A DNA stretch of 64,000 nucleotides, from positions 15,376,001 through 15,440,000 of the forward strand of contig CP158635.1 of the NCBI GenBank assembly GCA_050273025.1, written 5' to 3'. Positions 1-64,000 of the stretch are shown here, piece after piece. Origin of the DNA: Cenococcum geophilum. Its lineage: Eukaryota. How positions within the stretch are numbered: the stretch's first letter is position 1; the number at the start of each line of letters is the position of its first letter. The notes under the pieces were generated by a model, which worked only from the letters and a program-made list of their open reading frames with translations, had not been told where the DNA came from and ran no database searches. Position numbers and translations under genes: made by a program.

Positions 1-296
1 TCCCTTTCTAGACCCCCCTTTCTACCTCTACGCCTCGCACCTCTACAACTACCTCTACACCTTTCTACGTCTTTACTTGTGGCTCTGCTCATGGCTCTAC
101 TCGTGTCTCTGCCCGTGTCTTCTGTCCGTGTCTTCTGCCCGTGTCTCCTTGCGCGTCTCCTTATTCGTCTCTTTACACGTCTTATGGGGGGCTAGGTAGA
201 GAGGTATAGAGACATAGACGTAGACACAAAGACGTAAAGACGCAGAGATATAAAGGCGTAGAGGCGCAGAGGTGCCTCTGGGGGTAGGCCGTGCTA
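1..296. mobile_element. Probable right end of a DNA transposon (hAT-like) with subterminal repeats in both orientations
   Basis: Short CCTCTACGCCTC-type repeats at 24-60 recur inverted (GGCGTAGAGGCGCAGAGG) at ~254-272. The block ends in GGGGGTAGGCCGTGCTA (rc TAGCACGGCCTACCCCC), a TAG-start terminus as seen in hAT TIRs. The other end is outside the window. Confidence 0.35.
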
Positions 297-565
297 AATT
301 AGGCTATGACTAAAAAATAAGCTCTAAGCCACTAATTTTGCACTGGCAGAGTGAAACTTGGCAGAAGATCCGGACAGTAAAGTTACTGCCAAGTGTTACT
401 GTGCGGATCCTGGCCGGAGCTTTTTAGCCAAATCGGTGGCTCGGAAGCTTAATTTTATATTTTAGCCAAGTAAGCCGACTGTTTCGACCTATCAAACCAA
501 GCAAGCCAAGCAAGCCAGCAAGCTAAGGCTTCCCGGCTTGGCTTGGTTGCTTAATAGCAAGTCTG
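297..565. mobile_element. Right terminus of a hAT-like element
   Basis: The end reads (rc) CAGACTTGCTATTAAGCAACCAAGCC, similar to the terminus CAGAGTTGCTGATAAGCAAGCAATC of the TSD-verified hAT at 40693. Clustered AAGCC subterminal repeats at 465-550. Confidence 0.5.
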
Positions 566-592
566 TCCCGTTTGCATTCTCCGTCAGTAAAC

Positions 593-1513
593 CTAGCTCC
601 AGACACCGCCACTATTTAGATGCTTCAACTTGAGTAGATCAAAAGCCATACCATTGAACTCCCTCATTAGCGCCTCGACCTCAGGCTTTCGTAGTAGAGA
701 CATATGGTCAGAAATTAGGTTCACCACGATATCCCGCAACCCCGTATTAGAGTCTGGAGTAGATATATACATAGTATAGATCGCTGATGGTAAATCACCG
801 TGATTCCAGTTATTCGCGGCAGCAGGTTTGAATTTGTCCCGACTGAGGGATTGGAGACCTTTGATGTCGCATTTATCGGCGATTGCATACATTTTGGCGA
901 GAGTAATGAGATGAAAAGTTCCATCTGGCTCTTGAGGAGATTCAACGGGCTCCTTTCCTGTAGGAATTGCTTGCCCCCCCCCTTCGCTATGCGCAAACTG
1001 GAGAAGGGATCATCGCTTTAGAGTCGGATTCCAGGGTGGCTCTTATGGTTCTGTGCCGCGACATTGCGGATGGAGAAGCCCTACCATAACGGGTGGTGGC
1101 GCTGTAACTTGGGCGGGGAATGGAGGATAATCAAGCGTATAGAAATAGTCGATCATCAACTCTACTATTTCCTGATCATCGTCGGGTAATGTAATAACTC
1201 CAGTCTCTGCTTCCTTTAAGTAGTGGTGGCTGGCTAGTGTTCAACCCATCATTATTCATTAAGGAAGAATTTCTGGATCACTGACCTTCCCGAATCTGCA
1301 CGTCGCATTGAAGAACTCAGAACGAGGACAGATGATTGCTTTGTGAACCTTGTGTTTGTATGACCCACGGGGAATGGTCAAATCTGAGAAATCGCTAGAT
1401 ATGAGTAGTCTAAAAGCATCAACATGATTAGAGAGTAAATGGTTGGTCATAAAAGAGCATAAGTACTCTTTTAGCGAACTCATCAACTCACTACGAGGCT
1501 CAGGGGGCTCCAT
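593..1513 (-). CDS. BTB/POZ domain protein (fungal type), about 4 exons
   Basis: Spliced translation MEPPEPRSELMSSLKE / LLISSDFSDLTI..KHKVHKAIICPRSEFF..CRFGK / EAETGVITLPDDDQEIVELMIDYFYTLDY / ..LAKMYAIADKCDIKGLQSLS matches fungal BTB motifs. In-frame stops at 1043 and 1010 fall inside a plausible GT..CAG intron (1084-998). Confidence 0.8.
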
Positions 1514-2195
1514 GCTGACCCCAAGGTGCCAAAACACAAACTTTGAGTGGCAAGAGACGACGAACACAGCTCCGTTATCAAGATATAGTTCTTTCTATGT
1601 GATTTCCCGACTGTATATAGTGTGTTCTTGGCACTGCAAATTTTGAGAGCCGAGCCCTAGATAGATAAATAATAAAAAGCAAAAGGATAGAAATAAATTA
1701 AAAATAGGACAGGGACAGGTGTTAGGATTTCTTATAGTCTTCTCTACCGTTTTTCTTACTACCCAATAGTTGCTAGCAACCTAGTATCTTACTAGGAAGC
1801 TATAAACCCCTAGTTTAAGGGTTTATAAATTGTTAGGACATAGTTACTAGTACATATTAAGCTGCCTAAAAAGGATTTATGTATATAGAACTTATGCGCC
1901 ATAGCCTAGAGGCTACATGCGCAGTATTATACTACGTATAATACAATAGATACATAGAAAAAAAAGTTAATTATCAGCGGTTGCAGCTCATTGACAATGA
2001 CAGAAAATGTAGGTTCCACCATACCACGCCACTTATCCTAAGCAGGGTGGTTTTAGATAATACAAATAAGCGAGCATAAAATATCCTTTATCCAATAGAA
2101 TATATATAAATATCGCAATCAATAAGGATAAAAGTGCCCTATGCGGAGCTTTTCTACCCCAATTAGGTAGAATAGGACTCGATTCTAGCAGAATT

Positions 2196-2338
2196 TAGCA
2201 GATATTGCAGATATTGCGGATATTACGGATATTGCGGATATTGCAGATATTATAGATATTGCGGATATCGCGGATATTACGGATATTGCGGATATCGCAG
2301 ATATTGCGGATACTGCGGATATTGCGGATATTATAGAT
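2196..2338. repeat. 10-bp subterminal tandem repeat (GATATTGCGG)n of the hAT element
   Basis: About 14 copies of GATATTGCRG with transition variants. Confidence 0.9.
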
Positions 2339-2399
2339 AGGCGTAAGATATTATAGGGTCCCTATCTACCTTTCCCCCCTAACTATATAATAGCTATAT

Positions 2400-3142
2400 A
2401 CTTAAAGAAAAACTACCTATTTCTCTTATAGTTCTTCTCTAATGCTAATTCTTTAAACATTTTGTTTTCTTAAGAGTTTCAGGATCTATCTGCATTCTCT
2501 CCCATAATACTATATAACGTTCTCCTAAAAAGACTTTTTCTAGCTTATTACTTATTACTGGAATTAAGAGAATTTCGATTGCTATAAGCGAGAGCCATAG
2601 CCAGCGTTTTTATTGCTGTTCTTAAGACCACCACTAAAGTGCAGTTGTTAAAATCTTATATAGCGTCTTAGAGATAAAGTCCTTATACTTATCTTAACTT
2701 TTTAATCAAAACATTATACTATTAAGATCCTCGGCAATTTTATTAAACTCGTTAAGGTTTTAAGCTAGAGCTAGCTTTTTATATAATGATATACTTTTAG
2801 GCGTAGAACTCCTATTCCGATATCTTTCCCAAAGCTCTTTAATGCTATTAAGTATAGGCTTATGCCACTCCTTCTTCTAAACCTACTTAATATATCTTAT
2901 ATAACGGGCTAAATAAAGAATAAGTGCAGCGGCGTAAAGGGGCAAGTTATCTATTTTATGGTAATACCTATTAAAGGTATTCTAAGCATTTTTAATGTGT
3001 TTAGAGAACTCTTTATTAGATATATACTCCTTCTATTATATATTAGCTAGGAAATAAAGAGGGGAGATAGACTAACCTAGGATTTATTAAGGTGCTTAAT
3101 TATAACATCTATTATAAAAAGCATATTCTTAAGCGTTGCTTT
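2400..3142 (-). pseudogene. hAT transposase, C-terminal part (dimerisation domain), RIP-inactivated
   Basis: Minus-strand reading KATLKNMLFIIDVIIKH and RWLWLSLIAIEILLIPVISNKLEKVF, a RIPed form of the hAT-C motif RWPRLS.MA..ILSIPA.S..PERVF. The 3' coordinate is approximate. Confidence 0.85.
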
Positions 3143-3407
3143 ATCCCTTTGTCTGGTAAAACGGACTTTTTGTATTAGGCGCTTTAGGCGCTCCTGCCTG
3201 GGTTAGCATGCTGCAGGCACCCTAGCTAGCGTGATTTTATTAGCAAGCCTCACCAAAGCGCGTTAATATTGCGATGCCGATAAAATACTGCAGAAGGCCA
3301 CCACCGAAAACACCTATTTTTTTTTTAAGGAAGTTGGGTAAAAAGTCGCGATATATGACGTTATAACTGTAGGTTTCCGCCCTTCCTCCATTAACCAGCT
3401 GCTGACT

Positions 3408-3728
3408 ATATAGGAAAATCCCCTACTAGAGTCCTCCCCTAAACTACCGCTACCTATCCACTTTATACGCGTTCTTAACGTTAATAAGGATAAGCTAGTA
3501 AAGGACCAGCTTAAGGTTATAAGGGAGGACGTGTAGTATACGTTAAATGAGATATATTAAGTGCTATAGGTCATTAAACGGTTTAGTTAGCGGTTATTTG
3601 GTATAGAGGATTAATTAAAGGCGGTAGAGAAGGACTTAAAGGAGGCTAAGTAGGACGCTGCACTAAAGGCTTAGTTAGCTTTAGAGTCTCAATATTAGGG
3701 GCGTAAGGAAGTAGAGGGCTTAAAATAG
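3408..3728 (+). pseudogene. Second, convergent ORF of the piggyBac-like element (about 106 aa, acidic, coiled-coil-like), RIP-inactivated
   Basis: One frame in which every stop is TAA/TAG (revertible to CAA/CAG). It reads ..KDQLKVIREDV*YTLNEIY*VL*VIKRFS*RLFGIED*LKAVEKDLKEAK*DAALKA*LALE with heptad-like periodicity and ends 4 bp from the transposase stop. Confidence 0.5.
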
Positions 3729-3794
3729 TTACCTAGTCGTCGCCTACTAAATAGAAGTTGTTAAAGTACTAAAGGCATAGAGGAAGCCTATAAG

Positions 3795-4172
3795 TGTAAG
3801 AGGCCAGCCTAACCGGAACGTATGATTATCTAATTAATAGTGTTACCGGTAAGTAGAAGGTAAGTTAAAGGTAAATAAAAGGTAAGTTAAAGGTAGAATA
3901 AGTTTTATATATTAAAGGATAAATGCTTCTAACTACTTCTATTTAGAGACTAATTGCTGGTTCTTCTCTAGAGGAGAACCAGCTCCCTATATAATCTTTT
4001 TAAGACACTAGTAAAACCCTTTACCCCTTATCTATCTAACTGTGTCTTTTAGAACGTAGATAGAATATAGGTAAGACCTCCTTCTGGAATATAGATAAGA
4101 CCTCCTTCTAAAACATAGATAAGACCTCCTTCTGTCTTATCTAATATATACCTTCTAGGGAATTCCGTTATA
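3795..4172 (-). repeat. 3' LTR (378 bp)
   Basis: TGTAAGAGGCCAGCC...AATTCCGTTATA. Contains three 24-bp GAATATAGATAAGACCTCCTTCT-type internal repeats and matches 13957-14334. Confidence 0.95.
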
Positions 4173-4767
4173 ATTACCTCCCCTTTAAGGGTCTTAGTCC
4201 TCCAAGACTTCACCTTTACTAAGCTTTTATAAAGTTCCGGCTAAAACCACTAGGGAAATTCTTAGTGGAAAGGTACTTTATAATGCGGCTTATAGCTAGT
4301 TCTTTACTAGCGTAGAACCTTACTTTATCCTTAATTCCTCTGCTCTTTTCCTACTATAGTTCCCTATAATACCTTTATAATGGAACTAAAATAATAATAA
4401 TAAAAATTGGATAGGATTTACCTTTCTTATTATAAGAGTTTGTTATAAGTTAATCTAGAGGTTGTCCTATATAACGCGTCTATAAGCTACCATCCCTATT
4501 TACCTAAAATAGATTCTGATAATAACGTTTTTATTTTAATTTTCTTCTAGTTTATAAGCTGTCGCCTCCTACGCGTCTTTTTATTAATAACACCATTCGT
4601 CTCGTCTTTTAGCAGACTGTTTCCTCTATATCTCCGCTTTTAGCTTCCGTATCTCTAGCTATTCTTTTATAGCTGCTTTATTCTCTTCTTATAATACGTC
4701 TATAAGTAATAGGATCCCTACCTTATCTTCTTATAATAATGCTAACTTCTTAGAGTATTCTCTTATA

Positions 4768-6050
4768 ATAGCTCGTGGTCCCCAGACCGGCGGCAGTATT
4801 ATTAATCTCCCGGTGACGCCCTAGACAGCGTCTATTGCTTCTACGGCAGTTTCCCTAAAATACTATTGTTGCTACATTTATACTCTTACGTAGAATCCTT
4901 CCTATGTCTGTAAGATGCCTCGCTCTAGCGAAAATAAATCTAAGTACTTCTATTATCGCAGTAGGAGAAAGACCTGCGTCCTAGTATTTCCTATTCCGTC
5001 CTATTCTAGATTTCGCTAATTATACTAGATCCCCGCTATCTATACGCATAAGACTTATAGGCTCTAATACGCCATCTAAGATTTCCGCCGATATCCTAAT
5101 AGTGACAGGCGGGGACAGAAGGTGTCTTCCCTCGTTTATAGACTCTTTAATTCTATAAGGGTTTCCACTACTATAGAGACGTAACGTTCTTGGATATATA
5201 GTGTCTAGGAGCGTATATGCGAACAGCTCGTCTTTAATAATAATATTTATACTCTTACGCGGGCTACTTTAGCCAGGTGAGTTTCTCTAGTAACTTACTT
5301 AGGAACTATGCTAACTCCTTTAGCTAATATCTCTCTAATCCCTGCTTAGACGCTAATTTAGAACCTAGGGATACTAAGGATAGCAATAAAGGTTAAGATA
5401 AACGTTCTCCTCGCCAGTCTCCCGCCCGTGCTGGTCCTTCTAGTACCCGTTATTCTAAGAAGAATATTAGTAGAAGTGCTAATGCTTCTAGGGATAGAGG
5501 AGCTAATAATACCGTTAATAATAACGTTAAGATAGAAGAGGAGGCTCCTATTACTGTTGCTAATATTTAAGTTATTACCTGGCTCTTTCCTTCTTATAGA
5601 ATAGCTTTATATAGTGCCTCTTAGGTGCCTTTAGGATGCCCTATTATTAGGAATTAACTTTATACTTTGGGGATGCCTTTATTCTAAGCTTTAGTAACAA
5701 TCTATATAAACGTAGTGCACTACTATAATCCCTATATATAATAAACGGGTAGTATTCCTATAGGTGCCTTATAATTCCTTAAAATTTCTAATTCTTTATA
5801 GGCTGTCCTTTTGCTTCTCTTCGTACTATTAACTCTACTGCGTATCTCCGGTGCTAGGCCAAATACTCTCCTTTTATCCCTAGGGGATCTTGCTAAATCC
5901 CTAAGGCCACTTCTTATAGTGCTACTGCTCCTTTTTATACAGCGTCTTCTTTAAATAGTATCCCTAGTAGTTCTTCTATAGATCCTTATAGGCTTCCTCT
6001 TACAGGATTCTAGGATCCCTATTATAATAGTAAAACGTTTCCGTTTTTAA
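4768..6050 (+). pseudogene. Antisense, two-intron accessory gene of the Gypsy element (N-terminal Cys/His-rich motif, acidic and Pro/Ser-rich tail), RIP-inactivated
   Basis: Introns 4984-5028 (GT..GCTAAT..TAG) and 5277-5323 (GTGAGT..GCTAAC..TAG) join three segments in frame. All stops are TAA/TAG. Confidence 0.7.
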
Positions 6051-9000
6051 TGCCTATACTTAATTTTATAGTTTTAATTTGCGGGGTCTTCCCTATTACT
6101 TTACCTGTGGTATATCCGGAACTATTTCTAAGTCTTTACCTTTAGTTCTTAAGAAGGTTTTAATTATAGTATTATATTTTGGCTAAAGGTACTCCTTAGG
6201 TTCCTAACTATTATGCGCCTAGGAGTATCCTTCCTAATAAACTAAAAATTCGCGCTTCTTCTAGCGCCATCTTTGGTCTAAAATGTCTTCTATATTCCAT
6301 TCCAGTTCCCTATTAATTTCGCTAAGTAGGGGCGGTTCTGCACTATCTTTTCTCTAATATAGCTCTAGCAAGGAAACATGAAATATAGGATATATTAGAT
6401 AAGATTTCGGTAATTCTAATTTATAGGCTTGGTTTCCTTTAGTTTTCTTAACTATCTTAAAGGGTCCGAGCTACTGGTAATCCAGCTTCTTCTTAATACG
6501 TTTTATTTGGATATTTTTTATAGACAGTAAGACTTCATCTCCTATCTTGAATTCTTTCGGCATATATTTTTTATTATAGTACCTTTTTTACACGGCCTAG
6601 GCGTCTAGTAAGTGCTTTTTAAGTTCCTCTCTGCGAATTCTTATTTGCTTAATTCTTTTGGACATTACTAGTGCCTCTTTTTTAGGAACGATGTCCTTAA
6701 TATTTTAGGGGTTATTTGCTTTTACCCCAAACAATGCTTTATAAGGGGTTATTTTTATACTACTGTGGATGCTTATATTATATACGTGCTACGCTAGAGC
6801 TAACTACAATGTCTAATTATTCTGTTGATAATTGATATAGTAGCGGAGGTAGTATTCCAATAACGCATTTAGACGCTCTATTTACCCATCTGTTTACAGG
6901 TAGAAGGTAGTGTTTATCCTTTACCGTATTTTTAATAAGAGATAGAATAAAGACTAAAATATACTGTTAAATACGGTGCCTCTGTTAGATATAATTCCCC
7001 TTAGCATGCTAAATGAGAGCCACCGTTCTAAAAATAGGTCTACTAATTCTGCTGCTGTGATCGTTATTATAATAGTAAAGTATTTTAAAAACTTTGTATA
7101 CCTGTTAACGATTACTAGGATAGCGTTAGCAACCTCTCTAGTTCTTATTTTAGTAGGGGGTAAGCCTATAATAAAATCTATTGTTAATTCTAATATAGGT
7201 CCCTATGGAATAGGAAGTACTAATAACTTGCTGTATAGGCGATGCCTAGATATCTGTATTCTTTAGCACGTATTATACCTTAATATATAGTCCTTAACCT
7301 CTTTAGACATTTTGTTCTAAAAGTATTTCCTTTAAACAGCCTTAAGGGTTCTGTTAGTACCGTAGTGACCCCTAAAAGGGTTGTTGTAGAAGACCTTTAG
7401 AATTTCGTCTTAAATCGCTTGGTCCTTTAAGACATATGCAGTACCCTTAAAGCGCAACAAACCCTTTTAGTCTTGCTGCTATAGCTTCTTAGTAACTCTA
7501 GCTAAGTTAGTCTCCACTATATCTTTCTACCTCTCCCTAGAGGCGAAGGCGTCCCTTTATTAAGCTTAAAGAAGAAGATCCGGAAAGGTTTTGTGTAGAT
7601 TACTTACTTCTATTTTACCTACCGCCATTATAGACTTAAGGCGTGGCATAAGACGTTTTAAACTATTAGTGCTAGCAAATTCTCTTACCGTTGTGTAGTA
7701 TGCTATGCTGCAAATAGGTATCTTGCCTATCCCCCTTAGATCTAAGAACTCGTAGCTAATACGCCGTTAAGTTAAAGGTGCCGCGACACCTCTAGTATAT
7801 CCTATAGAATTCTCGCTAATTTTAGGGTACGCTAACTTTGTGATGTCTGCTTGGTCTATAACCTAGTCTATAACTATATCCTACGGCTCTATAATTATGT
7901 TGCTTCGTAGCTATATCGCTAGGACCTCTACCCTATTATAAAATTCTATAGTTCTAGGGAAAGAGTCTTCTTTCTTCCTAAGCAAATTTTGCAATATGGG
8001 GATTATTTCCCCTATACTATCCTAGATCCTCCCTGTCTTATAATCCGGACATCTTAATAACCTATTAGTAGGATTTGTCTTTTCTAGGTGGTACATAATC
8101 TTAAAATTATACTGTAATAGTGCCTTTGCCTATTTAACTTGTTAACTGCTTAACATCTTTATAGTTATAAAGTATTCCAGGTTATTATAGTCTGTAAGGA
8201 CTTTAATAGGATAATTGCTTCCTATATAATAATGTCACTAGTGCTTTATTACTGCGATTATCGTGAGTAGCTCCTAGTTATATATTATGTAACACTACTC
8301 TATAGGGGTTATTTTCCTTAACTAAAACGCTATAGGATGCTATTTTCCGTCTTTTAATTGAGATATAATTGCCCCTAGGGTAAAGCCGGATGCATCCGTT
8401 TTAAGGTATATATATAGCTCCTAGTAGAAGTGTATTAGGATAGGCGCCGATATAAATAAATCCTTTAACTGGTCTATAGCCTGCTTAGCAGCTTCCCTAA
8501 ATATAAAGGGTCTTAACTTCCTGCCATTCTTAAATCCTTTTAGTAGATTGGTAATTGGGAGTATTACTTATAAGTAGTAAACAATAAACGTTTAGTAGAA
8601 GTTTGCCGTGCCTAAGAAAACCTATACTTCTCTAAATATTATAGGGTAGGGCCATTTCCTAATAGCGTCTACCCGACTTTTCTCTATTAACACTTTGTTA
8701 ACGCTAACGATAAAGCCTAAAAAATTAATGCTAGTAGTATAAAACGTATACTTTTTTAGGTTTATATAGAGCTTGTATTCCCATAGTCTTTCTAATACTA
8801 TTTGCACGTGGTATATATATGCTTTATAGTTATTAAAGTAGACTATAATGTTATTAAGGTAGACTATATATATCGTATCTAATAGGCCTAATAATACCTT
8901 ATTAATATAGGCCTGAAATATTGCTAGTGCGTTAGTGAGCCTAAATAGCATTACTAGGTACTTAAAGTGGCCGTACCGTATTTAGAACGCCGTTTTCTAT

Positions 9001-9332
9001 TTATCACCGGCTTTAATCCGGATTTAATAGTATGCATCTTTTAAATCCAATTTTATAAATATCTTCGCACCTAACAGCCTATTAATAAGCTCCCCTATTA
9101 AGGGTAATAGGTAGCAATTCTTTATAGTAATCTTGTTTAGCGCCCGATAGTTAATATAGAGGTAAAGGGTCCTATCCTTCTTGGGTATAAATATAATTGG
9201 CGCCCCTGCTAGGCTTATAGAGGGCTAAATCTATCCTCTTTAAAGATTGTCTACTATATATTAACGTAGTACCGCTAGCTTATTTTCTAATAGGTTATAC
9301 AGCGGTCTAAAAGGAGGTTGTTTATCCCCTAT

Positions 9333-9598
9333 CATCAGGAAATTTTTTTTTGGGCACGTTGTTGCAAACGAAAATCGGGGTCTGCAAAACCTGCGTAAGT
9401 CGCAAATTTGGCAATTTGCGGCGATTTGCAGCAATTTGCTACAAACACATAGGCTACCTATGCACGCGCCTGCCTTATCTATGTGTTTGTAGCAAATTGC
9501 TGCAAATCGCCATAAATTACCAAAATTGCGACTTACGCAGGTTTTGCAGACCCCAATTTTCGCTTGCAACAATATGCCTAAAAAAAAATTTCCTAATG
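9333..9598. repeat. 266-bp foldback (MITE-like palindrome) forming the left end of element A
   Basis: Arms of about 120 bp: 9333-9452 is the near-perfect reverse complement of ~9478-9598, including a second TIR copy (AAAATTTCCTAATG) ending at 9598. Confidence 0.92.
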
Positions 9599-10718
9599 CA
9601 GAGGCTCTGCATGAGGCTCTATATAAAGCTCTGCATGAGGCTTTACATAAAGCTCTGCACGAAGCTCTGCACGAAGCTCTGCACGAAGCTCTGCACGAAG
9701 CTCTACACGAAGCTCTACACGAAGCTCTACACGAAGCTCTACACGAAGCTTTGCACGAGGCTTTACACGAGGCTCTACACAAAGCTCTGCGTACAGAGGC
9801 TCTGCACGAGGCTCTACACGAAGTTCTGCACGAATTCGTGCACGAAGCTCTGCACGAAGCTCTACACGAAGCTCTACACAAAGCTCTACACGAAGCTCTA
9901 CACGAAGCTCTACACGAAGCTTTGCACGAGGCTCTGTACGAAGCTCTACACGAAGCTCTACACGAAGCTTTGCACGATGCTCTACACGAAGCTTTGCACG
10001 ATGCTCTACACGAAGCTTTGCACGATGCTCTACACGAAGCTCTGCGTACAGAGGCTCTACACGAAGCTCTACACGAAGCTCTACACGAAGCTCTGCACGA
10101 AGCTCTGCACGAAGCTTTACACGAAGCTTTGCACGAGGCTCTACACGAGGCTCTACACAAAGCTCTGGGTACAGAGGCTCTGCACGAGGCTCTACACGAA
10201 GCTCTGTACGAAGCTCTGCACGAAGCTCTACACGATGCTCTACACGATGCTCTACACGAAGCTTTGCACGATGCTCTACACGAAGCTCTGCGTACAGAGG
10301 CTCTACACAAAGCTCTACACGAAGCTCTGCACGAAGCTTTACACGAAGCTTTACACGAGGCTCTACACGAGGCTCTACACAAAGCTCTAGGTACAGAGGC
10401 TCTGCACGAGGCTCTACACGAAGCTCTATACGAAGCTCTGCACGAAGCTCTACACAAAGCTCTACACGAAGCTCTACACGAAGCTCTACACGAAGCTCTA
10501 CACGAAGCTCTACGTACAGAGGCTCTGCACGAAGCTCTACACGAAGCTCTGCATAAAGCTCTATATGAAGCTCTACACGAAGCTCTGCATAAAGCTCTAC
10601 GAAGCTCTACACAAAGCTCTACATATAGAGGCTCTGCACGAGGCTCTGCGCGAAGCTCTACACGAGGCTCTGCGCGAAGCTCTGCATACGGAGGCTCTAC
10701 ACGAAGCTCTACACAAAG
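9599..10718. repeat. 12-bp minisatellite (CACGAAGCTCTR)n
   Basis: About 90 units, with periodic 15-bp variants GCTCTGCGTACAGAG / GCTCTGGGTACAGAG. Confidence 0.97.
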
Positions 10719-10888
10719 CCTTTGTGTGTGTGCGCGCGACACACTACTATCGGGTCCCCGCTATATTCCCGATAGCCTCTACACGTGCCTCTGCCAAGTA
10801 TACCCCCTATATACACCTAGGTAGCCACCTCATTTTTTACCCTTCCTTACATCCTCCCTACCTAGGAAGACACCAGAACGACAGCCAG

Positions 10889-11400
10889 CAGACGACCGTC
10901 GCCGGAGCCAGACGACCGTCGCCAGAGCTAGACGATCGTCAGAGCTAGACGACCGTCGTCAGAGCCAGACGACTGTCGCCGGAGCCAGATGACCGTCGCC
11001 AGAGCTGGACGACCGTCGCCGGAGCCAGATGACCGTCGCCAGAGCTAGACGACCGTCAGAGCCAGACGACCGTCGTCAGAGCTAGACGACCGTCGCCGGA
11101 GCCAGATGACCGTCGCCAGAGCTGGACGACCGTCGCCGGAGCCAGATGACCGTCGCCAGAGCTAGACGACCGTCAGAGCTAGACGACCGTCGCCGGAGCC
11201 AGATGACCGTCGCCAGAGCTGGACGACCGTCGTCAGAGCCAGATGACCGTCGCCAGAGCTGGACGACCGTCGTCAGAGCCAGATGACCGTCGCCAGAGCT
11301 AGACGACCGTCAGAGCCAGACGACCGTCGCCGGAGCCAGATGACCGTCGCCAGAGCTAGACGACCGTCGTCATCGCCACACGACCGTCGCCAGAGCCATA
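10889..11400. repeat. 21-bp minisatellite AGACGACCGTCGCCAGAGCYA-type with an internal palindrome
   Basis: About 25 units, some shortened to 18 bp. The core GACGAC-C-GTCGYC is self-complementary. Confidence 0.95.
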
Positions 11401-11475
11401 CGACAACCGTTCGAACGACCAGCCAGCGAACACGATAAACGATTCGATCGATCGATTGAATCAAGGTGACATAGA

Positions 11476-11604
11476 CAGGTAGGCACAGACAGGTAGGCAC
11501 AGATAGGTAGGCATAGACAGACAGACAGGTAGGTAGGTAGGTAGGTAGGTAGGTAGGCAAGCAGGCAGGTAGGCAGGCAGGCAGGCAGGTAGGTAGGTAG
11601 GCAG
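11476..11604. repeat. (AGGT)n/(AGGC)n/(AGAC)n tetranucleotide microsatellite
   Basis: Directly visible run. Confidence 0.9.
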
Positions 11605-13956
11605 ATGATTTAGAGCCTCCGCGAGAGGCTTCCCCTTAACGCCTAAAGTAGATAGCTCTATATTTTATATAGTTATAATATAAATATATTTAAAAGTATA
11701 CTATAGAAATCTATGGAAATATGTGATAATTTGGTTATTATATAATATAATTATAATTTATATAGTTACAATTTGTACAGTTTTTACAATTCGTACAATT
11801 CGTACAATTTGTACAATTTGTATAGTTTTTACAATTCGTATAATTCGTATAATTCGTACAGTTTGCGCACTATTTATTTATAGGGTAGCATTTTACCGCA
11901 ATTTGCTATTAGGTGCTGCAAATTTATTGTAAAACGCGCAAATTGCTGTTAGGGTGCTGTAAACTTGTTGCAAAACGTGCGTTTTGCGCAAATTGCTATC
12001 GACCATATCCACCTGCCGCAACCGTACGGTTTGTGGCAATTTGCCGCAAACCGCAACAACGAGCCCCAAAAAAAATTTCCTGATGATGTCTATTTTATGC
12101 TTAACTAATATAGGGTCGGGTAAGGTTTATACAGCCTCTTTACTAGAAATATCCTCTAAGTCTATATATTTCTGTAAAATCTCTAGTTCCTTAACTACGC
12201 ATAGCCGGATATCCGAAAATGAATATCCCGTGTCCCCATTCTTAGTGTTAAGAGTGGCATATATGGCATATACCCACCCTTCTTCTTATATATGGTTTAA
12301 AAAAGTCTCTTAATCTTTAACTATAATACGTGGTTAAGACTTCCGATGTTAATACAAGGCTAAAGGCCAATTAATGTCCGGATTAACTTGGCAAAGCTAT
12401 AGGTATCCTAAAATAAGGTTATACCCCTTAATTTCTGCGGCATAGAAGCGCATCTCCTATATATCCTATAGACTATCGCGGTCCTAGCTAGCTATGGAAA
12501 AAGCCTGTTCCCTATAGCATAGAATCTAGTAGCCTTTAATGCTTTAAATGGTGCGTACCTATAAGCCGCTAAGGTCTAAATCTAATTCTTTTACTAGTAA
12601 TTAAGAAATAAACCTTATACTCGCGCCGCTATCTATAAGGCAGTCTCGCGTTACCTATTTATTATTAACTTAAATAAAGACAGGAATAACTATATAGCAG
12701 TTTACTTCCTCCTTCTCTTACTAGCCTAGTATAAGGGAGTAAAGATCTACTAGGCTGTCTCTTTTTTTAATTAGGCCGACTCTTACTTCTTCTGCCAATA
12801 GAAGCGGCTTATATGGCCCTTCTTGCCATAGTTATAATAGGTACGTGTCTCCCGGTTCCCCTTCTACGGATTAGGTCTCTACCTATTATTATTTTAGGGT
12901 TAACTAGCGTTGCTCTAGGGCTGTGAGGCCTGCTCGCGTTATCCTTCTGTAGAGTGGTTAGGTCGGAATCTGCCCCTATTATTAAAGCTAGGTCTAGTCC
13001 TACGCTCTTTATTGTTAGCGTCTTGTTCCTTTTACTTACCTAGATGGTCTCTTTTAGCACTCTTAATCCGAGTAGCTTTAGAGATAAGCTTTTCTTAAAA
13101 GGTAGGAATTTCGCCCTTTTCTTATATGGCCTGTTAAATCTTAGGTTGTAGCTTAGTAAGTAGCTAGTGAAGTTATATAGCGTTATCCTATAGATCTAAG
13201 TAGGGTATATTGTCTTCTAGTTCTTCTAAGTAGTTTATAAACTGGACTATAGTCTGACCATCCCGCTATTTGGCGTTATGGTATCGCTGGTTGTAGTTTA
13301 TTTCTTAATTAGTAGGGTCTTGGACCTAATTAACTAACTAGGTCCTAAGTTCGCTAAATTTAAAGGGTATAGTAAGTTTCTTCTTATAGCGTGTCTATGA
13401 ACTCTTAATAGTACTATGTAGAAAGGTAAAAGTAATTAGTGTCTAATTATACTTATTAGAGTAACGTTTTAGATCTAGCCGAAACTTAATTTCGTATTAT
13501 TAGATAAAATAATTGCAGTTCTAAAGACTATTACTATAGTACTTATTAGGTTCCTTTATACGGAATTTAGGTTTTTTTAACGTTATAGCATAGTATAGCG
13601 TTACCCCTTTGAGTCCGCTTCGTGTCTAGGGTGTCTATACTTCCCCTAATTGTCCTTATAATTGTTCTTGGTAGTTTTAATATACTTATCTTAATTATAT
13701 CTCCAACTCCTTTGTTTTTTTATAGGGTCTTATATAGCGACCGCTCTAATAACTCCCTAGCGGTAATTATTTCTAAAGGTCTTATAAGGTTAGACAGACT
13801 AGCCGTAGCTTCTTTATAGGAAGAGGGAATACGCTCCTCTAAGGAGACTCTTTAAGCCTCTTATGGTGAGGGCGTTGCTTTATAGGGTACAGGAGTATAG
13901 TTTGTTATTATTAATTAATAGCCGTACGTTCCTAACGGATTATAAACGATTAGAAT

Positions 13957-14334
13957 TATAAGAGGCTAGCCTAACCAGAATATATAATTATCTAATTAAT
14001 AGTGTCACTGGTAAGTAAAAGGTAAGTTAAAGGTAAATAGAAGGTAAGTTAAAGGTAGAATAAGTTTTATGTATTAAAGGATAAATGCTTTTAACCACTT
14101 CTATTTAGAGACTAATTGCTAATTCTTTTTTAGAGGAGAACTAGCTCCCTATATAATCTTTCTAAGACACTAGTAAAACCCTTTACCCCTTATCTGTCTA
14201 ACTATGTCTTTTAGGACGTAGATAAAATATAGGTAAAACCTCCTTTTAGAATATAGATAAGACCTCCTTTTGGAATATAGATGAGACCTCCTTCTATCTT
14301 ATCTGATATGTACCTTCTAGGGAATTCCGTTATA
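13957..14334 (-). repeat. 5' LTR (378 bp)
   Basis: TATAAGAGGCTAGCC...AATTCCGTTATA. The differences I checked against the other LTR are C/T or G/A transitions. Confidence 0.95.
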
Positions 14335-14726
14335 ATAAGCCTTATATTTATATACTATTTACCTAACCTTTACTATAAGCTTCTTTACCTCCTTCCATCT
14401 ATATATCTAGCACTTTAGTAGGCTTTTATAGCCTTACTTCCTTATAAAGCTTTTAATAGAATGGTAAGTTCGCGTCTTATACCATTAAATTGTAGGCAGT
14501 GGGGTTTTAGCTATAACGTAGGTGGTTTTTTAATTCGTTTTATTTTTATAACCAGGCCCAATACTAGATTAATATTACCTATATTTTAGTAAGTTTTGAC
14601 AAAGAAGACGCTTAGTATCGTGCTTATTTAGGCCTATCTTTTAACTGCCTATAATAATAAGGTTCTATTATCGGGAAAATATTCGCAGGATGAGATTTAA
14701 GTAGACTTTAGTTTTCGCGTTTCGCG

Positions 14727-15122
14727 TAATTAATATATAATTTAACTAACTCGATACGCAATTAACTAACTTAACACGCAATTAACCAACTTAATATATA
14801 ATTTAACTAACTTAATATATAGTTAACCTACTTAATATACAATTTAACTAACTTAATACGCAGTTGACCTACTTAATATATAATTTAACTAACTTAATAC
14901 GCAGTTAACCTACTTAATATACAATTTAACTAACTTAACACGCAGTTAACCTACTTAATATGCAATTTAACTAACTTAATACGCAGTTAACCTACTTAAT
15001 ATACAATTTAACTAACTTAATACGCAGTTAACCTACTTAATATATAATTTAACTAACTTAATACGTAATTAACCTACTTAATATATAATTTAACTAACTT
15101 AATATGTAGTTAACCTACTTAA
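14727..15122. repeat. 21-bp minisatellite with an alternating 42-bp higher-order unit
   Basis: CAATTTAACTAACTTAATACG alternating with CAGTTAACCTACTTAATATA. Confidence 0.9.
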
Positions 15123-15263
15123 TAACTTTAAAAGCTAACTATATATTTCTTAACGTGCGATTAAAGTAAAGTTATATACTATATATTTAACTATTATATA
15201 TAATCCTATATAATCTTATATAATCTTATACAATCTTATATAATCTTATAGTCTTATTACTTA

Positions 15264-15727
15264 AAGGCTCTACACGAGGCTTTATATAAAGCTTTACGTA
15301 CAGAGGCTCTATACGAAGCTTTATATAAGGCTCTTTATAAGGCTCTATATAAAGCTTTGCATATAGAGGCTCTGTATAAAGCTCTATATAAAGCTTTATA
15401 TAAAGCTCTATACAAAGCTCTATATAAAGCTCTGCACAAAGCTCTATACGAGGCTCTATACGAAGCTCTACATAAAGCTCTATATAAAGCTCTACACGAG
15501 GCTTTATATAAGGCTCTGCGTAAGGCTCTACGCGAAGCTCTACGTATAGAGGCTCTGCATAAGGCTTTGCGAGAAGCTCTGCGTATAAAGGCTCTGCACG
15601 AGGCTTTACGAGAAGCTCTACGTATAAAGGCTCTATACGAGGCTCTGCGAGAAGCTTTGCGTATAGAGGCTTTATACAAGGCTCTGCGCGAAGCTCTATA
15701 TATAAAGGCTCTATATAAAGCTCTATA
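15264..15727. repeat. RIP-mutated copy of the 12-bp minisatellite
   Basis: (TATAAAGCTCTA)n variants of CACGAAGCTCTG, followed by the same unique spacer TATCGGGTCCCCGCTATATTCC as at ~10748. Confidence 0.9.
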
Positions 15728-15860
15728 TCGGGTCCCCGCTATATTCCTAATAGCCTCTACACATGCCTCTACCCTATATAACTACCTTATTTTTTACCCT
15801 TTCTTCCTTCTTTATATCCTCCCTACTTAGGGAGGCACTAGAACGGCAGCTAGTAGAGAA

Positions 15861-17000
15861 CCGTTGCTAGAACTAGATAACCGTCACTAGAACTAGATAA
15901 CCGTTACTAAAACTAGATAACTATCGCCAGCTAGACGACTGTTACTAGAACTAGATGACTATTACTAGAACTAGACGACTGTTGCTAACTAAATAACCGT
16001 TACTAGAACTAAATAACCGTTACTAGAGCTAGACGACCGTCGCCAGAACTAGATAACCGTTGTTAGCGCTAGATAACCGTCGCTAGAACCAGACGACCGT
16101 CGCTAGCTAGACGACCGTTACTAGAACTAGACGACCGTTGCTAAAGCCAGACAACCGTCGCCAGAACTAGACGACCGTCGCTAGAACTAGACGACTATTA
16201 TTAGCCAGATAACTGTTACTAGAACCAGACGACCGTTACTAGAGCCAGACGACTGTCACCAGAACTAGACGACCGTTGCTAGCGCTAGACGACCGTCGCC
16301 AGAACTAGACGACCGTCGCTAGCTAGACGACCATTACCAGAACCAGACGATTGTTGCCAAAGCTAGACGACCGTCGCCAGAACTAGATAACCGTTGCCAG
16401 CGCTAGACGACCGTCGCCAGAACTAGACGACCGTCGCTAGCTAGACGACTGTTACCAGAACCAGACAACTGTTGCTAGAGCTAGATGACCGTCGCTAGAA
16501 CTAGACGGCCGTCGCCAGAACCAGACGACCGTTGCTAGAACTAGACGACTGTTGCTAGCTAGACGACCGTTACCAGAACCAGATAACCGTTGCCAGAGCC
16601 AGACGACCGTCGCCAGAACTAGACGACCATTACCAGCGCTAGATAACCGTTGCTAGAACTAGACGACCGTCGCTAGCTAGACGACCGTTACTAGAACCAG
16701 ACGACCGTTGCTAGAGCTAGACGACCGTCGCTAGAACTAGACGACTGTTACTAGCGCTAGACGACTATTGCTAGAACTAAACGACCGTCGCTAGCTAGAC
16801 GACCGTTACTAGAACTAGATAACCATTACTAGAGCTAGATAACCGTCGCCAGAACCAGACGGCCGTCGCTAGAACTAGACGACCGTCGCCAGAACTAGAC
16901 GACCGTTACTAGAACTAGACAACTATTGCTAGCCAGACGACTATTACTAGAACTAGATAACCGTTGCTAGAACTAAACAACTGTCGCTAGAGCTAGACGA
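15861..17000. repeat. RIP-mutated, longer copy of the 21-bp GACGACCGTCG minisatellite
   Basis: AGACGACCGTCGCCAGAACT units interspersed with 17-bp variants. Confidence 0.92.
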
Positions 17001-17063
17001 TAATAACTAGCTAGCTAACACTATAAACGATTTAATTAATTAATTAAATTAAGGTAGCATAAA

Positions 17064-17525
17064 CAGGTAGGTATAAATAGGTAGATGCTAATAGGTAGGT
17101 AGATATAGATAGGTAGGTAGATATAGATAGGTAAGTAGATATAAATAGGCAGGTAGATATAGATAGGTAAGTAGATGTAGATAGGCAAGTAGATATAGAT
17201 AGGTAGGTAGATATTAATGGATAAGTAAATATAAATAGGTAGGTAGATATAAATAAGTAGATATAAACAAGTAGGTAGATATAGATAGGTAAGTAGATAT
17301 AGATAGGTAAGTAGATATAGATAGGTAAGTAGATATAGATAGGTAAGTAGATATAGATAGGTAAGCAGATATAGATAGGTAGGTAAATGTTAACGAGTAG
17401 GTAAATATAGATAGGTAAGTAGATATAAATAGGTAGGTAAATGTAAACAGGTAGATATAGATAGGTAGGCGATGTAGATAGGTAGGTAGATATAAATAGG
17501 TAGGCGATATAGGTAGGTAGGTAAG
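17064..17525. repeat. 16-bp repeat (AGGTAAGTAGATATAG-type) derived from an AGGT microsatellite
   Basis: Directly visible, in the same position relative to the 21-bp array as 11476-11604. Confidence 0.85.
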
Positions 17526-19972
17526 TTAATAGGTATAATAGATAGGTATAAAAGAACCATCGCTATATTATATTAAATTATCTAAAATAATAATATTTAT
17601 TTTGCTAGCCTTATAAATAGCTTTAAAATAGCTTTTATTTATTTAAAATATGCTATTAGTATAAAAGAGGTAAATATAATTATGGTTACTAAATACGTAG
17701 ATTACTAGCAGGTTGCGCGTAGGTTACGCGCAGGTTACGCGCAGGCTGCGCGCAGGCTGCGTGTTAAAAAAACACGACATAGGCTAGTCGGTCGAGTTGC
17801 CAAATGACCTTAACTACGCGCTAATTGCGTTAACTACCAACCATTGAGGCCATTAAAAGGGTACCATATTTTGCCGATGATGCTAATTATATACGGAAAC
17901 AGTAGTGGGTTTAAAGGTGCTTCCTTAATATCTAGAAGATCTTCTTACTAATAATATAGGTGTTAATTATAGCCGTATTAAGCGCCTAGAAGAATAAGGG
18001 TAGCTAGGTGCGTATAGTAGTAATCTAGGTAGTATAGTAGCTTTGAAGCTAATTATAAATATTAACGCCGCCTATTTAGTTATTGTAGTTAATAGAGAGC
18101 CTAGGTAGCGTTAACTTCTTAATTAAATTATTGCCCTAAACATTAGCTACTAGTTTCTTAAGGAAGGAATTATATACCTATAGCCGACGTTAATTAACTT
18201 TATTAACGTCCTTATTACTATATAGGTGAATTATCGTTAAAAACCGTACTAAATTCTTATCCTATTATATAATTAAAAGCACCAAATTAAATACGCCGAT
18301 AACTACTCCTGTAATAAAGTTAAATGGTAGCCTTTCCTTCTTTTTATTAGCCCTTTTATACACCTTTAGATAGTCCTTTAAGTTTAATTAAGCTGTGCTA
18401 GCTATAGTAATTCTAAGTTGTTAAAGCACCTAGAGTAACGGAATATTTGTAAAGTAGTTATCTAAAAATAGGCAAAATTAACGAGCCTAAAGAGGAAGCT
18501 GTTAGGTAAGGTAGAGGACGTACTTAGAGGTATTTAAGAGAACAATATCTTAATAATCTGTTTGAGAAGGAAGCCTAAAAAAGTAGCCAGGTAAGGTAAA
18601 TATAAAGCTATAGCAATATCTATATTAACAAAGGCTTATTATCTTAAAGCCCTCTAGTACTAGCTTACTAGGTAATTTAATTATAGCTATAGATTGTCTA
18701 GTAAACCTTACTATTATCTTATTAAAGCTAACTATAGATTTAGGTATAATATACTTTCTAAACGCCTTGCCCAAAGGAGTTGTTAATGGCTTAATTTTCT
18801 TAAAGACTTAACGTTTAACGCCCTCTAGTGGAGGTGGTGAGATATAAAAGAAGCGCTTAAGTTACTCCTATCTTTTTAGGCCTATAAATAAGCTAATTAA
18901 GTGTCTAGGATATTTAGAATCTACGGCCTAAAGATCTAGCACCTAAGTGCCTTTAAAGACGCCTATATAGATAATAAGCCCTACCTAAATTATTAATTCG
19001 CCAGCGGAGGTCTCCTTTTATACCCGTAATTGTTTACCCATATATTATCCCAATTGGTAATATCCGCCAGCATTTTAAAAGGCTGCATATAGGTTTATAT
19101 TAATCGCGAGCTTCTTAAATATACTAACACTAAAGAATAGTAGAAATACTTAAATTGGCAGGTTCTATCTAGATCTATATCCGCTAGACACTATACTAAT
19201 CTAATCTGCTAGCGTATAATAAGCATAGCGCTTATAATCCTTATTTTAATTAGAAAGGTTATTAGATTTAACGTCCGCGTTAATGCTACTAATAGGCTTA
19301 CTAGTACGCCGAGCGGCGAATATTAACTTATTTAGAAGGTTAATAACTTTAAAATCTAGTTTAGAAATAGCAGCTATAGGCTCCTATAAAGTAGGAATAG
19401 TAGGAAGGCCTATTCTTATAACTTCTTTAGCTAATAGCTCTGGTAGTTTAGTCTTATCTACCTTATCTGCCTTATCCTTAGCAGTCTTACTGCGGGCCTT
19501 AAAAGAGGCTTTTAATTCGTCCTCGATATCCTCTGTCTAGCTACTTAGCTAAGCCTCCACTGCCTACTGCGTAGCTACTGCCGACACGCTATCGTGTGTA
19601 TACTGCGTTACTTAAAAGGATTGTGAATAGGACTCCTAGGCTTAAGGTACTTTTAGAGGCTTTGGAAGCTTTAGAGCCAAAGGAGTATAACTTTTTTTAG
19701 GCGGCATAAGGACGATATTTTACTGGCAATTTAATAATTAAATAGATGGCAACAATATTAAAGCTTTTAGATTAACTATACTAAATATTATAGGCTTCCT
19801 GGCCACGTCGCTACTATTTACCGCAATATTTAAGTGTTAATAAGGCGCTAGTACCCTTGCTACTGCACTAACTAGAGGCTTTAACACTAAGCTCTATATA
19901 GTATAGAGCCTCTAGATTGGCTTATAAGGCGTATATATACAAAAAGTCTATAAAAACTTGCCAGATAAAGGG

Positions 19973-21310
19973 ATATCCCTAGCATTTTAGGGTTACCTAA
20001 TAGAATATCTAAAGAAAGCTTTTTATTATATAAAGCGCCTCCTAGTCCTTTAGACTAAGATAGTTCTTTTTAAGCGTATTAAAGTTACGCTTAGTATATA
20101 TATTAAGGGCAGACTCTTTCTAAATTGCTATACTAAGTATAAAATACCAGCTATTCTATTTCGTATGATTATTAAGCGGAATTCTTCTCTCTATAAGACT
20201 TTTAAACTCCCTTATACGGCTAGCTAAGCTGCATGTATATACAGTAATATTATAAAGCTTTCTAAGTGCGCTAAGTTTCCGAAATGAATTACTCTTCTCT
20301 TTCTCCTCTTTTAGATCTAGCTCTTTTCCTTCTTTATATAACTTAATATTATTAAGACTAATTAAGTTTTTAAAGAGGAAAGCCTATATAGTAAGGTTAA
20401 GAATATAACCCTAATAGCGGATCCGTTAATAGACGGGATTCTATTTAATTCCTTCTTCCTAGAGAAGCTAGTCGCTTATTATATAATAGAGCTTATTATT
20501 TGCAGTATAGTTATCGGATATAACGGCACCTAGCTTTTATATAATCCCGTAGTCCTTAAGCACTAGAAGAAGAGTATTCTATTACTTATTCCCGCTATAA
20601 GAGGCTACCGTATAAAGGCCAAGAAGAGCATTTATAAGCTTTTCCTAGCTATTAATAAAATGGCCGCAAATTATAAGGAGAAGGTAATTATTTAGAGAGG
20701 TCTAGATATTAATGGAGAGATAAATACTTATTAGTGCAGACTGCAGCCTCTTTTATATAATATCCTTTTGCGATAGCTATAAGTTATAGATCTTTTTATT
20801 AACTGCTAAATAGGCTATAGTTACATGGCCATCTACTTTAGGATTAATTAACTATAGAAGAACATAGAACTCTAGCCACTTAACCATCCAAAATAGTAAG
20901 TTTTATATAATAATTAATGTAATAAGGGCCTTATTAATAACTTCCTTATTTAGGACCGCTCGGAGTACTTCTAAATCTAGCTCTTCTATCTCGTTTTAAG
21001 ATAACGCTTTAAGGTAAAGGTCTTTTAATTAATTCTATATTGCTTCTTTTATATAACTAGTTTTAGGCTTAACTATAATGCTATGCTTTAACGCCAAGTA
21101 ATTTCGGAAGTTAGAAGTTGACTATACAGCATACGACTCTGTGTAGTGTTTACAATAAAATAAAAGATAGGCTTTTTTATTTTGTACGGGCTCATTACTG
21201 CCTAGTGGACGGGTATACTCCTATGTTAAAAGAGCTAAGCAACCTCTTGTATTTTTTGATTTAGAGGTATTAATAGAGTCGAGAGCTTCTGATTCCACTT
21301 CTAAAGCCAT
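19973..21310 (-). pseudogene. hAT transposase, N-terminal part (BED finger and DDE core), RIP-inactivated
   Basis: Reads LFYCKHY(C)TESY..TSNFRNY(H)LALKH (BED finger) near 21170-21080 and LSLKD*EALYIIKSFL*IFY*VTLKC*G up to the piggyBac junction. Confidence 0.85.
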
Positions 21311-21871
21311 ATTTTGTACGATAATAAAGAAGAAAAAGGCGACGAAAATTTATTTGGGGTATGCCAAGACTTATCGCGATAAGATTTATCCAAAACCACC
21401 CTGATCCTAAGTACCCCCTGCATCTGAATGGAATTATGGATTAGGTTCTGGTTCTGCTGAAAATCGCGGATTGGTAGTGAGCTCTTATGCTTAAGAAATT
21501 TGCTTGCTCCTTAGATTTTAAACAGCGTAGCGATTTCGGTCCAATGAGGCCCAGGAAGGCTTGGTTCATCAATATACGCGGGTCGCATTATTTGATTTCA
21601 TAATGCTCGTTATTTTAATCGCCAAAGACGAGCCTACGTCTGAATGGAAATTCATTTTCCCATTCCATGAACTCTTCATAGTGCGTCCACGCCTTACGGA
21701 TACCGTCATCCAATATACGCCGCACCTCTATGCATTACGACAGCAACACTAAGCGCACTGTACTAGCTACTGAGATGTGTAAGCTGTGAAACAGACGTAT
21801 ACCATATGGTGAGTGGAGAGGTATTTGAAGATGTAGTTATGATCACAGCTGTTGTGACCTTGCATATGGGG

Positions 21872-24205
21872 TCAACCAAACCCATGGCCATTAGGGGCGC
21901 TAGGATTAACATTTTCAAGTTCAAAGCTCTGCAAAAGACTCTCCCATTGAGCCCAATTCATCTGGTCAGGCTCTAAGGGCGGTAGGTTGGTTATGTAAGA
22001 GGGATCAAGGTCGTTTCCAAGATCAAGGCTGGAAGAGAAGTCCTCATCCCATTCGAGAGGATCCAGAGCAGGTTGAAATTCCACGGAGGGGATTTCAGAA
22101 GAGACGTCGACATTCAGTGTTGATGCGGATACTGGGACCTGAGCTGATCGTCTACCTCCAATCCTCTGAGAACGTAACACTGAGATGAAGTGAGGTGTTT
22201 CGCTGCCAGGTATCCCGCGACTTGTCACAAAAGCTTCCCATGCTTTGATTGCCAAGTTGCCAACCGCAACCGGCAGAGCACGCTTTGAGTCCGCGATGAA
22301 ATCGGGGTGACGCTCGTAGACCATCTGGACTTGCTGCCAGCCCAGCTCAGCGTCTTCTCCGCTTGTTCGGTAGCGTAGCTCGTTTAGGATATATATGAAC
22401 GCTTTCCATTGGAAGTGCATGTTGACATGCCAAGCGAATCCTTGAGTTCCTTTGATGATGAACGCCATATTCTGGTACGAAATGACCTTCACACAATTAT
22501 CAAACAGCAGGTCTTTCTCCTTTTGAGGCATACTTGCTCCTTTGTCCTCATACTGATCGGGGTTGTGGGCAATAAATCTCATTGTGCAAATGACGGCCCT
22601 GGAGAGGTACGCGGCCATCAAATGGGAAGGTATTGATTCGTCACAATAATTTAGGAACTTGCGTTTCAGGAGGTCTTCGAATTCATCGATGGCCTTATCT
22701 TTATTAGCAATTGGAACACCGGATTGGCTTAATCGACTCCAGGTACCATCATATGCGTTGTTGGGGCTAGAGCGCCGAAGAAAGTCGCCCACATGGCATC
22801 TGATTAAAAAGAACATCATTTCCGTAGGTCCGTCGTGTTCCTTGGGTGGATCTCGCATATCAGGATTCAGTTCGCTATCATTGACATTTAATGGAATTTG
22901 GACATCACCAAGCACAAACATTCTTCCTACACCGGCAAGCTTTTCGGCGTAAGCATCAATTAAATTGATTTGCCACCAGAGTCGTCGTCGCATTTCGGCC
23001 TCAAATACAGACAGACCGAGAGCTGATCCGTCACGGTGAAGACCGGATCTCTGTCCAATTCGAGTAGCGACTCCTGTCAAGACCCAGAGGGATCGCGCAT
23101 CGTAGTCCTTGAGAGAAAGCTGGTGGATTGCATTATCAGTCATGTCCTTAGGCAAAGAAGTCGAGCGAATAAGGTGAACTAGAGTAAAGAACCAGCTATA
23201 TGTCGTTCGCAAAGCTTTGTATATACTGAAGGTGTTTCAGATGTCGACGGGAAAACTTACAAGAAGTAACACCAGGGCCTGAAGGACCATCATGTCAGAG
23301 GACTTAAGAAAGCTTGCGTTAATTAAAGCTTGCTGACAGCCAGAACGAAACCTTCGTAAGACTGTGGATTTTCCTTCACCCATGATGGCATCACACTCTG
23401 CATCACTCAACGATACCAGTACACAACAGTATATTCCAAACATCAGTGCTTCCAAGTTTTTAGGCACATTTTCTAGACTTCCGGTTGCGTTAAGAATGAG
23501 CTGTTGTGTAGTGGGAGTATGAAAGATTTTGACAAGAGGGTTGACATTATCCAAATAGGTTTGCCAGAGCTTGAAGATCTGTACTGGTCGAGGATGAAGG
23601 CAATGAATATCGCTACTGGAACGTGGAGTACCGAACAGAAGATCGCTAGGCTCAGAAGGCATTTCGGGAGTCGATCTATAGTCTCTCTCTGCCTCTCCCT
23701 CATCAGAGGAATCCTGAAGTATTTTATAGTTGTCTCGAAATTCGCTGCTGATACTCGTCCAAAGGTGGTTTTCAAGATACCTTGACTTTCCTTCTTCGGC
23801 AAAGAGCATACCAGAATCCACGCCAGGTATCGTCCCAAAATGTTCTCGAGAGTCTTCTGAACCTTTCCGTTCGAAAGTTCCGGCAGCGGAATGCTCGCCC
23901 ACGTCGGCAGGGTTCACGCCTAGCTTCTTCAGAGCCTCTTCATACAGCCGGAGCTTTGTATTTATGTCCATCTCCGGCCCCCGTCTTTTCCTGCGCCTGG
24001 GTGGCGCAGGTGGTCGGTATATACATTCGACGCGAGATTTGGTACAACTAGAACATCCTCCGGGGTTCTTATCGCATCGGACTTTCCGTTGTGCGCATAG
24101 GACACAGGAGTAGCTTTTTTGGATCTGGGCCGCCGAGCTATTTGGTGCTGAGGGCGACGGTGCAGCGCCAGGCAAGATTGTTGGCGAGAGTTCGGAGGCA
24201 GCCAT
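21872..24205 (-). CDS. Zn(II)2Cys6 fungal transcription factor with middle homology region; exons 24205-23261 and 23119-21872
   Basis: SCVLCAQRKVRCDKNPGGCSSCTKSRVECIY binuclear cluster. GLHRDG..LGLSVFEAEMRRRLWW is the Fungal_trans motif. GTAAGT..CAG intron. Confidence 0.95.
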
Positions 24206-25089
24206 TGCCTGGATCTCTTCGTGAAGCGCTTCTTTCGTGGAGGGAGGTCAATAGAGCGCGAAATAGAGGATTTATGGATCTAGTTTGAGTCAGATGGTAG
24301 GTAGCCACGTTCAATGCAAGGGATCAATAGTAGATTAGCATGAACATCCTGGGTATCGGACAGGGATGAGTAAGCTATACAAAATAAAAGGGATAGGGCC
24401 ATCACAGATCCGCATCTTGCTCCTTTCTTGGGCTGCTCTATCTTCAGGATTGTAATAATATCCTCGATCGTTATTTGGAATCGCTAATGCACAAGATTGA
24501 TATCTTTGCAGGATGGGTTGCTTTACTCATCCCCACAGGTGGCTGACAACAAAACGTTGAGCGACCCCGCTGTGGCACTGCACAAGTTCGCCTGTATTTC
24601 TCTGCCACCCCTCTCGCTGGTAACGGCATGAAATTTTAAGTACGACCCTAAAGTGAGACACTCCCTAAAGAGTATTTGAAATATCCAAACTATTGAGAAT
24701 TGATGCAGGTACTCGATTTGTATTTTGGCTATTCATCGCTGCAGGACTAGCTCTTTCATAATTCCACGCTCTCGCACCGAAAATCTCAAACCGAATAACT
24801 GGCAGTATTTACTAATACATACCTTCGTGTATTTTTGTTGCTTAGCGGGCGAGTTAGGAAATCATAGCGTTCCAAGTAAAATGAAGTTCACTTCGCAACT
24901 TTATTCTTACATTCAAATCTTCCGCACGAAAAATCAGAGCGTAATGAATCTATTAAATTAGCTCGAAATAAGATCCGACGAACTGCCCTGCCAACAAAGA
25001 TATATGAAGCCTCTTTCAAACCCCACTCTTCAGCGTCTTCGGCTACAACTCAAACCTCCCAAATCACAGCAAACATCTATGCTGCAAAA

Positions 25090-25523
25090 ATGAAATTCCT
25101 CAGCTTAATTCTTGTCCTCAACCCCCGTTCTGGCCGGCGTCTTACCTTCCCGGCTCCTGGTCGCCATGTCTATACATCGCCGGGACGAAACTCGTAAAAT
25201 TCACCATCACGGCGGACCTTGCGACTAAGAAACAGCGCGCAACGGCGTCTGTGTAACTAAAGGAGAATGTAACGAAGCAGGCGGGAGGTTATTGGAAGGA
25301 AATTTGTGCTGTGGGACTGAAGACGATGCTCATGGTTGTGCTATCCGTAACTGCTCCGGAGTTGGATCATATTGCGATTGGTGGCGTCCGACTTCAATCA
25401 GTATTGGCCATTTCCATAGTAAGCCCCCGGTGATAAACATCATAGATTGAAGTCAATAAGAGATGCTAATGAGTGATTTTAGGCAAATTTCCTACATACA
25501 ACGATTACAGGTGTTGTATTTGA
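25090..25523 (+). pseudogene. Small secreted cysteine-rich protein, disrupted
   Basis: Signal-like MKFLSLILVL/TPVLAGVLP needs one frameshift. It continues GPCD*ETARNGVCVTKGECNEAGG..LCC..GCAIRNCSG..YCDW, then a GTAAGC..TAG intron, and ends YRCCI*. Confidence 0.6.
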
Positions 25524-25831
25524 AGCAAAACTACGCAGAGAAGAGGAAATAGCGGACAATGTCATTAAATTCTATTTACTCTGGCAGCACAGCCTTGGTA
25601 ATGATCTGACATGCAATTCTGTAATTTGAGAGTTTAATTCGATATAATCGTTGCAAAACATGGGGATCTTTATATATTCATCCGATTGTTGTCTAGCTGA
25701 AGCACTGCCCTCGCTGGTTGCGCCATTGATATCCTATGTATGATTCCGAAGAGGTAACCTCTGCCTAGAACGTGCAACATTGCCAATACTTTCTCCTAAC
25801 CATAGCCTACTTCCGCAAAGAGAGCGCCCTA

Positions 25832-27382
25832 CTATCCCCCTAAAGCCGCCGAGACAATCCCCACACCCAACTCAAACCCAAACCCCTCCGCCTCGCCTGT
25901 AAAATCTTTCCGGTACCAATACACCAGCTTCCCCATCTCAGTTTTTCGCGCCTGCTCCACCGTCTTCTTCACCACCTTTGAATCATTCCGCGTCTCCGCC
26001 CGCAACACCTCCCACTGCGCATCCTTCATCATCTGCAGCATCGCCATCACCATGGCATGATCCACATCCTGCACGCGGATCGTCAGCGCCTCCGCATTCT
26101 CAACCAGGTCACCATTCCAAGGCGCGTCGTCCGCGACAAGCTGCAAACCAGCGCCAGCAACACGGAAAAGGGCGTAGCACTGAAAATCGTAGCGGTAACC
26201 GCCAACAGTGCTGACGGGATGGTTGGAACGCCACTCGTAGCGCTGGCCGTCCGAGAGCGTGAACGTGAGCTTGTCCACGGACGCGCCGCCGCCGTTGCCG
26301 TGCGTGAACTTGGCCGCGACCGCCTTGCCGTCTGGCCCGTAGAGCGCCTCGGGCTTCACGGGCCCGACCTCGGTGTCCGTTTTTGCGGCTGTAGCTCCAT
26401 AGTTCTGCGCTGTCGGATTTGCGGGCCAACGTCCATTCGTATTTCTGCTGCCGTATGTGCCCTCCGTGCTTCTCTGCCCGGAGTGAGAATGCGACGCTCT
26501 TTGGATCCCTCGTTGCCCGTGACCGCCGGGGGGTGACGTGGTATTCTAGGTCGCGAGGGTCGTCAAGCCAATCCTTAGCTTCGAGGAATTTGGATCCGAC
26601 TTCAATGTAGTGGATCTTTACCGCTGGGGGGAGTGGCGGAAGAAAGATTCTGCAAGCTTAGCTGCACTGAGAACGTGGGGGAGTATGGTTATAGGTACTA
26701 TGCGGACGGTGTAGAGTGTTCCATCATCAATGGAACCGGGTTCGGAGCATAGGGCGAGCCATGCTCTCCTGGCTGGTAGCATTTACGTGATGGGGCAACG
26801 CGCCGGAAGATGTGGCGATATATCTTGCTGTGTATTGAGGATTAGGGGGATACAAAGTTTGCTCGCCATATGGGATTGGGCCAGATGTAACGTGCTGCGG
26901 GTAGGGAAGGACCTGTGAATCTGGCGGATATTGAGGAGTAACGTCAGCTGGTGAAGTACTCCAATTCTGCTGCTGGGGTAATGCGTTTGGCTGTTAGTAT
27001 CCGGTAGGTTGTTGAGAAGGACATGCACCGGACTGCTGTGGATGTTCGAGTGGCTGTTGGAGAGGATATCCATTCCATTGCTGTAGAGGGCATCCATTCG
27101 AGGGAGGGTACTCACTTCAGTTGCTGTGAATATCCGTTATGCTGCTGTGGAGGAGCTCCATTCACCGAGTAGTTGTAGGGCTGATACTAATATAGCGATG
27201 CCATTGCATGTAGTCCTTAAACACTTGACTTGCTCGAATACAACACTTAAGAATCATTCATCGCCGGGCCAAACCCCCAATTTCTCCGTCGGGTTAGGAA
27301 CCGACAGCTTCATTTGAAATACTAAAATGAGTGTGGCGGCGCCGTGTAACTAGGAAATCACTTACCTTGGTCCTGCTGGCAT
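25832..27382 (-). CDS. Hypothetical multi-exon protein (possibly degenerate)
   Basis: GC-rich coding-like ORF 25832-26359, an intron-like GTACC..GCTAAG..CAG segment at ~26696-26650 and a GTAAG donor at 27365. The 5' structure is uncertain and I recognise no domain. Confidence 0.4.
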
Positions 27383-27728
27383 TAGCACTACTGATATCCG
27401 AGACCTGACTAACTAGAATCTTGGTTCAGCCGTGATCTTCCTGGAAATTCTCCGTTCGCACGCCCGCTGCATGTCATCCCGTTCAGCTCTGATGAAGATG
27501 CAGCTGAAAACAATGCAATTCTAGGACATACATCTCCTACTATTCAATACCTAAGCGTAATCCATCGCACTATCATATCCTCTCTATCCCATTCAGGAGT
27601 CTTGTTTTGAACATGGAATTTTAAACCGTTAAGTGGTATGTCTATAAGCCCAGTCCCCAACCGCTACGCTTAGATGCACAGCATTCACACACAGCGCCGC
27701 CCAGCGCATCATTGTATTCCTTCATTCC

Positions 27729-30700
27729 TTATCCTGAACCACCATGTCTCTGTACACAGTCCCACTCGTGCTACTCATACGTTACAAGTTAGCATCCATG
27801 CTTATAAATGTAACAACAAGCGCGCCTATTCAGCTAAATAATGAACCCTTGGGGTAACGCATCGCTTCCACTATTATAGCGTAAAAACAAGGGAGTGGAA
27901 GAATCGAAACTTACCACTTTGCCATCATCATCGCCCGTATACACTACCTGAGCCATTGGCAGGATGCATGTAATGGACGCCGAGAAATTGGCACCATCCT
28001 CACGAGAGGTATCGACATGGTTTAGCCGCTTGACTAGATCTACAGACCACTTGCCCGAGTGATTGAGCGAGAGGTTCCAAATCTGCGCGATCATTAGTAC
28101 CTACTCCAAGGCATAGGGTACGAAAGAACGAGGGAACCATGAACATAGAGATTGTTTGGGGAACATACATTGACGACACCTCTTCGATGGCCGGTGAAAA
28201 GGAGTTCGCGGTCCAGCCACTCATTCCCGACCCCCTCGTAGAAGGCGCAGGAGCTGATAATATCATCTGGATCATCTGTGTCACATATCTCTTGGTCAAG
28301 CAACAAGTGCCCATTGAGCGTGAACAGCAGCAGTCGCGACCCGCAGCATAACATGATATGACCGGTGATGTTATTGATACGAGCGCACCGAACAAATGCG
28401 GGGATTGGCCTTCTCACATCCAAATCAAGCTCTCGTACAAACTCTGAACGGTTCAGATCCCACAAAAAGACCTTCCCATCTTCACTGGCAGACAAGAAAG
28501 CTGAAAACGCGCGAGAGGAAGCAAGCGTAGTGACTGGACGCTTGTGTCCGAACAAGCATATGACAGGTTGCAAGTCAATGGTTTTGGGCCCTGGGACAAC
28601 TGTCCATATTGCAACTGCACAATCCGTTCCTGCTGTGATTAATGTTTTCCCGTCGACGAATAAAGAAGTGGTTAGTTGTCCTTGATGCATATGCTCAAAC
28701 AATCCGAGTAGTTTCTTGGAATCGGCTGAGTAGAAGCGTACACTTCCATCAGTGAAGCCCCATTCCATATACCGATCATATTGCGGGGGAATGTTATGAC
28801 GGAAGGCGGCGGAGCAGAGAAGGCGGTCTTGCTTGGATGAATATAAGAGCGAAGAAACACGTTCGTGAGATTCTGTAATTAAAGTTAATATACAGCATCC
28901 GTGAGGAAGTCGATGCTCTTACCAAGCAAAGGAAAGGGAAGACGTGTGAGGGACTCTGCGGCATTGTCAAGGCGTTTGAAGCGCTGAGTGGAGTCCTCCC
29001 GCTGAATGTGTGCTCGTTGGAAGACTTGAAGAGGCGTCTGACCAAAGTTGTGGATAATGCCAATTGTAGCGAGGCGCTCAACGGGGTCTTCGATGTTATC
29101 AAGGTCTTTTGCCCCATGGTACGAGAGGTGATGGAATACATTGGTTGCTTCGACGGCAGCCTCACCTCGCTGCTTGAACCCGAAGACGAGGTCGATCCAA
29201 CGATGTAGATTTTTGCTTACATATGGGCTTTCAAGAGCTTCGCGGTGCTTCGCTATGAAAAGCTCCGGATCACCTTTGGCCCAGGGAGGAAGTATGACGT
29301 TGTCGATTTTTTCTCCCGTACCTTGTTTGAGACCAAAATTGTAGTCGTTTAGGTTAGTCAGAAACTCAGGAAGGTAAAAGAACTCCGGTGTGAGTTCTCG
29401 GACATCGGTCATATTGTCTCGTGAGGCAGAGAGCCAGGCCCGCTCGATGGAATAGAACAGTCTGTCAGCATGGTCAAAGCTCCCACCTTGGAGTAGTAGA
29501 TACGACTGCACAAATGGCTGCAACCGAATGAGATACGAGGTTACAATCATAGCAGACGAGTAATGCGTGCCATAGTGGAATGGTGGGGCGTTGTGATCGC
29601 CCATCTCGGCAAATGACTGATAACGTTCACGGAATTCAGATTCTCTTGACGATGTTTGACATCCCATCGGTCTTGAGAAGTCTCGGAAAGTTCGTGGGTC
29701 TGTTAAATCCAACTCTTCACTTGTGTAGTCTGCTAATACCCATGGGAAAACTGGATATTGTGTCAGATCGTTAAAAGTTCTGCCGGCAAGGGTATTAACA
29801 AGCATTAAGTAGTGGAAGTTGGAAATCTCTCCTTTCATCCATTTCTTGGTAGCCGGATTAGAGGTAGCAGGAGCGAAGACGTTGGCAAATTTAGAGCCAA
29901 ATGTCTGCGGCGCTTCCTCTGGGTTCCGTAAGGACTCAAGGCGCCATGAATTCTCTGGATGCGCCAGAGAGTCTGGCTTGCTGACGTGCGGAGCTCGCGC
30001 AATAAGCCTTGAGAAAAGGTCGTTCCGTGTCGTAGAAGAGATTGCAGTGAGAAGATAGCTTCGACCGTCTTCGAAGAAGATCTCAATAGCGACATCACGG
30101 AAAAGGAACCGGCGCTTGGAGATACTGATGACTTCAGCCCATTTCCAGTGCCTTGCGGACTGCTCCTGATCTTTGAGTAGCGGCTTTCGACTGGATGTTT
30201 GCCGCCCTGAAATCATCTGTAGGTATGCATCTCGCTCATCCGGTGGAGCCTGCCAAACTCGTACGATTTCTCCATCTGATCGCTGGAAAAAGTCATCAAG
30301 GAGGTATAGCCAGTCTTTGCCAAGAATGAGAAGCCCTTCACATGCTTCCAAGCCTACGATACGGGAAACATTGCAGACATGTTGGACTTGATCACCACGT
30401 TGTAAACTCCGCATGACTTTCCGATTCTTATCCTCGAAGCCATCCTCGTCTTCTTTGGGGTCTTCCACCATTTCAAAGTCTTCTTCAAGGGCTGACTCTG
30501 AGGATTGGCTATTCGAGCGCTGGCGACCAGCCTCCAGAATCGAGGTTCTGTTCGGATCGGAGGTCTCTGACGGAGTAACACCAACAACCTCCTGAGATGA
30601 AATTCTGGGCGCATTGGTTTCTAGTCGAAGCCTGTTCTTCGCTATCATGTCGGAATCCTTGCGTTTTGGCTGGTAGTCATCTTGGCGAGGAGTGTCATCC

Positions 30701-33700
30701 GGTATAATCCTCATGCGCATCCGATTACGGCCTTCTGTCTCGTCCAAACGCCACTTCAACTGCGTGTCGCCTTCGAATAATCCACAAGGTCTCCGCAGGG
30801 CTCTATCAAGCTGCACGATTGTAGATGATATGAATGAAAGGTTATCTTGCTGATCTTGCAAAGCACGTTGGTGTTTGAGACGCTCCGAAGCATGCACATT
30901 AGCTCTCCAATGCGTAGTCTGAACCTCGTGTCTCTGCCAGGTAGCATCGCTTATGGATTCTTCACTCTGCCACTGTTTTAACTTCTCCTTGCGTCTTGCG
31001 GCTCTGTTCTTTAGGGTCTCCTCGGTCTTGCGATTCTGGTCCACCACAAATTCCTCCCAGGTTCTGGACATGGCTCCAAAAAAGAACGCGTTCAAGTCGG
31101 CTTGGTATTTGTCGATCCAGGTGAGAAAAGTTTCGTTGTCTAGTTCCATCAATTTGTGAAAGCCTCTTGATAGGTATTTTTGATTCACGTTGATAGCATG
31201 GTTAAGGATTGCGGACGTGTCATCAGGTTTTTGAACGAGCAATAACCGCCAAAAGTTGGCTGCTGATAATCGTACTGGCTGATCGTTGCTGACTAATTTG
31301 GTATAGAGAAGGTAGCAAATCAGTTTCAGGAAGAGACCTTCGTTGTTTTCGGATGACAGTATGATTGTCTGCCAATATATCATCTTGTCGATGAACGCGA
31401 CGGTTTCTGATCCTTGTTCAGATGTGTCTAACTCTGAGAGCTGTAACAGCGCTACTCGAAGAAAAACGGATCGAATAGTAGCAGTGGCCTGAGTGCAGAG
31501 GCGCACGCTCTTTATTTGAGCAATATCCGGACGTTGTAAGTATTCAAGTAGTGTACCTGTGAAGTCCAGAAATGGCTCAGCTCCATTCAAGAACCACCCT
31601 TCAAAGACTGCTTCTGCGAGATGCGTGACATATCGGGCGAGATTGGTGAGAACTCTTGGTTCATGGAGGAGCTTCTGGTTGAGTTGGATAGTGTTCGAAA
31701 CCGTGGACATGGCGTGGCGGAGAATATATGATTCGAAATATGCTTGATGCTCTTGAAATCCAGGTGGAGTTTTTAGAAATAGACCAAGCCCAGGGAAATC
31801 TTTCCGTTGAAACAGCTGATCTATAAACACACCAATCACAACTTCGAGGAGTCCTTCAACCACAGTACTACCAATTTTCAAAGCCACCGGCGCACCATTC
31901 CTTGGTGATATTATAGGATTCAAGGGAGGGGTGGGTTTTGAGTTGTCGAATTTCTCTGCGGAAATAAGAATAAAAGTCGACCCGCGTCGCAGGGGTATCG
32001 CCTGTTGTGTTGCTAGACTTGGTGGTGATTCCATGGTTGTCTTGCGAACGATTGGAGCTTGCTGATTTGCTGATTTACTGAGAGGCTGGATAACCACATC
32101 TTGGCCTTCAAACGTTAAAGCAGAGCCTCTAGACAGTAGCTCTGTCTCTGCGCTAACACTATCAGAGGTGACGATAACCGGATAGAGAACAAATAATAAC
32201 TCTTGCACATAATTAGAAGAATTTGCGTAGTCCCGAAAAGCTTGAGATCTCGCATGCACATCGGTAAGGAATTGAATAGCTACATTAAGCACTGCGGCAT
32301 AGTTGTCGAGTCGATCAGCTTGTGGATTTTGGGAATCTAGAAGAATTAGCAAAATCAAACCGCGATGAAAATTGATGACCGACCTGAGAAAAACTGCTTA
32401 GCACTTAAAGACATAGTTCGTTGCCTGCCGCGGATTGTAGGAGTTAAATCGGATGATGGTGGTTCATTGAATTCCATTTGCTGTGGCTCGTTGAGGGATG
32501 CCGCACTGGCCTGATCCTTCACAATTGCACGCAACCCTGTTTCAAGCATTGCAGTGATAACTGGAAAGACTTCCGGATAAACCACTTTAACTCTGGGATT
32601 ATTGGTGAAAAGGTCTGTAAGATTAAAGAGATCGAAGTCACGTTCAAAGTCGATACTGGCAGCGTCACGGTCGAAGAGAATTGCGAAGCAAATTGTCCAT
32701 ATCCCTGGAGTGTTCCACCAAGATTTAAGTCTGTGTTTCATTATCGTGAAGCCGCCGCTTTTTTCTGCAAATTTTTTCACGTAGCTTGGCCCGTTGACGA
32801 CAAGTAGACGAGCAAGTATCTTTGCACCCAGGACTACCACACGAGGATCGGTTTCAGCAAGTAAATAAAGAAGCCACTAGTAATTAAGTCAGCAAAAACT
32901 AACACACAATCAAGTAAGTAACTCGTACTTTGCTCGTCACATTTTTGGCAAATCGCTGAATGTCGGTGATATTAGCTTCATCACACAACAGTTCCGCCAG
33001 CATATTGAGAATTGCCACACCCAAATCTGCAAGTGAGAGACCAGGTGCTATGTTGGGATCAATGATGGGGCTTGCCGAACGCGGCGTCGAGCCGGGAGTT
33101 GTAGATAGAGGAGCAGCTCTGCTTCGGAGCCGCATGACGCTACTCTTCGAACGTAGTGTTCGCTTTGCGAAGGTACGACTATCATGAAGTGCATACGTGA
33201 CAAATAGAGCCAAAAACCGCGCCGTTTCTCCCGACATATTGCACCGCACAAGGACTTTGAAAGCTTCAAGAAAGTACGGAAATACATCTGCAGAGAATGA
33301 CTCTCCCTTCAATGCATCCATAAGCCGCTTGACAACCCCTATAGGAATGTTAGTCCGCCTACAAGAGAATGACTCGCTCACTCACGCATTCTAATCAGTC
33401 GCTTTGCGTTGTAGTGGTGATGTTTGCTGCCCCGAGCAAAATTGACGAATTGACCGTAGTATAGTTTCTGTGTCTCCACAGACAATGTCCTCCTCCATAT
33501 TTCAAGATCGACGAGAAGGACTCTGTACGCTAATGGATTAATGATGAGAGACTCTGTTGGATTTTCTTCATCATATCCGATGAAACGCAAAATAACTCTG
33601 AGCAAGCTAAACACGAAAGACTCGCGCTCATCGGTCGTCATGTTAATCTCAGAATACTTTTGTCCAGCAGAAGCAATTGCTGAGCCAAGGCCCAATTTTT

Positions 33701-36068
33701 GACGGAGAATCTCACCAAGAACAGCGAAGCCATTTTTACTTTCGATAGCCTCACAATTACGCCAATTACCCTCGACAGCCTCGAGAAGGATCTTAACCGC
33801 TCGCACAACTGCATCCGGAGTTTGGGCTAGTTGAACTAGCTTCAGACCGACTGCGGTACAGCCTCCTACCCTCCACATTGCATCATCAAGTGCTTGAGGG
33901 ACAGCTACGACTGGATTTCCGGCGAGGAGCCCCACACCCCGAGACTGTGTCAAAGCGTCGTTGATGGAAGGAACCGCAGCGTTAATTATGATTGGAGTGC
34001 CGCGCATTCGCGTGCGTCGATGAAGATTCTTTGCTGCCTCTCGAGAGAGTGATTTGATTAACTGCGACTCATCGACATTGTTTCGATCATCGTCATCCAT
34101 GACAGATGTGGGTGACAGACTTATGAGGATGCGCGATTCTGGCATAATATTCCCAGCATTCAAACGAATTGCTGTGACAATATCAGACTGCTCTTCTTTT
34201 CCAGGGTGTAAGATTTCATTTTGCACATGTAGCTCGGCCGATGCACGGTACGTTTGGAAGGATCCAAGACGATCCTGGTAATTACCACTGTATCGAGGAC
34301 CAAGTTTATGATGGACCGCGATCATCTCATCTGATAGAGGCTCCTGGAAGAGGTGGAATGAGGCTACAGACAGTCTTGAACTGAGCACATTTCGTCCTAA
34401 GTGAGGAGCTAGGTCCTGTGGTGTACCAAGAAAAGCAAGGATGGGTGCGTGCTTTTGCCCGCCAGGTGATAGAGAAGTGAAGCTTTCAGTGTTTCCGTTG
34501 AGTGGGGGCGGACTGGCCGGATACTGGCATTTCATAGCCTCTGTGAATTCTCCATTGACGTAAAGTGAAGCCCGGCTAGAACCCATACCCATGGACTTGG
34601 CGCTCGGACGTCTGTGGACGACAGCAATGTGATACCAAGTACCTTCATCAAAGACAGTAGCCTTTTTGAATCTGATGCTGGGTTTGGAGGATGCCATGGA
34701 GGTCTGAAGGATAAAGCGACGCGTATCTTTTTCGAGATACGCCATGACGAAGCAAGTTTGGCTGGGGTCGTAAGCCCCAAATATCGTCGTGTGGCAATTG
34801 GGATCGTATTTATCTACTCGTATCCAAGCAGTCATTGTGTAACCTCCACTCGATGATGAAGGGGGGAAGGGTCGGCCAAGGTCGGCCAGCTCAATGGAAC
34901 TGTATCCTTGCAAAGAGAGATCGAACTGTATGAAAGGCGGCTCCCGAGACACTCTCATGCCGTGGAGGAGAAACTCTGCTGCCTCCTCTGAATATGAAGC
35001 TTGACGAAAAAGGTAATAAGCATCTTCTAACTGATTGACACCAAAACCGATTAGACTTCCCGCAAGTTCTCGTAATAAACTAGCTTCAACAACAGAACGA
35101 TTCTTTCCGAAGAGTGCCGGAAGAATGATACTCAATACTCCGGTAACATGGACAGCAGCTTTATTGCAAGTAGATATAGCCATGATCTCTTGAATGACTA
35201 GGAGAATAGAAATCGATAGGTGTTGGGGTCTAGAACCAGGGATATCCTCTCCAGATAGCATGAGCCAGAAATTAAGGATGATAGTAATCATGTCCGGATT
35301 CTGCAGCAATTCGTTACCGCTAAAAATCCCTCGTAGATGACTCCGAAGGGTTGCGATGGTGAGCTCGCCCTCCTCGCCACCGTCTATCCCGCTATCTGGA
35401 TAGATGACCACATAGCTTGAAGTTTGAGAATCAATGCCACTCAATGGCTCGTCTTGACCTTCTTTCCTCTGGGAATCGCCAACATTATCGATGTCACGAA
35501 AGATGCGGGTCATCGCTTCTTCACCCAGCGCAAATGCGAAGAGGCAGCCAAACAGCTGCTCCTGGCCAGTATCGTCACGGCGGCTCTTCGACTGACTACC
35601 TCCAAGACCCGTGCTTCCAAGAGCTTGTTCGAGTGCATTCCACCCTCCACCCTCCACCCTCTTTGCAAAATATCTCCGATTCCCCGGATGTTCATTAAGA
35701 GCTTCTGAGAGCACATCCAAGGTCGCCTTGAGGACCTCAAAGAAATCGCTCCGGTCATCAGCCGACAATTTTGAGGGATTGTAGAAGCCGGACACCGAGC
35801 GTATTGTCGCGAGCAGAACCGTGAAGCCTTGCACATGGCGAAATGCGTCTTTAGCTTGCGTAGGGTCGGGGGAGTCGATTAGCAATTGGCGAATGCGGCG
35901 TAAGGTGTTGCTCTGGGCTTGGAGATTGTCAGCGGAGGGCGTTTGCCTGTCGGAGGCATTTGTGAGGTCGTCCACAAGGGCGCGCAGCTCTGCAGTGGCT
36001 TGACTATTCAGGGGATTTGTCCTCGAGGCAGCAGTCGAAGACCTGTACCGGCGCGCCTGGCCATCCAT
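27729..36068 (-). CDS. BPH1: Beige/BEACH domain protein (ConA-like, PH, BEACH, WD40), multi-exon
   Basis: BEACH signature KWMKGEISNFHYLMLVNTLAGRTFNDLTQYPVFPWVLADY..YGTHYSSA..DVRELTPEFFYLPEF..NFGQTP, plus WD40 repeats in ORF 28094-28768. The long ORFs join through short GT-AG introns and the last exon ends EWDCVQRHGGSG*. Confidence 0.96.
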
Positions 36069-36767
36069 ATTCAGGTAGTGCCTCCGCCGCTGAGGTAGTT
36101 TTGAAGGGGAAATCTAGGGCGAAGCAAAAGATAGTGCATGTCTCTCAGCACGGTGAATTCGGGAAATGAGAGACGGTTGTGCCTGTAGCACAGTGCTGGT
36201 GTGAAGCAAGCCCAGCACTCGGATTATGGCGGCTGCACGCGAAGTGGGAGATGGTGTTGCTAACTGACGCAACTAGAGCTTGGACGCCGAATCTGATGAA
36301 AGTCGCAGGTACGGTCTCCTCTCTCAGCAGCCAAAGCAGCAAAAATATGCCGGAGCTCTCCCAATACGCCTGTTGTATCCCTATCCTAGCGTCCAGGCAC
36401 GCGTAAATGGCGAGTGACGATGGCCCAAAGACACGGCTCACGAGGCAGCACTCGACCTGGGGTCGCTTGCATTGTCCAACAAAGACACACTATGCCCGAA
36501 GCAGCAGAGACGCCAGCCTCACCTTTACTCAGCCTCCAGGCCGATCCTCCGACTCGTGCAAGCCCCGACTCTGGCCGCGCCTTGATAAGAGCTCCCCATC
36601 ACCATAGCTACCACTTGCTCCATCATCCATCATCCTCATCCTCTCCTCCATCCTTCCTCCTTCCTCCCCCATCACCATCTCTTCAACGCTGTTTTACTCC
36701 ATTCCCGCTTTTATTCTCATCGTCTTGTTTCCTTTGTAGCAAAGCCTGAGGGAGTTTACCCGCCACC

Positions 36768-38720
36768 ATGAGGTCCGCTCTCAGTCTCTTGCTGTTGCCG
36801 CTCCTTGCGTCAGCGTCGCCAGTACTCAACGTTGGCACCATCCACAATGATGCCGCTCCCATTCTCTCATCAGTGAATGCAAAGGAGATTCCCAACTCAT
36901 ATATGGTCGTGTTCAAGAAACACGTAAAGCACACCGATGCCGCTTCTCATCACGATTGGGTTCAAAATCTCCATCTATCCAGCCAGAAGGAGCGGGCGGA
37001 GCTGCGAAAGCGCTCCCAGTACCCTATCTCGACTGATATATTCGAGGGCTTGAAGCACACCTACAACATCGCCGGCGGATTGTTGGGCTACTCTGGCCAC
37101 TTCGATGACGAGACCGTTGAGCAGATTCGGAGACATCCTGATGTGAGTCACTTTACATGTTATTAGCATGGCTTGCATCGAACATGTCGCCAACCACATC
37201 CCCTCGCATCTCCTTTCATCTTCCGAAGCTCATCTGTCGTCGCGTGCGTGGATGGAGCTTTCCTGTCACCACTGCTCTTATCTCCGCTCTCTGCCGCTGC
37301 CGAGTCCTCACGCAATCGGTTGGCCTCATCCATCACACGTGATGCATACCCAATCAATATCCAACCTCCCAATAGTGCACGATTGCTAATGGATTCGACA
37401 TTGAACAGGTCGAATATATCGAGAAGGACTCTGAAGTCCGCACTATGGAAGACGACGTTCAGATTGAGAAGAACGCTCCTTGGGGCCTTGCCCGTATCTC
37501 GCACCGCACAAGCCTGAGCTTCGGCACATGGAACAAATACCTTTACAGTGCTGATGGCGGAGAGGGTGTTGATGTATATGTTATCGATACTGGCACCAAC
37601 ATCAAGCACGTCGACTTTGAAGGTCGTGCTACTTGGGGCAAGACCATCCCAGCCAACGATGCTGATGAGGATGGCAATGGGCACGGTACTCACTGCTCCG
37701 GTACTGTTGCCGGAAAGAAATACGGTGTTGCCAAGAAGGCCAACGTCTACGCTGTCAAGGTCCTCCGGTCTAACGGCTCCGGAACCATGTCCGATGTCGT
37801 CAAGGGCGTCGAGTATGCTGCTGAGCAACACTCCAAGAAGGTCGAGGCAACCAAGAAGGGCAAGGGCAAGAAGGGATTCAAAGGCAGCGCTGCCAACATG
37901 AGCTTAGGCGGTGGCAAGTCTACTGTTCTTGACCTGGCCGTCAATGCCGCCGTCGATGCTGGCATTCACTTTGCTGTCGCCGCTGGTAATGATAATGCTG
38001 ACTCTTGCAACTACTCCCCCGCTGCCGCTGCGAACGCAGTTACAGTTGGCGCTTCAACTCTTCTCGACGAGCGTGCGTACTTCTCCAACTTCGGAAAGTG
38101 CAATGACATTTTCGCTCCTGGCCTCAACATCCTGTCCACCTGGATCGGAAGTGAACACGCTACCAATACCATCTCCGGTACCTCCATGGCCTCTCCTCAT
38201 ATCGCCGGTCTCCTTGCCTATATGCTTTCTCTCCAGCCTTCTAAAGACTCGGGTTATGCTGTTGCGGACATTACCCCAAAGAAACTGAAGGCGAACTTGA
38301 TTTCCATTGCTACTGAGGGTGCTTTGACTGAAGTTCCAAGCAACACCAAGAACGTAAGTCTTTCTACACTCGCAATATCCTGACATCTTACTAATATTCT
38401 GCTAGATCCTTGCCTGGAACGGTGGTGGGTCCTCCAACTACACTGATATCATCAGCAAGGGAGGCTATGCCGTTGGCAAGCAGGTGGATGGGGAACATGA
38501 CACTGTCACCATCACCATCCCTGATTTTTCCCTTGAAGATGTTGAGGTTGAATTTGAGGAAAGCCTCCAGGCCACTGGTCGCAAGATCGAGAAGGGCTCC
38601 TCCCGTCTCCAAGAGAAGGTCGAGAAGCTCTCCCGGGAATTCGAGGACTTTGTCGCCGATGAGATGGAGGAGTTCTTTGACGAGTTCCGCGCGCGCATGG
38701 AATCTGCAAAGACCGAGTAA
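36768..38720 (+). CDS. PRB1: Vacuolar subtilisin-like serine protease (proteinase B / PepC / Alp2 type); exons 36768-37142, 37409-38353 and 38406-38720
   Basis: Signal peptide, I9 propeptide (GLKHTYNIAGGLLGYSGHF) and the S8 catalytic triad motifs VYVIDTG, GHGTHCSGT and SGTSMASPH. Acidic C-terminal extension. Confidence 0.95.
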
Positions 38721-40692
38721 GATGTTTTTTAATCAAAGATGAGAATCTTGCCGCATCATATTTTGTCACGGGTAGCGTCTGCCTTGATACCTAAGTTCGT
38801 TTGGCTAGCGTATTTATGCTATCTATACTCGAGGTGGGTATGATTGGTCTTGGGACTAGGTTTTTCTGGCGGATCTGATCGGGGGAATTCGGGTGCTGTA
38901 TCTCCCTTATTGCATAGATTGATGAACTGAAGTTGGTGGTTGGAGCATTTCCTTCGGTTCGTGTTGTTTAACATGTAGTTATCTCATCACCTCCGGGGAT
39001 TATAAGGGATTGGTAGTACTCAGCAACGATGTTTCCATCTGTGGCTATTCGAAACTTACGCTTTCTTGATGCGGGTCTTCTTTGCGAGTATTGATGCACC
39101 ATTACATTTGAGAAGAGGCCCTTCAATCAGATTGTGCTATCTTATCAGTATGTTGAGTTATCTCGCTTTGAGCACTTAATGTCTTACGTTCAACCTTCCT
39201 TCACCTTCGCTAGGTCAGGAGCATCTTCCATCTGATAACTAACACAAACCATATCCACAGCAGCGTATCAAGGCTAGCAATTCGTCTGCATAGGCTGTGA
39301 GCGTTGTGTAGTCCGGGGAGATATTTTCGAGCGCCTTTGACGGCAAGCGATATTCGATGCTCGCTACTTGGGGAACTAAATCGCAGCCAATGGATCCTCA
39401 AAAAAATCCAATAGAAACCATGACCCGCATTACGATCATCGATCGAGGCCTCCCAGGCTAACTACCTATAGGTTAACTACACTCGAACGAACACTGGAGC
39501 TTCCCGTTGTCGAGGTTATTGCATGGCAAGATCTTAAGTGCCTAGTAAGGTGATCTCAGCGGGAGAAACCACGCTCTCCAATGCTATTACAATTTTCCAC
39601 ATAATATGGGAACGGCTTTTCTGCAGAGTGCACTATTGACTGATGTGCCTGAAGGTCAGCTAGTCTGATGAAGAACGCTGGGCAATCCCGGAAGTTGCAC
39701 GGGAACGTTTTTCCTCTGCCATAATTGTTAATCTAAAGAACCCTTGGTATTAAGATTTGTCCCTTACTCTATTATTTCGGTTACTAGTTCATACTCTGAT
39801 TTTTCAGCAGCTGCCGTTTCCTTAGGCCCAGCCGAATCCTCTAAAAAAGAAGAATGAAGTGTAGGAGGTGAATATAGTGCTTCCGGTAGGATACCTATTG
39901 GCAGTGGCTTAGCTACATCCTCCAGCTCGCTAGACGCCAAATTGTGTTCATTATCGTCGACGTCGCCATTATCAAAAACCTCCGTAATCTCTTTAATCCA
40001 ACCTCCTCTCATGAGATCATCCACTGTAGGAAGGTCACTTCTCTCTTTATTGCCACTTTTGGATTTACGACCACGTTTGCGAGGGCAAAAATGCGCGCGG
40101 CGTAGATGAGCTGCAGCATTGTAGTACGCGCCGTACTTCTTTCCGGCGCGGCACTGCTTACACTTAGCGAGGAAATTTTTGTCGGGAGAGGCATCAACAG
40201 TGACCCAAACTGTCCCGACTTTTACATGGGCCTCCTGCTGATGACGATTCAACTCGTGTTCCCCCTTGAAGCCATTTGGATACTCATTACAGTCTGGGCA
40301 ATTGATCCTTGTACTGGGAGGACGGATATACAGAGCCTTAGTAACATCAATTGGTTGGATTAGGTGACCGCCGGGTATAACTTGATTCTCACGGCTTCTT
40401 GATGGTTTGTTCACTAGATCGTGGGGTTCTTTCGGTATGCTGAGACCAGTATCTTGAATAATATGCTCTGGTCTTCGTTGTTGGTGATCAGACGTCGTAG
40501 GATCGTCAGAGTTTATGGACTCTGCACTTGTCGACGTATCTCCTTCGCTATCGGAGCCGTTACCAGAATCCACATTACGGGGGATAGCAGCCAGAGCTAT
40601 ATCCTCTAAGTGTCTGGCGATGTGCACACTGACAGCGCCAAGACCATCACCAACACTTTCTAAACAGAGTGGACAGGCTGACCCATTCCAGT

Positions 40693-43600
40693 CAGAGTTG
40701 CTGATAAGCAAGCAATCAATCTTGAGGTCTTGAAATTGATTGATTGTATAAATCAATACTCACGACTTGATTGAGGATTGATTGGTTAGCTTTTTTAGAG
40801 GCTTGATTAAAGATTGATTGATTGATATATAGACTTATCGAATTTTTGGTAGCGCTTCGCCGCAGCGTTAAAATTTGCCTTCTAACAGCCTCGAATTCGC
40901 CCAGAATCCTCCACTCTTTTACTGTTTATCTATTATATCCTTTAACGTAATGCTGACCGTCCTTCTGACCGTCCGTTTTACCCGGAAGATTATGGTGTTA
41001 CCGGTATAATTCGTAATAATCCTCGCGATAAGGCTTATAAGGAGTTTTGTGATGCAGCTTGAAAGCTATAAGAGGAAGCCTGCGATGCAGCTCGCGATGA
41101 AGCACGAGCTTGTGATGTAGTACGAGCTCGTGAGGCGCGAGTAGCCTGTGAAGCGGCTTCTATGGTTGCCTATGCGCTAGCTTGTATATTAGCAGTAGCC
41201 TGTAGAGCTTATATATTCGGATCTTGGCGTGGTGTTGAGCCTCTAGGTGTAGCAGGAACAGCTGCAGCCTTCTTAAAGCCTATCTTCTTCTAAGATTGAT
41301 TGCATGAAAGAGCAGCAATTATTGTAGGCAGTAACCTAGATCGACGCTTTTCTAATAAATCGCCACACTTACTGAATCCTTGCTCGTAGTTAGTGCTTGC
41401 CGCTGGAATAGTCAGTATATTAAGAGCTATGCGGCTAAGTTGTGGATACTCAGTTCGAAGCTACCACCAATACTTAATGGGATCCTGCACTAGAGGGTGG
41501 TCTTCATCAAGTGGCTTAATCTTCTTCCAAGTCTCATATTCATCGTCATCGCTGGCTCGGCCCTCTGCTACACCAGTGTTGGCTTTAACGTATAAGTCAC
41601 GGGCTGTGTAGAGACGTAGCCTCTTCCGTGGCGGCTCAACAGCTAATGACGTAGGCTTATCTAAAGCTTCGCCCAAAGCCTTATTTGGAAGAGCTTTGTA
41701 TTCTACCCATAGAGCTTGGAAATTGGCGTCGTTCATTTTAAGCTAATTTGGCCTATCCTTCCAAGCGTTCTTACAGAAGAGCTTAGTGTAAGGATGCAGA
41801 ATTACTACCGCGTAGTAGATAGGCGTCTCATTAAGCTTTTTGAAATACTCGTTTAACTTCAACCAGGCCGCGTTAATATTAATCTTAATATAATCTTCTA
41901 TAGCCTCCTAATTAGGGTAGTCCTCCTCTGTAGCTTTAGCAACTCGATCCTTCTATTCTTTAAGAACTATAAGTAGCCAATTAAATATAGGAATAACCTC
42001 CTAGATGGCACCATTCGAGCCTGCCTTCCCTCTGCCCTTAAGCATACTTATAGCCTCGTAAAAAGGGCAAAGAATATTAAGGTAGTTATTTACGACTTAC
42101 CAATCGTGTGTAGTAATTCCGCCAACTTTAATATAAAGGCGTGCCTTTATTTCCAGTGGCTCTTAACCTCGGCTTCTTGCAAAGGATTAAGACGCTACCT
42201 TCTTCTTCTCAAATTCGTTAATCTTAAAGGTTTAATATACATTAAGGGCAGGCTATAGTTCTGTGGCTCTCTTAAAGGCGTTAAAGTAACTATTCCAGCG
42301 CGTCTTAATGGGCTTAACTAGCTGCTTAACCTTAAAGTTTGAATCGGGAGGAACGTTTTATGTAATTTAGAAGGACTTAAAAAGCTTAATCTGTTAAGCC
42401 GTATTAATGGAAATAATAAGATCACAGAGGGCTCCAAGAGCACCTTCCTTTCACCACTCTATAAGAAACTTCTCTTCTTCCTGGCCTAAATTAGTAGCAG
42501 TAAAAGAATAGGCTAAGGCTACTTATAGGAATATTCTCATCATTCTTAAATAAGTCCTTGTCCTTTAACTACATAATTTACTAAGCTACAAGATTAAGTA
42601 TATAACAGGCGCACCGGCCATAACGGTAAGCCGCGATAAAGTCAAACTTAATGGCCAAGCCTTCTACTACGGTGTTATTCTTAGATTCATTATCCACAAC
42701 AAAATAGCCTAGCCGCTCTTTTGTAATATTAAATGTATTAAAAACGCTTCTAATAACCTCCACATAATTCTCTCCAAAGTAACAGCCGAGTTGGGCTGGT
42801 AAGGCTATCATATAGTCGCGAATCTTGCCTTTATAGTTAAGGTGATGAACCCATATACCCGTAAGAGCGTATCTGCCATTTAGTGTTAACCGGCCATCAA
42901 AAGATACGTGGATTCGTAACTGCGCAGTAGAGAGGAACTCCTTTACGGATAGAATATAGGCTTTAAACTCTGTCATGACGAAATCTGCAACGGCTTAATA
43001 GTTCTTCCATAGAACCCGCTCAGCCTCAGGATTCGCGAGTTGTAACATCTTGCGGAAGGCAGGCGTCTCAAATTCGCGTAGAGGGTGATTATTCTCTATA
43101 ATCCAATTAACAGCTGACTGTTTAAAAGCTTCTGCATCAAAGCCACCGATCAGAGCGTTAGCAACTGCTTAAGAGACGTAGTAGCCACTCCTCATAACTT
43201 GCTCTAGAAGAGTACTCTGCCCAGCCTCTATGGCCAGTATAATCTTGCCGTGCTTATCAACTCCATAGCCCTTCTTATTCTGCCTAAGATGGGCAGCAGC
43301 AGCACTAGTTACTCGTGTAATGTTATACCGGCCTTGGCCTCCACAGTCAATAATCTTATAGATATGGCAGTACTTGCAAATAAAGATAATTTGCTTGTCG
43401 TTAACCCTGCTTTGCAACCAATATCCATACTTATATATCCAGCTAGGCGTCCGTAGTAGGCTGTAATAAGGCTTCATAAGGTCAGGTAGTCGTTTCCAGT
43501 TAATACCATCATATCAATTAATCCCGTCGTCTTCAGAGTCACTATTAATCTCAATAGAGGTTTTGGTAGGAGCAACAGCTTCAGAGAAGGTAAGGTCAGC

Positions 43601-44008
43601 GTCAATCCTATTTCCTGCATTCAGCGCGTTAATATTAGCCTATAACAGTTCCTCTGCCATTATAGCAGTATCAAATAATAATTATTTAACGCTAGTGTTA
43701 AGGTTTAAATTAGGAACAGTGCAAATTCAAGGACCCTAGTGTACAATTTCGGCCCGGAAAAATAATTCAATTAGGCCTAGCAACTGCTACATCAGGCTTA
43801 GCGCCTATACACTCGGACCTCCGACCAAAAGCCTATTACCAAGATCTTATATAAAAAATATATAAAATATACAATCAATCAATCAATCTAAGCCTTCCTT
43901 AATAGATTGATTGCCCAAATTAAACCCTCCAGATTGAATTGAAGATTGATTGTATAATACAATCAAGCAAGCAATCCGAGCAATCTAAATTACTTATCAG
44001 CAACTCTG
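40693..44008 (-). mobile_element. hAT DNA transposon (3316 bp), RIP-mutated
   Basis: Perfect 16-bp TIR CAGAGTTGCTGATAAG. 8-bp TSD ATTCCAGT at 40685-40692 and 44009-44016. GATT/AATC subterminal repeats. Confidence 0.97.
41000..43660 (-). pseudogene. hAT transposase with RIP stops
   Basis: Motifs IHVSFDG, RCACYILNLVA, KPIKTRWNSYF and DPIKYWW..RTEYPQLSRIALNILTIPAAS. Ends are approximate. Confidence 0.9.
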
Positions 44009-45618
44009 ATTCCAGTGAGATGCAAGGGCATGTTCTTGACCGAGATGATTGACCCAGGTGTCGCGGGACCGAAAAGTAGTCGTATTGCCAAGACATTGAT
44101 CCCAAGGACAAACGTAAGGTTGCAAGTCCGCAAGGAGGTGTTTTCTTAAGCTGTTAATCGGAGCATCATGTAGAGTAAAAAATGGACTCACCTCCACATT
44201 TTTGTTTCCGACACACGTATTTTCCTGCCACAAGCGTCACATGTAAATGGATTCCCCTTTTTGGCATCTTCTGACAAAGGCGGAATCCGGGGGCAACCTT
44301 CATCTGCAGTCGATGCCCGAGAAGCAACAGTAGCCGCATACACAGTTGTAGCGGGAACTGAAGTTCCCAGTCCTGAATCTTGAAATTTTGATGAAGCTGC
44401 AACTGTTTCAGTGCATTCATGTTCAGAAAAGAGACAGCTCTCATCGTTGGCAATAATAGAAGATCTTTGTGCTTCTAATCGCTTGAAGCGATCCCAGTTA
44501 ACCTTGCCCAATTTGTCGACCAGATCAAAGTTTGCTTGCGGAAATCTTGCGTGAATGAGGCTGGCATAGAATTGGGCCGGTTGTGACTCAAGCAGTGATG
44601 ACGGACGAGCACCATAATTCTCTAAATCATCAATCGGTGTCTTAAGGAGGGGATCCAGATCCATAAGGCACTCGATATCAGTCCTAATATCTTCTAATAT
44701 TTCATCGATGGTGTCATAGGAATAACTTAACGAAGCGTCGTTATCGTATCCCGTGTCTTCGCTCTCTTCGTCTTGCTCAAATGTTTGTCGAACCTTTCCC
44801 ATTAATGCCTTTACCTTGGCAGAACTCATAGAATCTTCCCGAATGATCTTAGATGGGATAGCATATTGAAGTAGTCCTAATAGTCAGCTTCGTCTTATAT
44901 TAATTCAACCCTTGCCAGGCCTACTCGAAACCAAGACCTCGGCAATTGAGCAGAGTAACCCTAGCGTAGATTTGTATAGGGTATGAGAGCGATTTAAGAC
45001 ACTTTCTAGTTGCCCCTCGGAAACCTGATATCCATCTCCCCAAAGCTGAAAAAGACCAAAACTGCGCTGAATACTTTCCAGTTGCTGACAAGAAAAGGCT
45101 GAATCTGTATTCAGCTGCGATATGATCAACTTAAATAAGCAGAGGCAGCTATGAAAGAACTCGGCCGTAATGCCTAACTCCCTCGTATGGGTTTGGGAGG
45201 AGGTGTTCTCTTGCCAGTGCTTGATATACGAAAGGGGGTCGCGATCACTTGGTCTGTTTTTAATCATTTTAGATTACTTCACTTTAAGCTGCTGTAAAAA
45301 AAAAGACATGTGAAGTAAATGATTAACTTGATGATACAAGGGAAATGAGGTGATAAGCAGTGTGGGCATAATTCAGAATTATCTTGGGGAATGAGCTCAA
45401 GCTGAGTCTTGCAGCAAGGCAGAGACCGTAAGGCAGATTCACAGCTAGATTAGACTGAACTTGCAACCGGACGACCCCCTAAGGTGCAGATTCTGCCTTA
45501 CCGATGTTGCTTTTTGCTCCGCCTCAACGCCTGTAGATTCGTGCCCGACTCCATCAGCATGGCTACTTGTGTATCCCCTCAGCCTATCTCAATTACTGAA
45601 CTCTGAATTCTTCTCAAA

Positions 45619-48004
45619 ATGGCCGAAGCAGCATTAGGGCTGGCGCTTGGAGTGCTGCCAATCATCATCGAAGCTATCAAAGCCTACGAGTCGACTTACG
45701 ACAAAATAAAGACATTTCGTCAAGTTTCTCGTGAAGTTGGAAGACTTTTGAAGAAATTTGAAAGGCAGATGCAATTCTTTGAGAATGAATGCCACCTGCT
45801 GCTGAGGTTGGTGTTGAAGAATGACGGTTGGAAGGCTAAGGAGATGATGGAAAATCCGGCGCATCACCTTTGGACAGATCATGATCTTCACAACCGAGTG
45901 ACAGAACTTCTGAACAACAATTATGGCACTTGTAAAAGTATTGCAGAGGAAATAAAAATATCTCTAGACGGACTTGAGGAGGAGTTGATATATCTTGATA
46001 AGGTCGTAAATCAGCAAAGGTTTAAGGTACTCTACATAGCTCAAATCCAGCAAGGCTTAGAATCCGCGTCTTTTGCTGGGAACCGGAACATAGATATCAG
46101 CTAACTATGTCCAGGGCGAATCGATAAGAGACACTATTCGGCGTTTACGCCAGTCTGTGATAGTCTCCTTTGAAAAAAGTCGATATGAGAAGAAACTCGA
46201 AAATTTGCGCAATCAAAATGCGGACCTCCGCCTCCTGCGATCTCAAATCTCAGATTTTCAGCACCAAACTTGCTTCTCAAGAGGGTATTCCGGCTCAAAT
46301 TTAATGCCGTCCACGTATCATACGGTGCAGCAAGCATCACGTACACTTTATGATGCTCTGACAATGTCATGGTGCTGTTCTGATCCTGCCCATATAAGGC
46401 ACGGCGCGAAGCTATATCTGGATGCGAAAGTGGAAGAGACGGTTCAGCTCAACTTAGTAATTTCAAATCAGAATAGCGATCCCGCTATTAACCAAAGGTA
46501 CTTCTACCTCCACTCTGCAGGTCGAATCAGCCCTCGCAAGACCCTTATTGTTTTAAACTAATCCTATGGGCAATTTATAGTGAAAGTAGAACCGAATGCG
46601 CAATAAGGCTTCATGTAAGATCCTCGAAGAATCCTATACCGGATTTGCCAACACCCATGACTTCCCCTTCACCTTTAGCTACCGGAGAAGGTCCAAATAT
46701 ATCGCAAGACGAGAGAACTGGCCTGTTAACGAACTTAGCACAATATTCAAGGAAGGACGCCGCCCCTCCTCTGCTTGGGAGGACTAAGAAGCGAAGAAAA
46801 GTTCACTTCGAGAAATCTACCGATAACTGCACGGAGCCTGAACAACAGAAAGCTTCATTACCCCATAAAGCTGTGAAATCATCAAATATATCCGTACATT
46901 CTCTTGAAAGTCAAATGTCGGCGTTCATAAACCTTCAATACGCCAAGAACATGTGTGAGCATATGAATCAACATGTGCTCCCGTCAGTCTTTAGCAACGA
47001 CGTATATAGAGATGAGGTGCACCACTTGCCTTTAGGCTACCTGGAGGTTCCCGGGGGGTGCGAACATCTTTTTTATCACTCCAAGTCTGCTGAGGCCGAC
47101 ATGAAGAAGCGGGTCTCTATCCCTTAACCCGTCAACTTGGGCACGCAGGTTATCGATAAGAGTCCACCAATCAGATCGGTAGGATTCGGTAGCCGTGCTC
47201 AGGAATACACAATTCGGGGAGTGGCCAAGGCTTCTGGGGGGTTTTTTTCGCCGTCTTATTTGGGGGAATCTTATACTGAGTCTTCTGAACAAGATCTACA
47301 TCAATTCTAGCGTGATTAGAAGGCATGGTGGTGGTATATTTGATGGTTTAATTCTACGCGTTGTTCTGATTCTGGTGTTCGCGCACGGGCCTTCTACTCT
47401 GCTCGCCCTGACGGGTCAAGGGATAGTCGAATTATTGCGGCCATCCACCCAAGACACTCTAGACTTGGCCAGCCAACTGAAACTCGCTCACCGTATCGTT
47501 ACCGCTGTCCTACAGTATCAGTCGACTCCCTGGCTTAGCCAAGATTGGTGCCTGCAACAATTCACTTTCTTTGGATCCAGCAAAGAGCTGTCTGAAAAGG
47601 TGTTGCGAACACTCCATGTCAGCGTGGAACTCCCTAACAATGAGTGCAAAACATCTGTCTTGCCCATGGAGGGCATACAGGCAATCGGCTATGACTCTCC
47701 AGTCGACATGGAAGATGTGCAGCTTCTCTACGGTATCCGAAACATGACTCTGCACTGTTTAGGTGTTGCCTTGCTTGAACTTGGATACTGGAAACCTTTG
47801 GATTCTCATGATCTATTAGCAGTGCGCCGACTTGCCGCAAGCCGATCACCGCTAGGGCCAAAATATCAGGAAATAGTCCAGAAGTGTCTGGGTTGTGACT
47901 TTGGTCTTGGCATTGACCTTACGAAGACCGATCTGCAATGCGCGTTATATAACGACGTTGTATGTCCATTAGAAAGTATGATGGAAAGTCTAGGTATTTC
48001 CTAA
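45619..48004 (+). pseudogene. Protein with a HeLo-like/helical N-terminus and conserved fungal C-terminal domain, interrupted by a 302-bp MITE
   Basis: MAEAALGLALGVLPIIIEAIKAYE N-terminus. Introns 46027-46114 and 46498-46580 join the ORFs in frame. C-terminus LAHRIVTAVLQYQSTPWL..LGVALLELG..LGPKYQEIVQKCLGCDFG. Confidence 0.8.
47121..47422. mobile_element. MITE with piggyBac-type termini (302 bp)
   Basis: 14-bp TIR CCCTTAACCCGTCA / TGACGGGTCAAGGG (1 transition). AT at 47119-47120 and 47423-47424. Confidence 0.88.
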
Positions 48005-48625
48005 GGTTAGTGGTTGGAGTTTGGCCCTAGCCGTACGAACTATTCAGCTTTTAACATAAGGAGACTCGCCACAACGCTCAGAATTAATCGTATAGCCTTT
48101 TACGACGCATTTCTGAAGCCCCCTAGAACGGGCAGTGGAGTCTTTATAGCGTTACTAGGAAGAACCGTTACCGTGTTTTATTGTGCTTCCGAGAAGTACT
48201 CATTGTCGCCGCGCTAGATTTGCAAACTGGAGATCTTGGGATTGGGTGATACCCGTATGGTTTCCGTAGTGTTCATAGTATTTGTAGTACCGGTAGCAAT
48301 TCGCAGTATACTACATAGCTAGCTATAGATTCTGCTTTCATGTGTGGGTTGACAGCTTGCCTGGAAATACAATTGATTACTGGTTCTTCTTGAGCGTGGC
48401 TGTAGCCAGATTTGCTGTTGGTAATTAGTGCGCAAAGGGCCGGAAGACCTCGATTGTGGAGCAGCTGAGGCCATTCAAACAATCAAACATAGAAAAGCAG
48501 GGAAATGAAAGGGGATCCGAAGATTCTTTGATTATCACTTCTGATTATTCTGGCCCATCCCTATTGCGACATCCGCAGCTCGGCGCTATTTTCCAAGCGC
48601 CTGATAAAAGCCGTATTCCAGCGAC

Positions 48626-49122
48626 TCAAATCATAAGCCTCTCTACCTTGTCCTTCAACGATCTGATCTGGCCGGATAGATCACTAGCCTCGTTTGTCGT
48701 AATACTGGCTGCAATGACAGCCCGGCTCACTCCGCAAGCCCTTCCCAAAGCCGTTTTGCTGGGGACATATACGTAGGGGACGTTCTTGTCTTCACAGAGG
48801 AGAGGCAGGTGGAGCACGATGGCCAAAGGTGAGGTATCGGCGGCGAGAACGATGATCTCGGATACCCCACGGTTTAATGTCTTCGTCGCTTCGTTTGCTC
48901 CCTTTTTCAACTGTTCCCATATCAGTATCGCTATAGCTGCACGTGGATCAAAAGTGTGGATTTGGTGAAGAACGAACCTGACGATAGTGATTAGCTTGCT
49001 GCACAAGATCGAGAATCTCTTGAGATAAAGCGGAATCGGCCACAGGCCAAGCTATGTGCTTGTTAGTCGCATTTTACTTAACATGAGGTGGACTAGTGAA
49101 ACTTACCAGCGGCTTCTACCAT
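48626..49122 (-). CDS. SNU13: 13-kDa ribonucleoprotein-associated protein Snu13/15.5K (L7Ae family), 3 exons
   Basis: [82 protein letters not shown]. Confidence 0.97.
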
Positions 49123-49328
49123 GATTCGGTATGGTCAGTGATTGGTGTTGATTTTCTGTTCGCTCGCCCGAAGGTTCACTGCGTTGGAGGCACGCTCGAA
49201 AGTTCTAGCTTGTTAAAGTTAAGAGACAAAGTTGAAGAAGAAAAGCTAGCGTTTGGGCCGGATTTCAAGGATGGGTGTATCGGACTTTAGTAGGACCGTT
49301 AATCATGGCCTGTGCGTACATATGCCCG

Positions 49329-49436
49329 CACGTGACCCGTCTCTGATTCTGTTGGTGCGGATTTTTAATCGGTCCGCAAACTAACTAACTACATTTGTGC
49401 TATACCACCGATTGCGGCTGGAGAGCATCACGTGAC
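49329..49436. promoter_or_regulatory. Two CACGTGAC E-box (Cbf1-type) motifs upstream of SNU13
   Basis: CACGTGAC at 49329-49336 and 49429-49436, exactly 100 bp apart. Confidence 0.4.
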
Positions 49437-49457
49437 ACTGATGAGTCCTCTCGTTTA

Positions 49458-50002
49458 ACGTCCCTCCCTGAGTGGCGCAAAACCCCCCGTGCCGCAATAA
49501 ATCCATTGTTTACGCATCTCAACTCTCTCCCCCGCGATTCTATCAAGTTATAATTATAGTAGTAGTATTCTCTAGATATTTCCCTTTAGGAAACCAGTGT
49601 GCAGCCTAAAAAATACAATGCTTTTAATTATGCTGTTAGTCGTTCTTTTCAAAGCATCTAAAACTGCGTTAGCTTTACACCCCTGCTGCACCACGACTGT
49701 CTATAAAATTTCAAGCTTCGGAGTATTTAATTAATAAAACTATTACAGAATAAGGTAGTCCTAAGCTTTTAAAGACACTTAGCTCTTAAAAATATATATT
49801 CCGGATTTATCCGTAAGAAGGGGCCTATCCCTTAGCACGGTAGCGCCCTACGAGCAAGTAGCCCCGTGCGTAAAGGCTTTGAATTCCTAAGTACAGGCAC
49901 TAAATTCAGCTCTTCTAATTGGCTAGTTCTTATCGATACCGGTAGGACGCAAATTACCGTGCTAAGGGATAGGGTGTCTTGGCATGAGAATTTAGCGCGC
50001 TT
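49458..50002. mobile_element. Degraded Fot1/pogo-like transposon end fragment
   Basis: TA|ACGT start at 49458, typical of Fot1/pogo TIRs, followed by AT-rich RIP-like sequence. Confidence 0.35.
49829..49968. mobile_element. MITE with piggyBac-type termini (140 bp)
   Basis: Perfect 14-bp TIR CCCTTAGCACGGTA / TACCGTGCTAAGGG. AT at 49827-49828 and 49969-49970. Confidence 0.85.
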
Positions 50003-50886
50003 ACGTAGTGCAGTATTAGATGCTTAGCTGGCCGTATTGTTTTCTACGCTATGCCGAACAGGCTCCCAGGTGTGGCGCTCTTCTAGAAACGTCTTTGAAA
50101 GGTCACGTGCTGGCTATTTTTGGCAGCCGAGCGTTCCTTTGTTGCCAGCTGTCTCTCATACCGGCTCAGCGGCTGCCTCTGGTGCCTTTCCTATCACCAC
50201 AGTCGTAGACATGGACCGAGCCTGCCAGGTGCTGGCGCAAGGTCTCCCTCCAGATGTTCCTAAAACATGGGCTTATCAGAACGAGGCGATGTCCCTCTCT
50301 ATACGCTCTATTATCGCGCATACGGACAACCCTCTATAGAGGAAAAGGTCCAACGCCAGTAATACCTCACCCCAGAGGAAGAGAAAGCTCTTGTTGCTTT
50401 TTTATTACTAATATCTGATCTTGGATAGCCTGTTCGAATAAAGTATATACCTTCGCTAGCCTTCAGCCTCGCCCGCCGGCGGTCCACGACGGACAAACCA
50501 ATCAAGCCTCCAGGCAAGAACTAGGCTCGATCCTTTAAGATACGTCAACCCCAACTCAAAGCGAGGAGAGTTAGGTCGATAGACTGGAAACGTCACAAAA
50601 AGAATACATACGTCAAGATTACACACGGTTCGAAGTAATTGGCAGAGTAGTACATAATCCGGCCATTCTACCGGAAAATTGCTACAACATGGACGAGACG
50701 GGAGTCATATTAAGCATGCTTGGCTCCGTCAAAGTCCTTGTAAGTAAGGACGACCTACGTAACTATAGAGGCGCGGGAGTCAAGCGGACAATGGTAACTG
50801 CTATTGAGTGTGTCAGTGCTGATGGTAGGTCACTGCTCCCTCTTATAATCTGGCCAGCTTCAACCCACCGAAGCAACTGGACCTGA
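50003..50886 (+). pseudogene. Truncated Fot1/pogo (Tc1-mariner, DDE_1) element with 5' transposase from ATG 50211
   Basis: YLTPEEEKALV, KPPGKN*ARSF and ENCYNMDETGVILSMLGSVKVLV..VTAIECVSADGRSLLPLIIW. ACGT-start terminus at 50003. Confidence 0.88.
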
Positions 50887-50889
50887 TGG

Positions 50890-51910
50890 CGTTATCTGGG
50901 ACTGGGTCTACAATGTCATTGCAGAGTTGGCGCTCACAACCGTCGCCAGACCATCGACACCTCCCCCATCCGGCCCTCCACGTACCGCGTCGTTTCAGCA
51001 GACGCCTTGGTCGTTCAACACCGGGAGTTTCGTAGACACATCCGATCTGAGGAGGAATGTGGATCCCATACTTAGGAGTGAAGCGGAGGATAATCTTACG
51101 ATTAATCATCCGGACGTTCTCAACACGTTTTTTGGAAAGATCTCGCAACTTCAGTAGAGGGTGGCGGAAGCTACATACACATTCGACGGAATGGCCAGAC
51201 GGAGCGGATCTGGCTAGAGGAGCTCATAAGGCAACAGCGCTCGGTTGCTGGTCAAGCAACGAGGTATTAGAGGGGCTCCTTTCGGGACGGAGCGGGCCGC
51301 GAACTTATGATCAAGGACTTATGGGAATACGAAGGACGGCCCAAAGAAGGCCTCTTGCTTAAGGAGGCAACGGAAGCCGATATAAAGAATGTGGCGCGGT
51401 ATTACCACCATAAGACGGTGCTCGCCAATAACGAGGTGGACAATATTTTAATAAACGTGCGGAGGGGACTAAGCGATACAGTCGGCCGAAATCCACTTCA
51501 ATAGCAACGGGCAGCACATTCCGAAGCCATCACAAGTTTAAGAACGTCTAGTCCCTCTAGAGCTAGAAGAGGTAGGAGTAGGAGCAGCAGTCAAACCATG
51601 CCGCGGAAGAGGTCATTAAGCAGTATTCAGGCATCGATGCCCCCCCCAAACGGTCATGCTCGGACTCGCCAGTTAAGCAGGATATGCACCAACAAAGAAA
51701 TCGTATTCATCGTCAACTTATTATACAAGATTTTAGGAAGAGCGTTTACAAATCAAGCTCTCCACGCGGCATATTAGTAGGATTGCTTAGCGGCATAAAA
51801 GGTAAGTGCCCGACGAAGCTTTCCAGGCCACGGCTGATTTCTTAGGGCACAAGTCGCTACTAGATGCGAGTATCCTCCACCAGGATATCTCTATTGGGAA
51901 TACTATAAAA
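50890..51910 (+). pseudogene. Fungal-type protein kinase (FunK1/Pkinase_fungal) remnant
   Basis: QQTPWSFNTGS..DLRRNVDPILRSE, IKDLWEYEGRPKEGLLLKEAT..NVARYYHH, NRIHRQLII and HKSLLDASILHQDISIGN, with deletions and stops. Confidence 0.8.
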
Positions 51911-52149
51911 CAGCCCAGATACCATTTGCTAATCTTTGAAGGTTTTGCGCAGTGTATATCACGTCCTGCTCCGGTGGGACAGGTTGTCGGAGAAGGATGT
52001 TCTGAAAGTGCAGGACGAGGGGCGGCGTCGTTGCGGGAGGACTTCCGATAACAACACCGTTTGCGTTAATGTCAACTGTTTGTATTTGGGCGGGGACTTG
52101 TGCGGGCGGCCGATTTGATCGAAGAGTATATGTGGGAGTCGCCGGTCTA

Positions 52150-52910
52150 CACTCCCACTTCTTAATATGTATCGTTCTTGCTACTTAATTAATCTTAAAA
52201 AGAAGAACAATCTTTACGCGGCCCTGGGAATTGGCTAACCACTATTGCGCATTATTTCTGAGCTTGCGTAATGTTTCTGACACGCTAACCTTAAAGACAA
52301 GTGTTGGCCAATCCATCGGATTTGGTTGGGTAGCAATAGGCCTCCAGCATGAGTTGGCTTCTTTTTTTGTCGAACGTCCCTTATATGTTGTTGCACCCAT
52401 ATCACAGAGGTCGTCAAGATCTGTTAATCCCATGTGTTCAATCCGACGCGCAAAGTCATGTGTAAAAGCCCTAGTTACTCTTTTATGCTCCTTTGTGGGG
52501 ACTTTAATTATTAAGGTGTTAATATCCGTGCAGTAAGTAAACCGTAAGCCCCTACTGATTGTATAGCGCTTTTCCTTAATTTTAGCAAAGTCACCCTCTG
52601 TAATAGACTGAAAAACCAGATATTAACTTATTGCTGTACCCTGGTACAAATGGTTAGAAAGCGTATTAATAGCGCTTCGTAGTCTAGAAATTAAGGTAAA
52701 CGTCCGAGTTTAGTCTTTAAGTCCCTCCAAAAGCTGAGAAGATGTGATAGGAGTAATATCAATCGCTTCGTCGGAGGCTCGGGCGGAGACTTGGGCGGAG
52801 GCTTTGGCGGCGGTTGAGGCGGAGGCTTTGGCGGCGGTTGATGCAGACATAGTGTAAGGGCGGAGATAATAGCGAGCGTCGCTACCGGATTCACCGAAAT
52901 AAGTAGTCAT
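52150..52910 (-). pseudogene. PD-(D/E)XK restriction-endonuclease-fold (Crinkler REase/Uma2-like) gene remnant
   Basis: LIIKVPTKEH..MGATTYKG..KKEANSCWRP..DWPTLVFKVSVSETLRKLRNNAQ*WL, the RIPed form of KEADS..WPTLV.EVGVSE...L..DA.WW. Confidence 0.7.
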
Positions 52911-52918
52911 TTTGAAAA

Positions 52919-53140
52919 GGTTTCTTTAATGGATTTGTGATAAGATGTGAGGCTAAAGAAATCTAATGAAATGTTCGACGGTCTCTTTAATGGGCTTGTG
53001 ATAAAATGTGAGGTTAAAGAAATCTGATGAAATGTTTGACGGTCTCTTTAACGGGCTTATGACAAGATGTGAGGCTAAAGAAATCTGATGAAATGTTCGA
53101 CAGTCTCTTTAATGGGCTTGTGATAAGATGTAAGGTTGAA
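52919..53140. repeat. 61-bp tandem repeat, about 3.6 copies
   Basis: Units start at 52919, 52980, 53041 and 53102 (GGTCTCTTTAATGGGCTTGTGATAAGATGTGAGGCTAAAGAAATCTGATGAAATGTTCGAC). Confidence 0.92.
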
Positions 53141-53736
53141 GATAAAGGTTGATGAAGAGAACGTACTGTGAGTGATTAATATTTTATCACTTCATGCGAC
53201 TCGCGAGGAAAGGTACGCTGAGGTGAGATGATGAACTTGTGAGTGATTGCTTTATGCCCTCGCTTGTGTACCTCTGTAACTTTCGCTTGCAACTGAGATT
53301 TATGTAAGATACAAAACCTTCTCGTAGACCAGATTCGATCTGCCATTGCAAAAGTTTGCTCTTAAATATAACCAATGTGCGTATTTGGACATAGACATAC
53401 GTATATACGTTCAGAGCTATAATATACAATGTGTTTATACAGATGCCGGCGCAAATACCCTCGAGCCCTGCACGAACACAAGGGTCCCAATGCGAAAAAA
53501 ATCAGAAGTATATACAGAAACATCCCGATTCCCGAGTCCCTCGAATGACTCTGCATCCAGCCCCGTTTCCTAGGGCCTTCCCTGCTCTAACTTCCCTTTT
53601 AACTCCCCATCTTAAAACTCTCCCCCCAGGCTCCTCCCCTCCCACCCGCATCTCCCAAGTCCTCCAAGCCGACCAGCTTCACGCCACCCTTACCTCATCC
53701 TTCCTATTCCCCTCTCCAGGCTCATTCCCCTCCAAT

Positions 53737-55413
53737 TCAGCCCTCCAAACCCGCCCCTTCTAAACCTTCTACCTCTCCTTCCACCAACTCCCCCAAAAAC
53801 CCCTCTTCCCCCTCCACAGTCCGATGAAACCCGCCCCCAACCCCATCACTCACCCAGCAGACTCCCAACGCACACTCGATCCGCCGCAACCGCCACGCCC
53901 ATAGCGCTAGCAGCGCCTCCTCCATCTCGCGCGTCCAGGCGGGAGCGAGATCTGGGTGCTGCACCAGTCTGTTCTGCAGGCCGCGCGGGAGAGAGGTGAA
54001 AGGGACGCCGCTTTGGGCAAAGACGCGCCAGGCGAGGGCGGGAGAACCGGCGCGGAGGAGGGCGTGGATGAAGACTGCGGGGGCGTGGAGAGGGTGCCGG
54101 TGTTCTATTTCTGGTCCTGGTTCCGCTTCCGCTGCTCCGACTTCCGCTGCTTCGACTTCGACTTCCGCTTCTGCTTCCGCCTCCGTTTCCGCCGCCATCG
54201 TCCCCCTTTCCCCCTCCGGCATGCCGCCACCAGCCCCCCGCTTCCCTCCTCGCCCAACCCACCCCTCCCATTCTCTCCACACCCCTTCCGCATCCCCGAG
54301 CCTCCCGAGCGCCCGCACCCACGCGCCCAGATACCACCAATCCGCCCGCCTCCCCTCCATCCAAAGCCCCAAATGCCACGGCTCCCCCCCGGCCCCTTCC
54401 ACCCCCTCAACCCCAACCACCGCCCTGACCCACTCCCCCCTCATTCCCCCCTCCCCTCCCTCGCATCCCGCTTCTTCCGCCTCCGCCGCGACCGCCCGCT
54501 CCGCGACCGCCCGAACCACCTCCCCGAACAGCCGCGGCGGCAGCGCTGCCCGCCGCGCCCGCAGCGCCACGAGGTGTCTCCGCAGCGCCGAAAGCGTGGG
54601 CCTCGGCGCCGCTGCCGCCATGTGCAGCCCCGCGTACAGCAGCGGCGTCGGGGGCGGTATGTCGCTAGCGCGGAAGCGCGTCAGGAGCGCTGTCAGGAGG
54701 GCGGGTAGGCGGGTGTCGGCGGGGTGGGCGCGGTGCAGGTGGAGGAGGGCGCTGGATAGGGGGCCGGCGAGGGAGGGGGAGGCGAGTGCGGTGGTGAGGC
54801 GGGGGTCGGAGAGTGCGGTGGTGGTGAGGCGCTGGAGGGAGGCGGGGGAGGTGGCGAGGGGCAGTTGGGTGAGGAGGGTGTGCTGGAGGGTTAGGTCGGC
54901 GAGGCGGGTTGGGCCGGGGGTTGGGGGCTGGGAGGAGAGGAGCTGGCGCGCCGTAGTGGAGAGGGCGGCGGTGGTTATGGCGTCGCTTTGCCGTCGGGAT
55001 TGTGCGACGATTTTGGGGGTGCGGTGCCGGTGCCCTGCGGTGGGGGGAAGGATTGCGGTGCGCAATTCGTCCGTGAGGCTGAAGAGGTTGAGTTGTCGGT
55101 TTAGAGCGTCTCGAAAATCCGGCGGGATGTCGTTGATTTCGGGGGTTTCTTTGGCTGGCTTGCTGGAAACACGAAAGCGTCTATCATCCTGATTTCGAGC
55201 GTTAGGTATGGTGCTATTCTGGCGCCAAGTATGAGGTTGTTTCCCACTCTCCCTGAGAGCATAAGATGGTCTCTCATCCTTACTGCCGCTGTCGGATGCG
55301 TTGTGGGTTGAGAGGGTACGGAGGATTGTCTGTCGCCCACGGGGGGGTTGGCGGGCTATCGAGGGAGCATATTTGCACAGGACGCACACGGAACGAATAG
55401 AGCCCAATGGCAT
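53737..55413 (-). CDS. Hypothetical 558-aa protein, probably mitochondrial and helical-repeat-like
   Basis: Single long ORF. The N-terminus MPLGSIRSVCVLCKY..RTLST resembles a mitochondrial targeting peptide. YLGAWVRALGRLGDAEGVWREW is PPR-like. Divergent from SYF2. Confidence 0.65.
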   Translation of the reverse strand: MPLGSIRSVCVLCKYAPSIARQPPRGRQTILRTLSTHNASDSGSKDERPSYALRESGKQPHTWRQNSTIPNARNQDDRRFRVSSKPAKETPEINDIPPDFRDALNRQLNLFSLTDELRTAILPPTAGHRHRTPKIVAQSRRQSDAITTAALSTTARQLLSSQPPTPGPTRLADLTLQHTLLTQLPLATSPASLQRLTTTALSDPRLTTALASPSLAGPLSSALLHLHRAHPADTRLPALLTALLTRFRASDIPPPTPLLYAGLHMAAAAPRPTLSALRRHLVALRARRAALPPRLFGEVVRAVAERAVAAEAEEAGCEGGEGGMRGEWVRAVVGVEGVEGAGGEPWHLGLWMEGRRADWWYLGAWVRALGRLGDAEGVWREWEGWVGRGGKRGAGGGMPEGERGTMAAETEAEAEAEVEVEAAEVGAAEAEPGPEIEHRHPLHAPAVFIHALLRAGSPALAWRVFAQSGVPFTSLPRGLQNRLVQHPDLAPAWTREMEEALLALWAWRLRRIECALGVCWVSDGVGGGFHRTVEGEEGFLGELVEGEVEGLEGAGLEG

Positions 55414-55773
55414 TGATGGTGTAAGACTGTGTCCAGCTTTCCTAGTTGGGTGTGGTTATGATTTTGGAGACTGCACAGTAGTGTGGCCGAAGCTTCGAGA
55501 AAATAAGAGTGCTGGCAGGCAGCCCAATTGCTAATGCTGGTATCGGGAAGAGCTGTATATTGAAGCTCTAAGTTGGCTTCAATTTCAAATATTGCTGAAT
55601 AATGAGAGGCTGGCAATGCCTTTGCCTCTTGAGCCGTCGATGCCGTCCAAAGAATTGGTATTGTGGCTTGGTGTTGAGGCTTGGTGTTGCGGCTCTGCGA
55701 AAAAGTTGGCGCTAGCGGCCGTCTCGACCTTTTCCTCCGACATCATCACCACAATTAACACTTTAACACCAGA

Positions 55774-56699
55774 ATGACTGCCAACAAGGAAGCAGGGAGC
55801 GCTGTTGAGCTCGAGCAGCCACCGGCTGTTGCAGAGGAGGCTCAAGAAACCGAAGCCACTCCAGACACCGTACTCTCCAAACCCACCTCTGATGCCGAAC
55901 CATCAAACGCAGTTCAGTCGCGCATGGAGCGCTTCAAAGCTCTACAAGCCCGCCAAGCCGCCTCGCGCAAGCAGAACCTTAAAGAATCAAAAGCAGAAAC
56001 ACAGCGGCTGGCCACTGATCCAAACCTCCTTTCTGCGCTAGAGCGAAAACGCGCCATCGCCTCACACAAGTTACTCAAATCTGAAACTCCTGACTTCGAG
56101 CGCAAGCGCGCCTGGGACTGGACAGTCGAGGAGTCGGAGGCGTGGGACAAGCGCATGGAGAAGAAGTCGCGGCATCGGGAAGACGTCGCGTTCCAGGACT
56201 ACAGGCAGGATGCACGGAAAGTTTATAAACGACAGCTGCGAGATCTCGCGCCGGATAAGGAAGCCTATGAGAGGCAAAAGCAGGAAGCGATTCAGAAGGC
56301 TGCGCAGAATGGAGGGCTGGAGATTGTGGAGACAGAGGATGGAGAGCTCATTGCTGTGGACAGGGATGGAACCTTCTACTCGACCGCGGACAGCACAGAT
56401 TTCGTCCAGAATAAGCCGGATAAGGCGGCGGTAGACCGACTTGTGGCTGATATTAGGAAAGCAGAAGATGTTCGGCTCAAGAAGAGGAGAGATAGAGGAA
56501 TCGATGATGATACCGGTGGAGATGTCACTTATATCAACCAGAAAGTATGTCTTATCACTTTTCTATATCTAACATCGTTCGGAGTGGTTTGGCTAACAGT
56601 CTTACTCAGAACAAGCAATTCAACGAGAAGCTTGCCCGCTTCTACAACAAGTATACTGCGGACATTCGGGAGAGCTTCGAGAGAGGAACTGCACTTTGA
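55774..56699 (+). CDS. SYF2: Pre-mRNA splicing factor Syf2; intron 56545-56609
   Basis: FERKRAWDWTVEESEAWDKR..KPDKAAVDRLV..DVTYINQK/NKQFNEKLARFYNKYTADIRESFERGTA. Confidence 0.96.
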
Positions 56700-58579
56700 A
56701 AGCAGTCAGGCGATGTTTAGAAGACATTCTGTCACTTAGGGCGTTATCGGTGATTGGTTAGGCATTCAGGCACGTTGTATTTCTAGCATGGGACTGGATT
56801 TTGAGCAAATTTTATCATTGAGCGCGGTATGATCACTAAGGGATCTTTATTTCCAACGAACATTTTCCATTTTATCAACTTAACGGATCTGCTTATATAT
56901 ATTAAGCAGAAACAACAAAGCTGTGTAAGAGATACAGATCCACGAGGACATGCCCTAGTGCCTCTCAGTCATGTGCGCATGTATTCCTCTATGCATATCT
57001 TGAACACTGCCTTCATTCACCAGGTCGGTGAGGCCGCCTAGTACTTTTAAATCTCCGCTTTCTGACTTTCTCTTCTTCAGCTCCTCCAACTATTTCAATT
57101 ACACCTTTGCCTATCGCTCAGCCATCTCAAAAGTATTCAATCACGACACACCCTCTTCTAGACAATTCACATCTCAATCCCAATTCTCGTTATCGCTGGG
57201 ATGCTTTGGGCAACCCTGACCTATGCCTTGGCTATCCACAGTGCTCTAGTCAAAGCCAACTTCACTCTCCTAGTTGGATATGTCATCGATCCCAACATTT
57301 CCCTAGCTGTGGCAACGGAGGGCGACACGCGGGGCGACTCTTTGGTATATCTTATCAAAGTTCATTCACAATCCGCTTAGTAAAAGACTAACTTGTGTAT
57401 CTCTAGTTGCGACTCTACAAAGACAACAACAACTGCAAGGGAACCTCGTGGTATGCCAGATCTACGTCCCATATGGGAACGTGCACCGTGGCACCGTGAG
57501 TTATCGCATATAAAATGGATTTTAAAGAAGCACAAGACCTTTAGATTTGCTTGCTCCCTAACCAATGAGCATTTCTTACAGACAAAACGAAGTCTCCTCG
57601 GTCGAATTTCTTCTTGGAAACAACCCATTCTGGTACCAGTTTTACGAGTGAGTTTAGCTAGCATATCACCTCCTTGAAAGAGTATCTGCATCTAGGATAT
57701 AAGTTTACTAACCGATTTAAGTAAATAGGACTGCCCACAGTATGAGATCCGATATGTAGCAATAGGAAACAAGATACCCGACTTTACAACCACTGCTCTA
57801 GGCTTTCAATGCTTCTGATCTGGATAATCATAGACCAAACCCCTCCTTGACGAAATCTACCTCGGCTAGTCAGCATCGCTGCTATACTCCTGCGCTCGGA
57901 ACCGCAATCCTTGAATCCGATGAAGGATATGGTAAGGGCAGTGAGTGCCCAGTCCTTCGAGTCGCGTGATATGAATCTTAGCACGGATTCTTCCTTCCAT
58001 ACCTAGTTCCATACTCAGTACAATCAACGTTTTATAGGTGCATCAATCAATGTGCCTCATCGAAATCTGCCATTGTTGGCACTAACACTGCATCAGCGTT
58101 CCTCAACGCATGGATGCGAAGAGCAGCCTGTATCCGTCCGTCGAACGAACTCGTGTGTCGATTGATCTATGAAAGAAAAGAGACTATATATACAGCACCT
58201 AGACGCGTCCAGTAGTTAGCGTGTTTTATTAAAATTTCCTTAAACAGCAAAAATACCAAAACTTCCCCTACAAAAAGGCCGAGCAGACGTGGCCGCGCTA
58301 ACCACCGGAGTTGACAGGAGGGTGTACATGAGGTAGGTGCAGGCAACAGGAAGTGGGGGCAGGCAACTGAAACAGGGTGGTAGGTAGCTGGGTGGTGAGT
58401 CATAGGGTGGTAGGCATCCGAAACAGAGTAAGCAAATCCGGTCTAGGTCGGCACCGTCTTCTGGTGACGCAAAGTTAGACATCAATGTCCCAAGGTTCTC
58501 CTCCGCCAAGTCCACTCAACAAATCGCACCAGCGCTATAAAGTCAGCAGGAAGCCAGCAAAGGCTGAGTTCCCAAATTC

Positions 58580-59400
58580 TTCATCATTGAGACGAGCCCG
58601 CAGATATCCTTCGATATTTGGATCACTTGCCTTTAAAGAAGGCCAATGACGACAGTCATCCTCCGAGTCCATGCTCCAATTCTGAGGCCAGTTTCTAGGC
58701 AAATCCTGAAAAGAAAAGTAATCAAGTCAGCAAAGCTGGCATCACCAAAAAAGGTTACTTCATCATTGGGGTGGGCCCTCAGATATCCTTCGATATTTGG
58801 ATCACTTGCCTTTAAAGAAGGCCAATGACGATAGTCATCCTCCGAGTCCATACTCCAATTCTGAGGCTAGGTTCTAGGCAAATCCTGAAAAGAAAAGCAA
58901 TCAAGAAGTCAGCAAAGCTGACATCACCAAAAAACCGGTGTACTTCATCATTGGGGTAGGCCCTCAGAGATCCTCCGAGTCCGGATCACTTGCCTTTGAA
59001 GAAGGCCAATGATGATAGTCATCCTCCGAGTCCGTACTCCAATTCTGAGGCCAGGTTCTAGGCAAATCCTGAAAAGAAAAGCAATCGAGAAGTCAGCAAA
59101 GCTGGCATCACCAGAAAACGGTAGCTTCATCATTGGGGTGGGCCCTCAGAGATCCTCCGTGTCTGCATCACTTGCCTTTAAAGAAGGCCAATGATGATAG
59201 TCGTCCTTGGAGTACATGCTCCAATTCTGAGGCCAGGTTCTAGGCAAATCCTGAAAAGAAAAGCAATCAAGAAGTCAGCAAAGCTGGCATCACCAAAAAA
59301 GGTTACTTCATCATTGGGGTGGGCCCTCAGAGATCTTCCGAGTCTGGATCACTTGCCCTTAAGAAGACCAGTGATGACAACGGCTCTCGGAGCCCATGCT
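58580..59400 (-). repeat. Tandem repeat of ~180-bp units (about 4.5 copies), each a 126-nt exon plus a ~55-nt intron
   Basis: The minus-strand unit is DLPRTWPQNWSMDSEDDYRHWPSLKASDPNIEGYLRAHPNDE followed by GTAACC..GCTGAC..TTTTCAG. Confidence 0.85.
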
Positions 59401-61409
59401 CCATCCCAACGTCGCAACGCCCAAGTATCTCTTGTGTGCTTGCCCACGATGCAATGTCCGGTGGGCAGGAACGAGTCTGAGGTCTTATGCAGTATGGCGC
59501 CAACGTGTTGAAGGGCATGTGCCGTGGTATCATACGTGGGTAAATCCGGTGGAGGACATGAAGTCTTCGGAGGCAAGGTAGGCTAGAACGCTAGGGGCAA
59601 GTGCTGACAGGTAACAAGATCACGGTCGATGAGGAGTACAATGGTAGCATCCGAAGACGAATATTCATGCCCTAGTGGAAGAGATGCGAAGAGATGAAAG
59701 ACCGGTGATGAAGCAAGGAAGTGATGGAACAATCTTGAAGAGTGTCGAAGATCGGTGTGTTGTTGTCAAGAGTGATGAAAAGAAATTTGAGGGCGAAGAG
59801 CCGCCTTTTATGCCTGGAGAGACCCTAGCTTTAGAGCCGCTTGCTGGGATAGTAGGTCAGTGGAAGGAAGGCGATATCGTAGAAGTTTGCGTTCAGGCTT
59901 TGCCTTGCAGCACTTCGTAGCTCGCTTATTGATACCAAGGAAGGGATGGAGAACTCTCGAGGAAGTTAAGAGATGCTTCAAGGGGATTGCGAAGATGAAT
60001 AAGGGGGTGAGGACTGAGACTAAGATAGGCGAGGAGAGTGCTTGAGGAAGCCGGTATCTGTTTCTGGGGGAATGCGGAGCGAATTAGGACGGCAACCATT
60101 GGTATTAAAGCAGTAGGGAGCTCTCGAGGTGTTAGTTGTCTCCAGGAAGTCACGAAGGCATATAAGCATGTGGTCATTAGTATTGAGGAAGGCGGGGACA
60201 CATTACGAGGAAGTCGGTATTCGTAGGGCAGTCACTGGCATCGAGGCAGGTAGTAAGCGGTCCCGAGGAAGTTGGCATGTATATCTCAGGGTATGTACAA
60301 AAAAATAAGTGGGGAGAGGACGCTCTCTCGTCAGAGGATCACATTTACGAACTGGTCGAATTAAGAGAAAGCACAGCGCTGTCCTGACCACGAGCACTGC
60401 TTTAGCCCCATTGTTGCCTTGTCAGGGAAGGGATATATTCAACACGATAATAGCACAGGAAAGGTCGATTGATTAGTCAAAGCCCCCGAAGCTCACTCCA
60501 GTTCAATTTACTACCTACATTTAGCACCCAAATCAATCAAGTGGCGCCAGCTCTCTTCTACTTAACAGACCTTTGCCCCTATCCTCTCAAAGGTCTAAAG
60601 CCAATCCAACGTCTATGATACTGCCTATATGCTCTACTACACCCGCAAAGCCTCGATCACTGTCAATATTGCTAACCTCCCTAGCGTCTAGCCCTCCGGC
60701 GCAACGCCTCGACCCCTCGAGGCGCCCGTAGTCTCGAGCGCTACAGCAGCAGCAGCTATATCCTTCACATTAAGCCCCGTTAACGCGACAACCACGATGG
60801 GGAATGTCTAGGCCACGTCATCGGTGGATTAGAATACCCGGCCAGTATCCAGAGGGGCAGTCCGGAGTGTGACGGCAGGGCACAAAATGAGGCGAGTCCT
60901 GAGGGTACGAGTGGGAACTTGGAGGTTAGGGCTGAGCAGTCGATAGAGACACGTTACGAGAGAGAGCTTCGATGCTGTAAATGGAGTTTGTAGGGGGAAA
61001 ATGAAGGAGGGGTATAAGTAGGAGATCGAGGTTAGGGGTTGAAACGAGTATTGAGAGATTCGGAGGGGCAGGGGGACTTGATCGGGAGGACTTGACGAGC
61101 ACGAAAGGGTCAAACGATGTTCTGTAGCGTAGGCTTTGTTCTTTGAGAGTATATAATAGCGCTGGTGTTGGGTTTCTTATATATGACAGAATTTTGCGCA
61201 GATTACGCCGCGTCTTTTACAAAGGCTCTTAATTGAAAGGAGATAGGATATATGTTTCAGTGACACCTTAAACTTATCGAATATCTCTATCTAGACTTAC
61301 ATCTAGAAGTTTCCATCTTTCCCGAAGAAGTAGAAATCGTTAGCTGTTCTGAAAATTAGCTAATCGATCACTAAAATCTAACAGAGGAGAGTTTCTTAAA
61401 AACAGGCGA

Positions 61410-63390
61410 TGTTAGGCAAGGCCGCTAGGTTACCTTTATATATTACTTGTAAGCATGCTTACATAGGCCGACTAGTTACAAAATGCAATGTCTTATACTC
61501 CTAAGACTTTACGTCTATATACAGCAATAGTATTTCTATAGTCTTAGCTAACTCTATCTATTAATAATCTCTTTTAAACTAAATCCCAAAAGAGTTATAA
61601 GTTTAACCCACTAAATAAGCCAACCTAAGATTCTATTACTAGATTGTCTTATTAGGTTTTCTATCTACTACTTACTTAAAGCTTTAGGTAATAACTCTAT
61701 ACCAAAATACTAAAGGTTAAAGATCTGTTTCTATAGGTAGAAGTTTATTTTTAATAGTAAAATAGCGTTATAGTTATAGTTATAAGCTTTATCTAGTTGC
61801 TAATTATAGAAGTAGTTAAATAGGTGCTAATAAAAACCATATAATTAAAGGCCCTAAATCTATTAATATAAGCAGCCACTTCCTTATACTTCTTTTATAG
61901 ATAATAAAGAGTGCGCTTTATATAGTAGAACTTAGGATACTATAAATAAAAAAGATCACTTTTATATTACAAAAAGTACAATATAACTTAAGGCCTTACT
62001 CTTAGCCAATACTTATAAATAAAGTAATTAAAATAGAATAGATAGTTAAAAAAGTAATATTATCTACCCTATCTGGCTAGTACTTGTATTTCTTATAGTT
62101 AGACAGTCTCCAACCTCTTAGTTACCTATCCTTAAGTTTATATATAGTACTTTAATTATCCTCTTAGTAGTAGTTTAAAATTACTCTATTCTTAAAGCCT
62201 TTATAAAGGGGAATCTTAAAAAGTAAATAATATACCTCCTATACTAACCAATTACGTTTAATAATAAGCTTATTTATAAACTTAACTACTACTAAACTAA
62301 AGGTACAAAGACTGTTAGTATATAGCTATACTAATTAAAATAACTCCTAGTAGGAAGTTAGCTTCTTCTCTTCCTTACTATAATATTTGCCTATATAGTT
62401 AACCGTTACTAATATGCTTATAGCGGGTAATATATTAATATTTACTATCTATACTAGTATTATAGCTATATTATAGATATTAAAATTTTTATTATTATAC
62501 TATAAATATAATATTTAGTAATATAGATTTTAATCCTTTAATATAGCGGCTTTATTATAATAAAATGCGTTAAAAGTAAAAATAAAACTCCTTTACTCTA
62601 GCAGAGCCTTTCTTTAATTTTAAGTGGTAAGATTTAGTGCAATTACAATATTATTAAAATCAGTTAAGGTAAGTAGTAAGAAGCTTACTAGTATTAACTT
62701 ATTCTTTATAACTAAAAGTAGAAGGGTATTAGAAATTAGGAAGCTTAGATTAATTAGGATTAATTATAAATATAAAAGCAGCCTAGTACTTAGTAAAAGC
62801 TACCCTTAATTCACTAGCTAACAGATCTAGCCTTAGGGCTATTAAACTCTAAAAAAGCTATATATAGCCGCTACCTTATACCTACCACTTATATTAAGAT
62901 TAAAAGTTAGTATTATTAAATAGACCTATAAGTATATACTTTCTAAATAGATTAAAGCGGTAATATAGCTAGTAAGCAGCAATGTATAAGTTATTATTAA
63001 ATTTTTAAAAAGTAATCTAGTAGCGCCCAGCCTTATTAACAGCCTTATACTTATTAAATTAAAGTATATAAGAGTATAAACCATATTAATATAAATTAGT
63101 AGCACTAAATGTAAACAATAGTAACCTACTTTTACTATTTTTAATATAAACTATAAGCTTATTTCTTTCCTACCTCTATTAAGATCTAGTGCCCTTAAGC
63201 TGCCATATATACTATATAATTTTATTTAGCAACCAGTCCCCTAAGGTATTCTTAGTATTATTTTTAGGTGGAGTAGTTTACCACACCTTATAGGACGATT
63301 CTTAGTAGTAGAACCTAACTCTATAATAGCTCTCTACTTATTTAAATCATATTTAGAGGCCTAGAAAAGTAAGCAGAAGCAGGAGTAGTA
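61410..63390. other. AT-rich, heavily RIP-mutated block (unidentified repeat or duplicated gene)
   Basis: Strong TpA excess and CpA/TpG depletion with fairly sharp boundaries. I recognise no diagnostic transposase or RT motif. Confidence 0.6.
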
Positions 63391-64000
63391 TATAGGGAAG
63401 ACGCGCCTTGTCAATCGGAAGTCCGTGCGCAGATTTTAGGTGAGGAAAACTTGTGTAAAGATTGATCTATGAAGAAAAAGAGACTAGATATACATGAGGT
63501 AGGTGGCAAAGACTGACGTCGACACTACGTCATTGCAACCTGATCGACACGCCTTTAACAATCGATATAACTGATATAGCTTTAAAAGCTTCTTTAAAGG
63601 GCCGTCTTTAACAAAATTAAAGCGGGGCTTATAGATATAACACTTGCTACACTTAATTACAGTAAGATCTGCTATATTTATAATATATATAGCAGTATTA
63701 ATAGAGGTGTCAACAAAAAGGAAGACGCAATACTAGGGTATTTTAATGTTCATAATATTTTGATGTCCGTCACGTGGATTCTGCCATAACTTACCGCGCG
63801 CAACTTTTTTTTTAACCAATCAGAAGCAGGCGTGGCGGGGGTTTGAATTCTAGGTCCCGAAAATATAGACCACTCGTACCTAAGGCTAATCAGAAGACGG
63901 AAAACACCGCATACTCTCCTTCATAAATCTTTCTCCATCACGTTTGCTCATTTAGTTATGGTATTATAGATAATCTAACATGGACCATTTCGAGAAATTG

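Follow-up and report, generated by a model that had tools for sequence, protein, structure and literature searches.

Insertion of a piggyBac-like transposon into a hAT transposase gene of the fungus Cenococcum geophilum brought a net gain of the element plus exactly 2 bp, and the same net gain is seen at a second, independent insertion in a metagenome locus (L035). The element occupies positions 3145-19972 of the window (the whole 64-kb stretch of DNA that was analysed) as a single unit with CCCTTT...AAAGGG inverted ends; judged by its sequence, it is a dead cut-and-paste transposon of the fungal piggyBac superfamily, mutated by RIP (repeat-induced C-to-T / G-to-A point mutation in fungi). With TTAA as target and a 4-bp duplication of it as the criterion, it is a non-canonical piggyBac, its empty sites differing from the filled site by the element and 2 bp. 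These empty sites and the flanks of related elements support the reading of an earlier note on this DNA, which had proposed a fungal piggyBac lineage with altered cleavage geometry: a large and old branch of fungal piggyBac elements quite probably joins its CCC...GGG ends to the target with a 2-bp stagger at AT.

The element and the gene that it interrupts

The terminal inverted repeat CCCTTTGTCTGGTAA begins at 3145 (3145-3159, plus strand) and forms the end that is 3' with respect to the transposase, while its inverted partner CCCTTTATCTGGCAA (19958-19972, minus strand) ends at 19972 and forms the 5' end. The termini described in the earlier note are thus an exact inverted pair, and such short repeats, opening with CCC and closing with GGG, are those of the piggyBac superfamily. 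Alignment of the two ends continues through a second block, GACTTTTTGTAT, with spacer lengths that differ by 5 bases. Only two of the five matches to the terminal repeat found in the window at up to three mismatches were exact; as a total of five is at chance level (mean 5.08), what carries weight is the exact match at both termini of the element and not the count. The left and right AT copies of the duplication lie at 3143-3144 and 19973-19974, respectively. Neither the element nor the hAT gene was found a second time within the 64-kb window.

The element spans 16,828 bp because three insertions are nested within it; once these are subtracted, approximately 3.07 kb (3068 bp) of its own DNA is left, in agreement with 13 related copies, which measure 3068-3174 bp. 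This DNA lies in three minus-strand pieces: a 3' piece of 645 bp (3145-3789), a middle piece of 330 bp (14336-14665), and a 5' piece carrying the degraded transposase (17880-19972). The first interruption (3790-14334, minus strand) is a RIP-degraded, chromodomain-type Ty3/gypsy LTR retrotransposon with a 5-bp target duplication. Its LTRs (approximately 3789-4088 and 13951-14250) are 91% alike, and its domains follow the order RVT_1, RT_RNaseH, Integrase_H2C2, SH3_Tf2-1, Chromo; the succession of reverse transcriptase, RNase H and integrase, the LTRs and the 5-bp duplication together identify it as a member of Ty3/gypsy. Other copies of the piggyBac-like element pass directly from 3789 to 14335 (5, 2, 3 and 2 contigs), skipping 10,545 bases with 5 shared letters. 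Inside the gypsy element, and free of RIP decay, is a GC-rich element rich in tandem repeats (9331-12087), with 35-nt inverted ends (repeat I9, 94% complementary), a 12-mer repeated 91 times, a 20-mer repeated 26 times, a GC content of up to 0.53 and a very high summed contig depth. The third nested piece (14666-17879) is a RIP-degraded relative of this GC-rich element together with a 41-bp tandem array; its similarity to 9600-11400 is approximately 70%, and its end motifs resemble those of the GC-rich element. The joint that bypasses it, from 14665 to 17880, skips 3,214 bases with no shared letters (2, 1, 1 and 6 contigs).

The interrupted gene is a hAT transposase pseudogene on the minus strand. 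Its downstream part (2301-3142) encodes the C-terminal dimerisation domain that marks the hAT family (PF05699 Dimer_Tnp_hAT, E 2.1e-6). The upstream part (19975-21649), a long frame identified by inspection as hAT-like, returned no family in a Pfam search; contigs that join 3142 to 19973 establish that the two parts belong to one gene. The upstream frame terminates as ...TGC TAG GGA at 19976, and ...GGA TAT meets AAA GCA ACG CTT only when 2 bp are removed. This restoration of the hAT frame by removal of the element plus 2 bp, originally argued from the reading frame, is now shown directly by the contigs of empty sites. The frame shifts 21 codons downstream of the junction, which would need either a putative 44-nt intron (3033-3076) or an indel; given this change, the frame argument alone is weak and was dropped as the main argument.

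Empty sites and the flanks of related elements

On the plus strand, the flanks of the element read ...GCTTTAT/CCC and GGG/ATATCCC (the slash marking the element boundary), and hence the adjoining 4-mers are TTAT and ATAT, which, as had been pointed out, are neither TTAA nor identical. Contigs of hAT copies without the element run from 3142 straight into 19973, skipping 16,830 bases; 2 letters at the joint are shared and could be assigned to either flank. Sequencing runs X1, X5, X6 and X16 support this joint with 5, 3, 4 and 2 contigs, respectively (14 contigs, from the species of the window), and the empty site that it reveals is ...GCTTT-AT-ATCCC..., i.e., T-AT-A. With a skip of 16,830 bases and 2 shared letters, the insertion must have added the element (16,828 bp) and one AT, the net gain that the earlier note had predicted for empty sites. 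Had 4 bp been duplicated, or TA beside an element with TCCC ends, 16,832 bases would have been skipped; both possibilities were rejected. The empty sites belong to paralogous repeat copies and do not represent the same locus prior to insertion; the contigs across the joint are short (20-45 letters on the shorter side), were placed at 80% likeness, and carry the table entry "between: not known." The nested gypsy element serves as an internal control in the same table of joints, where it gives 5 shared letters, as expected; a target duplication of 5 bp is the usual size for gypsy-type elements.

Flanks of at least 40 nt from 35 insertions were also compared with all loci and the window, and L035 was the sole insertion for which this search found an empty site. 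Both of its flanks match three other places in the same locus, which represent paralogous empty sites. A model in which a single AT is left scored best at two of these (131 vs. 126 and 122; 125 vs. 123 and 116) and was in an ambiguous near tie at the third (125 vs. 126), and a model with no AT gave the lowest score at all three. A match of the left flank of L075 to L064 was set aside as a candidate empty site, since both contigs appear to carry one and the same insertion.

The flank tabulation covered 40 two-ended elements, comprising 39 metagenome loci and the window. An initial scan of 80 loci for inverted ends, with flanks disregarded, returned 34 elements and left 46 loci without any; all 34 have the arrangement AT/CCC (or CTCC)...GGG/AT, with ends of the CCC type in 32 and of the CTCC type in two. 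In a second scan of the 46 remaining loci, only AT or TTAA flanks were kept, giving six candidate pairs, of which five passed the threshold of at least 10 of 14 matches between the inverted repeats and one (L016) failed with 9 of 14. The second scan also listed two GGG/TTAA sites, in L026 and L044, with a TTAA-flanked 5' end listed for neither locus. The 41 of the 80 loci for which no two-ended call was accepted are uninformative rather than negative, as many of their contigs end near the gene.

AT is present on both sides of all 40 two-ended elements, five of whose flank pairs stem from the scan restricted to AT or TTAA; flanks of TTAA were found in none of the 40, nor were matching 4-mers. 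The predicted target consensus T-AT-A is borne out by a T at -3 in 30 of the 40 and an A at +3 in an equal number, TATA being the commonest target tetramer (21/40). The search for copies spared by RIP, another suggestion made with the original reading, yielded L002 and L029, both of which have an uninterrupted ORF with all three catalytic Asp residues, 16 of 16 matches between their inverted ends, and AT flanks. The AT-flank trait reaches far outside this family, to relatives with only approximately 30-35% identity in protein.

The transposase

A single minus-strand frame of 17600-19974 matches PF13843 (DDE_Tnp_1_7) with E 4.4e-18, the alignment covering positions 2-349 of the 349-position profile, and the other two minus-strand frames of this region gave no Pfam match. 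The coding sequence starts near 19707, with the PF13843 match at approximately 19158-17956 on the minus strand. The claim of a recognisable piggyBac transposase therefore held, but the motifs quoted in its favour were idealised: the letters in the window read NKIIVRFTRQS, KLVLEGFK and IGGVNIYN, and a search with the idealised motifs turned up only EGFK in the region. Asn replaces the catalytic Asp at the first and third of the three positions, and thus the window copy is inactive; these replacements are of the kind that RIP produces. A Cys-rich C-terminal domain had also been proposed. No such motif is readable in the window copy, including 14336-14665 where it should lie, whereas intact relatives keep a Cys/His tail pattern, for which no Pfam model gave a match.

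A word-based protein search with the RIP-degraded transposase scored 7,998 candidates, none of which reached E<=0.001; the relatives were obtained from a full HMMER search with the window transposase (1190 at E<=0.001). One of them, P0002, matches PF13843 at E 2.7e-60, and its three catalytic Asp residues align with those of piggyBat. The solved transposases that were matched are piggyBat (E 1.7e-20) and Trichoplusia ni piggyBac (E 5.6e-12). The DDD triad is present in seven of the eight long relative ORFs aligned, L078 having Glu at the first position. PF13843 is the only Pfam transposase family found for the element. In terms of descent, the transposase is a member of the piggyBac superfamily.

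Proposed joining at AT, its rivals and known systems

The transposase of these elements is proposed to join the CCC...GGG ends to the target at the palindrome AT, preferably within T-AT-A, where a 2-bp stagger would leave the element flanked by AT and not by TTAA. The chemistry is presumably that of piggyBac, involving a 3'-OH on the terminal G and hairpin intermediates at the transposon ends, with an offset of 2 nt compared to 4 in piggyBac. As AT is self-complementary, excision would leave complementary 2-nt overhangs that could be repaired seamlessly to TATA. In their structural account, Chen et al. described precise TTAA targeting as unique to piggyBac and the position of the active sites in its dimer as mandating a 4-bp offset (Chen et al., 2020; PMC7351741); on that description, an offset of 2 bp would need a real structural change. 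It is rather likely that in an ancient branch in filamentous fungi, to which the majority of fungal piggyBacs may belong, strand transfer occurs at (T)AT(A) with an offset of 2 bp; excision in this branch may be seamless.

Blunt insertion without duplication, where the true element is TCCC...GGGA placed at TA^TA, would yield the same filled (T-A-T-CCC...GGG-A-T-A) and empty (TATA) sequences, and we agree with the remark made previously that the two look identical in sequence. All 40 elements have T beside CCC and A beside GGG, the constancy expected of element ends, and cut-and-paste elements that produce no duplications are on record, viz. Spy (PMC4122938). However, the outer A and T are equally invariant (40/40), so that blunt insertion would require strictness in the target as well as in the additional bases at the ends, and canonical piggyBac ends are described as CCC...GGG with the attacking 3'-OH on the terminal G (PMC7351741; PMC5381638 for the 3' G). 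Blunt insertion is therefore regarded as unlikely. An ordinary 4-bp duplication (of ATAT, TTAT or TTAA) blurred later by mutation of the flanks would account for window flanks that differ at one position only, and the upstream hAT frame does come into phase with the one far downstream once 4 bp are removed; Bouallegue et al. (2017) also blamed mutation for flanks of TTAT, ATAT, ATAA and ATAG (PMC5381638). This explanation is highly improbable given that the empty-site contigs skip 16,830 and not 16,832 bases, that matching 4-mers occur in none of the 40 elements, that RIP, causing transitions only, cannot convert TTAA into TTAT or ATAT, and that the same flanks adjoin L002 and L029, which are not RIP-mutated and have fully matching inverted ends.

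The inverted repeat is extended by AT in every copy, as it would be if the element itself were ATCCC...GGGAT and inserted without any duplication. Under that arrangement 16,832 bases should be skipped and the L035 paralogs should lack AT, but one AT remains at the empty sites and the model lacking it ranked last at each paralog, leaving it a negligible probability. The 16.8-kb span, five times the usual length of the family, could indicate that the two ends derive from different copies or from a rearrangement, in which case the flanks would be uninformative on a single insertion. This, too, is scarcely credible: the flanks supply neighbouring codons of a single hAT gene, copies of which join exactly there, and the excess length consists of the three nested insertions, all of which are spanned by contigs from other copies, leaving 3,068 bp of own DNA.

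The elements described here share much with canonical piggyBac and piggyBat: PF13843, the DDD triad, a C-terminal Cys/His domain (in the relatives), CCC...GGG ends, terminal and subterminal repeats with spacers unequal at the two ends, and a short, palindromic target of A and T only. They differ from canonical piggyBac in their 2-bp AT within T-AT-A as opposed to a 4-bp TTAA, their distant protein and their fungal host. Tc1/mariner elements also have a 2-bp palindromic A/T duplication, but theirs is TA, and their DDE/D transposase is of an unrelated family; with an AT duplication and a PF13843 transposase, the window element falls outside that group. The domesticated, piggyBac-derived nuclease PiggyMac of Paramecium acts at a conserved dinucleotide, one copy of which is left behind, and in this it resembles the window element; it differs in making a 4-nt stagger centred on TA and in excising only, the ends being joined by host repair with no integration.

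A 2-base duplication in a piggyBac-like element is not wholly new, and the view in the earlier note that no description was known is too strong: a truffle paper had noted one in 2013. Belfiori et al. (2013) reported Ti_tr1 of Tuber indicum, a single piggyBac-like element with 52-bp inverted repeats, no TTAA and a 2-bp "TA" duplication, the classification of which they left open (PMC3864998). As described there, Ti_tr1 is like the window element in being fungal, in encoding a PF13843 transposase, and in having a 2-bp duplication without TTAA, and it is probably the same phenomenon (PMC3864998). Its reported "TA" contrasts with the AT seen here and may reflect T-AT read with its boundary misplaced by one base, as T-A; in the window copy, the 16,830-base skip rules out a duplicated TA combined with TCCC ends. 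In the survey of Bouallegue et al. (2017), TTAT, ATAT, ATAA and ATAG were recorded beside single elements and read as mutation (PMC5381638). These are the 4-mers expected from NTAT/CCC...GGG/ATAN read in fours, and in that survey, in contrast to the present analysis, a 2-bp duplication is not recognised (PMC5381638). The odd flanks of both reports would thereby receive one common explanation. Beyond the truffle paper and the 2017 survey, no other description of a 2-bp piggyBac duplication was found in the literature; Repbase or Dfam may hold one.

TTAA targeting, 4-bp duplication and footprint-free excision are both the defining and the useful traits of piggyBac. A natural and diverse branch that has piggyBac ends and a piggyBac enzyme with a 2-bp duplication at another palindrome would mean that defining traits can change, and would supply sequences for testing which parts of the protein fix the offset and read the target. 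If the proposal is correct, intact members (e.g., L002 and L029) constitute a natural test of what determines the piggyBac offset, and a second target specificity could become available for footprint-free genome engineering. AT-flanked elements will be mis-handled by annotation pipelines that require TTAA; in one large-scale mining study, the search was for TTAACC, at most two mismatches being allowed (PMC13461360).

The element and the insertions within it

By descent, the transposase of the element at 3145-19972 falls within the piggyBac superfamily; PF13843 (DDE_Tnp_1_7), the core of the piggyBac transposase, was matched over its entire profile (E 4.4e-18) in one minus-strand frame of 17600-19974, with no Pfam match in the other two minus-strand frames of that interval. 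The copy is decayed, with many stops and N at two of the three catalytic aspartates. Among the differences that separate copies in the sequencing runs, each type of transition (C>T, T>C, G>A, A>G) occurs approximately 960-1,380 times and no transversion more than 111 times, an excess of transitions that fits repeat-induced point mutation (RIP), the fungal process that converts C to T and G to A. An ORF near the element encodes a fungal-specific transcription factor domain.

On the forward strand of the window, AAGCGTTGCTTTAT adjoins CCCTTTGTCTGGTAAAACGGACTTTTTGTAT at the left boundary (3145) and ATACAAAAAGTCTATAAAAACTTGCCAGATAAAGGG adjoins ATATCCCTAGCA at the right (19972). The exact 15-base end motif occurs in the window at these two ends only, inverted to each other; the remaining three of five matches to it carry three mismatches, and shuffled sequence also yields five. 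Past the 15-base motif the two ends share a second alignable block, GACTTTTTGTAT, set off from the first by a spacer that is five bases longer at one end than at the other. This layout resembles that of piggyBac, in which the spacers between terminal and subterminal repeats are unequal (Bouallegue et al., 2017; PMC5381638).

The element spans 16.8 kb because of three internal insertions, which are bridged by joints, contigs of other copies that run from one window position directly to a distant one. Between 3789 and 14335 the joint leaves out 10,545 bases and has 5 shared letters; the omitted stretch is a chromodomain-bearing Ty3/gypsy retrotransposon (domain order RT, RNase H, integrase, SH3, chromodomain; LTR identity 91%). 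Nested within the latter is a 2.76-kb inverted-repeat element (9331-12087; 35-nt inverted ends), packed with tandem arrays (12-mer x91, 20-mer x26), with GC up to 0.53 amid AT-rich, RIP-degraded surroundings and a summed contig depth in the sequencing runs 10-20x that of the adjacent DNA; it appears to be a young non-autonomous element, present in very many copies and spared by RIP. A further joint, from 14665 to 17880, skips 3,214 bases (14666-17879), a RIP-degraded relative of this GC-rich element; at the start of this third nested piece lies a tandem repeat (14762-15124; 41-bp unit, 8.9 copies, 92% match). The DNA of the element itself amounts to 3,068 bp in three pieces (3145-3789, 14336-14665 and 17880-19972), in agreement with the 3,068-3,174 bp of 13 related copies. 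Elsewhere in the window, a second AT-rich stretch (61001-64000; GC 0.25-0.35) is probably a further RIP-degraded repeat region, in which a window search located no copy of the element or of the hAT, and one 1-kb bin (54001-55000) has a GC content of 0.725, the rest of the window being at 0.25-0.58.

Host gene and empty sites

The element interrupts a single minus-strand pseudogene for a hAT transposase, which supplies both flanks and retains the hAT dimerisation domain in its downstream part; just past the 3' end of its coding region is a 9-mer tandem array (GATATTGCG, 14.7 copies, 2201-2332). The upstream frame terminates ...TGC TAG GGA at 19976, and deletion of the element plus 2 bp yields GGA TAT AAA GCA ACG CTT, the codons from which the earlier note had argued for a 2-bp duplication. 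Taken alone, however, this argument is not decisive, because the hAT frame shifts 21 codons past the junction and deletion of 4 bp would align the upstream part with the far-downstream hAT frame. A possible 44-nt phase-0 intron on the minus strand (3033-3076; GTTAGT...CTAAT...AATAG) would reconcile the two frames downstream of the insertion.

Filled and empty sites were compared, as the earlier note had proposed, by aligning Logan contigs from four runs, one probably of the source strain and three under another organism label, to 2300-20800 at 80% likeness. The first joint in the resulting table, from 3142 to 19973, skips 16,830 bases, with ends AT..GG and 2 letters fitting either side; it is supported by 5, 3, 4 and 2 contigs in the four runs, its shorter side being 20-45 letters and its table entry "between: not known". 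These contigs are hAT copies without the element, and the empty sites are paralogous, not orthologous, with the sequence ...GCTTT-AT-ATCCC..., i.e., T-AT-A. A skip of 16,830 with 2 shared letters means that the insertion added 16,828 + 2 bp. A skip of 16,832 would be needed if 4 bp were duplicated, if the duplication were TA and the ends TCCC, or if AT formed part of both element ends. Ty3/gypsy elements are expected to duplicate 5 bases, and since the gypsy joint of the same table gives the expected 5 shared letters, this means of reading duplications is valid. The comparison, a net +2 bp at T-AT-A, confirmed the 2-bp AT observation.

A second insertion was available in L035, a metagenome locus carrying a piggyBac-like element whose target sequence has three further copies in the same locus (four in all). 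A single AT was the best fit at two of these three paralogous empty sites; the third, with ATAT created by transitions, gave a near tie. The L035 element lies within one arm of a larger structure (L035:1634-6500; inverted ends 16/16, 4.9 kb apart), which may be another transposon.

Relatives and their flanks

A full HMMER search at E<=0.001 returned 1,190 transposase relatives, of which the best covering the full length have 33-36% identity to the degraded window query, and their alignment was used to scan metagenome contigs, yielding 80 loci. Twenty-one constitute a close family (63-78% protein identity to the window copy), all measured copies of which are degraded, no ORF exceeding 165 aa in any of the 13 that are two-ended. 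The distant loci are flanked by genes for NACHT-like/ankyrin proteins, Abp2 and GH81, an architecture we take to be fungal. In seven distant elements the ORF is 530-727 aa long; six of them have all three catalytic D, and six end in the tail C..C...C..C..LC...C...H. Intact members include the elements of L002 and L029, in which the ORF is unbroken, DDD is retained and the inverted ends match. In L078, one of the 80 loci, the element (L078:280-2385) has a 702-aa piggyBac-like ORF with E replacing the first catalytic D (VAIEEIMV), and its terminal inverted repeats match at 16/16 compared positions.

An inverted-end search over all 80 loci, blind to flanks, recovered 34 two-ended elements (13 close family, 21 distant), every one bounded as AT/CCC... 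...GGG/AT, with a CTCC start in two. The 46 remaining loci were scanned again, in a search biased in that AT or TTAA flanks only were retained; five pairs passed a check of end complementarity and were added, and one failed it. With the window element included, AT was found on both sides of 40/40, and neither TTAA on either side nor matching 4-mers on the two sides was found in any of the 40. TTAA beside most copies was the outcome that the earlier note had set against its own reading; the tabulation it suggested instead gave TATA as the commonest target (21), followed by TATG (6), CATA (6) and others (7). Position -3 was T in 30, C in 7 and A in 3, position +3 was A in 30, G in 6 and T in 4, and no strong base preference was seen farther out among these elements. 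The observation is not confined to a single copy but holds for a diverse branch.

Prior records and a model for insertion

Measured against classical piggyBac (TTAA, 4 bp), the element departs in both respects. Belfiori et al. (2013; PMC3864998) described Ti_tr1 of Tuber indicum, with a PF13843 transposase and without TTAA, like the window element, but with the duplication given as "TA" where it is AT here; its classification was left unclear. Bouallegue et al. (2017; PMC5381638) list TTAT, ATAT, ATAA and ATAG beside single elements and hold mutation responsible; these 4-mers are exactly those that arise from NTAT/.../ATAN. A literature search, Repbase and Dfam being outside its scope, found no paper that reports AT as the duplicated sequence or a 2-bp rule holding across a clade. 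The earlier note knew of no description, but a 2-bp duplication was already in print for Ti_tr1, and the finding is partly anticipated.

The element pairs an enzyme and ends of piggyBac type with duplication of 2 bp, AT, at a target that is a short A/T palindrome; the earlier interpretation of an altered piggyBac duplication is supported. Strand transfer would take place with a 2-bp offset, 5' to the A of either strand in T^AT^A. The identical sequence would result from a TCCC...GGGA element inserted bluntly at TA^TA, as the earlier note had recognized, but this reading is rated less likely, since in piggyBac the homologous end is a terminal G. With the 2-bp offset, and by analogy with piggyBac, hairpins would form 2 nt into the flank; the donor site would then be left with AT overhangs complementary to each other, which could permit seamless repair.

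Follow-up and report, generated by a model that had tools for sequence, protein, structure and literature searches.

A probable relic of a spliced antisense accessory gene between pol and the 3' LTR of a RIP-degraded fungal chromovirus

The locus considered here raises the question of what is represented by the extra sequence of about 1.9 kb that separates the pol gene of a fungal LTR retrotransposon from its 3' LTR. The window, i.e. the whole stretch of 64,000 nucleotides from Cenococcum geophilum (contig CP158635.1) that was analyzed, carries on its minus strand a RIP-degraded Ty3/Gypsy chromovirus, as evidenced by a pair of 386-nt LTRs with 90.7% identity (3' LTR, 3789-4174; 5' LTR, 13951-14336; both minus strand) and by the domains of pol, in agreement with the retroelement proposed in the first-pass annotation. 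The RIP-degraded pol (minus strand, 6066-9338, stop codon at 6066-6068) spans the RT, RNase H, integrase, SH3 and chromodomain regions. Pfam searches recovered RVT_1, RNase H, Integrase_H2C2 and SH3_Tf2-1 along with a weak Chromo match (20 bits, under the Pfam cut-off of 25.1), and 513 homologues of pol were recovered at E<=1e-10, with PF00385 present in nearly all of the 120 listed homologues and absent from at least two of them. The 5' internal part with the gag and protease region (minus strand, 12091-13950) was placed by its position between a foreign insertion and the 5' LTR, there being no Pfam match in any of three frames. The foreign insertion (9339-12090) interrupts the element and lies outside the present finding; it displays foldback or terminal inverted repeats together with 12-nt and 20-nt tandem arrays. 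Adjoining the 3' LTR is a putative polypurine tract (minus strand, 4177-4190), reading AAAGGGGAGG on that strand, and the interval from the pol stop codon to this tract corresponds to the extra sequence of about 1.9 kb noted in the first pass.

For comparative analysis the window copy was set against 44 further copies from metagenome contigs (n=45), 43 of which share a single metagenome according to their contig names and thus probably derive from one genome. A motif from the extra region served to retrieve 61 metagenome loci, among which the region was collinear with the 3' LTR in 42, with pol in 44 and with both in 31. Likewise, in a DNA sequencing run (X1) the depth of the extra region equalled that of pol, with the 3' LTR being the deepest-covered part of the family. 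The extra region is therefore an integral part of the family; a nested foreign insertion was considered as its source and rejected given this collinearity with LTR and pol across the family. All copies seen, including that of the window, have been destroyed by RIP, and a de-RIP consensus was derived by restoring a C or G wherever at least two copies retain it, a rule that may over-restore.

Analysis of this consensus and of the individual copies supports an ancestral gene of three predicted exons on the plus strand, situated between pol and the 3' LTR and opposite in orientation to gag-pol. In this model an ATG at 4768 would open exon 1 (4768-4983), which is followed by exon 2 (5029-5276) and exon 3 (5324-5570), the latter ending in a TAA stop codon (5568-5570) to give a reading frame of about 241 codons. 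The start codon is ATG in 26 of the 45 copies and ATA in the window, where exon 1 is further marred by 2 premature stops and a 12-nt in-frame deletion and exon 2 by 4 premature stops and a 3-nt deletion. De-RIPping of the 45 copies restored the ATG in ACAATGGC context and opened all three exons, with the exception of one residual stop at which one copy encodes Gln and another Trp. The extent of the gene proposed there, in contrast, did not hold: rather than a frame of about 395 codons, the terminal TAA, unchanged in 45/45 copies, limits it to the length given above, and an extension of the ORF to 6050 was rejected, as the frame beyond the TAA is full of stops. Downstream of 5570 the three plus-strand frames retain 6-8 stops after de-RIPping. 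The antisense gene and pol likewise do not end tail-to-tail as was supposed, their stop codons being about 495 nt apart, separated by a non-coding spacer (5571-6065) in which all six frames score negatively by host codon usage. No poly(A) signal of the form AATAAA or ATTAAA was found downstream of the stop in the consensus; the same scan showed two conserved TATA-type hexamers. On the other side of the gene lies a second non-coding spacer (plus strand, 4191-4767), which presumably contained the promoter and 5' UTR of the antisense gene; it too is negative by host codon usage in six frames, and in no other part are shared transversions so dense (33 in 593 nt).

Introns of filamentous fungi are typically about 45-70 nt in length, with GT..AG ends and a CTRAY branch site near the 3' end, and both predicted introns on the plus strand fit this spliceosomal pattern. 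Intron 1 (4984-5028, 45 nt) has the form GTATTT .. CTAAT .. TAG, with a weak 5' site, while intron 2 (5277-5323, 47 nt) has the form GTRAGT .. TGCTAAC .. TAG with canonical fungal signals; in the window the letters read GTATTT..GCTAAT..TAG and GTGAGT..TGCTAAC..TTTAG respectively. The two canonical introns of the first pass are thus exact in their coordinates and carry the signals described for them, the epithet being fully deserved by the second and compromised by the weak 5' site in the first. Conservation of the splice sites between copies, on which that proposal depended, is evident: in intron 2 positions +1, +2, +4, +5 and +6 (GT, A, G, T) are retained in 45/45 copies with +3 being G or A, and the 3' AG in 43/45, while the GT of intron 1 is retained in 44-45 of 45. 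The composite signal of intron 2 has 2 matches in the 64-kb window against 0.31 expected from shuffles, the second of these being positioned at the edge of a host-gene ORF, whereas the signal of intron 1 on its own is at chance level (3 matches against 0.94 expected). Intron 1 additionally contains an in-frame TAA that is invariant in 45/45 copies; it is hence not a product of RIP, and its presence means that splicing would be needed if exons 2-3 are read.

Coding potential was assessed from shared transversions, a class of change that RIP does not make, and from indels common to at least 3 copies. In the model frame 11 of the 25 shared transversions are synonymous against an expectation of 20.5% (P=0.0068), distributed over the exons as 4/10, 4/8 and 3/7, whereas the other five frames have 3-6 of 25 (P of 0.44 or more); the pol gene, as a positive control, has 15 of 23. 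The two shared indels of the coding sequence (12 nt and 6 nt) are both in frame, in contrast to 0/7 outside it (Fisher P=0.028), where the upstream spacer has 5, all out of frame, and the downstream spacer 2, each of 1 nt. When a codon model was built from 9 host ORFs of the window confirmed by Pfam, the model frame ranked best of six in all three exons, exon 3 reaching +0.326 bits per codon. The spliced coding sequence scored +0.103, which falls inside the span of 0.04-0.20 obtained for host genes by leave-one-out, and both flanks scored negatively in every frame. The coding strand accordingly lies opposite gag-pol, since the indels in frame, the excess of synonymous changes and the host-like codon usage all point to the plus strand. 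The predicted gene evolved under purifying selection in this frame during diversification of the family. These observations bear directly on the possibility that the spacer is non-coding, i.e. a long 3' untranslated or regulatory region, with the ORF, the intron motifs and the Cys pattern being by-products of de-RIPping and frame choice in a GC-rich, stop-poor sequence. Stop counts in the raw window have no power to pick out the model frame, and no more than 2-4 stops remain after de-RIPping in three further frames of the spliced sequence, making openness as such unspecific, as would be expected under this reading; the chance-level motif of intron 1 and the lack of a homologue, a Pfam family or RNA in the searches described below are also compatible with it. 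So too is the neutrality of a codon model trained on de-RIPped pol, which is not discriminating and does not favor the model frame (-0.129 bits per codon). It leaves unexplained, however, the restriction of the synonymous excess to the model frame and of in-frame indels to the predicted coding sequence, the choice of the same frame by the host codon model in every exon, the canonical and conserved signal of intron 2, and the behavior of the ATG, the stop codon and the intronic stop as the gene model predicts, and is hence regarded as unlikely.

Two further explanations accept a gene and differ as to its identity or its significance. The real gene might instead be a minus-strand ORF of 178 codons running from about 5590 down to 5066, whose message would be a spliced subgenomic RNA as for an env-type ORF3, the plus-strand frame then being its shadow. 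In the de-RIP consensus this ORF continues uninterrupted through intron 2, with 7 synonymous changes among its 17 shared transversions (P=0.04), yet a comparable shadow signal is seen on an antisense frame of pol itself (9/23, P=0.023). Moreover, this ORF has no ATG before about codon 130, scores -0.023 bits per codon by host usage against +0.103 for the plus-strand model, misses exon 1, the site of in-frame indels and of 4/10 synonymous changes, and is in our judgement rich in Arg, Ser and Leu in the manner usual for out-of-frame readings, all of which render it very improbable. The other explanation, that a fragment of a host gene was captured in antisense by an ancestor of the family and then persisted as a passenger that did nothing for the element, draws on a codon usage nearer to that of host genes than of pol, on the host-type introns and on the de-RIP GC content (57.5% in the coding sequence against 47.6% in pol). 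A mere passenger would, however, be hard to reconcile with a complete ORF retaining its start, stop and both introns, with purifying selection between element lineages and with the occurrence of the region in nearly all copies, and searches recovered neither a host paralogue nor any homologue; this too appears improbable, while an origin by capture is in itself compatible with a later function for the element. Thus, the interpretation that we favor, and consider probable, is that an accessory gene belonging to the element itself, read on the opposite strand, survives as a relic in the 1.9 kb.

The predicted protein can be divided into four parts. A short Ala/Pro/Gly-rich N-terminus is followed, within exon 1, by a basic Cys/His-rich stretch with six Cys in a C-x2-C-x11-C-x11-C-x2-C-x6-C arrangement (consensus positions 37, 40, 52, 64, 67 and 74), plus His. 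The third part, supplied by exon 2, is a basic segment whose last portion is an amphipathic helix with heptad spacing, which might possibly form a coiled coil, and the fourth, from exon 3, is an acidic Ser/Pro/Gly-rich tail (pI 4.5) extending to the stop. Both the Cys/His pattern obtained by reversal of RIP in the first pass and the acidic tail suggested there emerge from the comparison of copies: every residue of the pattern was recovered in some copies, with each Cys/His codon surviving in 2 to 25 of the 45 and alternating always with Tyr, as RIP predicts. The partial likeness to a Zn2Cys6 cluster that was also put forward is sustained as regards the six Cys in two triads and the basic character, features shared with Zn(II)2Cys6 regulators of the Gal4 type (PF00172); the spacing is non-canonical and membership of that family is unsupported. 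The Zn(II)2Cys6 spacing is C-x2-C-x6-C-x5-12-C-x2-C-x6-8-C, a pattern that matched 4/4 real Zn_clus proteins and is departed from here by a first loop that is too long (11 vs 6 residues). Profile-profile comparison with hhalign gave a probability of 0.07% against Zn_clus, and a local 4-sequence Zn_clus profile scored the de-RIP consensus at 4.5 bits (rank 6 of 501, beaten by 5/500 shuffles). The second triad, C-x2-C-x6-C followed by Val-Pro, can nevertheless be aligned to its counterpart in a Zn_clus protein of the host. In Gal4 the cluster is followed by a heptad-spaced helix and then by an acidic tail, and the order of helix and acidic tail seen here resembles this architecture.

Sequence searches placed the Cys-rich domain, for which the first-pass annotation had envisaged profile searches, in no known family, the queries being RIP-degraded. 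Six read-through frames of 4201-6104 had no Pfam match, and Pfam searches with 41 RIP-degraded copies taken singly returned only 3 spurious families; neither PF00172 nor DUF3716 (PF12511) was detected in any of the 41 at E<=5, most of the Cys being Tyr in any single copy. A profile search of PDB sequences gave no match at E<=10. A profile of exons 1-2, likewise RIP-degraded, recovered 6 matches among 1.84 billion representative sequences, namely five short fragments of RIP type that belong to this family and a 1784-aa sequence (P0008) matched in 10 stretches; a word-indexed search with the same profile recovered 1 fragment. The naturally stop-free exon 1 of another copy had no usable match in the ESM Atlas, and in viral contigs the motif of the region gave 0 matches and the pol of a relative 0 confirmed ones. 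At the RNA level, one run (X21) contributed 48 reads, of which 44 lie only partly on the stretch and none cross the introns, with zero depth over 4285-5337 and no splice joints. This null result from RIP-dead copies does not decide the matter because dead copies are expected to be silent.

If the accessory gene is reconstructed correctly, the following mechanism may be envisaged. The gene would have been transcribed from a promoter of its own in the spacer of about 590 nt by the 3' LTR, and its transcript would have been spliced twice. The antisense orientation might also account for the persistence of the introns, since the genomic RNA that is reverse transcribed represents the other strand, where these sequences are not introns; the first-pass annotation had advanced this argument, and its general logic is sound. 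The product could be a zinc-binding, probably nuclear, nucleic-acid-binding protein that might have modulated the expression or silencing of the element itself.

Antisense genes at this position have already been published, namely brtn of Boty and those of the plant elements Grande, RIRE2 and Retand. In Boty of Botrytis, brtn occupies the corresponding place in antisense (Zhao et al. 2011, Virology 417:248, as cited in PMC7264820, PMC8365987, PMC4227169 and PMC5987419). As far as these accounts of Boty go, the two cases agree in involving a fungal chromovirus, the interval between pol and the 3' LTR, the opposite strand and a gene that is part of the element family, a likeness of position and orientation; they differ in that Boty has intact, expressed copies whereas every copy seen here is RIP-dead. 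In our literature search brtn of Boty was the only such gene of a fungal chromovirus found in print. In plants, antisense ORFs between pol and the 3' LTR are described for maize Grande (gene23), rice RIRE2, Silene Retand (ORF4) and Phaseolus PvRetro13 (ORF2), with a suspected nuclear localization or regulatory role and, in Grande, a demonstrated promoter for the antisense gene (all as summarized in PMC7264820). According to the same summary these ORFs resemble the present gene in position, orientation and presence in most copies of a family, but their carriers belong to non-chromovirus lineages such as Retand and their proteins are unrelated (SMC-like, transposase_28-like or orphan); the two spliceosomal introns and the Cys/His-rich basic domain set the predicted gene here apart from the plant ORFs as they are described there. 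With its location between the pol stop and the polypurine tract / 3' LTR, its orientation opposite to gag-pol and its presence, with gene-like conservation, in most copies, the predicted gene shows three of the features by which an antisense additional ORF of LTR retrotransposons (aORF-3R) is recognized.

A functional analogue is offered by the HTLV-1 protein HBZ, a bZIP regulator whose spliced antisense mRNA is produced from the 3' LTR. The analogy extends to the antisense position near the 3' LTR and to the spliced mRNA and small nuclear protein of transcription-factor type that are predicted for the present gene, and no further: HBZ has a bZIP domain, belongs to an animal retrovirus and shares no homology. 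On a speculative note, there might be a widespread, hitherto scarcely described class of fungal chromoviruses, with this element as one of its extinct members, that encode in antisense next to the 3' LTR a spliced regulator of their own, one that binds zinc and DNA and has a coiled coil. Such a regulator would be a counterpart of HBZ, acting on the transcription or silencing of the element itself or of host genes nearby; this broader proposal we hold only tentatively. Should the protein indeed regulate by binding nucleic acids, Gypsy elements of fungi would possess a third gene with which to tune their own expression or evade silencing, and one overlooked by standard transposon annotation on account of its antisense orientation, its introns and its usual erasure by RIP. 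Taken by itself the window has modest consequence, the copy being a fossil and the layout being known from Boty and plant elements. Small Cys-rich proteins encoded within fungal mobile elements are also exemplified by the DUF3716 (PF12511) proteins REP9-1 and REP9-2 of the IS3EU element of Zymoseptoria tritici, as far as these are described in PMC8232023, and the present gene, if its protein is such a regulator, would provide a handle on the orphan Cys-rich domains that recur in such elements.

We consider it fairly probable that the sequence between pol and the 3' LTR of this element carries a genuine, spliced accessory gene in antisense orientation that is now extinct; the original observation thus holds up in large part, with a shorter ORF than claimed and with zinc-cluster family membership standing as a candidate assignment only. 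The first 21 kb of the window are AT-rich DNA bearing a RIP signature, with TpA/ApT at 1.62 in 4200-6050 versus 0.67 in the gene-rich part of the window and (CpA+TpG)/(ApC+GpT) at 0.48 versus 1.31. The element, on the minus strand, is bounded by LTRs forming a 386-nt direct repeat (3789-4174 and 13951-14336, 90.7% identical), and its read-through pol frame (6066-9338, minus strand) matches the Pfam families RVT_1, RT_RNaseH, RT_RNaseH_2, Integrase_H2C2 and SH3_Tf2-1. The Chromo match of this frame reaches 20 bits, under the Pfam cut-off of 25.1. There are 513 pol homologues with E<=1e-10 and, because PF00385 is present in nearly all of the 120 listed (two rows lack it), the element is, judging by these relatives, a Ty3/Gypsy chromovirus. 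With the minus-strand pol stop at 6066-6068 and a polypurine tract at 4177-4190, the extra sequence between pol and the 3' LTR does amount to about 1.9 kb.

The element belongs to a highly repeated family, 9433 pieces of the public DNA run X1 matching it; in this run the accessory region has the same depth as pol, and the copies differ almost entirely by transitions (559 variable sites with a transition versus 15 with a transversion). A search of metagenome contigs with a RIP-tolerant 30-letter motif from the accessory region recovered 61 loci; 42 of them have this region collinear with the 3' LTR, 44 have it collinear with pol, and 31 show both arrangements. This collinearity indicates that the 1.9 kb region is a component of the family and no private insertion. 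RIP has degraded all 44 near-full-length copies (GC 0.29-0.39), of which 43 come, judged by contig name, from one metagenome, so that they are best taken as copies of one genome. The family divides into lineages, with L005, L019, L020, L032, L033, L052, L054 and partly L002 set off from the other copies; about 20 fixed transversions and, in exon 1, in-frame indels of 12 nt and 6 nt distinguish the lineages, and these differences make a test of selection possible.

For de-RIPping, C (or G) was taken wherever at least two of the 45 aligned copies retain C (or G), a rule that recovers the earlier base because RIP changes only C to T and G to A. The resulting plus-strand model begins at 4768 with an ATG (context ACAATGGC), whose G is retained in 26/45 copies and which reads ATA in the window. 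In the de-RIP consensus exon 1 spans 4768-4983, exon 2 5029-5276 and exon 3 5324-5570, the last ending in a TAA (5568-5570) invariant in all 45 copies. Direct reading of the sequence finds both proposed plus-strand introns (4984-5028 and 5277-5323) where the first-pass annotation had placed them. The in-frame TAA of intron 1 reads T, A, A in 45/45 copies and is therefore no RIP product. The splice sites of intron 2 are conserved between copies, with GT, A, G and T at +1, +2, +4, +5 and +6 retained in 45/45 and the 3' AG in 43/45; position +3 is G in 6 and A in 39 copies, both being canonical, and the branch site is TGCTAAC. The consensus CDS comprises 241 codons plus the stop, while that of the window copy has 236 owing to 12-nt and 3-nt deletions and is dead, its start codon being gone and 8 premature stops being present. 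De-RIPping leaves one internal stop (5077-5079), which is Gln in one copy, Trp in another and TAG rather than TAA in 6. The frame of about 395 codons proposed earlier is unsupported because stops persist past 5570 after de-RIPping, 7 of them in about 160 codons of that frame and 6-8 in every plus-strand frame. Nor does the gene end tail-to-tail with pol as had been suggested, the two stops lying about 495 nt apart.

The raw window by itself does not prove a gene, and the proposed frames contain 2/72, 4/82 and 13/242 stops, with some other frames at least as good. Over both strands of the 64 kb, two matches to the composite intron 2 signal (GTGAGT, CTAAC, TAG) occur versus 0.31 expected, whereas the intron 1 signal, with 3 matches versus 0.94 expected, is not above chance. 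The sole other match to the intron 2 composite (33339-33385, minus strand) is probably a genuine host intron, as it adjoins the edge of an ORF with an Arm_4 domain.

The openness of the accessory frame is weak evidence of coding, since the spliced sequence, once de-RIPped, can be read in three further frames with only 2-4 stops. A coding role is supported by three RIP-independent tests, based on indels, transversions and a codon model, in the first two of which only changes common to at least three copies were counted. Both indels in the CDS (12 nt and 6 nt) are in frame, versus none of the seven in the flanks, of 1 or 2 nt each (Fisher P=0.028, our own calculation). Purifying selection is indicated by the model frame, in which 11 of 25 shared transversions are synonymous where 20.5% would be expected (P=0.0068); each of the five remaining frames has 3-6/25 (P of 0.44 or more). 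By exon the synonymous counts are 4/10, 4/8 and 3/7 for exons 1, 2 and 3, an excess that lends support to both introns, given that the phase changes in exon 3 and that true stops stand in intron 1. Run on pol as a control, this test yields 15/23 (P=3.5e-7), and one antisense frame of pol reaches 9/23 as a shadow signal. From the transversion counts we roughly estimate a ratio of nonsynonymous to synonymous change of about 0.1 in pol and about 0.3 in the accessory gene. For the third test, 9 Pfam-confirmed host ORFs from the window served to train a codon model, which gives 0.04-0.20 bits per codon on true frames in leave-one-out trials. It scores the spliced CDS at +0.103 bits per codon, places the model frame first among the six for every one of the three exons and is negative for all frames of both flanks. 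Contrary to this, a codon model from de-RIPped pol scores the model frame at -0.129, no better than the others.

It might alternatively be proposed that the extra gene lies on the sense strand, as a 178-codon minus-strand ORF running from about 5590 to 5066 through intron 2. This ORF is open in the de-RIP consensus and has 7/17 synonymous transversions (P=0.04), but its first ATG comes at about codon 130, the host codon model scores it at -0.023, and it stops short of exon 1, where the in-frame indels are located. As its wobble positions in exon 2 are common with those of the plus frame, its signal is probably a shadow of the latter, like that opposite pol, and we regard a sense-strand gene as very improbable.

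In the predicted product of the antisense gene, Cys and His codons are retained across the 45 copies at C36 (25/45), C37 (8/45), C40 (16/45), H42 (2/45), H50 (24/45), C52 (6/45), C64 (20/45), H66 (4/45), C67 (16/45), C74 (9/45), H81 (3/45) and C86 (3/45), the remaining copies reading Tyr, which fits the RIP prediction. The pattern initially read from the window, K-C-x2-C, H-x-C and K-C-x2-C-x6-C-V-P joined to I-P, was accordingly recovered from the copies. The second Cys triad, and it only, aligns with a host protein combining Zn_clus and Fungal_trans domains that was used for comparison, a Zn2Cys6 regulator encoded just past the RIPped block (21875-24247, minus strand). The six-Cys spacing, C-x2-C-x11-C-x11-C-x2-C-x6-C, departs from that of canonical Zn2Cys6 clusters, hhalign against the host protein gives a probability of 0.07%, and a local Zn_clus profile built from 4 sequences only scores 4.5 bits and is outscored by 5/500 shuffles. 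Residues 35-90 are basic (15 Lys+Arg, pI 10.4), as are residues 91-160, which end in a hydrophobic 4-3-4-3 repeat that is possibly a coiled coil, while the acidic stretch of residues 161-241 (pI 4.5) has a high content of Ser, Pro, Gly, Ala and Thr. On composition and architecture the protein might tentatively be viewed as a zinc-binding nuclear regulator, though we hold this to be doubtful.

No Pfam family was recovered with 41 RIP-degraded copies each scanned or with the six frames of the accessory region in the window, and PDB sequences gave no match to the protein. A profile of exons 1-2, itself RIP-degraded such that distant relatives may be missed, recovered from 1.84 billion representatives only RIP-type fragments of its own family and one low-complexity-looking match; a word-indexed search gave 1 fragment, the Atlas no usable match, and none of these sequence searches an intact relative. 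The public RNA run X21 has zero depth over 4285-5337 and no joints, a silence that decides nothing because transcripts are not to be expected from RIP-dead copies. An antisense gene between pol and the 3' LTR is an already known layout: such extra ORFs are described in maize Grande, rice RIRE2, Silene Retand and Phaseolus PvRetro13 (PMC7264820), and among fungi as the gene brtn of Boty, a chromovirus found in Botrytis and Sclerotinia (PMC7264820, PMC8365987, PMC4227169, PMC5987419). Cys-rich DUF3716 genes are described as carried by a Zymoseptoria DNA transposon (PMC8232023).

The RT region of the element holds an unrelated insertion of roughly 2.75 kb (about 9339-12090) with inverted repeats and tandem arrays; its ends are long inverted foldback repeats starting CAGGAAATTTTTTTTTGGGC, and its interior contains 12-nt and 20-nt tandem repeat arrays and (AGGT)n. 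Its GC content of 0.49-0.53 indicates that it is un-RIPped despite the RIPped DNA around it, and a repeat block at 15806-17500 (array about 15800-17500) partly resembles it. The RIPped DNA flanking the element has tandem arrays at 2175-2345 and 14680-15212, with units of 9 nt (ATATTGCGG-like) and 41 nt. Elsewhere in the window, at 53740-55455 (GC 0.725), long open frames of 572, 454 and 265 codons overlap one another across the two strands, and none of them has a Pfam match.

Follow-up and report, generated by a model that had tools for sequence, protein, structure and literature searches.

A 302-bp MITE flanked by duplicated AT in a Cenococcum geophilum gene and its probable place in a fungal piggyBac-superfamily lineage

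Fungal MITEs derived from Tc1/mariner transposons, such as mimp of Fusarium, are small, non-coding, TIR-bounded, multi-copy elements that duplicate TA and can inactivate genes. In the piggyBac superfamily, which includes T. ni piggyBac and bat piggyBat, targeting and duplication of TTAA is treated as the defining property and is used as a filter in large-scale mining. The portions of PMC5381638 drawn on here describe TTAA as a general feature of the superfamily and also list the odd target site duplications (TSDs) ATAG, TTAT, and ATAT. A mining pipeline of 2025 searched the motif TTAACC (excerpts of PMC13461360). Because TTAA serves as the filter, a lineage that uses AT would escape such pipelines. 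In the literature, with Repbase outside the search, the only 2-bp or AT duplication found for piggyBac was that of Ti-tr1 from the ascomycete Tuber indicum. As described in excerpts of PMC3864998 (Belfiori et al. 2013), Ti-tr1 has a PF13843-like transposase, 52-bp TIRs, and a 2-bp TA duplication rather than TTAA, and its classification was left open by its authors. AT duplication is the hallmark of a different group, ISL2EU of the PHIS superfamily, for which the relevant passages of PMC4482050 give 5′-AT-3′ TSDs, an IS5-like DDE transposase with THAP, and a YqaJ ORF.

The insertion described here, termed E1, lies in a window of 64,000 nucleotides of Cenococcum geophilum (assembly GCA_050273025.1, contig CP158635.1, positions 15,376,001 to 15,440,000), the features of which are collected in Table 1. 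This assembly and one public run (X2) carry E1; three runs (X6, X8, and X10) and a close orthologue lack it. With the insertion, the site TCT·AT·AGTC, which lies in the final exon of a DUF7580 gene, gained 302 bp and a second AT.

Table 1. Features of the window (positions counted from its first letter; raised dots mark junctions)
Feature	Position	Strand	Description
Host gene	45619..48004	+	Multi-exon fungal DUF7580 (PF24476) protein gene; last exon interrupted by E1
Premature TAA stop	47125..47127	+	Introduced by E1 into the host frame (...R V S I P stop)
E1	47121..47422	.	302-bp non-coding TIR element (MITE); multi-copy; presence/absence at the site varies by strain
E1 left TIR	47121..47134	+	CCCTTAACCCGTCA
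E1 right TIR	47409..47422	-	Reverse complement CCCTTGACCCGTCA; 13/14 versus left TIR
AT, left copy	47119..47120	.	Empty allele with single AT
AT, right copy	47423..47424	.	Empty allele with single AT
E2	49829..49968	.	140-bp MITE; perfect 14-nt TIR CCCTTAGCACGGTA; flanks CTAT·..·ATAG
Candidate large element	3145..19972	-	Left TTAT·CCCTTTGTCTGGTA..., right ...(reverse complement CCCTTTATCTGGCA)·ATAT
piggyBac-type transposase core (PF13843), RIP-degraded	17956..19158	-	One frame, broken by TAA/TAG stops

The two forms of the site were observed in k-mer contigs placed at 85% likeness from four (X2, X6, X8, and X10) of 24 listed public runs, with 341–455 contigs per run falling on the 4-kb stretch around E1. 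In X6, X8, and X10, contigs join 47118 directly to 47423, skipping exactly 304 bp with 2 letters that fit either side; the ends of the skipped segment are given as AT..GG (both=2). The empty allele reads ...GGGTCTCT+ATAGTC, that is, TCTATAGTC. The bridging contigs of X6 (2881 bp) and X8 (2575 bp) run from 46400 and 46505, respectively, to 47118 and continue unbroken from 47423 to 49379 and 49373, and the shorter side of the joint in X10 comprises 45 letters. Upstream of the joint the bridging contigs differ from the window by 4 (X6) and 13 (X8) letters over 614–719 bp, and downstream by approximately 2.5%; their depths of 6.45 and 7.1 are at the single-copy level of the flanks, for which they are the sole cover in X6 and X8. 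The filled allele is represented in X2 by two contigs with 0 differences, covering 46400–47145 and 47397–48781 and reaching 25–26 nt into E1. Summed contig depth in all four runs is 240–760 over E1 versus 4.4–7.1 over its flanks, a depth figure that does not equal copy number. The empty alleles fit never-occupied ancestral sites equally well as excision.

The reading frame of the host gene provides a second line of evidence. The C-terminal 193 aa of its product match PF24476 with E=1.4e-8. The open frames on the two sides of the insertion differ in phase, 1 upstream (46492..47127) and 2 downstream (47183..48004), and therefore can be rejoined only by deleting n = 1 mod 3 nucleotides, as 304 bp does and 306 bp does not. 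In the filled allele the host frame runs into E1 as CGG GTC TCT ATC CCT TAA, with the stop two codons downstream of the insertion. A close orthologue of 347 aa (P0001), whose cluster has 31 member sequences, is continuous over the insertion site (...DMRKQVSIVELLRPS...; ...VSIVELL...): its residues 1–155 map to 46657–47121 and residues 155/156–347 to 47423–48001, with zero residues gained or lost. A Glonium homologue aligns to the host gene in four segments, all without stops. A 310-bp element with CTAT...ATAG counted as TIR was also considered and rejected; it restores the frame too, but yields R-V-F-E-L-L, the orthologue minus two residues, and the contigs skip 304 bp. The original prediction had read this site as a 2-bp AT duplication in an otherwise intact gene, with frames rejoined by removing 304 rather than 306 bp and with TCTATAGTC as the empty sequence. 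The predicted sequence was recovered as 304-bp-skip contigs in three of the four runs, frame phases and contig skip agree on the length, and the orthologue and the stop-free Glonium segments bear out an intact gene on both sides. Of the two outcomes named in advance as speaking against it, an empty site TCTAGTC or a 4-bp duplication, neither occurs among the contigs of the four runs. The AT-duplication reading is supported.

As read in the window, the junctions of E1 are ...CGGGTCTCTAT·CCCTTAACCCGTCA...TGACGGGTCAAGGG·ATAGTCGAA..., with CTAT and ATAG as flanks. An inverted-repeat search returned two arms of 18 nt (47117–47134 and 47409–47426) that are 94% complementary and consist of the 13/14 TIR together with the palindromic CTAT/ATAG flanks. 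E1 is short (below the limit of approximately 800 bp used for MITEs), TIR-bounded, and non-coding, and it occurs in multiple copies, duplicates its target site, and has empty sites. Its three internal ORFs (58–87 aa) have no Pfam matches at E<=0.1, and the region 46000–49000 has no Rfam match at E<=1. The E1 TIR pattern has two matches in the whole window, both at the ends of E1 itself, a count that weighs little because the pattern was derived from E1; the same scan revealed no second element sharing this TIR, and hence no possible partner, within the 64-kb window. E1 is confirmed as a real mobile-element insertion at the position given in Table 1.

Two further elements of the window have similar ends. 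E2 is homologous to E1 and lies in the opposite orientation; in X6, X8, and X10 a joint 49826 to 49969 skips 142 bp at its site. This skip is weaker evidence because the neighbouring sequence is itself repetitive, and, since the long bridging contigs stop at about 49373–49379, the 142-bp skips may stem from paralogous repeat copies. The candidate large element, which is probably the "large element" of the original prediction, contains tandem arrays and, nested within it, a Ty3/gypsy element mutated by RIP. Its left end, with AT flanks and a 12/14 TIR match in which both mismatches are transitions, is less certain than its right end. The chance expectation for this left end is approximately 0.04, a rough estimate from AT-flanked CCCTT sites in the window, and not negligible. 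The degraded transposase core lies approximately 800 bp inside the right end, matches PF13843 with E=6.3e-18 when stops are read as X, and is 33–35% identical to intact PF13843 proteins, with E values of 1e-54 to 1e-64. The suggestion of a second family with the same behaviour also held: the TIRs of E1, E2, and the candidate large element diverge beyond CCCTT; their six ends share TAT·CCCTT, with AT always within TATA in the window and TTAA at 0/6 ends.

Relatives of the PF13843 remnant are encoded in 24 fungal metagenome loci, the TIR scans of which imposed no flank requirement. Transposase-containing two-ended elements were found in L003, L004, L006, L008, L016, and L022 (L018 is the same site as L016 and was counted once) and a MITE in L021. 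The elements of these seven loci all have CCC...GGG bounds and AT/AT flanks, and the CCCTT...AAGGG ends of E1, E2, and the large element recur in every one except L022, where the ends are CCCATGGG..., the TIRs are long, and the flanks are TAT·..·ATA. The element of L004 is 2638 bp long with a perfect TIR (14/14) and one intact PF13843 ORF of 727 aa. The TIR shared by L006 and L008, CCCTTAACCTGTA, agrees with the left TIR of E1 at 11/13 positions. Two copies in L021 adjoin as AAGGG-AT-CCCTT, and a MITE in L011 is flanked by AT at one end and by AA at the other. A TIR-pattern scan of the loci gave 33 matches. AT precedes 30 of them, which amount to 27 independent ends once three same-site duplicates are collapsed; the remaining three also lack the subterminal sequence of the family. 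TTAA was found at 0/27 independent ends. The base before AT is T at 10 ends, A at 7, C at 6, and G at 4, so that outside the window the TATA context is a mild preference only (T at -3 in 10/27). At the thresholds used, 15/24 loci yielded no two-ended TIR pair, and blastn detected no copies of E1 or E2 in the 24 loci. A profile of the intact relatives matches the piggyBat transposase (9c0f, E=3e-30) and the T. ni piggyBac transposase (6x67, E=8e-18). A tie of the CCCTT elements to piggyBac-type transposases was absent from the original prediction.

Collectively, we consider it probable that E1 belongs, as a MITE, to a fungal piggyBac-superfamily lineage that has CCCTT...AAGGG ends and integrates at AT with a 2-bp duplication. 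Because no autonomous partner with the E1 TIR was seen in the window, we infer the link to piggyBac from the CCCTT ends, the AT flanks, and the likeness of the TIR to elements of other fungi. Acting in trans, a DDD transposase of piggyBac type would bind the CCCTT TIRs of E1 and join the 3′ ends of E1 to the target at positions staggered by 2 nt rather than by the 4 nt canonical for TTAA; an AT would then be left on each side. Like TTAA, AT is self-complementary, and excision could therefore be as seamless as in piggyBac.

Compared to T. ni piggyBac and piggyBat, the related autonomous elements have the same single PF13843 (DDE_Tnp_1_7) transposase, a Cys-rich C-terminus (in L004; PF13842 in P0012), and a short AT-only palindromic target. 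The DDD transposase is represented by the remnant in the window and by the 727-aa ORF, both in elements with E1-like ends, whereas E1 itself is non-coding; 5′-CCC...GGG-3′ termini with short TIRs are found in E1, E2, the large element, and the elements of the loci. The hosts here are ascomycete fungi, and the target is AT (2 bp) rather than TTAA (4 bp), as seen in the AT/AT flanks and in the empty allele. The lineage is therefore filed as a variant by transposase homology and not as a canonical member. Ti-tr1 is similar in its ascomycete host, its type of transposase, and its 2-bp duplication without TTAA, and differs in its reported TA, which may be the AT pattern shifted by a single base, and its 52-bp TIRs (PMC3864998); long TIRs are also seen in L022. 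We lean slightly towards a broader view, in which an ascomycete piggyBac clade swapped TTAA and a 4-nt stagger for AT and a 2-nt stagger, is still active through strain-specific MITE knock-outs, and was overlooked by surveys that filter for TTAA or dismiss ATAG, TTAT, and ATAT flanks as mutated TSDs. If true, this would raise the question of how the hairpin and overhang chemistry behind the seamless excision of piggyBac copes with a 2-nt palindrome, and would provide a piggyBac-type system for which target sites are far more frequent. In Cenococcum geophilum itself, this multi-copy MITE family is young enough to vary in presence/absence among strains, some of which thereby carry a truncated gene.

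Other readings agree with part of these data. Since E1 codes for nothing, its mobilising enzyme must be inferred, and its AT duplication and short AT-rich palindrome are shared with ISL2EU; E1 could thus be a PHIS MITE unrelated to the piggyBac remnant of the window. This is unlikely. According to the passages of PMC4482050 used here, ISL2EU inserts at A·AT·T, has TIRs usually starting with GG, and occurs only in animals in that survey, whereas here AT lies in T·AT·A and the ends start with CCC. Furthermore, PF13843 is present in every transposase-containing two-ended element with CCCTT ends and AT flanks, and is the only transposase type inside such elements. Pfam scans of the window gave no DDE_Tnp_4-type family; they covered 32/48 ORFs of at least 70 aa in TE-rich parts, 33/53 ORFs of at least 110 aa in 23900–60300, and the read-through frames of most of the large element at 3145–9446, 11400–15301, and 17400–20101. 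A different reading retains the sequences but dispenses with the duplication: a 304-bp element (TCCCTT...AAGGGA, or a one-base-shifted variant) inserted bluntly at TA·TA predicts filled and empty sequences identical to those of AT duplication, and sequence alone cannot separate the two. The AAGGG-AT-CCCTT arrangement in L021 is allowed by both, and Spy, of another superfamily, inserts in AAA·TTT without a TSD (excerpts of PMC4482050). We regard blunt insertion as improbable, as the C of CCC is the terminus conserved among piggyBac-type elements (PMC5381638), the conserved block begins at CCCTT with a variable base before AT at the 27 ends, and the established piggyBac chemistry would imply a staggered palindromic target.

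The remaining alternatives concern the duplicated dinucleotide and the identity of the empty allele. Shifting the boundary by one base places TA on both sides of E1, as in a Tc1/mariner-type MITE (TCCCTT...AAGGGA, target CTAG), and the piggyBac-like Ti-tr1 is described with TA TSDs (excerpts of PMC3864998). However, with a TA duplication the empty site would read TCTAGTC, the two alleles would differ by 306 bp, and the frame would shift; this reading is refuted by the 304-bp skip and the empty allele TCTATAGTC, and the orthologue retains S-I-V at the site. The chance that E1 is of this type is close to nil: it is like mimp-type MITEs in size, TIRs, and 2-bp duplication, but its empty allele excludes TA. 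With k-mer contigs placed at 85% likeness and E1 being a repeat that breaks contigs, the "empty allele" might be a paralogous copy or an assembly artefact from elsewhere, which we hold to be very unlikely: the bridging contigs are 2.6–2.9 kb long, have few differences, and are the sole cover of the flanks at single-copy depth, and X2 has both junctions of the filled form.

E1, a 302-bp CCCTT MITE, interrupts a host gene at the site ...CGG GTC TCT AT/CCCTTAACCCGTCA...(302 bp)...TGACGGGTCAAGGG/AT AGT CGA... (slashes mark element boundaries). A repeat search of the window detected it as an 18-nt inverted repeat (94% complementary, 47117-47134 and 47409-47426), which consists of a 13/14 TIR and the palindromic flanks CTAT and ATAG. 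The open frames upstream (46492..47127) and downstream (47183..48004) are out of phase by one base, and the present allele reads ...R V S I P before a TAA stop at 47125-47127. Removal of 304 bp rejoins the frames and removal of 306 bp fails to do so, as calculated in the original prediction, which placed the element correctly and proposed a 2-bp AT duplication in an otherwise intact gene.

The downstream part of this gene (193 aa) carries PF24476/DUF7580, and its best named relatives, from Glonium stellatum (52% identity) and Coniosporium apollinis (51%), point to a dothideomycete. Because a tblastn search of the window with the Glonium protein gave four stop-free segments (45634-47998), the gene looks open apart from the E1 insertion, in agreement with the earlier description of it as otherwise intact. 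A 347-aa protein, P0001 (from a cluster of 31 member sequences), is much closer than the named relatives and reads ...SKSAEVDMRKQVSIVELLRPSTQD... across the site; it aligns to 46657-47121 with residues 1-155 and to 47423-48001 with residues 155/156-347. The S-I-V junction expected for the uninterrupted frame is thus present at the protein level.

Evidence at the DNA level came from public sequencing runs. From 24 runs listed for window 46650-47900, four (X2, X6, X8, and X10) were compared by aligning Logan contigs with a likeness of at least 85 to window 46400-50400. A 2881-bp contig from X6 spans 46400-47118 and continues directly with 47423-49379, and a 2575-bp contig from X8 similarly joins 46505-47118 to 47423-49373; the joint 47118 to 47423 is also present in X10, with 45 letters on its shorter side. 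At all three joints 304 bp are skipped, with ends AT..GG and 2 letters that fit either side. The empty allele therefore reads ...GGGTCTCT+ATAGTC, i.e., TCTATAGTC, with a single AT in place of the two in the filled allele. This is the empty site that had been predicted, and its single AT, proposed at the outset as the test, supports the AT-duplication reading. X2 has no contig with the 304-bp skip; two X2 contigs without differences (46400-47145 and 47397-48781) enter E1 from each side. Since X6, X8, and X10 skip E1 whereas the X2 contigs enter it, the insertion is truly polymorphic, with E1 present in the window and X2 and missing from the other three runs. The empty alleles may be sites that E1 never occupied.

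E1 belongs to a multi-copy family, because summed contig depth in the four runs is 240-760 over the element and 4.4-7.1 in its flanks, a depth figure that does not equal copy number. Loose contig ends from other copies cluster at 47117/47118 (7-12 of the listed contigs in each run), so the resemblance of these copies to the locus ends no more than 3-4 nt from the CCCTT terminus.

A window scan for CCCTT...AAGGG pairs revealed a related 140-bp MITE, E2 (see the table). Its homology to E1 runs in inverted orientation, with the subterminal blocks TATCGATAAGA..CCAAT.AGA and GAGCA.GTAG..CCCGTGCG common to both, and E1-like and E2-like parts are joined on opposite strands in some contigs. A 142-bp skip (140+2) at the joint 49826 to 49969 was found in X6 (two contigs), X8, and X10. 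These skips are consistent with AT duplication, but they are weaker evidence and may represent paralogous empty sites, since the joints have short sides (28-53 letters) and repetitive surroundings. The four runs show segments 49344-49481 and 49884-50017 to be high-copy repeats (summed depth 330-520 versus ~6 in single-copy flanks), and loose contig ends cluster at 49344, which places E2 inside or beside another repeat family.

Tabulation of every AT-flanked CCCTT site in the window also gave the ends of a candidate element at 3145-19972, probably the large element of the original prediction. These ends match at 12/14 positions, both mismatches being transitions, as expected after RIP, and TAT/CCCTT is common to all six ends of E1, E2, and this element. 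Its AT-rich parts were read through stops (as X) in a Pfam scan. The resulting piggyBac-type (PF13843) remnant lies in one frame, its in-frame stops are all TAA or TAG among the 60 of 66 listed, and it shares 33-35% identity with intact PF13843 proteins (E 1e-54 to 1e-64). A profile of intact PF13843 relatives matches the structurally solved transposases of piggyBat (9c0f, 3e-30) and T. ni piggyBac (6x67, 8e-18). Neither a PHIS nor a Tc1/mariner transposase was detected when ORFs of the window were scanned against Pfam (in TE-rich parts, 32 of the 48 with at least 70 aa; in 23900-60300, 33 of the 53 with at least 110 aa). The minus strand of 3147-9446 encodes a Ty3/gypsy pol (RVT_1, RNase H, integrase zinc domain, SH3, and chromodomain) enclosed by 386-bp direct repeats (3789-4174 and 13951-14336, 90.7% identity); 3789-14336 is a RIP-mutated LTR retrotransposon nested in the piggyBac-like element. 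A 35-nt inverted repeat pair (9331-9365 and 12053-12087, 94% complementary) encloses long 12-nt and 20-nt tandem arrays at ~9560-11450, with a 120-nt hairpin (92% complementary) at 9333-9452 and 9479-9598; this region, 9331-12087, is possibly a foldback structure or a further TIR element. Arrays related to the 20-nt ones occur again at 15265-17000.

Features of the CCCTT elements in the window and of elements in metagenome loci encoding related transposases
Sequence	Feature	Coordinates	Termini or match	Flanks
Window	E1, 302 bp	47121-47422	13/14 TIR	CTAT/../ATAG
Window	E2, 140 bp	49829-49968	perfect 14-nt TIR (CCCTTAGCACGGTA)	gggcCTAT/../ATAGggtg
Window	Candidate large element, left end (less certain)	3145	CCCTTTGTCTGGTA	tgctTTAT/
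Window	Candidate large element, right end	19972	CCCTTTATCTGGCA (reverse complement)	agggATAT/
Window	PF13843 (DDE_Tnp_1_7, piggyBac transposase family) remnant, minus strand	17956-19158	E=6.3e-18	
L003	Element	5157-11394		tAT/../ATg
L004	Element, 2638 bp, one intact 727-aa PF13843 ORF	5087-7724	perfect 14/14 TIR CCCTTCGTTCGTAT	aAT/../ATa
L006	Element	5066-7642	TIR CCCTTAACCTGTA, 11/13 positions common to E1	tAT/../ATt
L008	Element	4706-7635	TIR identical to that of L006	cAT/../ATt
L011	281-bp MITE	3033-3313		one AT, one AA
L016	Element, same site as L018	5087-11615		tAT/../ATc
L021	482-bp MITE	3156-3637		gAT/../ATg
L022	Element	4846-7806	long TIRs starting CCCATGGG	tAT/../ATa

A profile search of metagenome contigs for PF13843 relatives yielded 24 loci. 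Because none contains a copy of E1 or E2, the loci belong to other organisms. They were scanned for terminal inverted repeats with flanks unconstrained; one scan listed 16 pairs in all, and 15 of the 24 loci had no two-ended pair. Full-length related elements contain PF13843 transposases, and all but one of the related elements examined are flanked by AT at both ends. Pairs with other flanks (four more in the loci, two in the window) are low-complexity or enclose no transposase; they were taken as chance matches and kept in the count. The loci were also searched with two family TIRs and those of E1 and E2, allowing up to 2 substitutions. AT precedes 30 of the 33 matches, or 27 independent ends after merging 3 same-site duplicates, and the other three matches also lack the family's subterminal sequence. 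TTAA occurs at 0 of the 27 ends. Since AT is found at all 27 while the preceding base varies (T 10, A 7, C 6, G 4 by manual count), AT is invariant and TATA merely preferred at these ends. In L021 (3100-3640), a head-to-tail pair of CCCTT-type elements shares a single AT (AAGGG-AT-CCCTT; ...CGAACGAAGGG-AT-CCCTTCGTTCG...), as expected if one inserted into the AT flanking the other. The L022 element is more distant (32% identity to the query), and its TIRs of at least ~50-70 nt, starting CCCATGGGCT, recall the long-TIR fungal piggyBac-like elements described in parts of PMC3864998 and PMC5381638 from Tuber and Paracoccidioides.

The E1 insertion added two things to the site TCT/AT/AGTC: the 302 bp of the element and one more AT. 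Blunt insertion between A and T, by an element carrying one extra base at each end, would leave sequences identical to those of an AT duplication; we regard it as very improbable. In the established piggyBac pathway, the transposase nicks the 3′ ends, hairpins form over flanking target bases, and the element is joined to a staggered palindromic target; flanks and ends then carry complementary overhangs, which leads to seamless excision. Under AT duplication, the present lineage would use a 2-nt stagger at AT rather than the 4-nt stagger at TTAA. Because AT is self-complementary, the same overhang logic could hold, and by analogy seamless excision would be possible. Judged by transposase homology, the CCCTT elements probably belong to piggyBac, yet they lack the TTAA that serves as a criterion of the superfamily. 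The weakest link of this reading is E1's own autonomous partner, as none was seen in a TIR-pattern search of the window.

Passages of PMC5381638 describe TTAA target and duplication as the general feature of piggyBac, and the ATAG, TTAT, and ATAT that they list as TSDs, for elements that may be fungal, coincide exactly with 4-nt flanks of the present elements. A TTAACC-like motif was required in a 2025 mining study, according to part of its text (PMC13461360). The one precedent found for a non-TTAA piggyBac-like element is Ti-tr1 of Tuber indicum, for which passages of PMC3864998 report a transposase resembling PF13843 and "TA" TSDs in the absence of TTAA, with classification left open. ISL2EU elements, as described in part of PMC4482050, resemble E1 in having AT TSDs, but differ from the elements here in their enzyme, in TIRs that start with GG, in an A/AT/T context, and in their animal hosts. 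Literature searches, with Repbase outside their scope, did not turn up a piggyBac lineage that duplicates AT. In passages of the 2026 Cenococcum geophilum genome paper (PMC12910237), DNA/PiggyBac is the TE group least affected by RIP and is variable among strains; "TIR" and "MITE" do not occur in its text, and these passages contain nothing on target-site duplications.

The setting of E1 is a gene-rich ordinary stretch between RIP-mutated islands. Neighbouring genes (28097-38380, 48629-49051, and 55759-56736) include BEACH/PH_BEACH with WD40 repeats, a subtilase with I9 propeptide, an L7Ae-family gene, and SYF2. Degenerate 30-nt repeats and a G+C content of 72.5% characterise a block at 54001-55000; the long open frames around it, one on the minus strand (53740-55455) and one on the plus strand (53828-55189), had no Pfam match. 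A 181-nt unit is present in four tandem copies at 58580-59305 (66-92% identical to the reference copy), and a 61-nt unit in three copies at 52919-53142.
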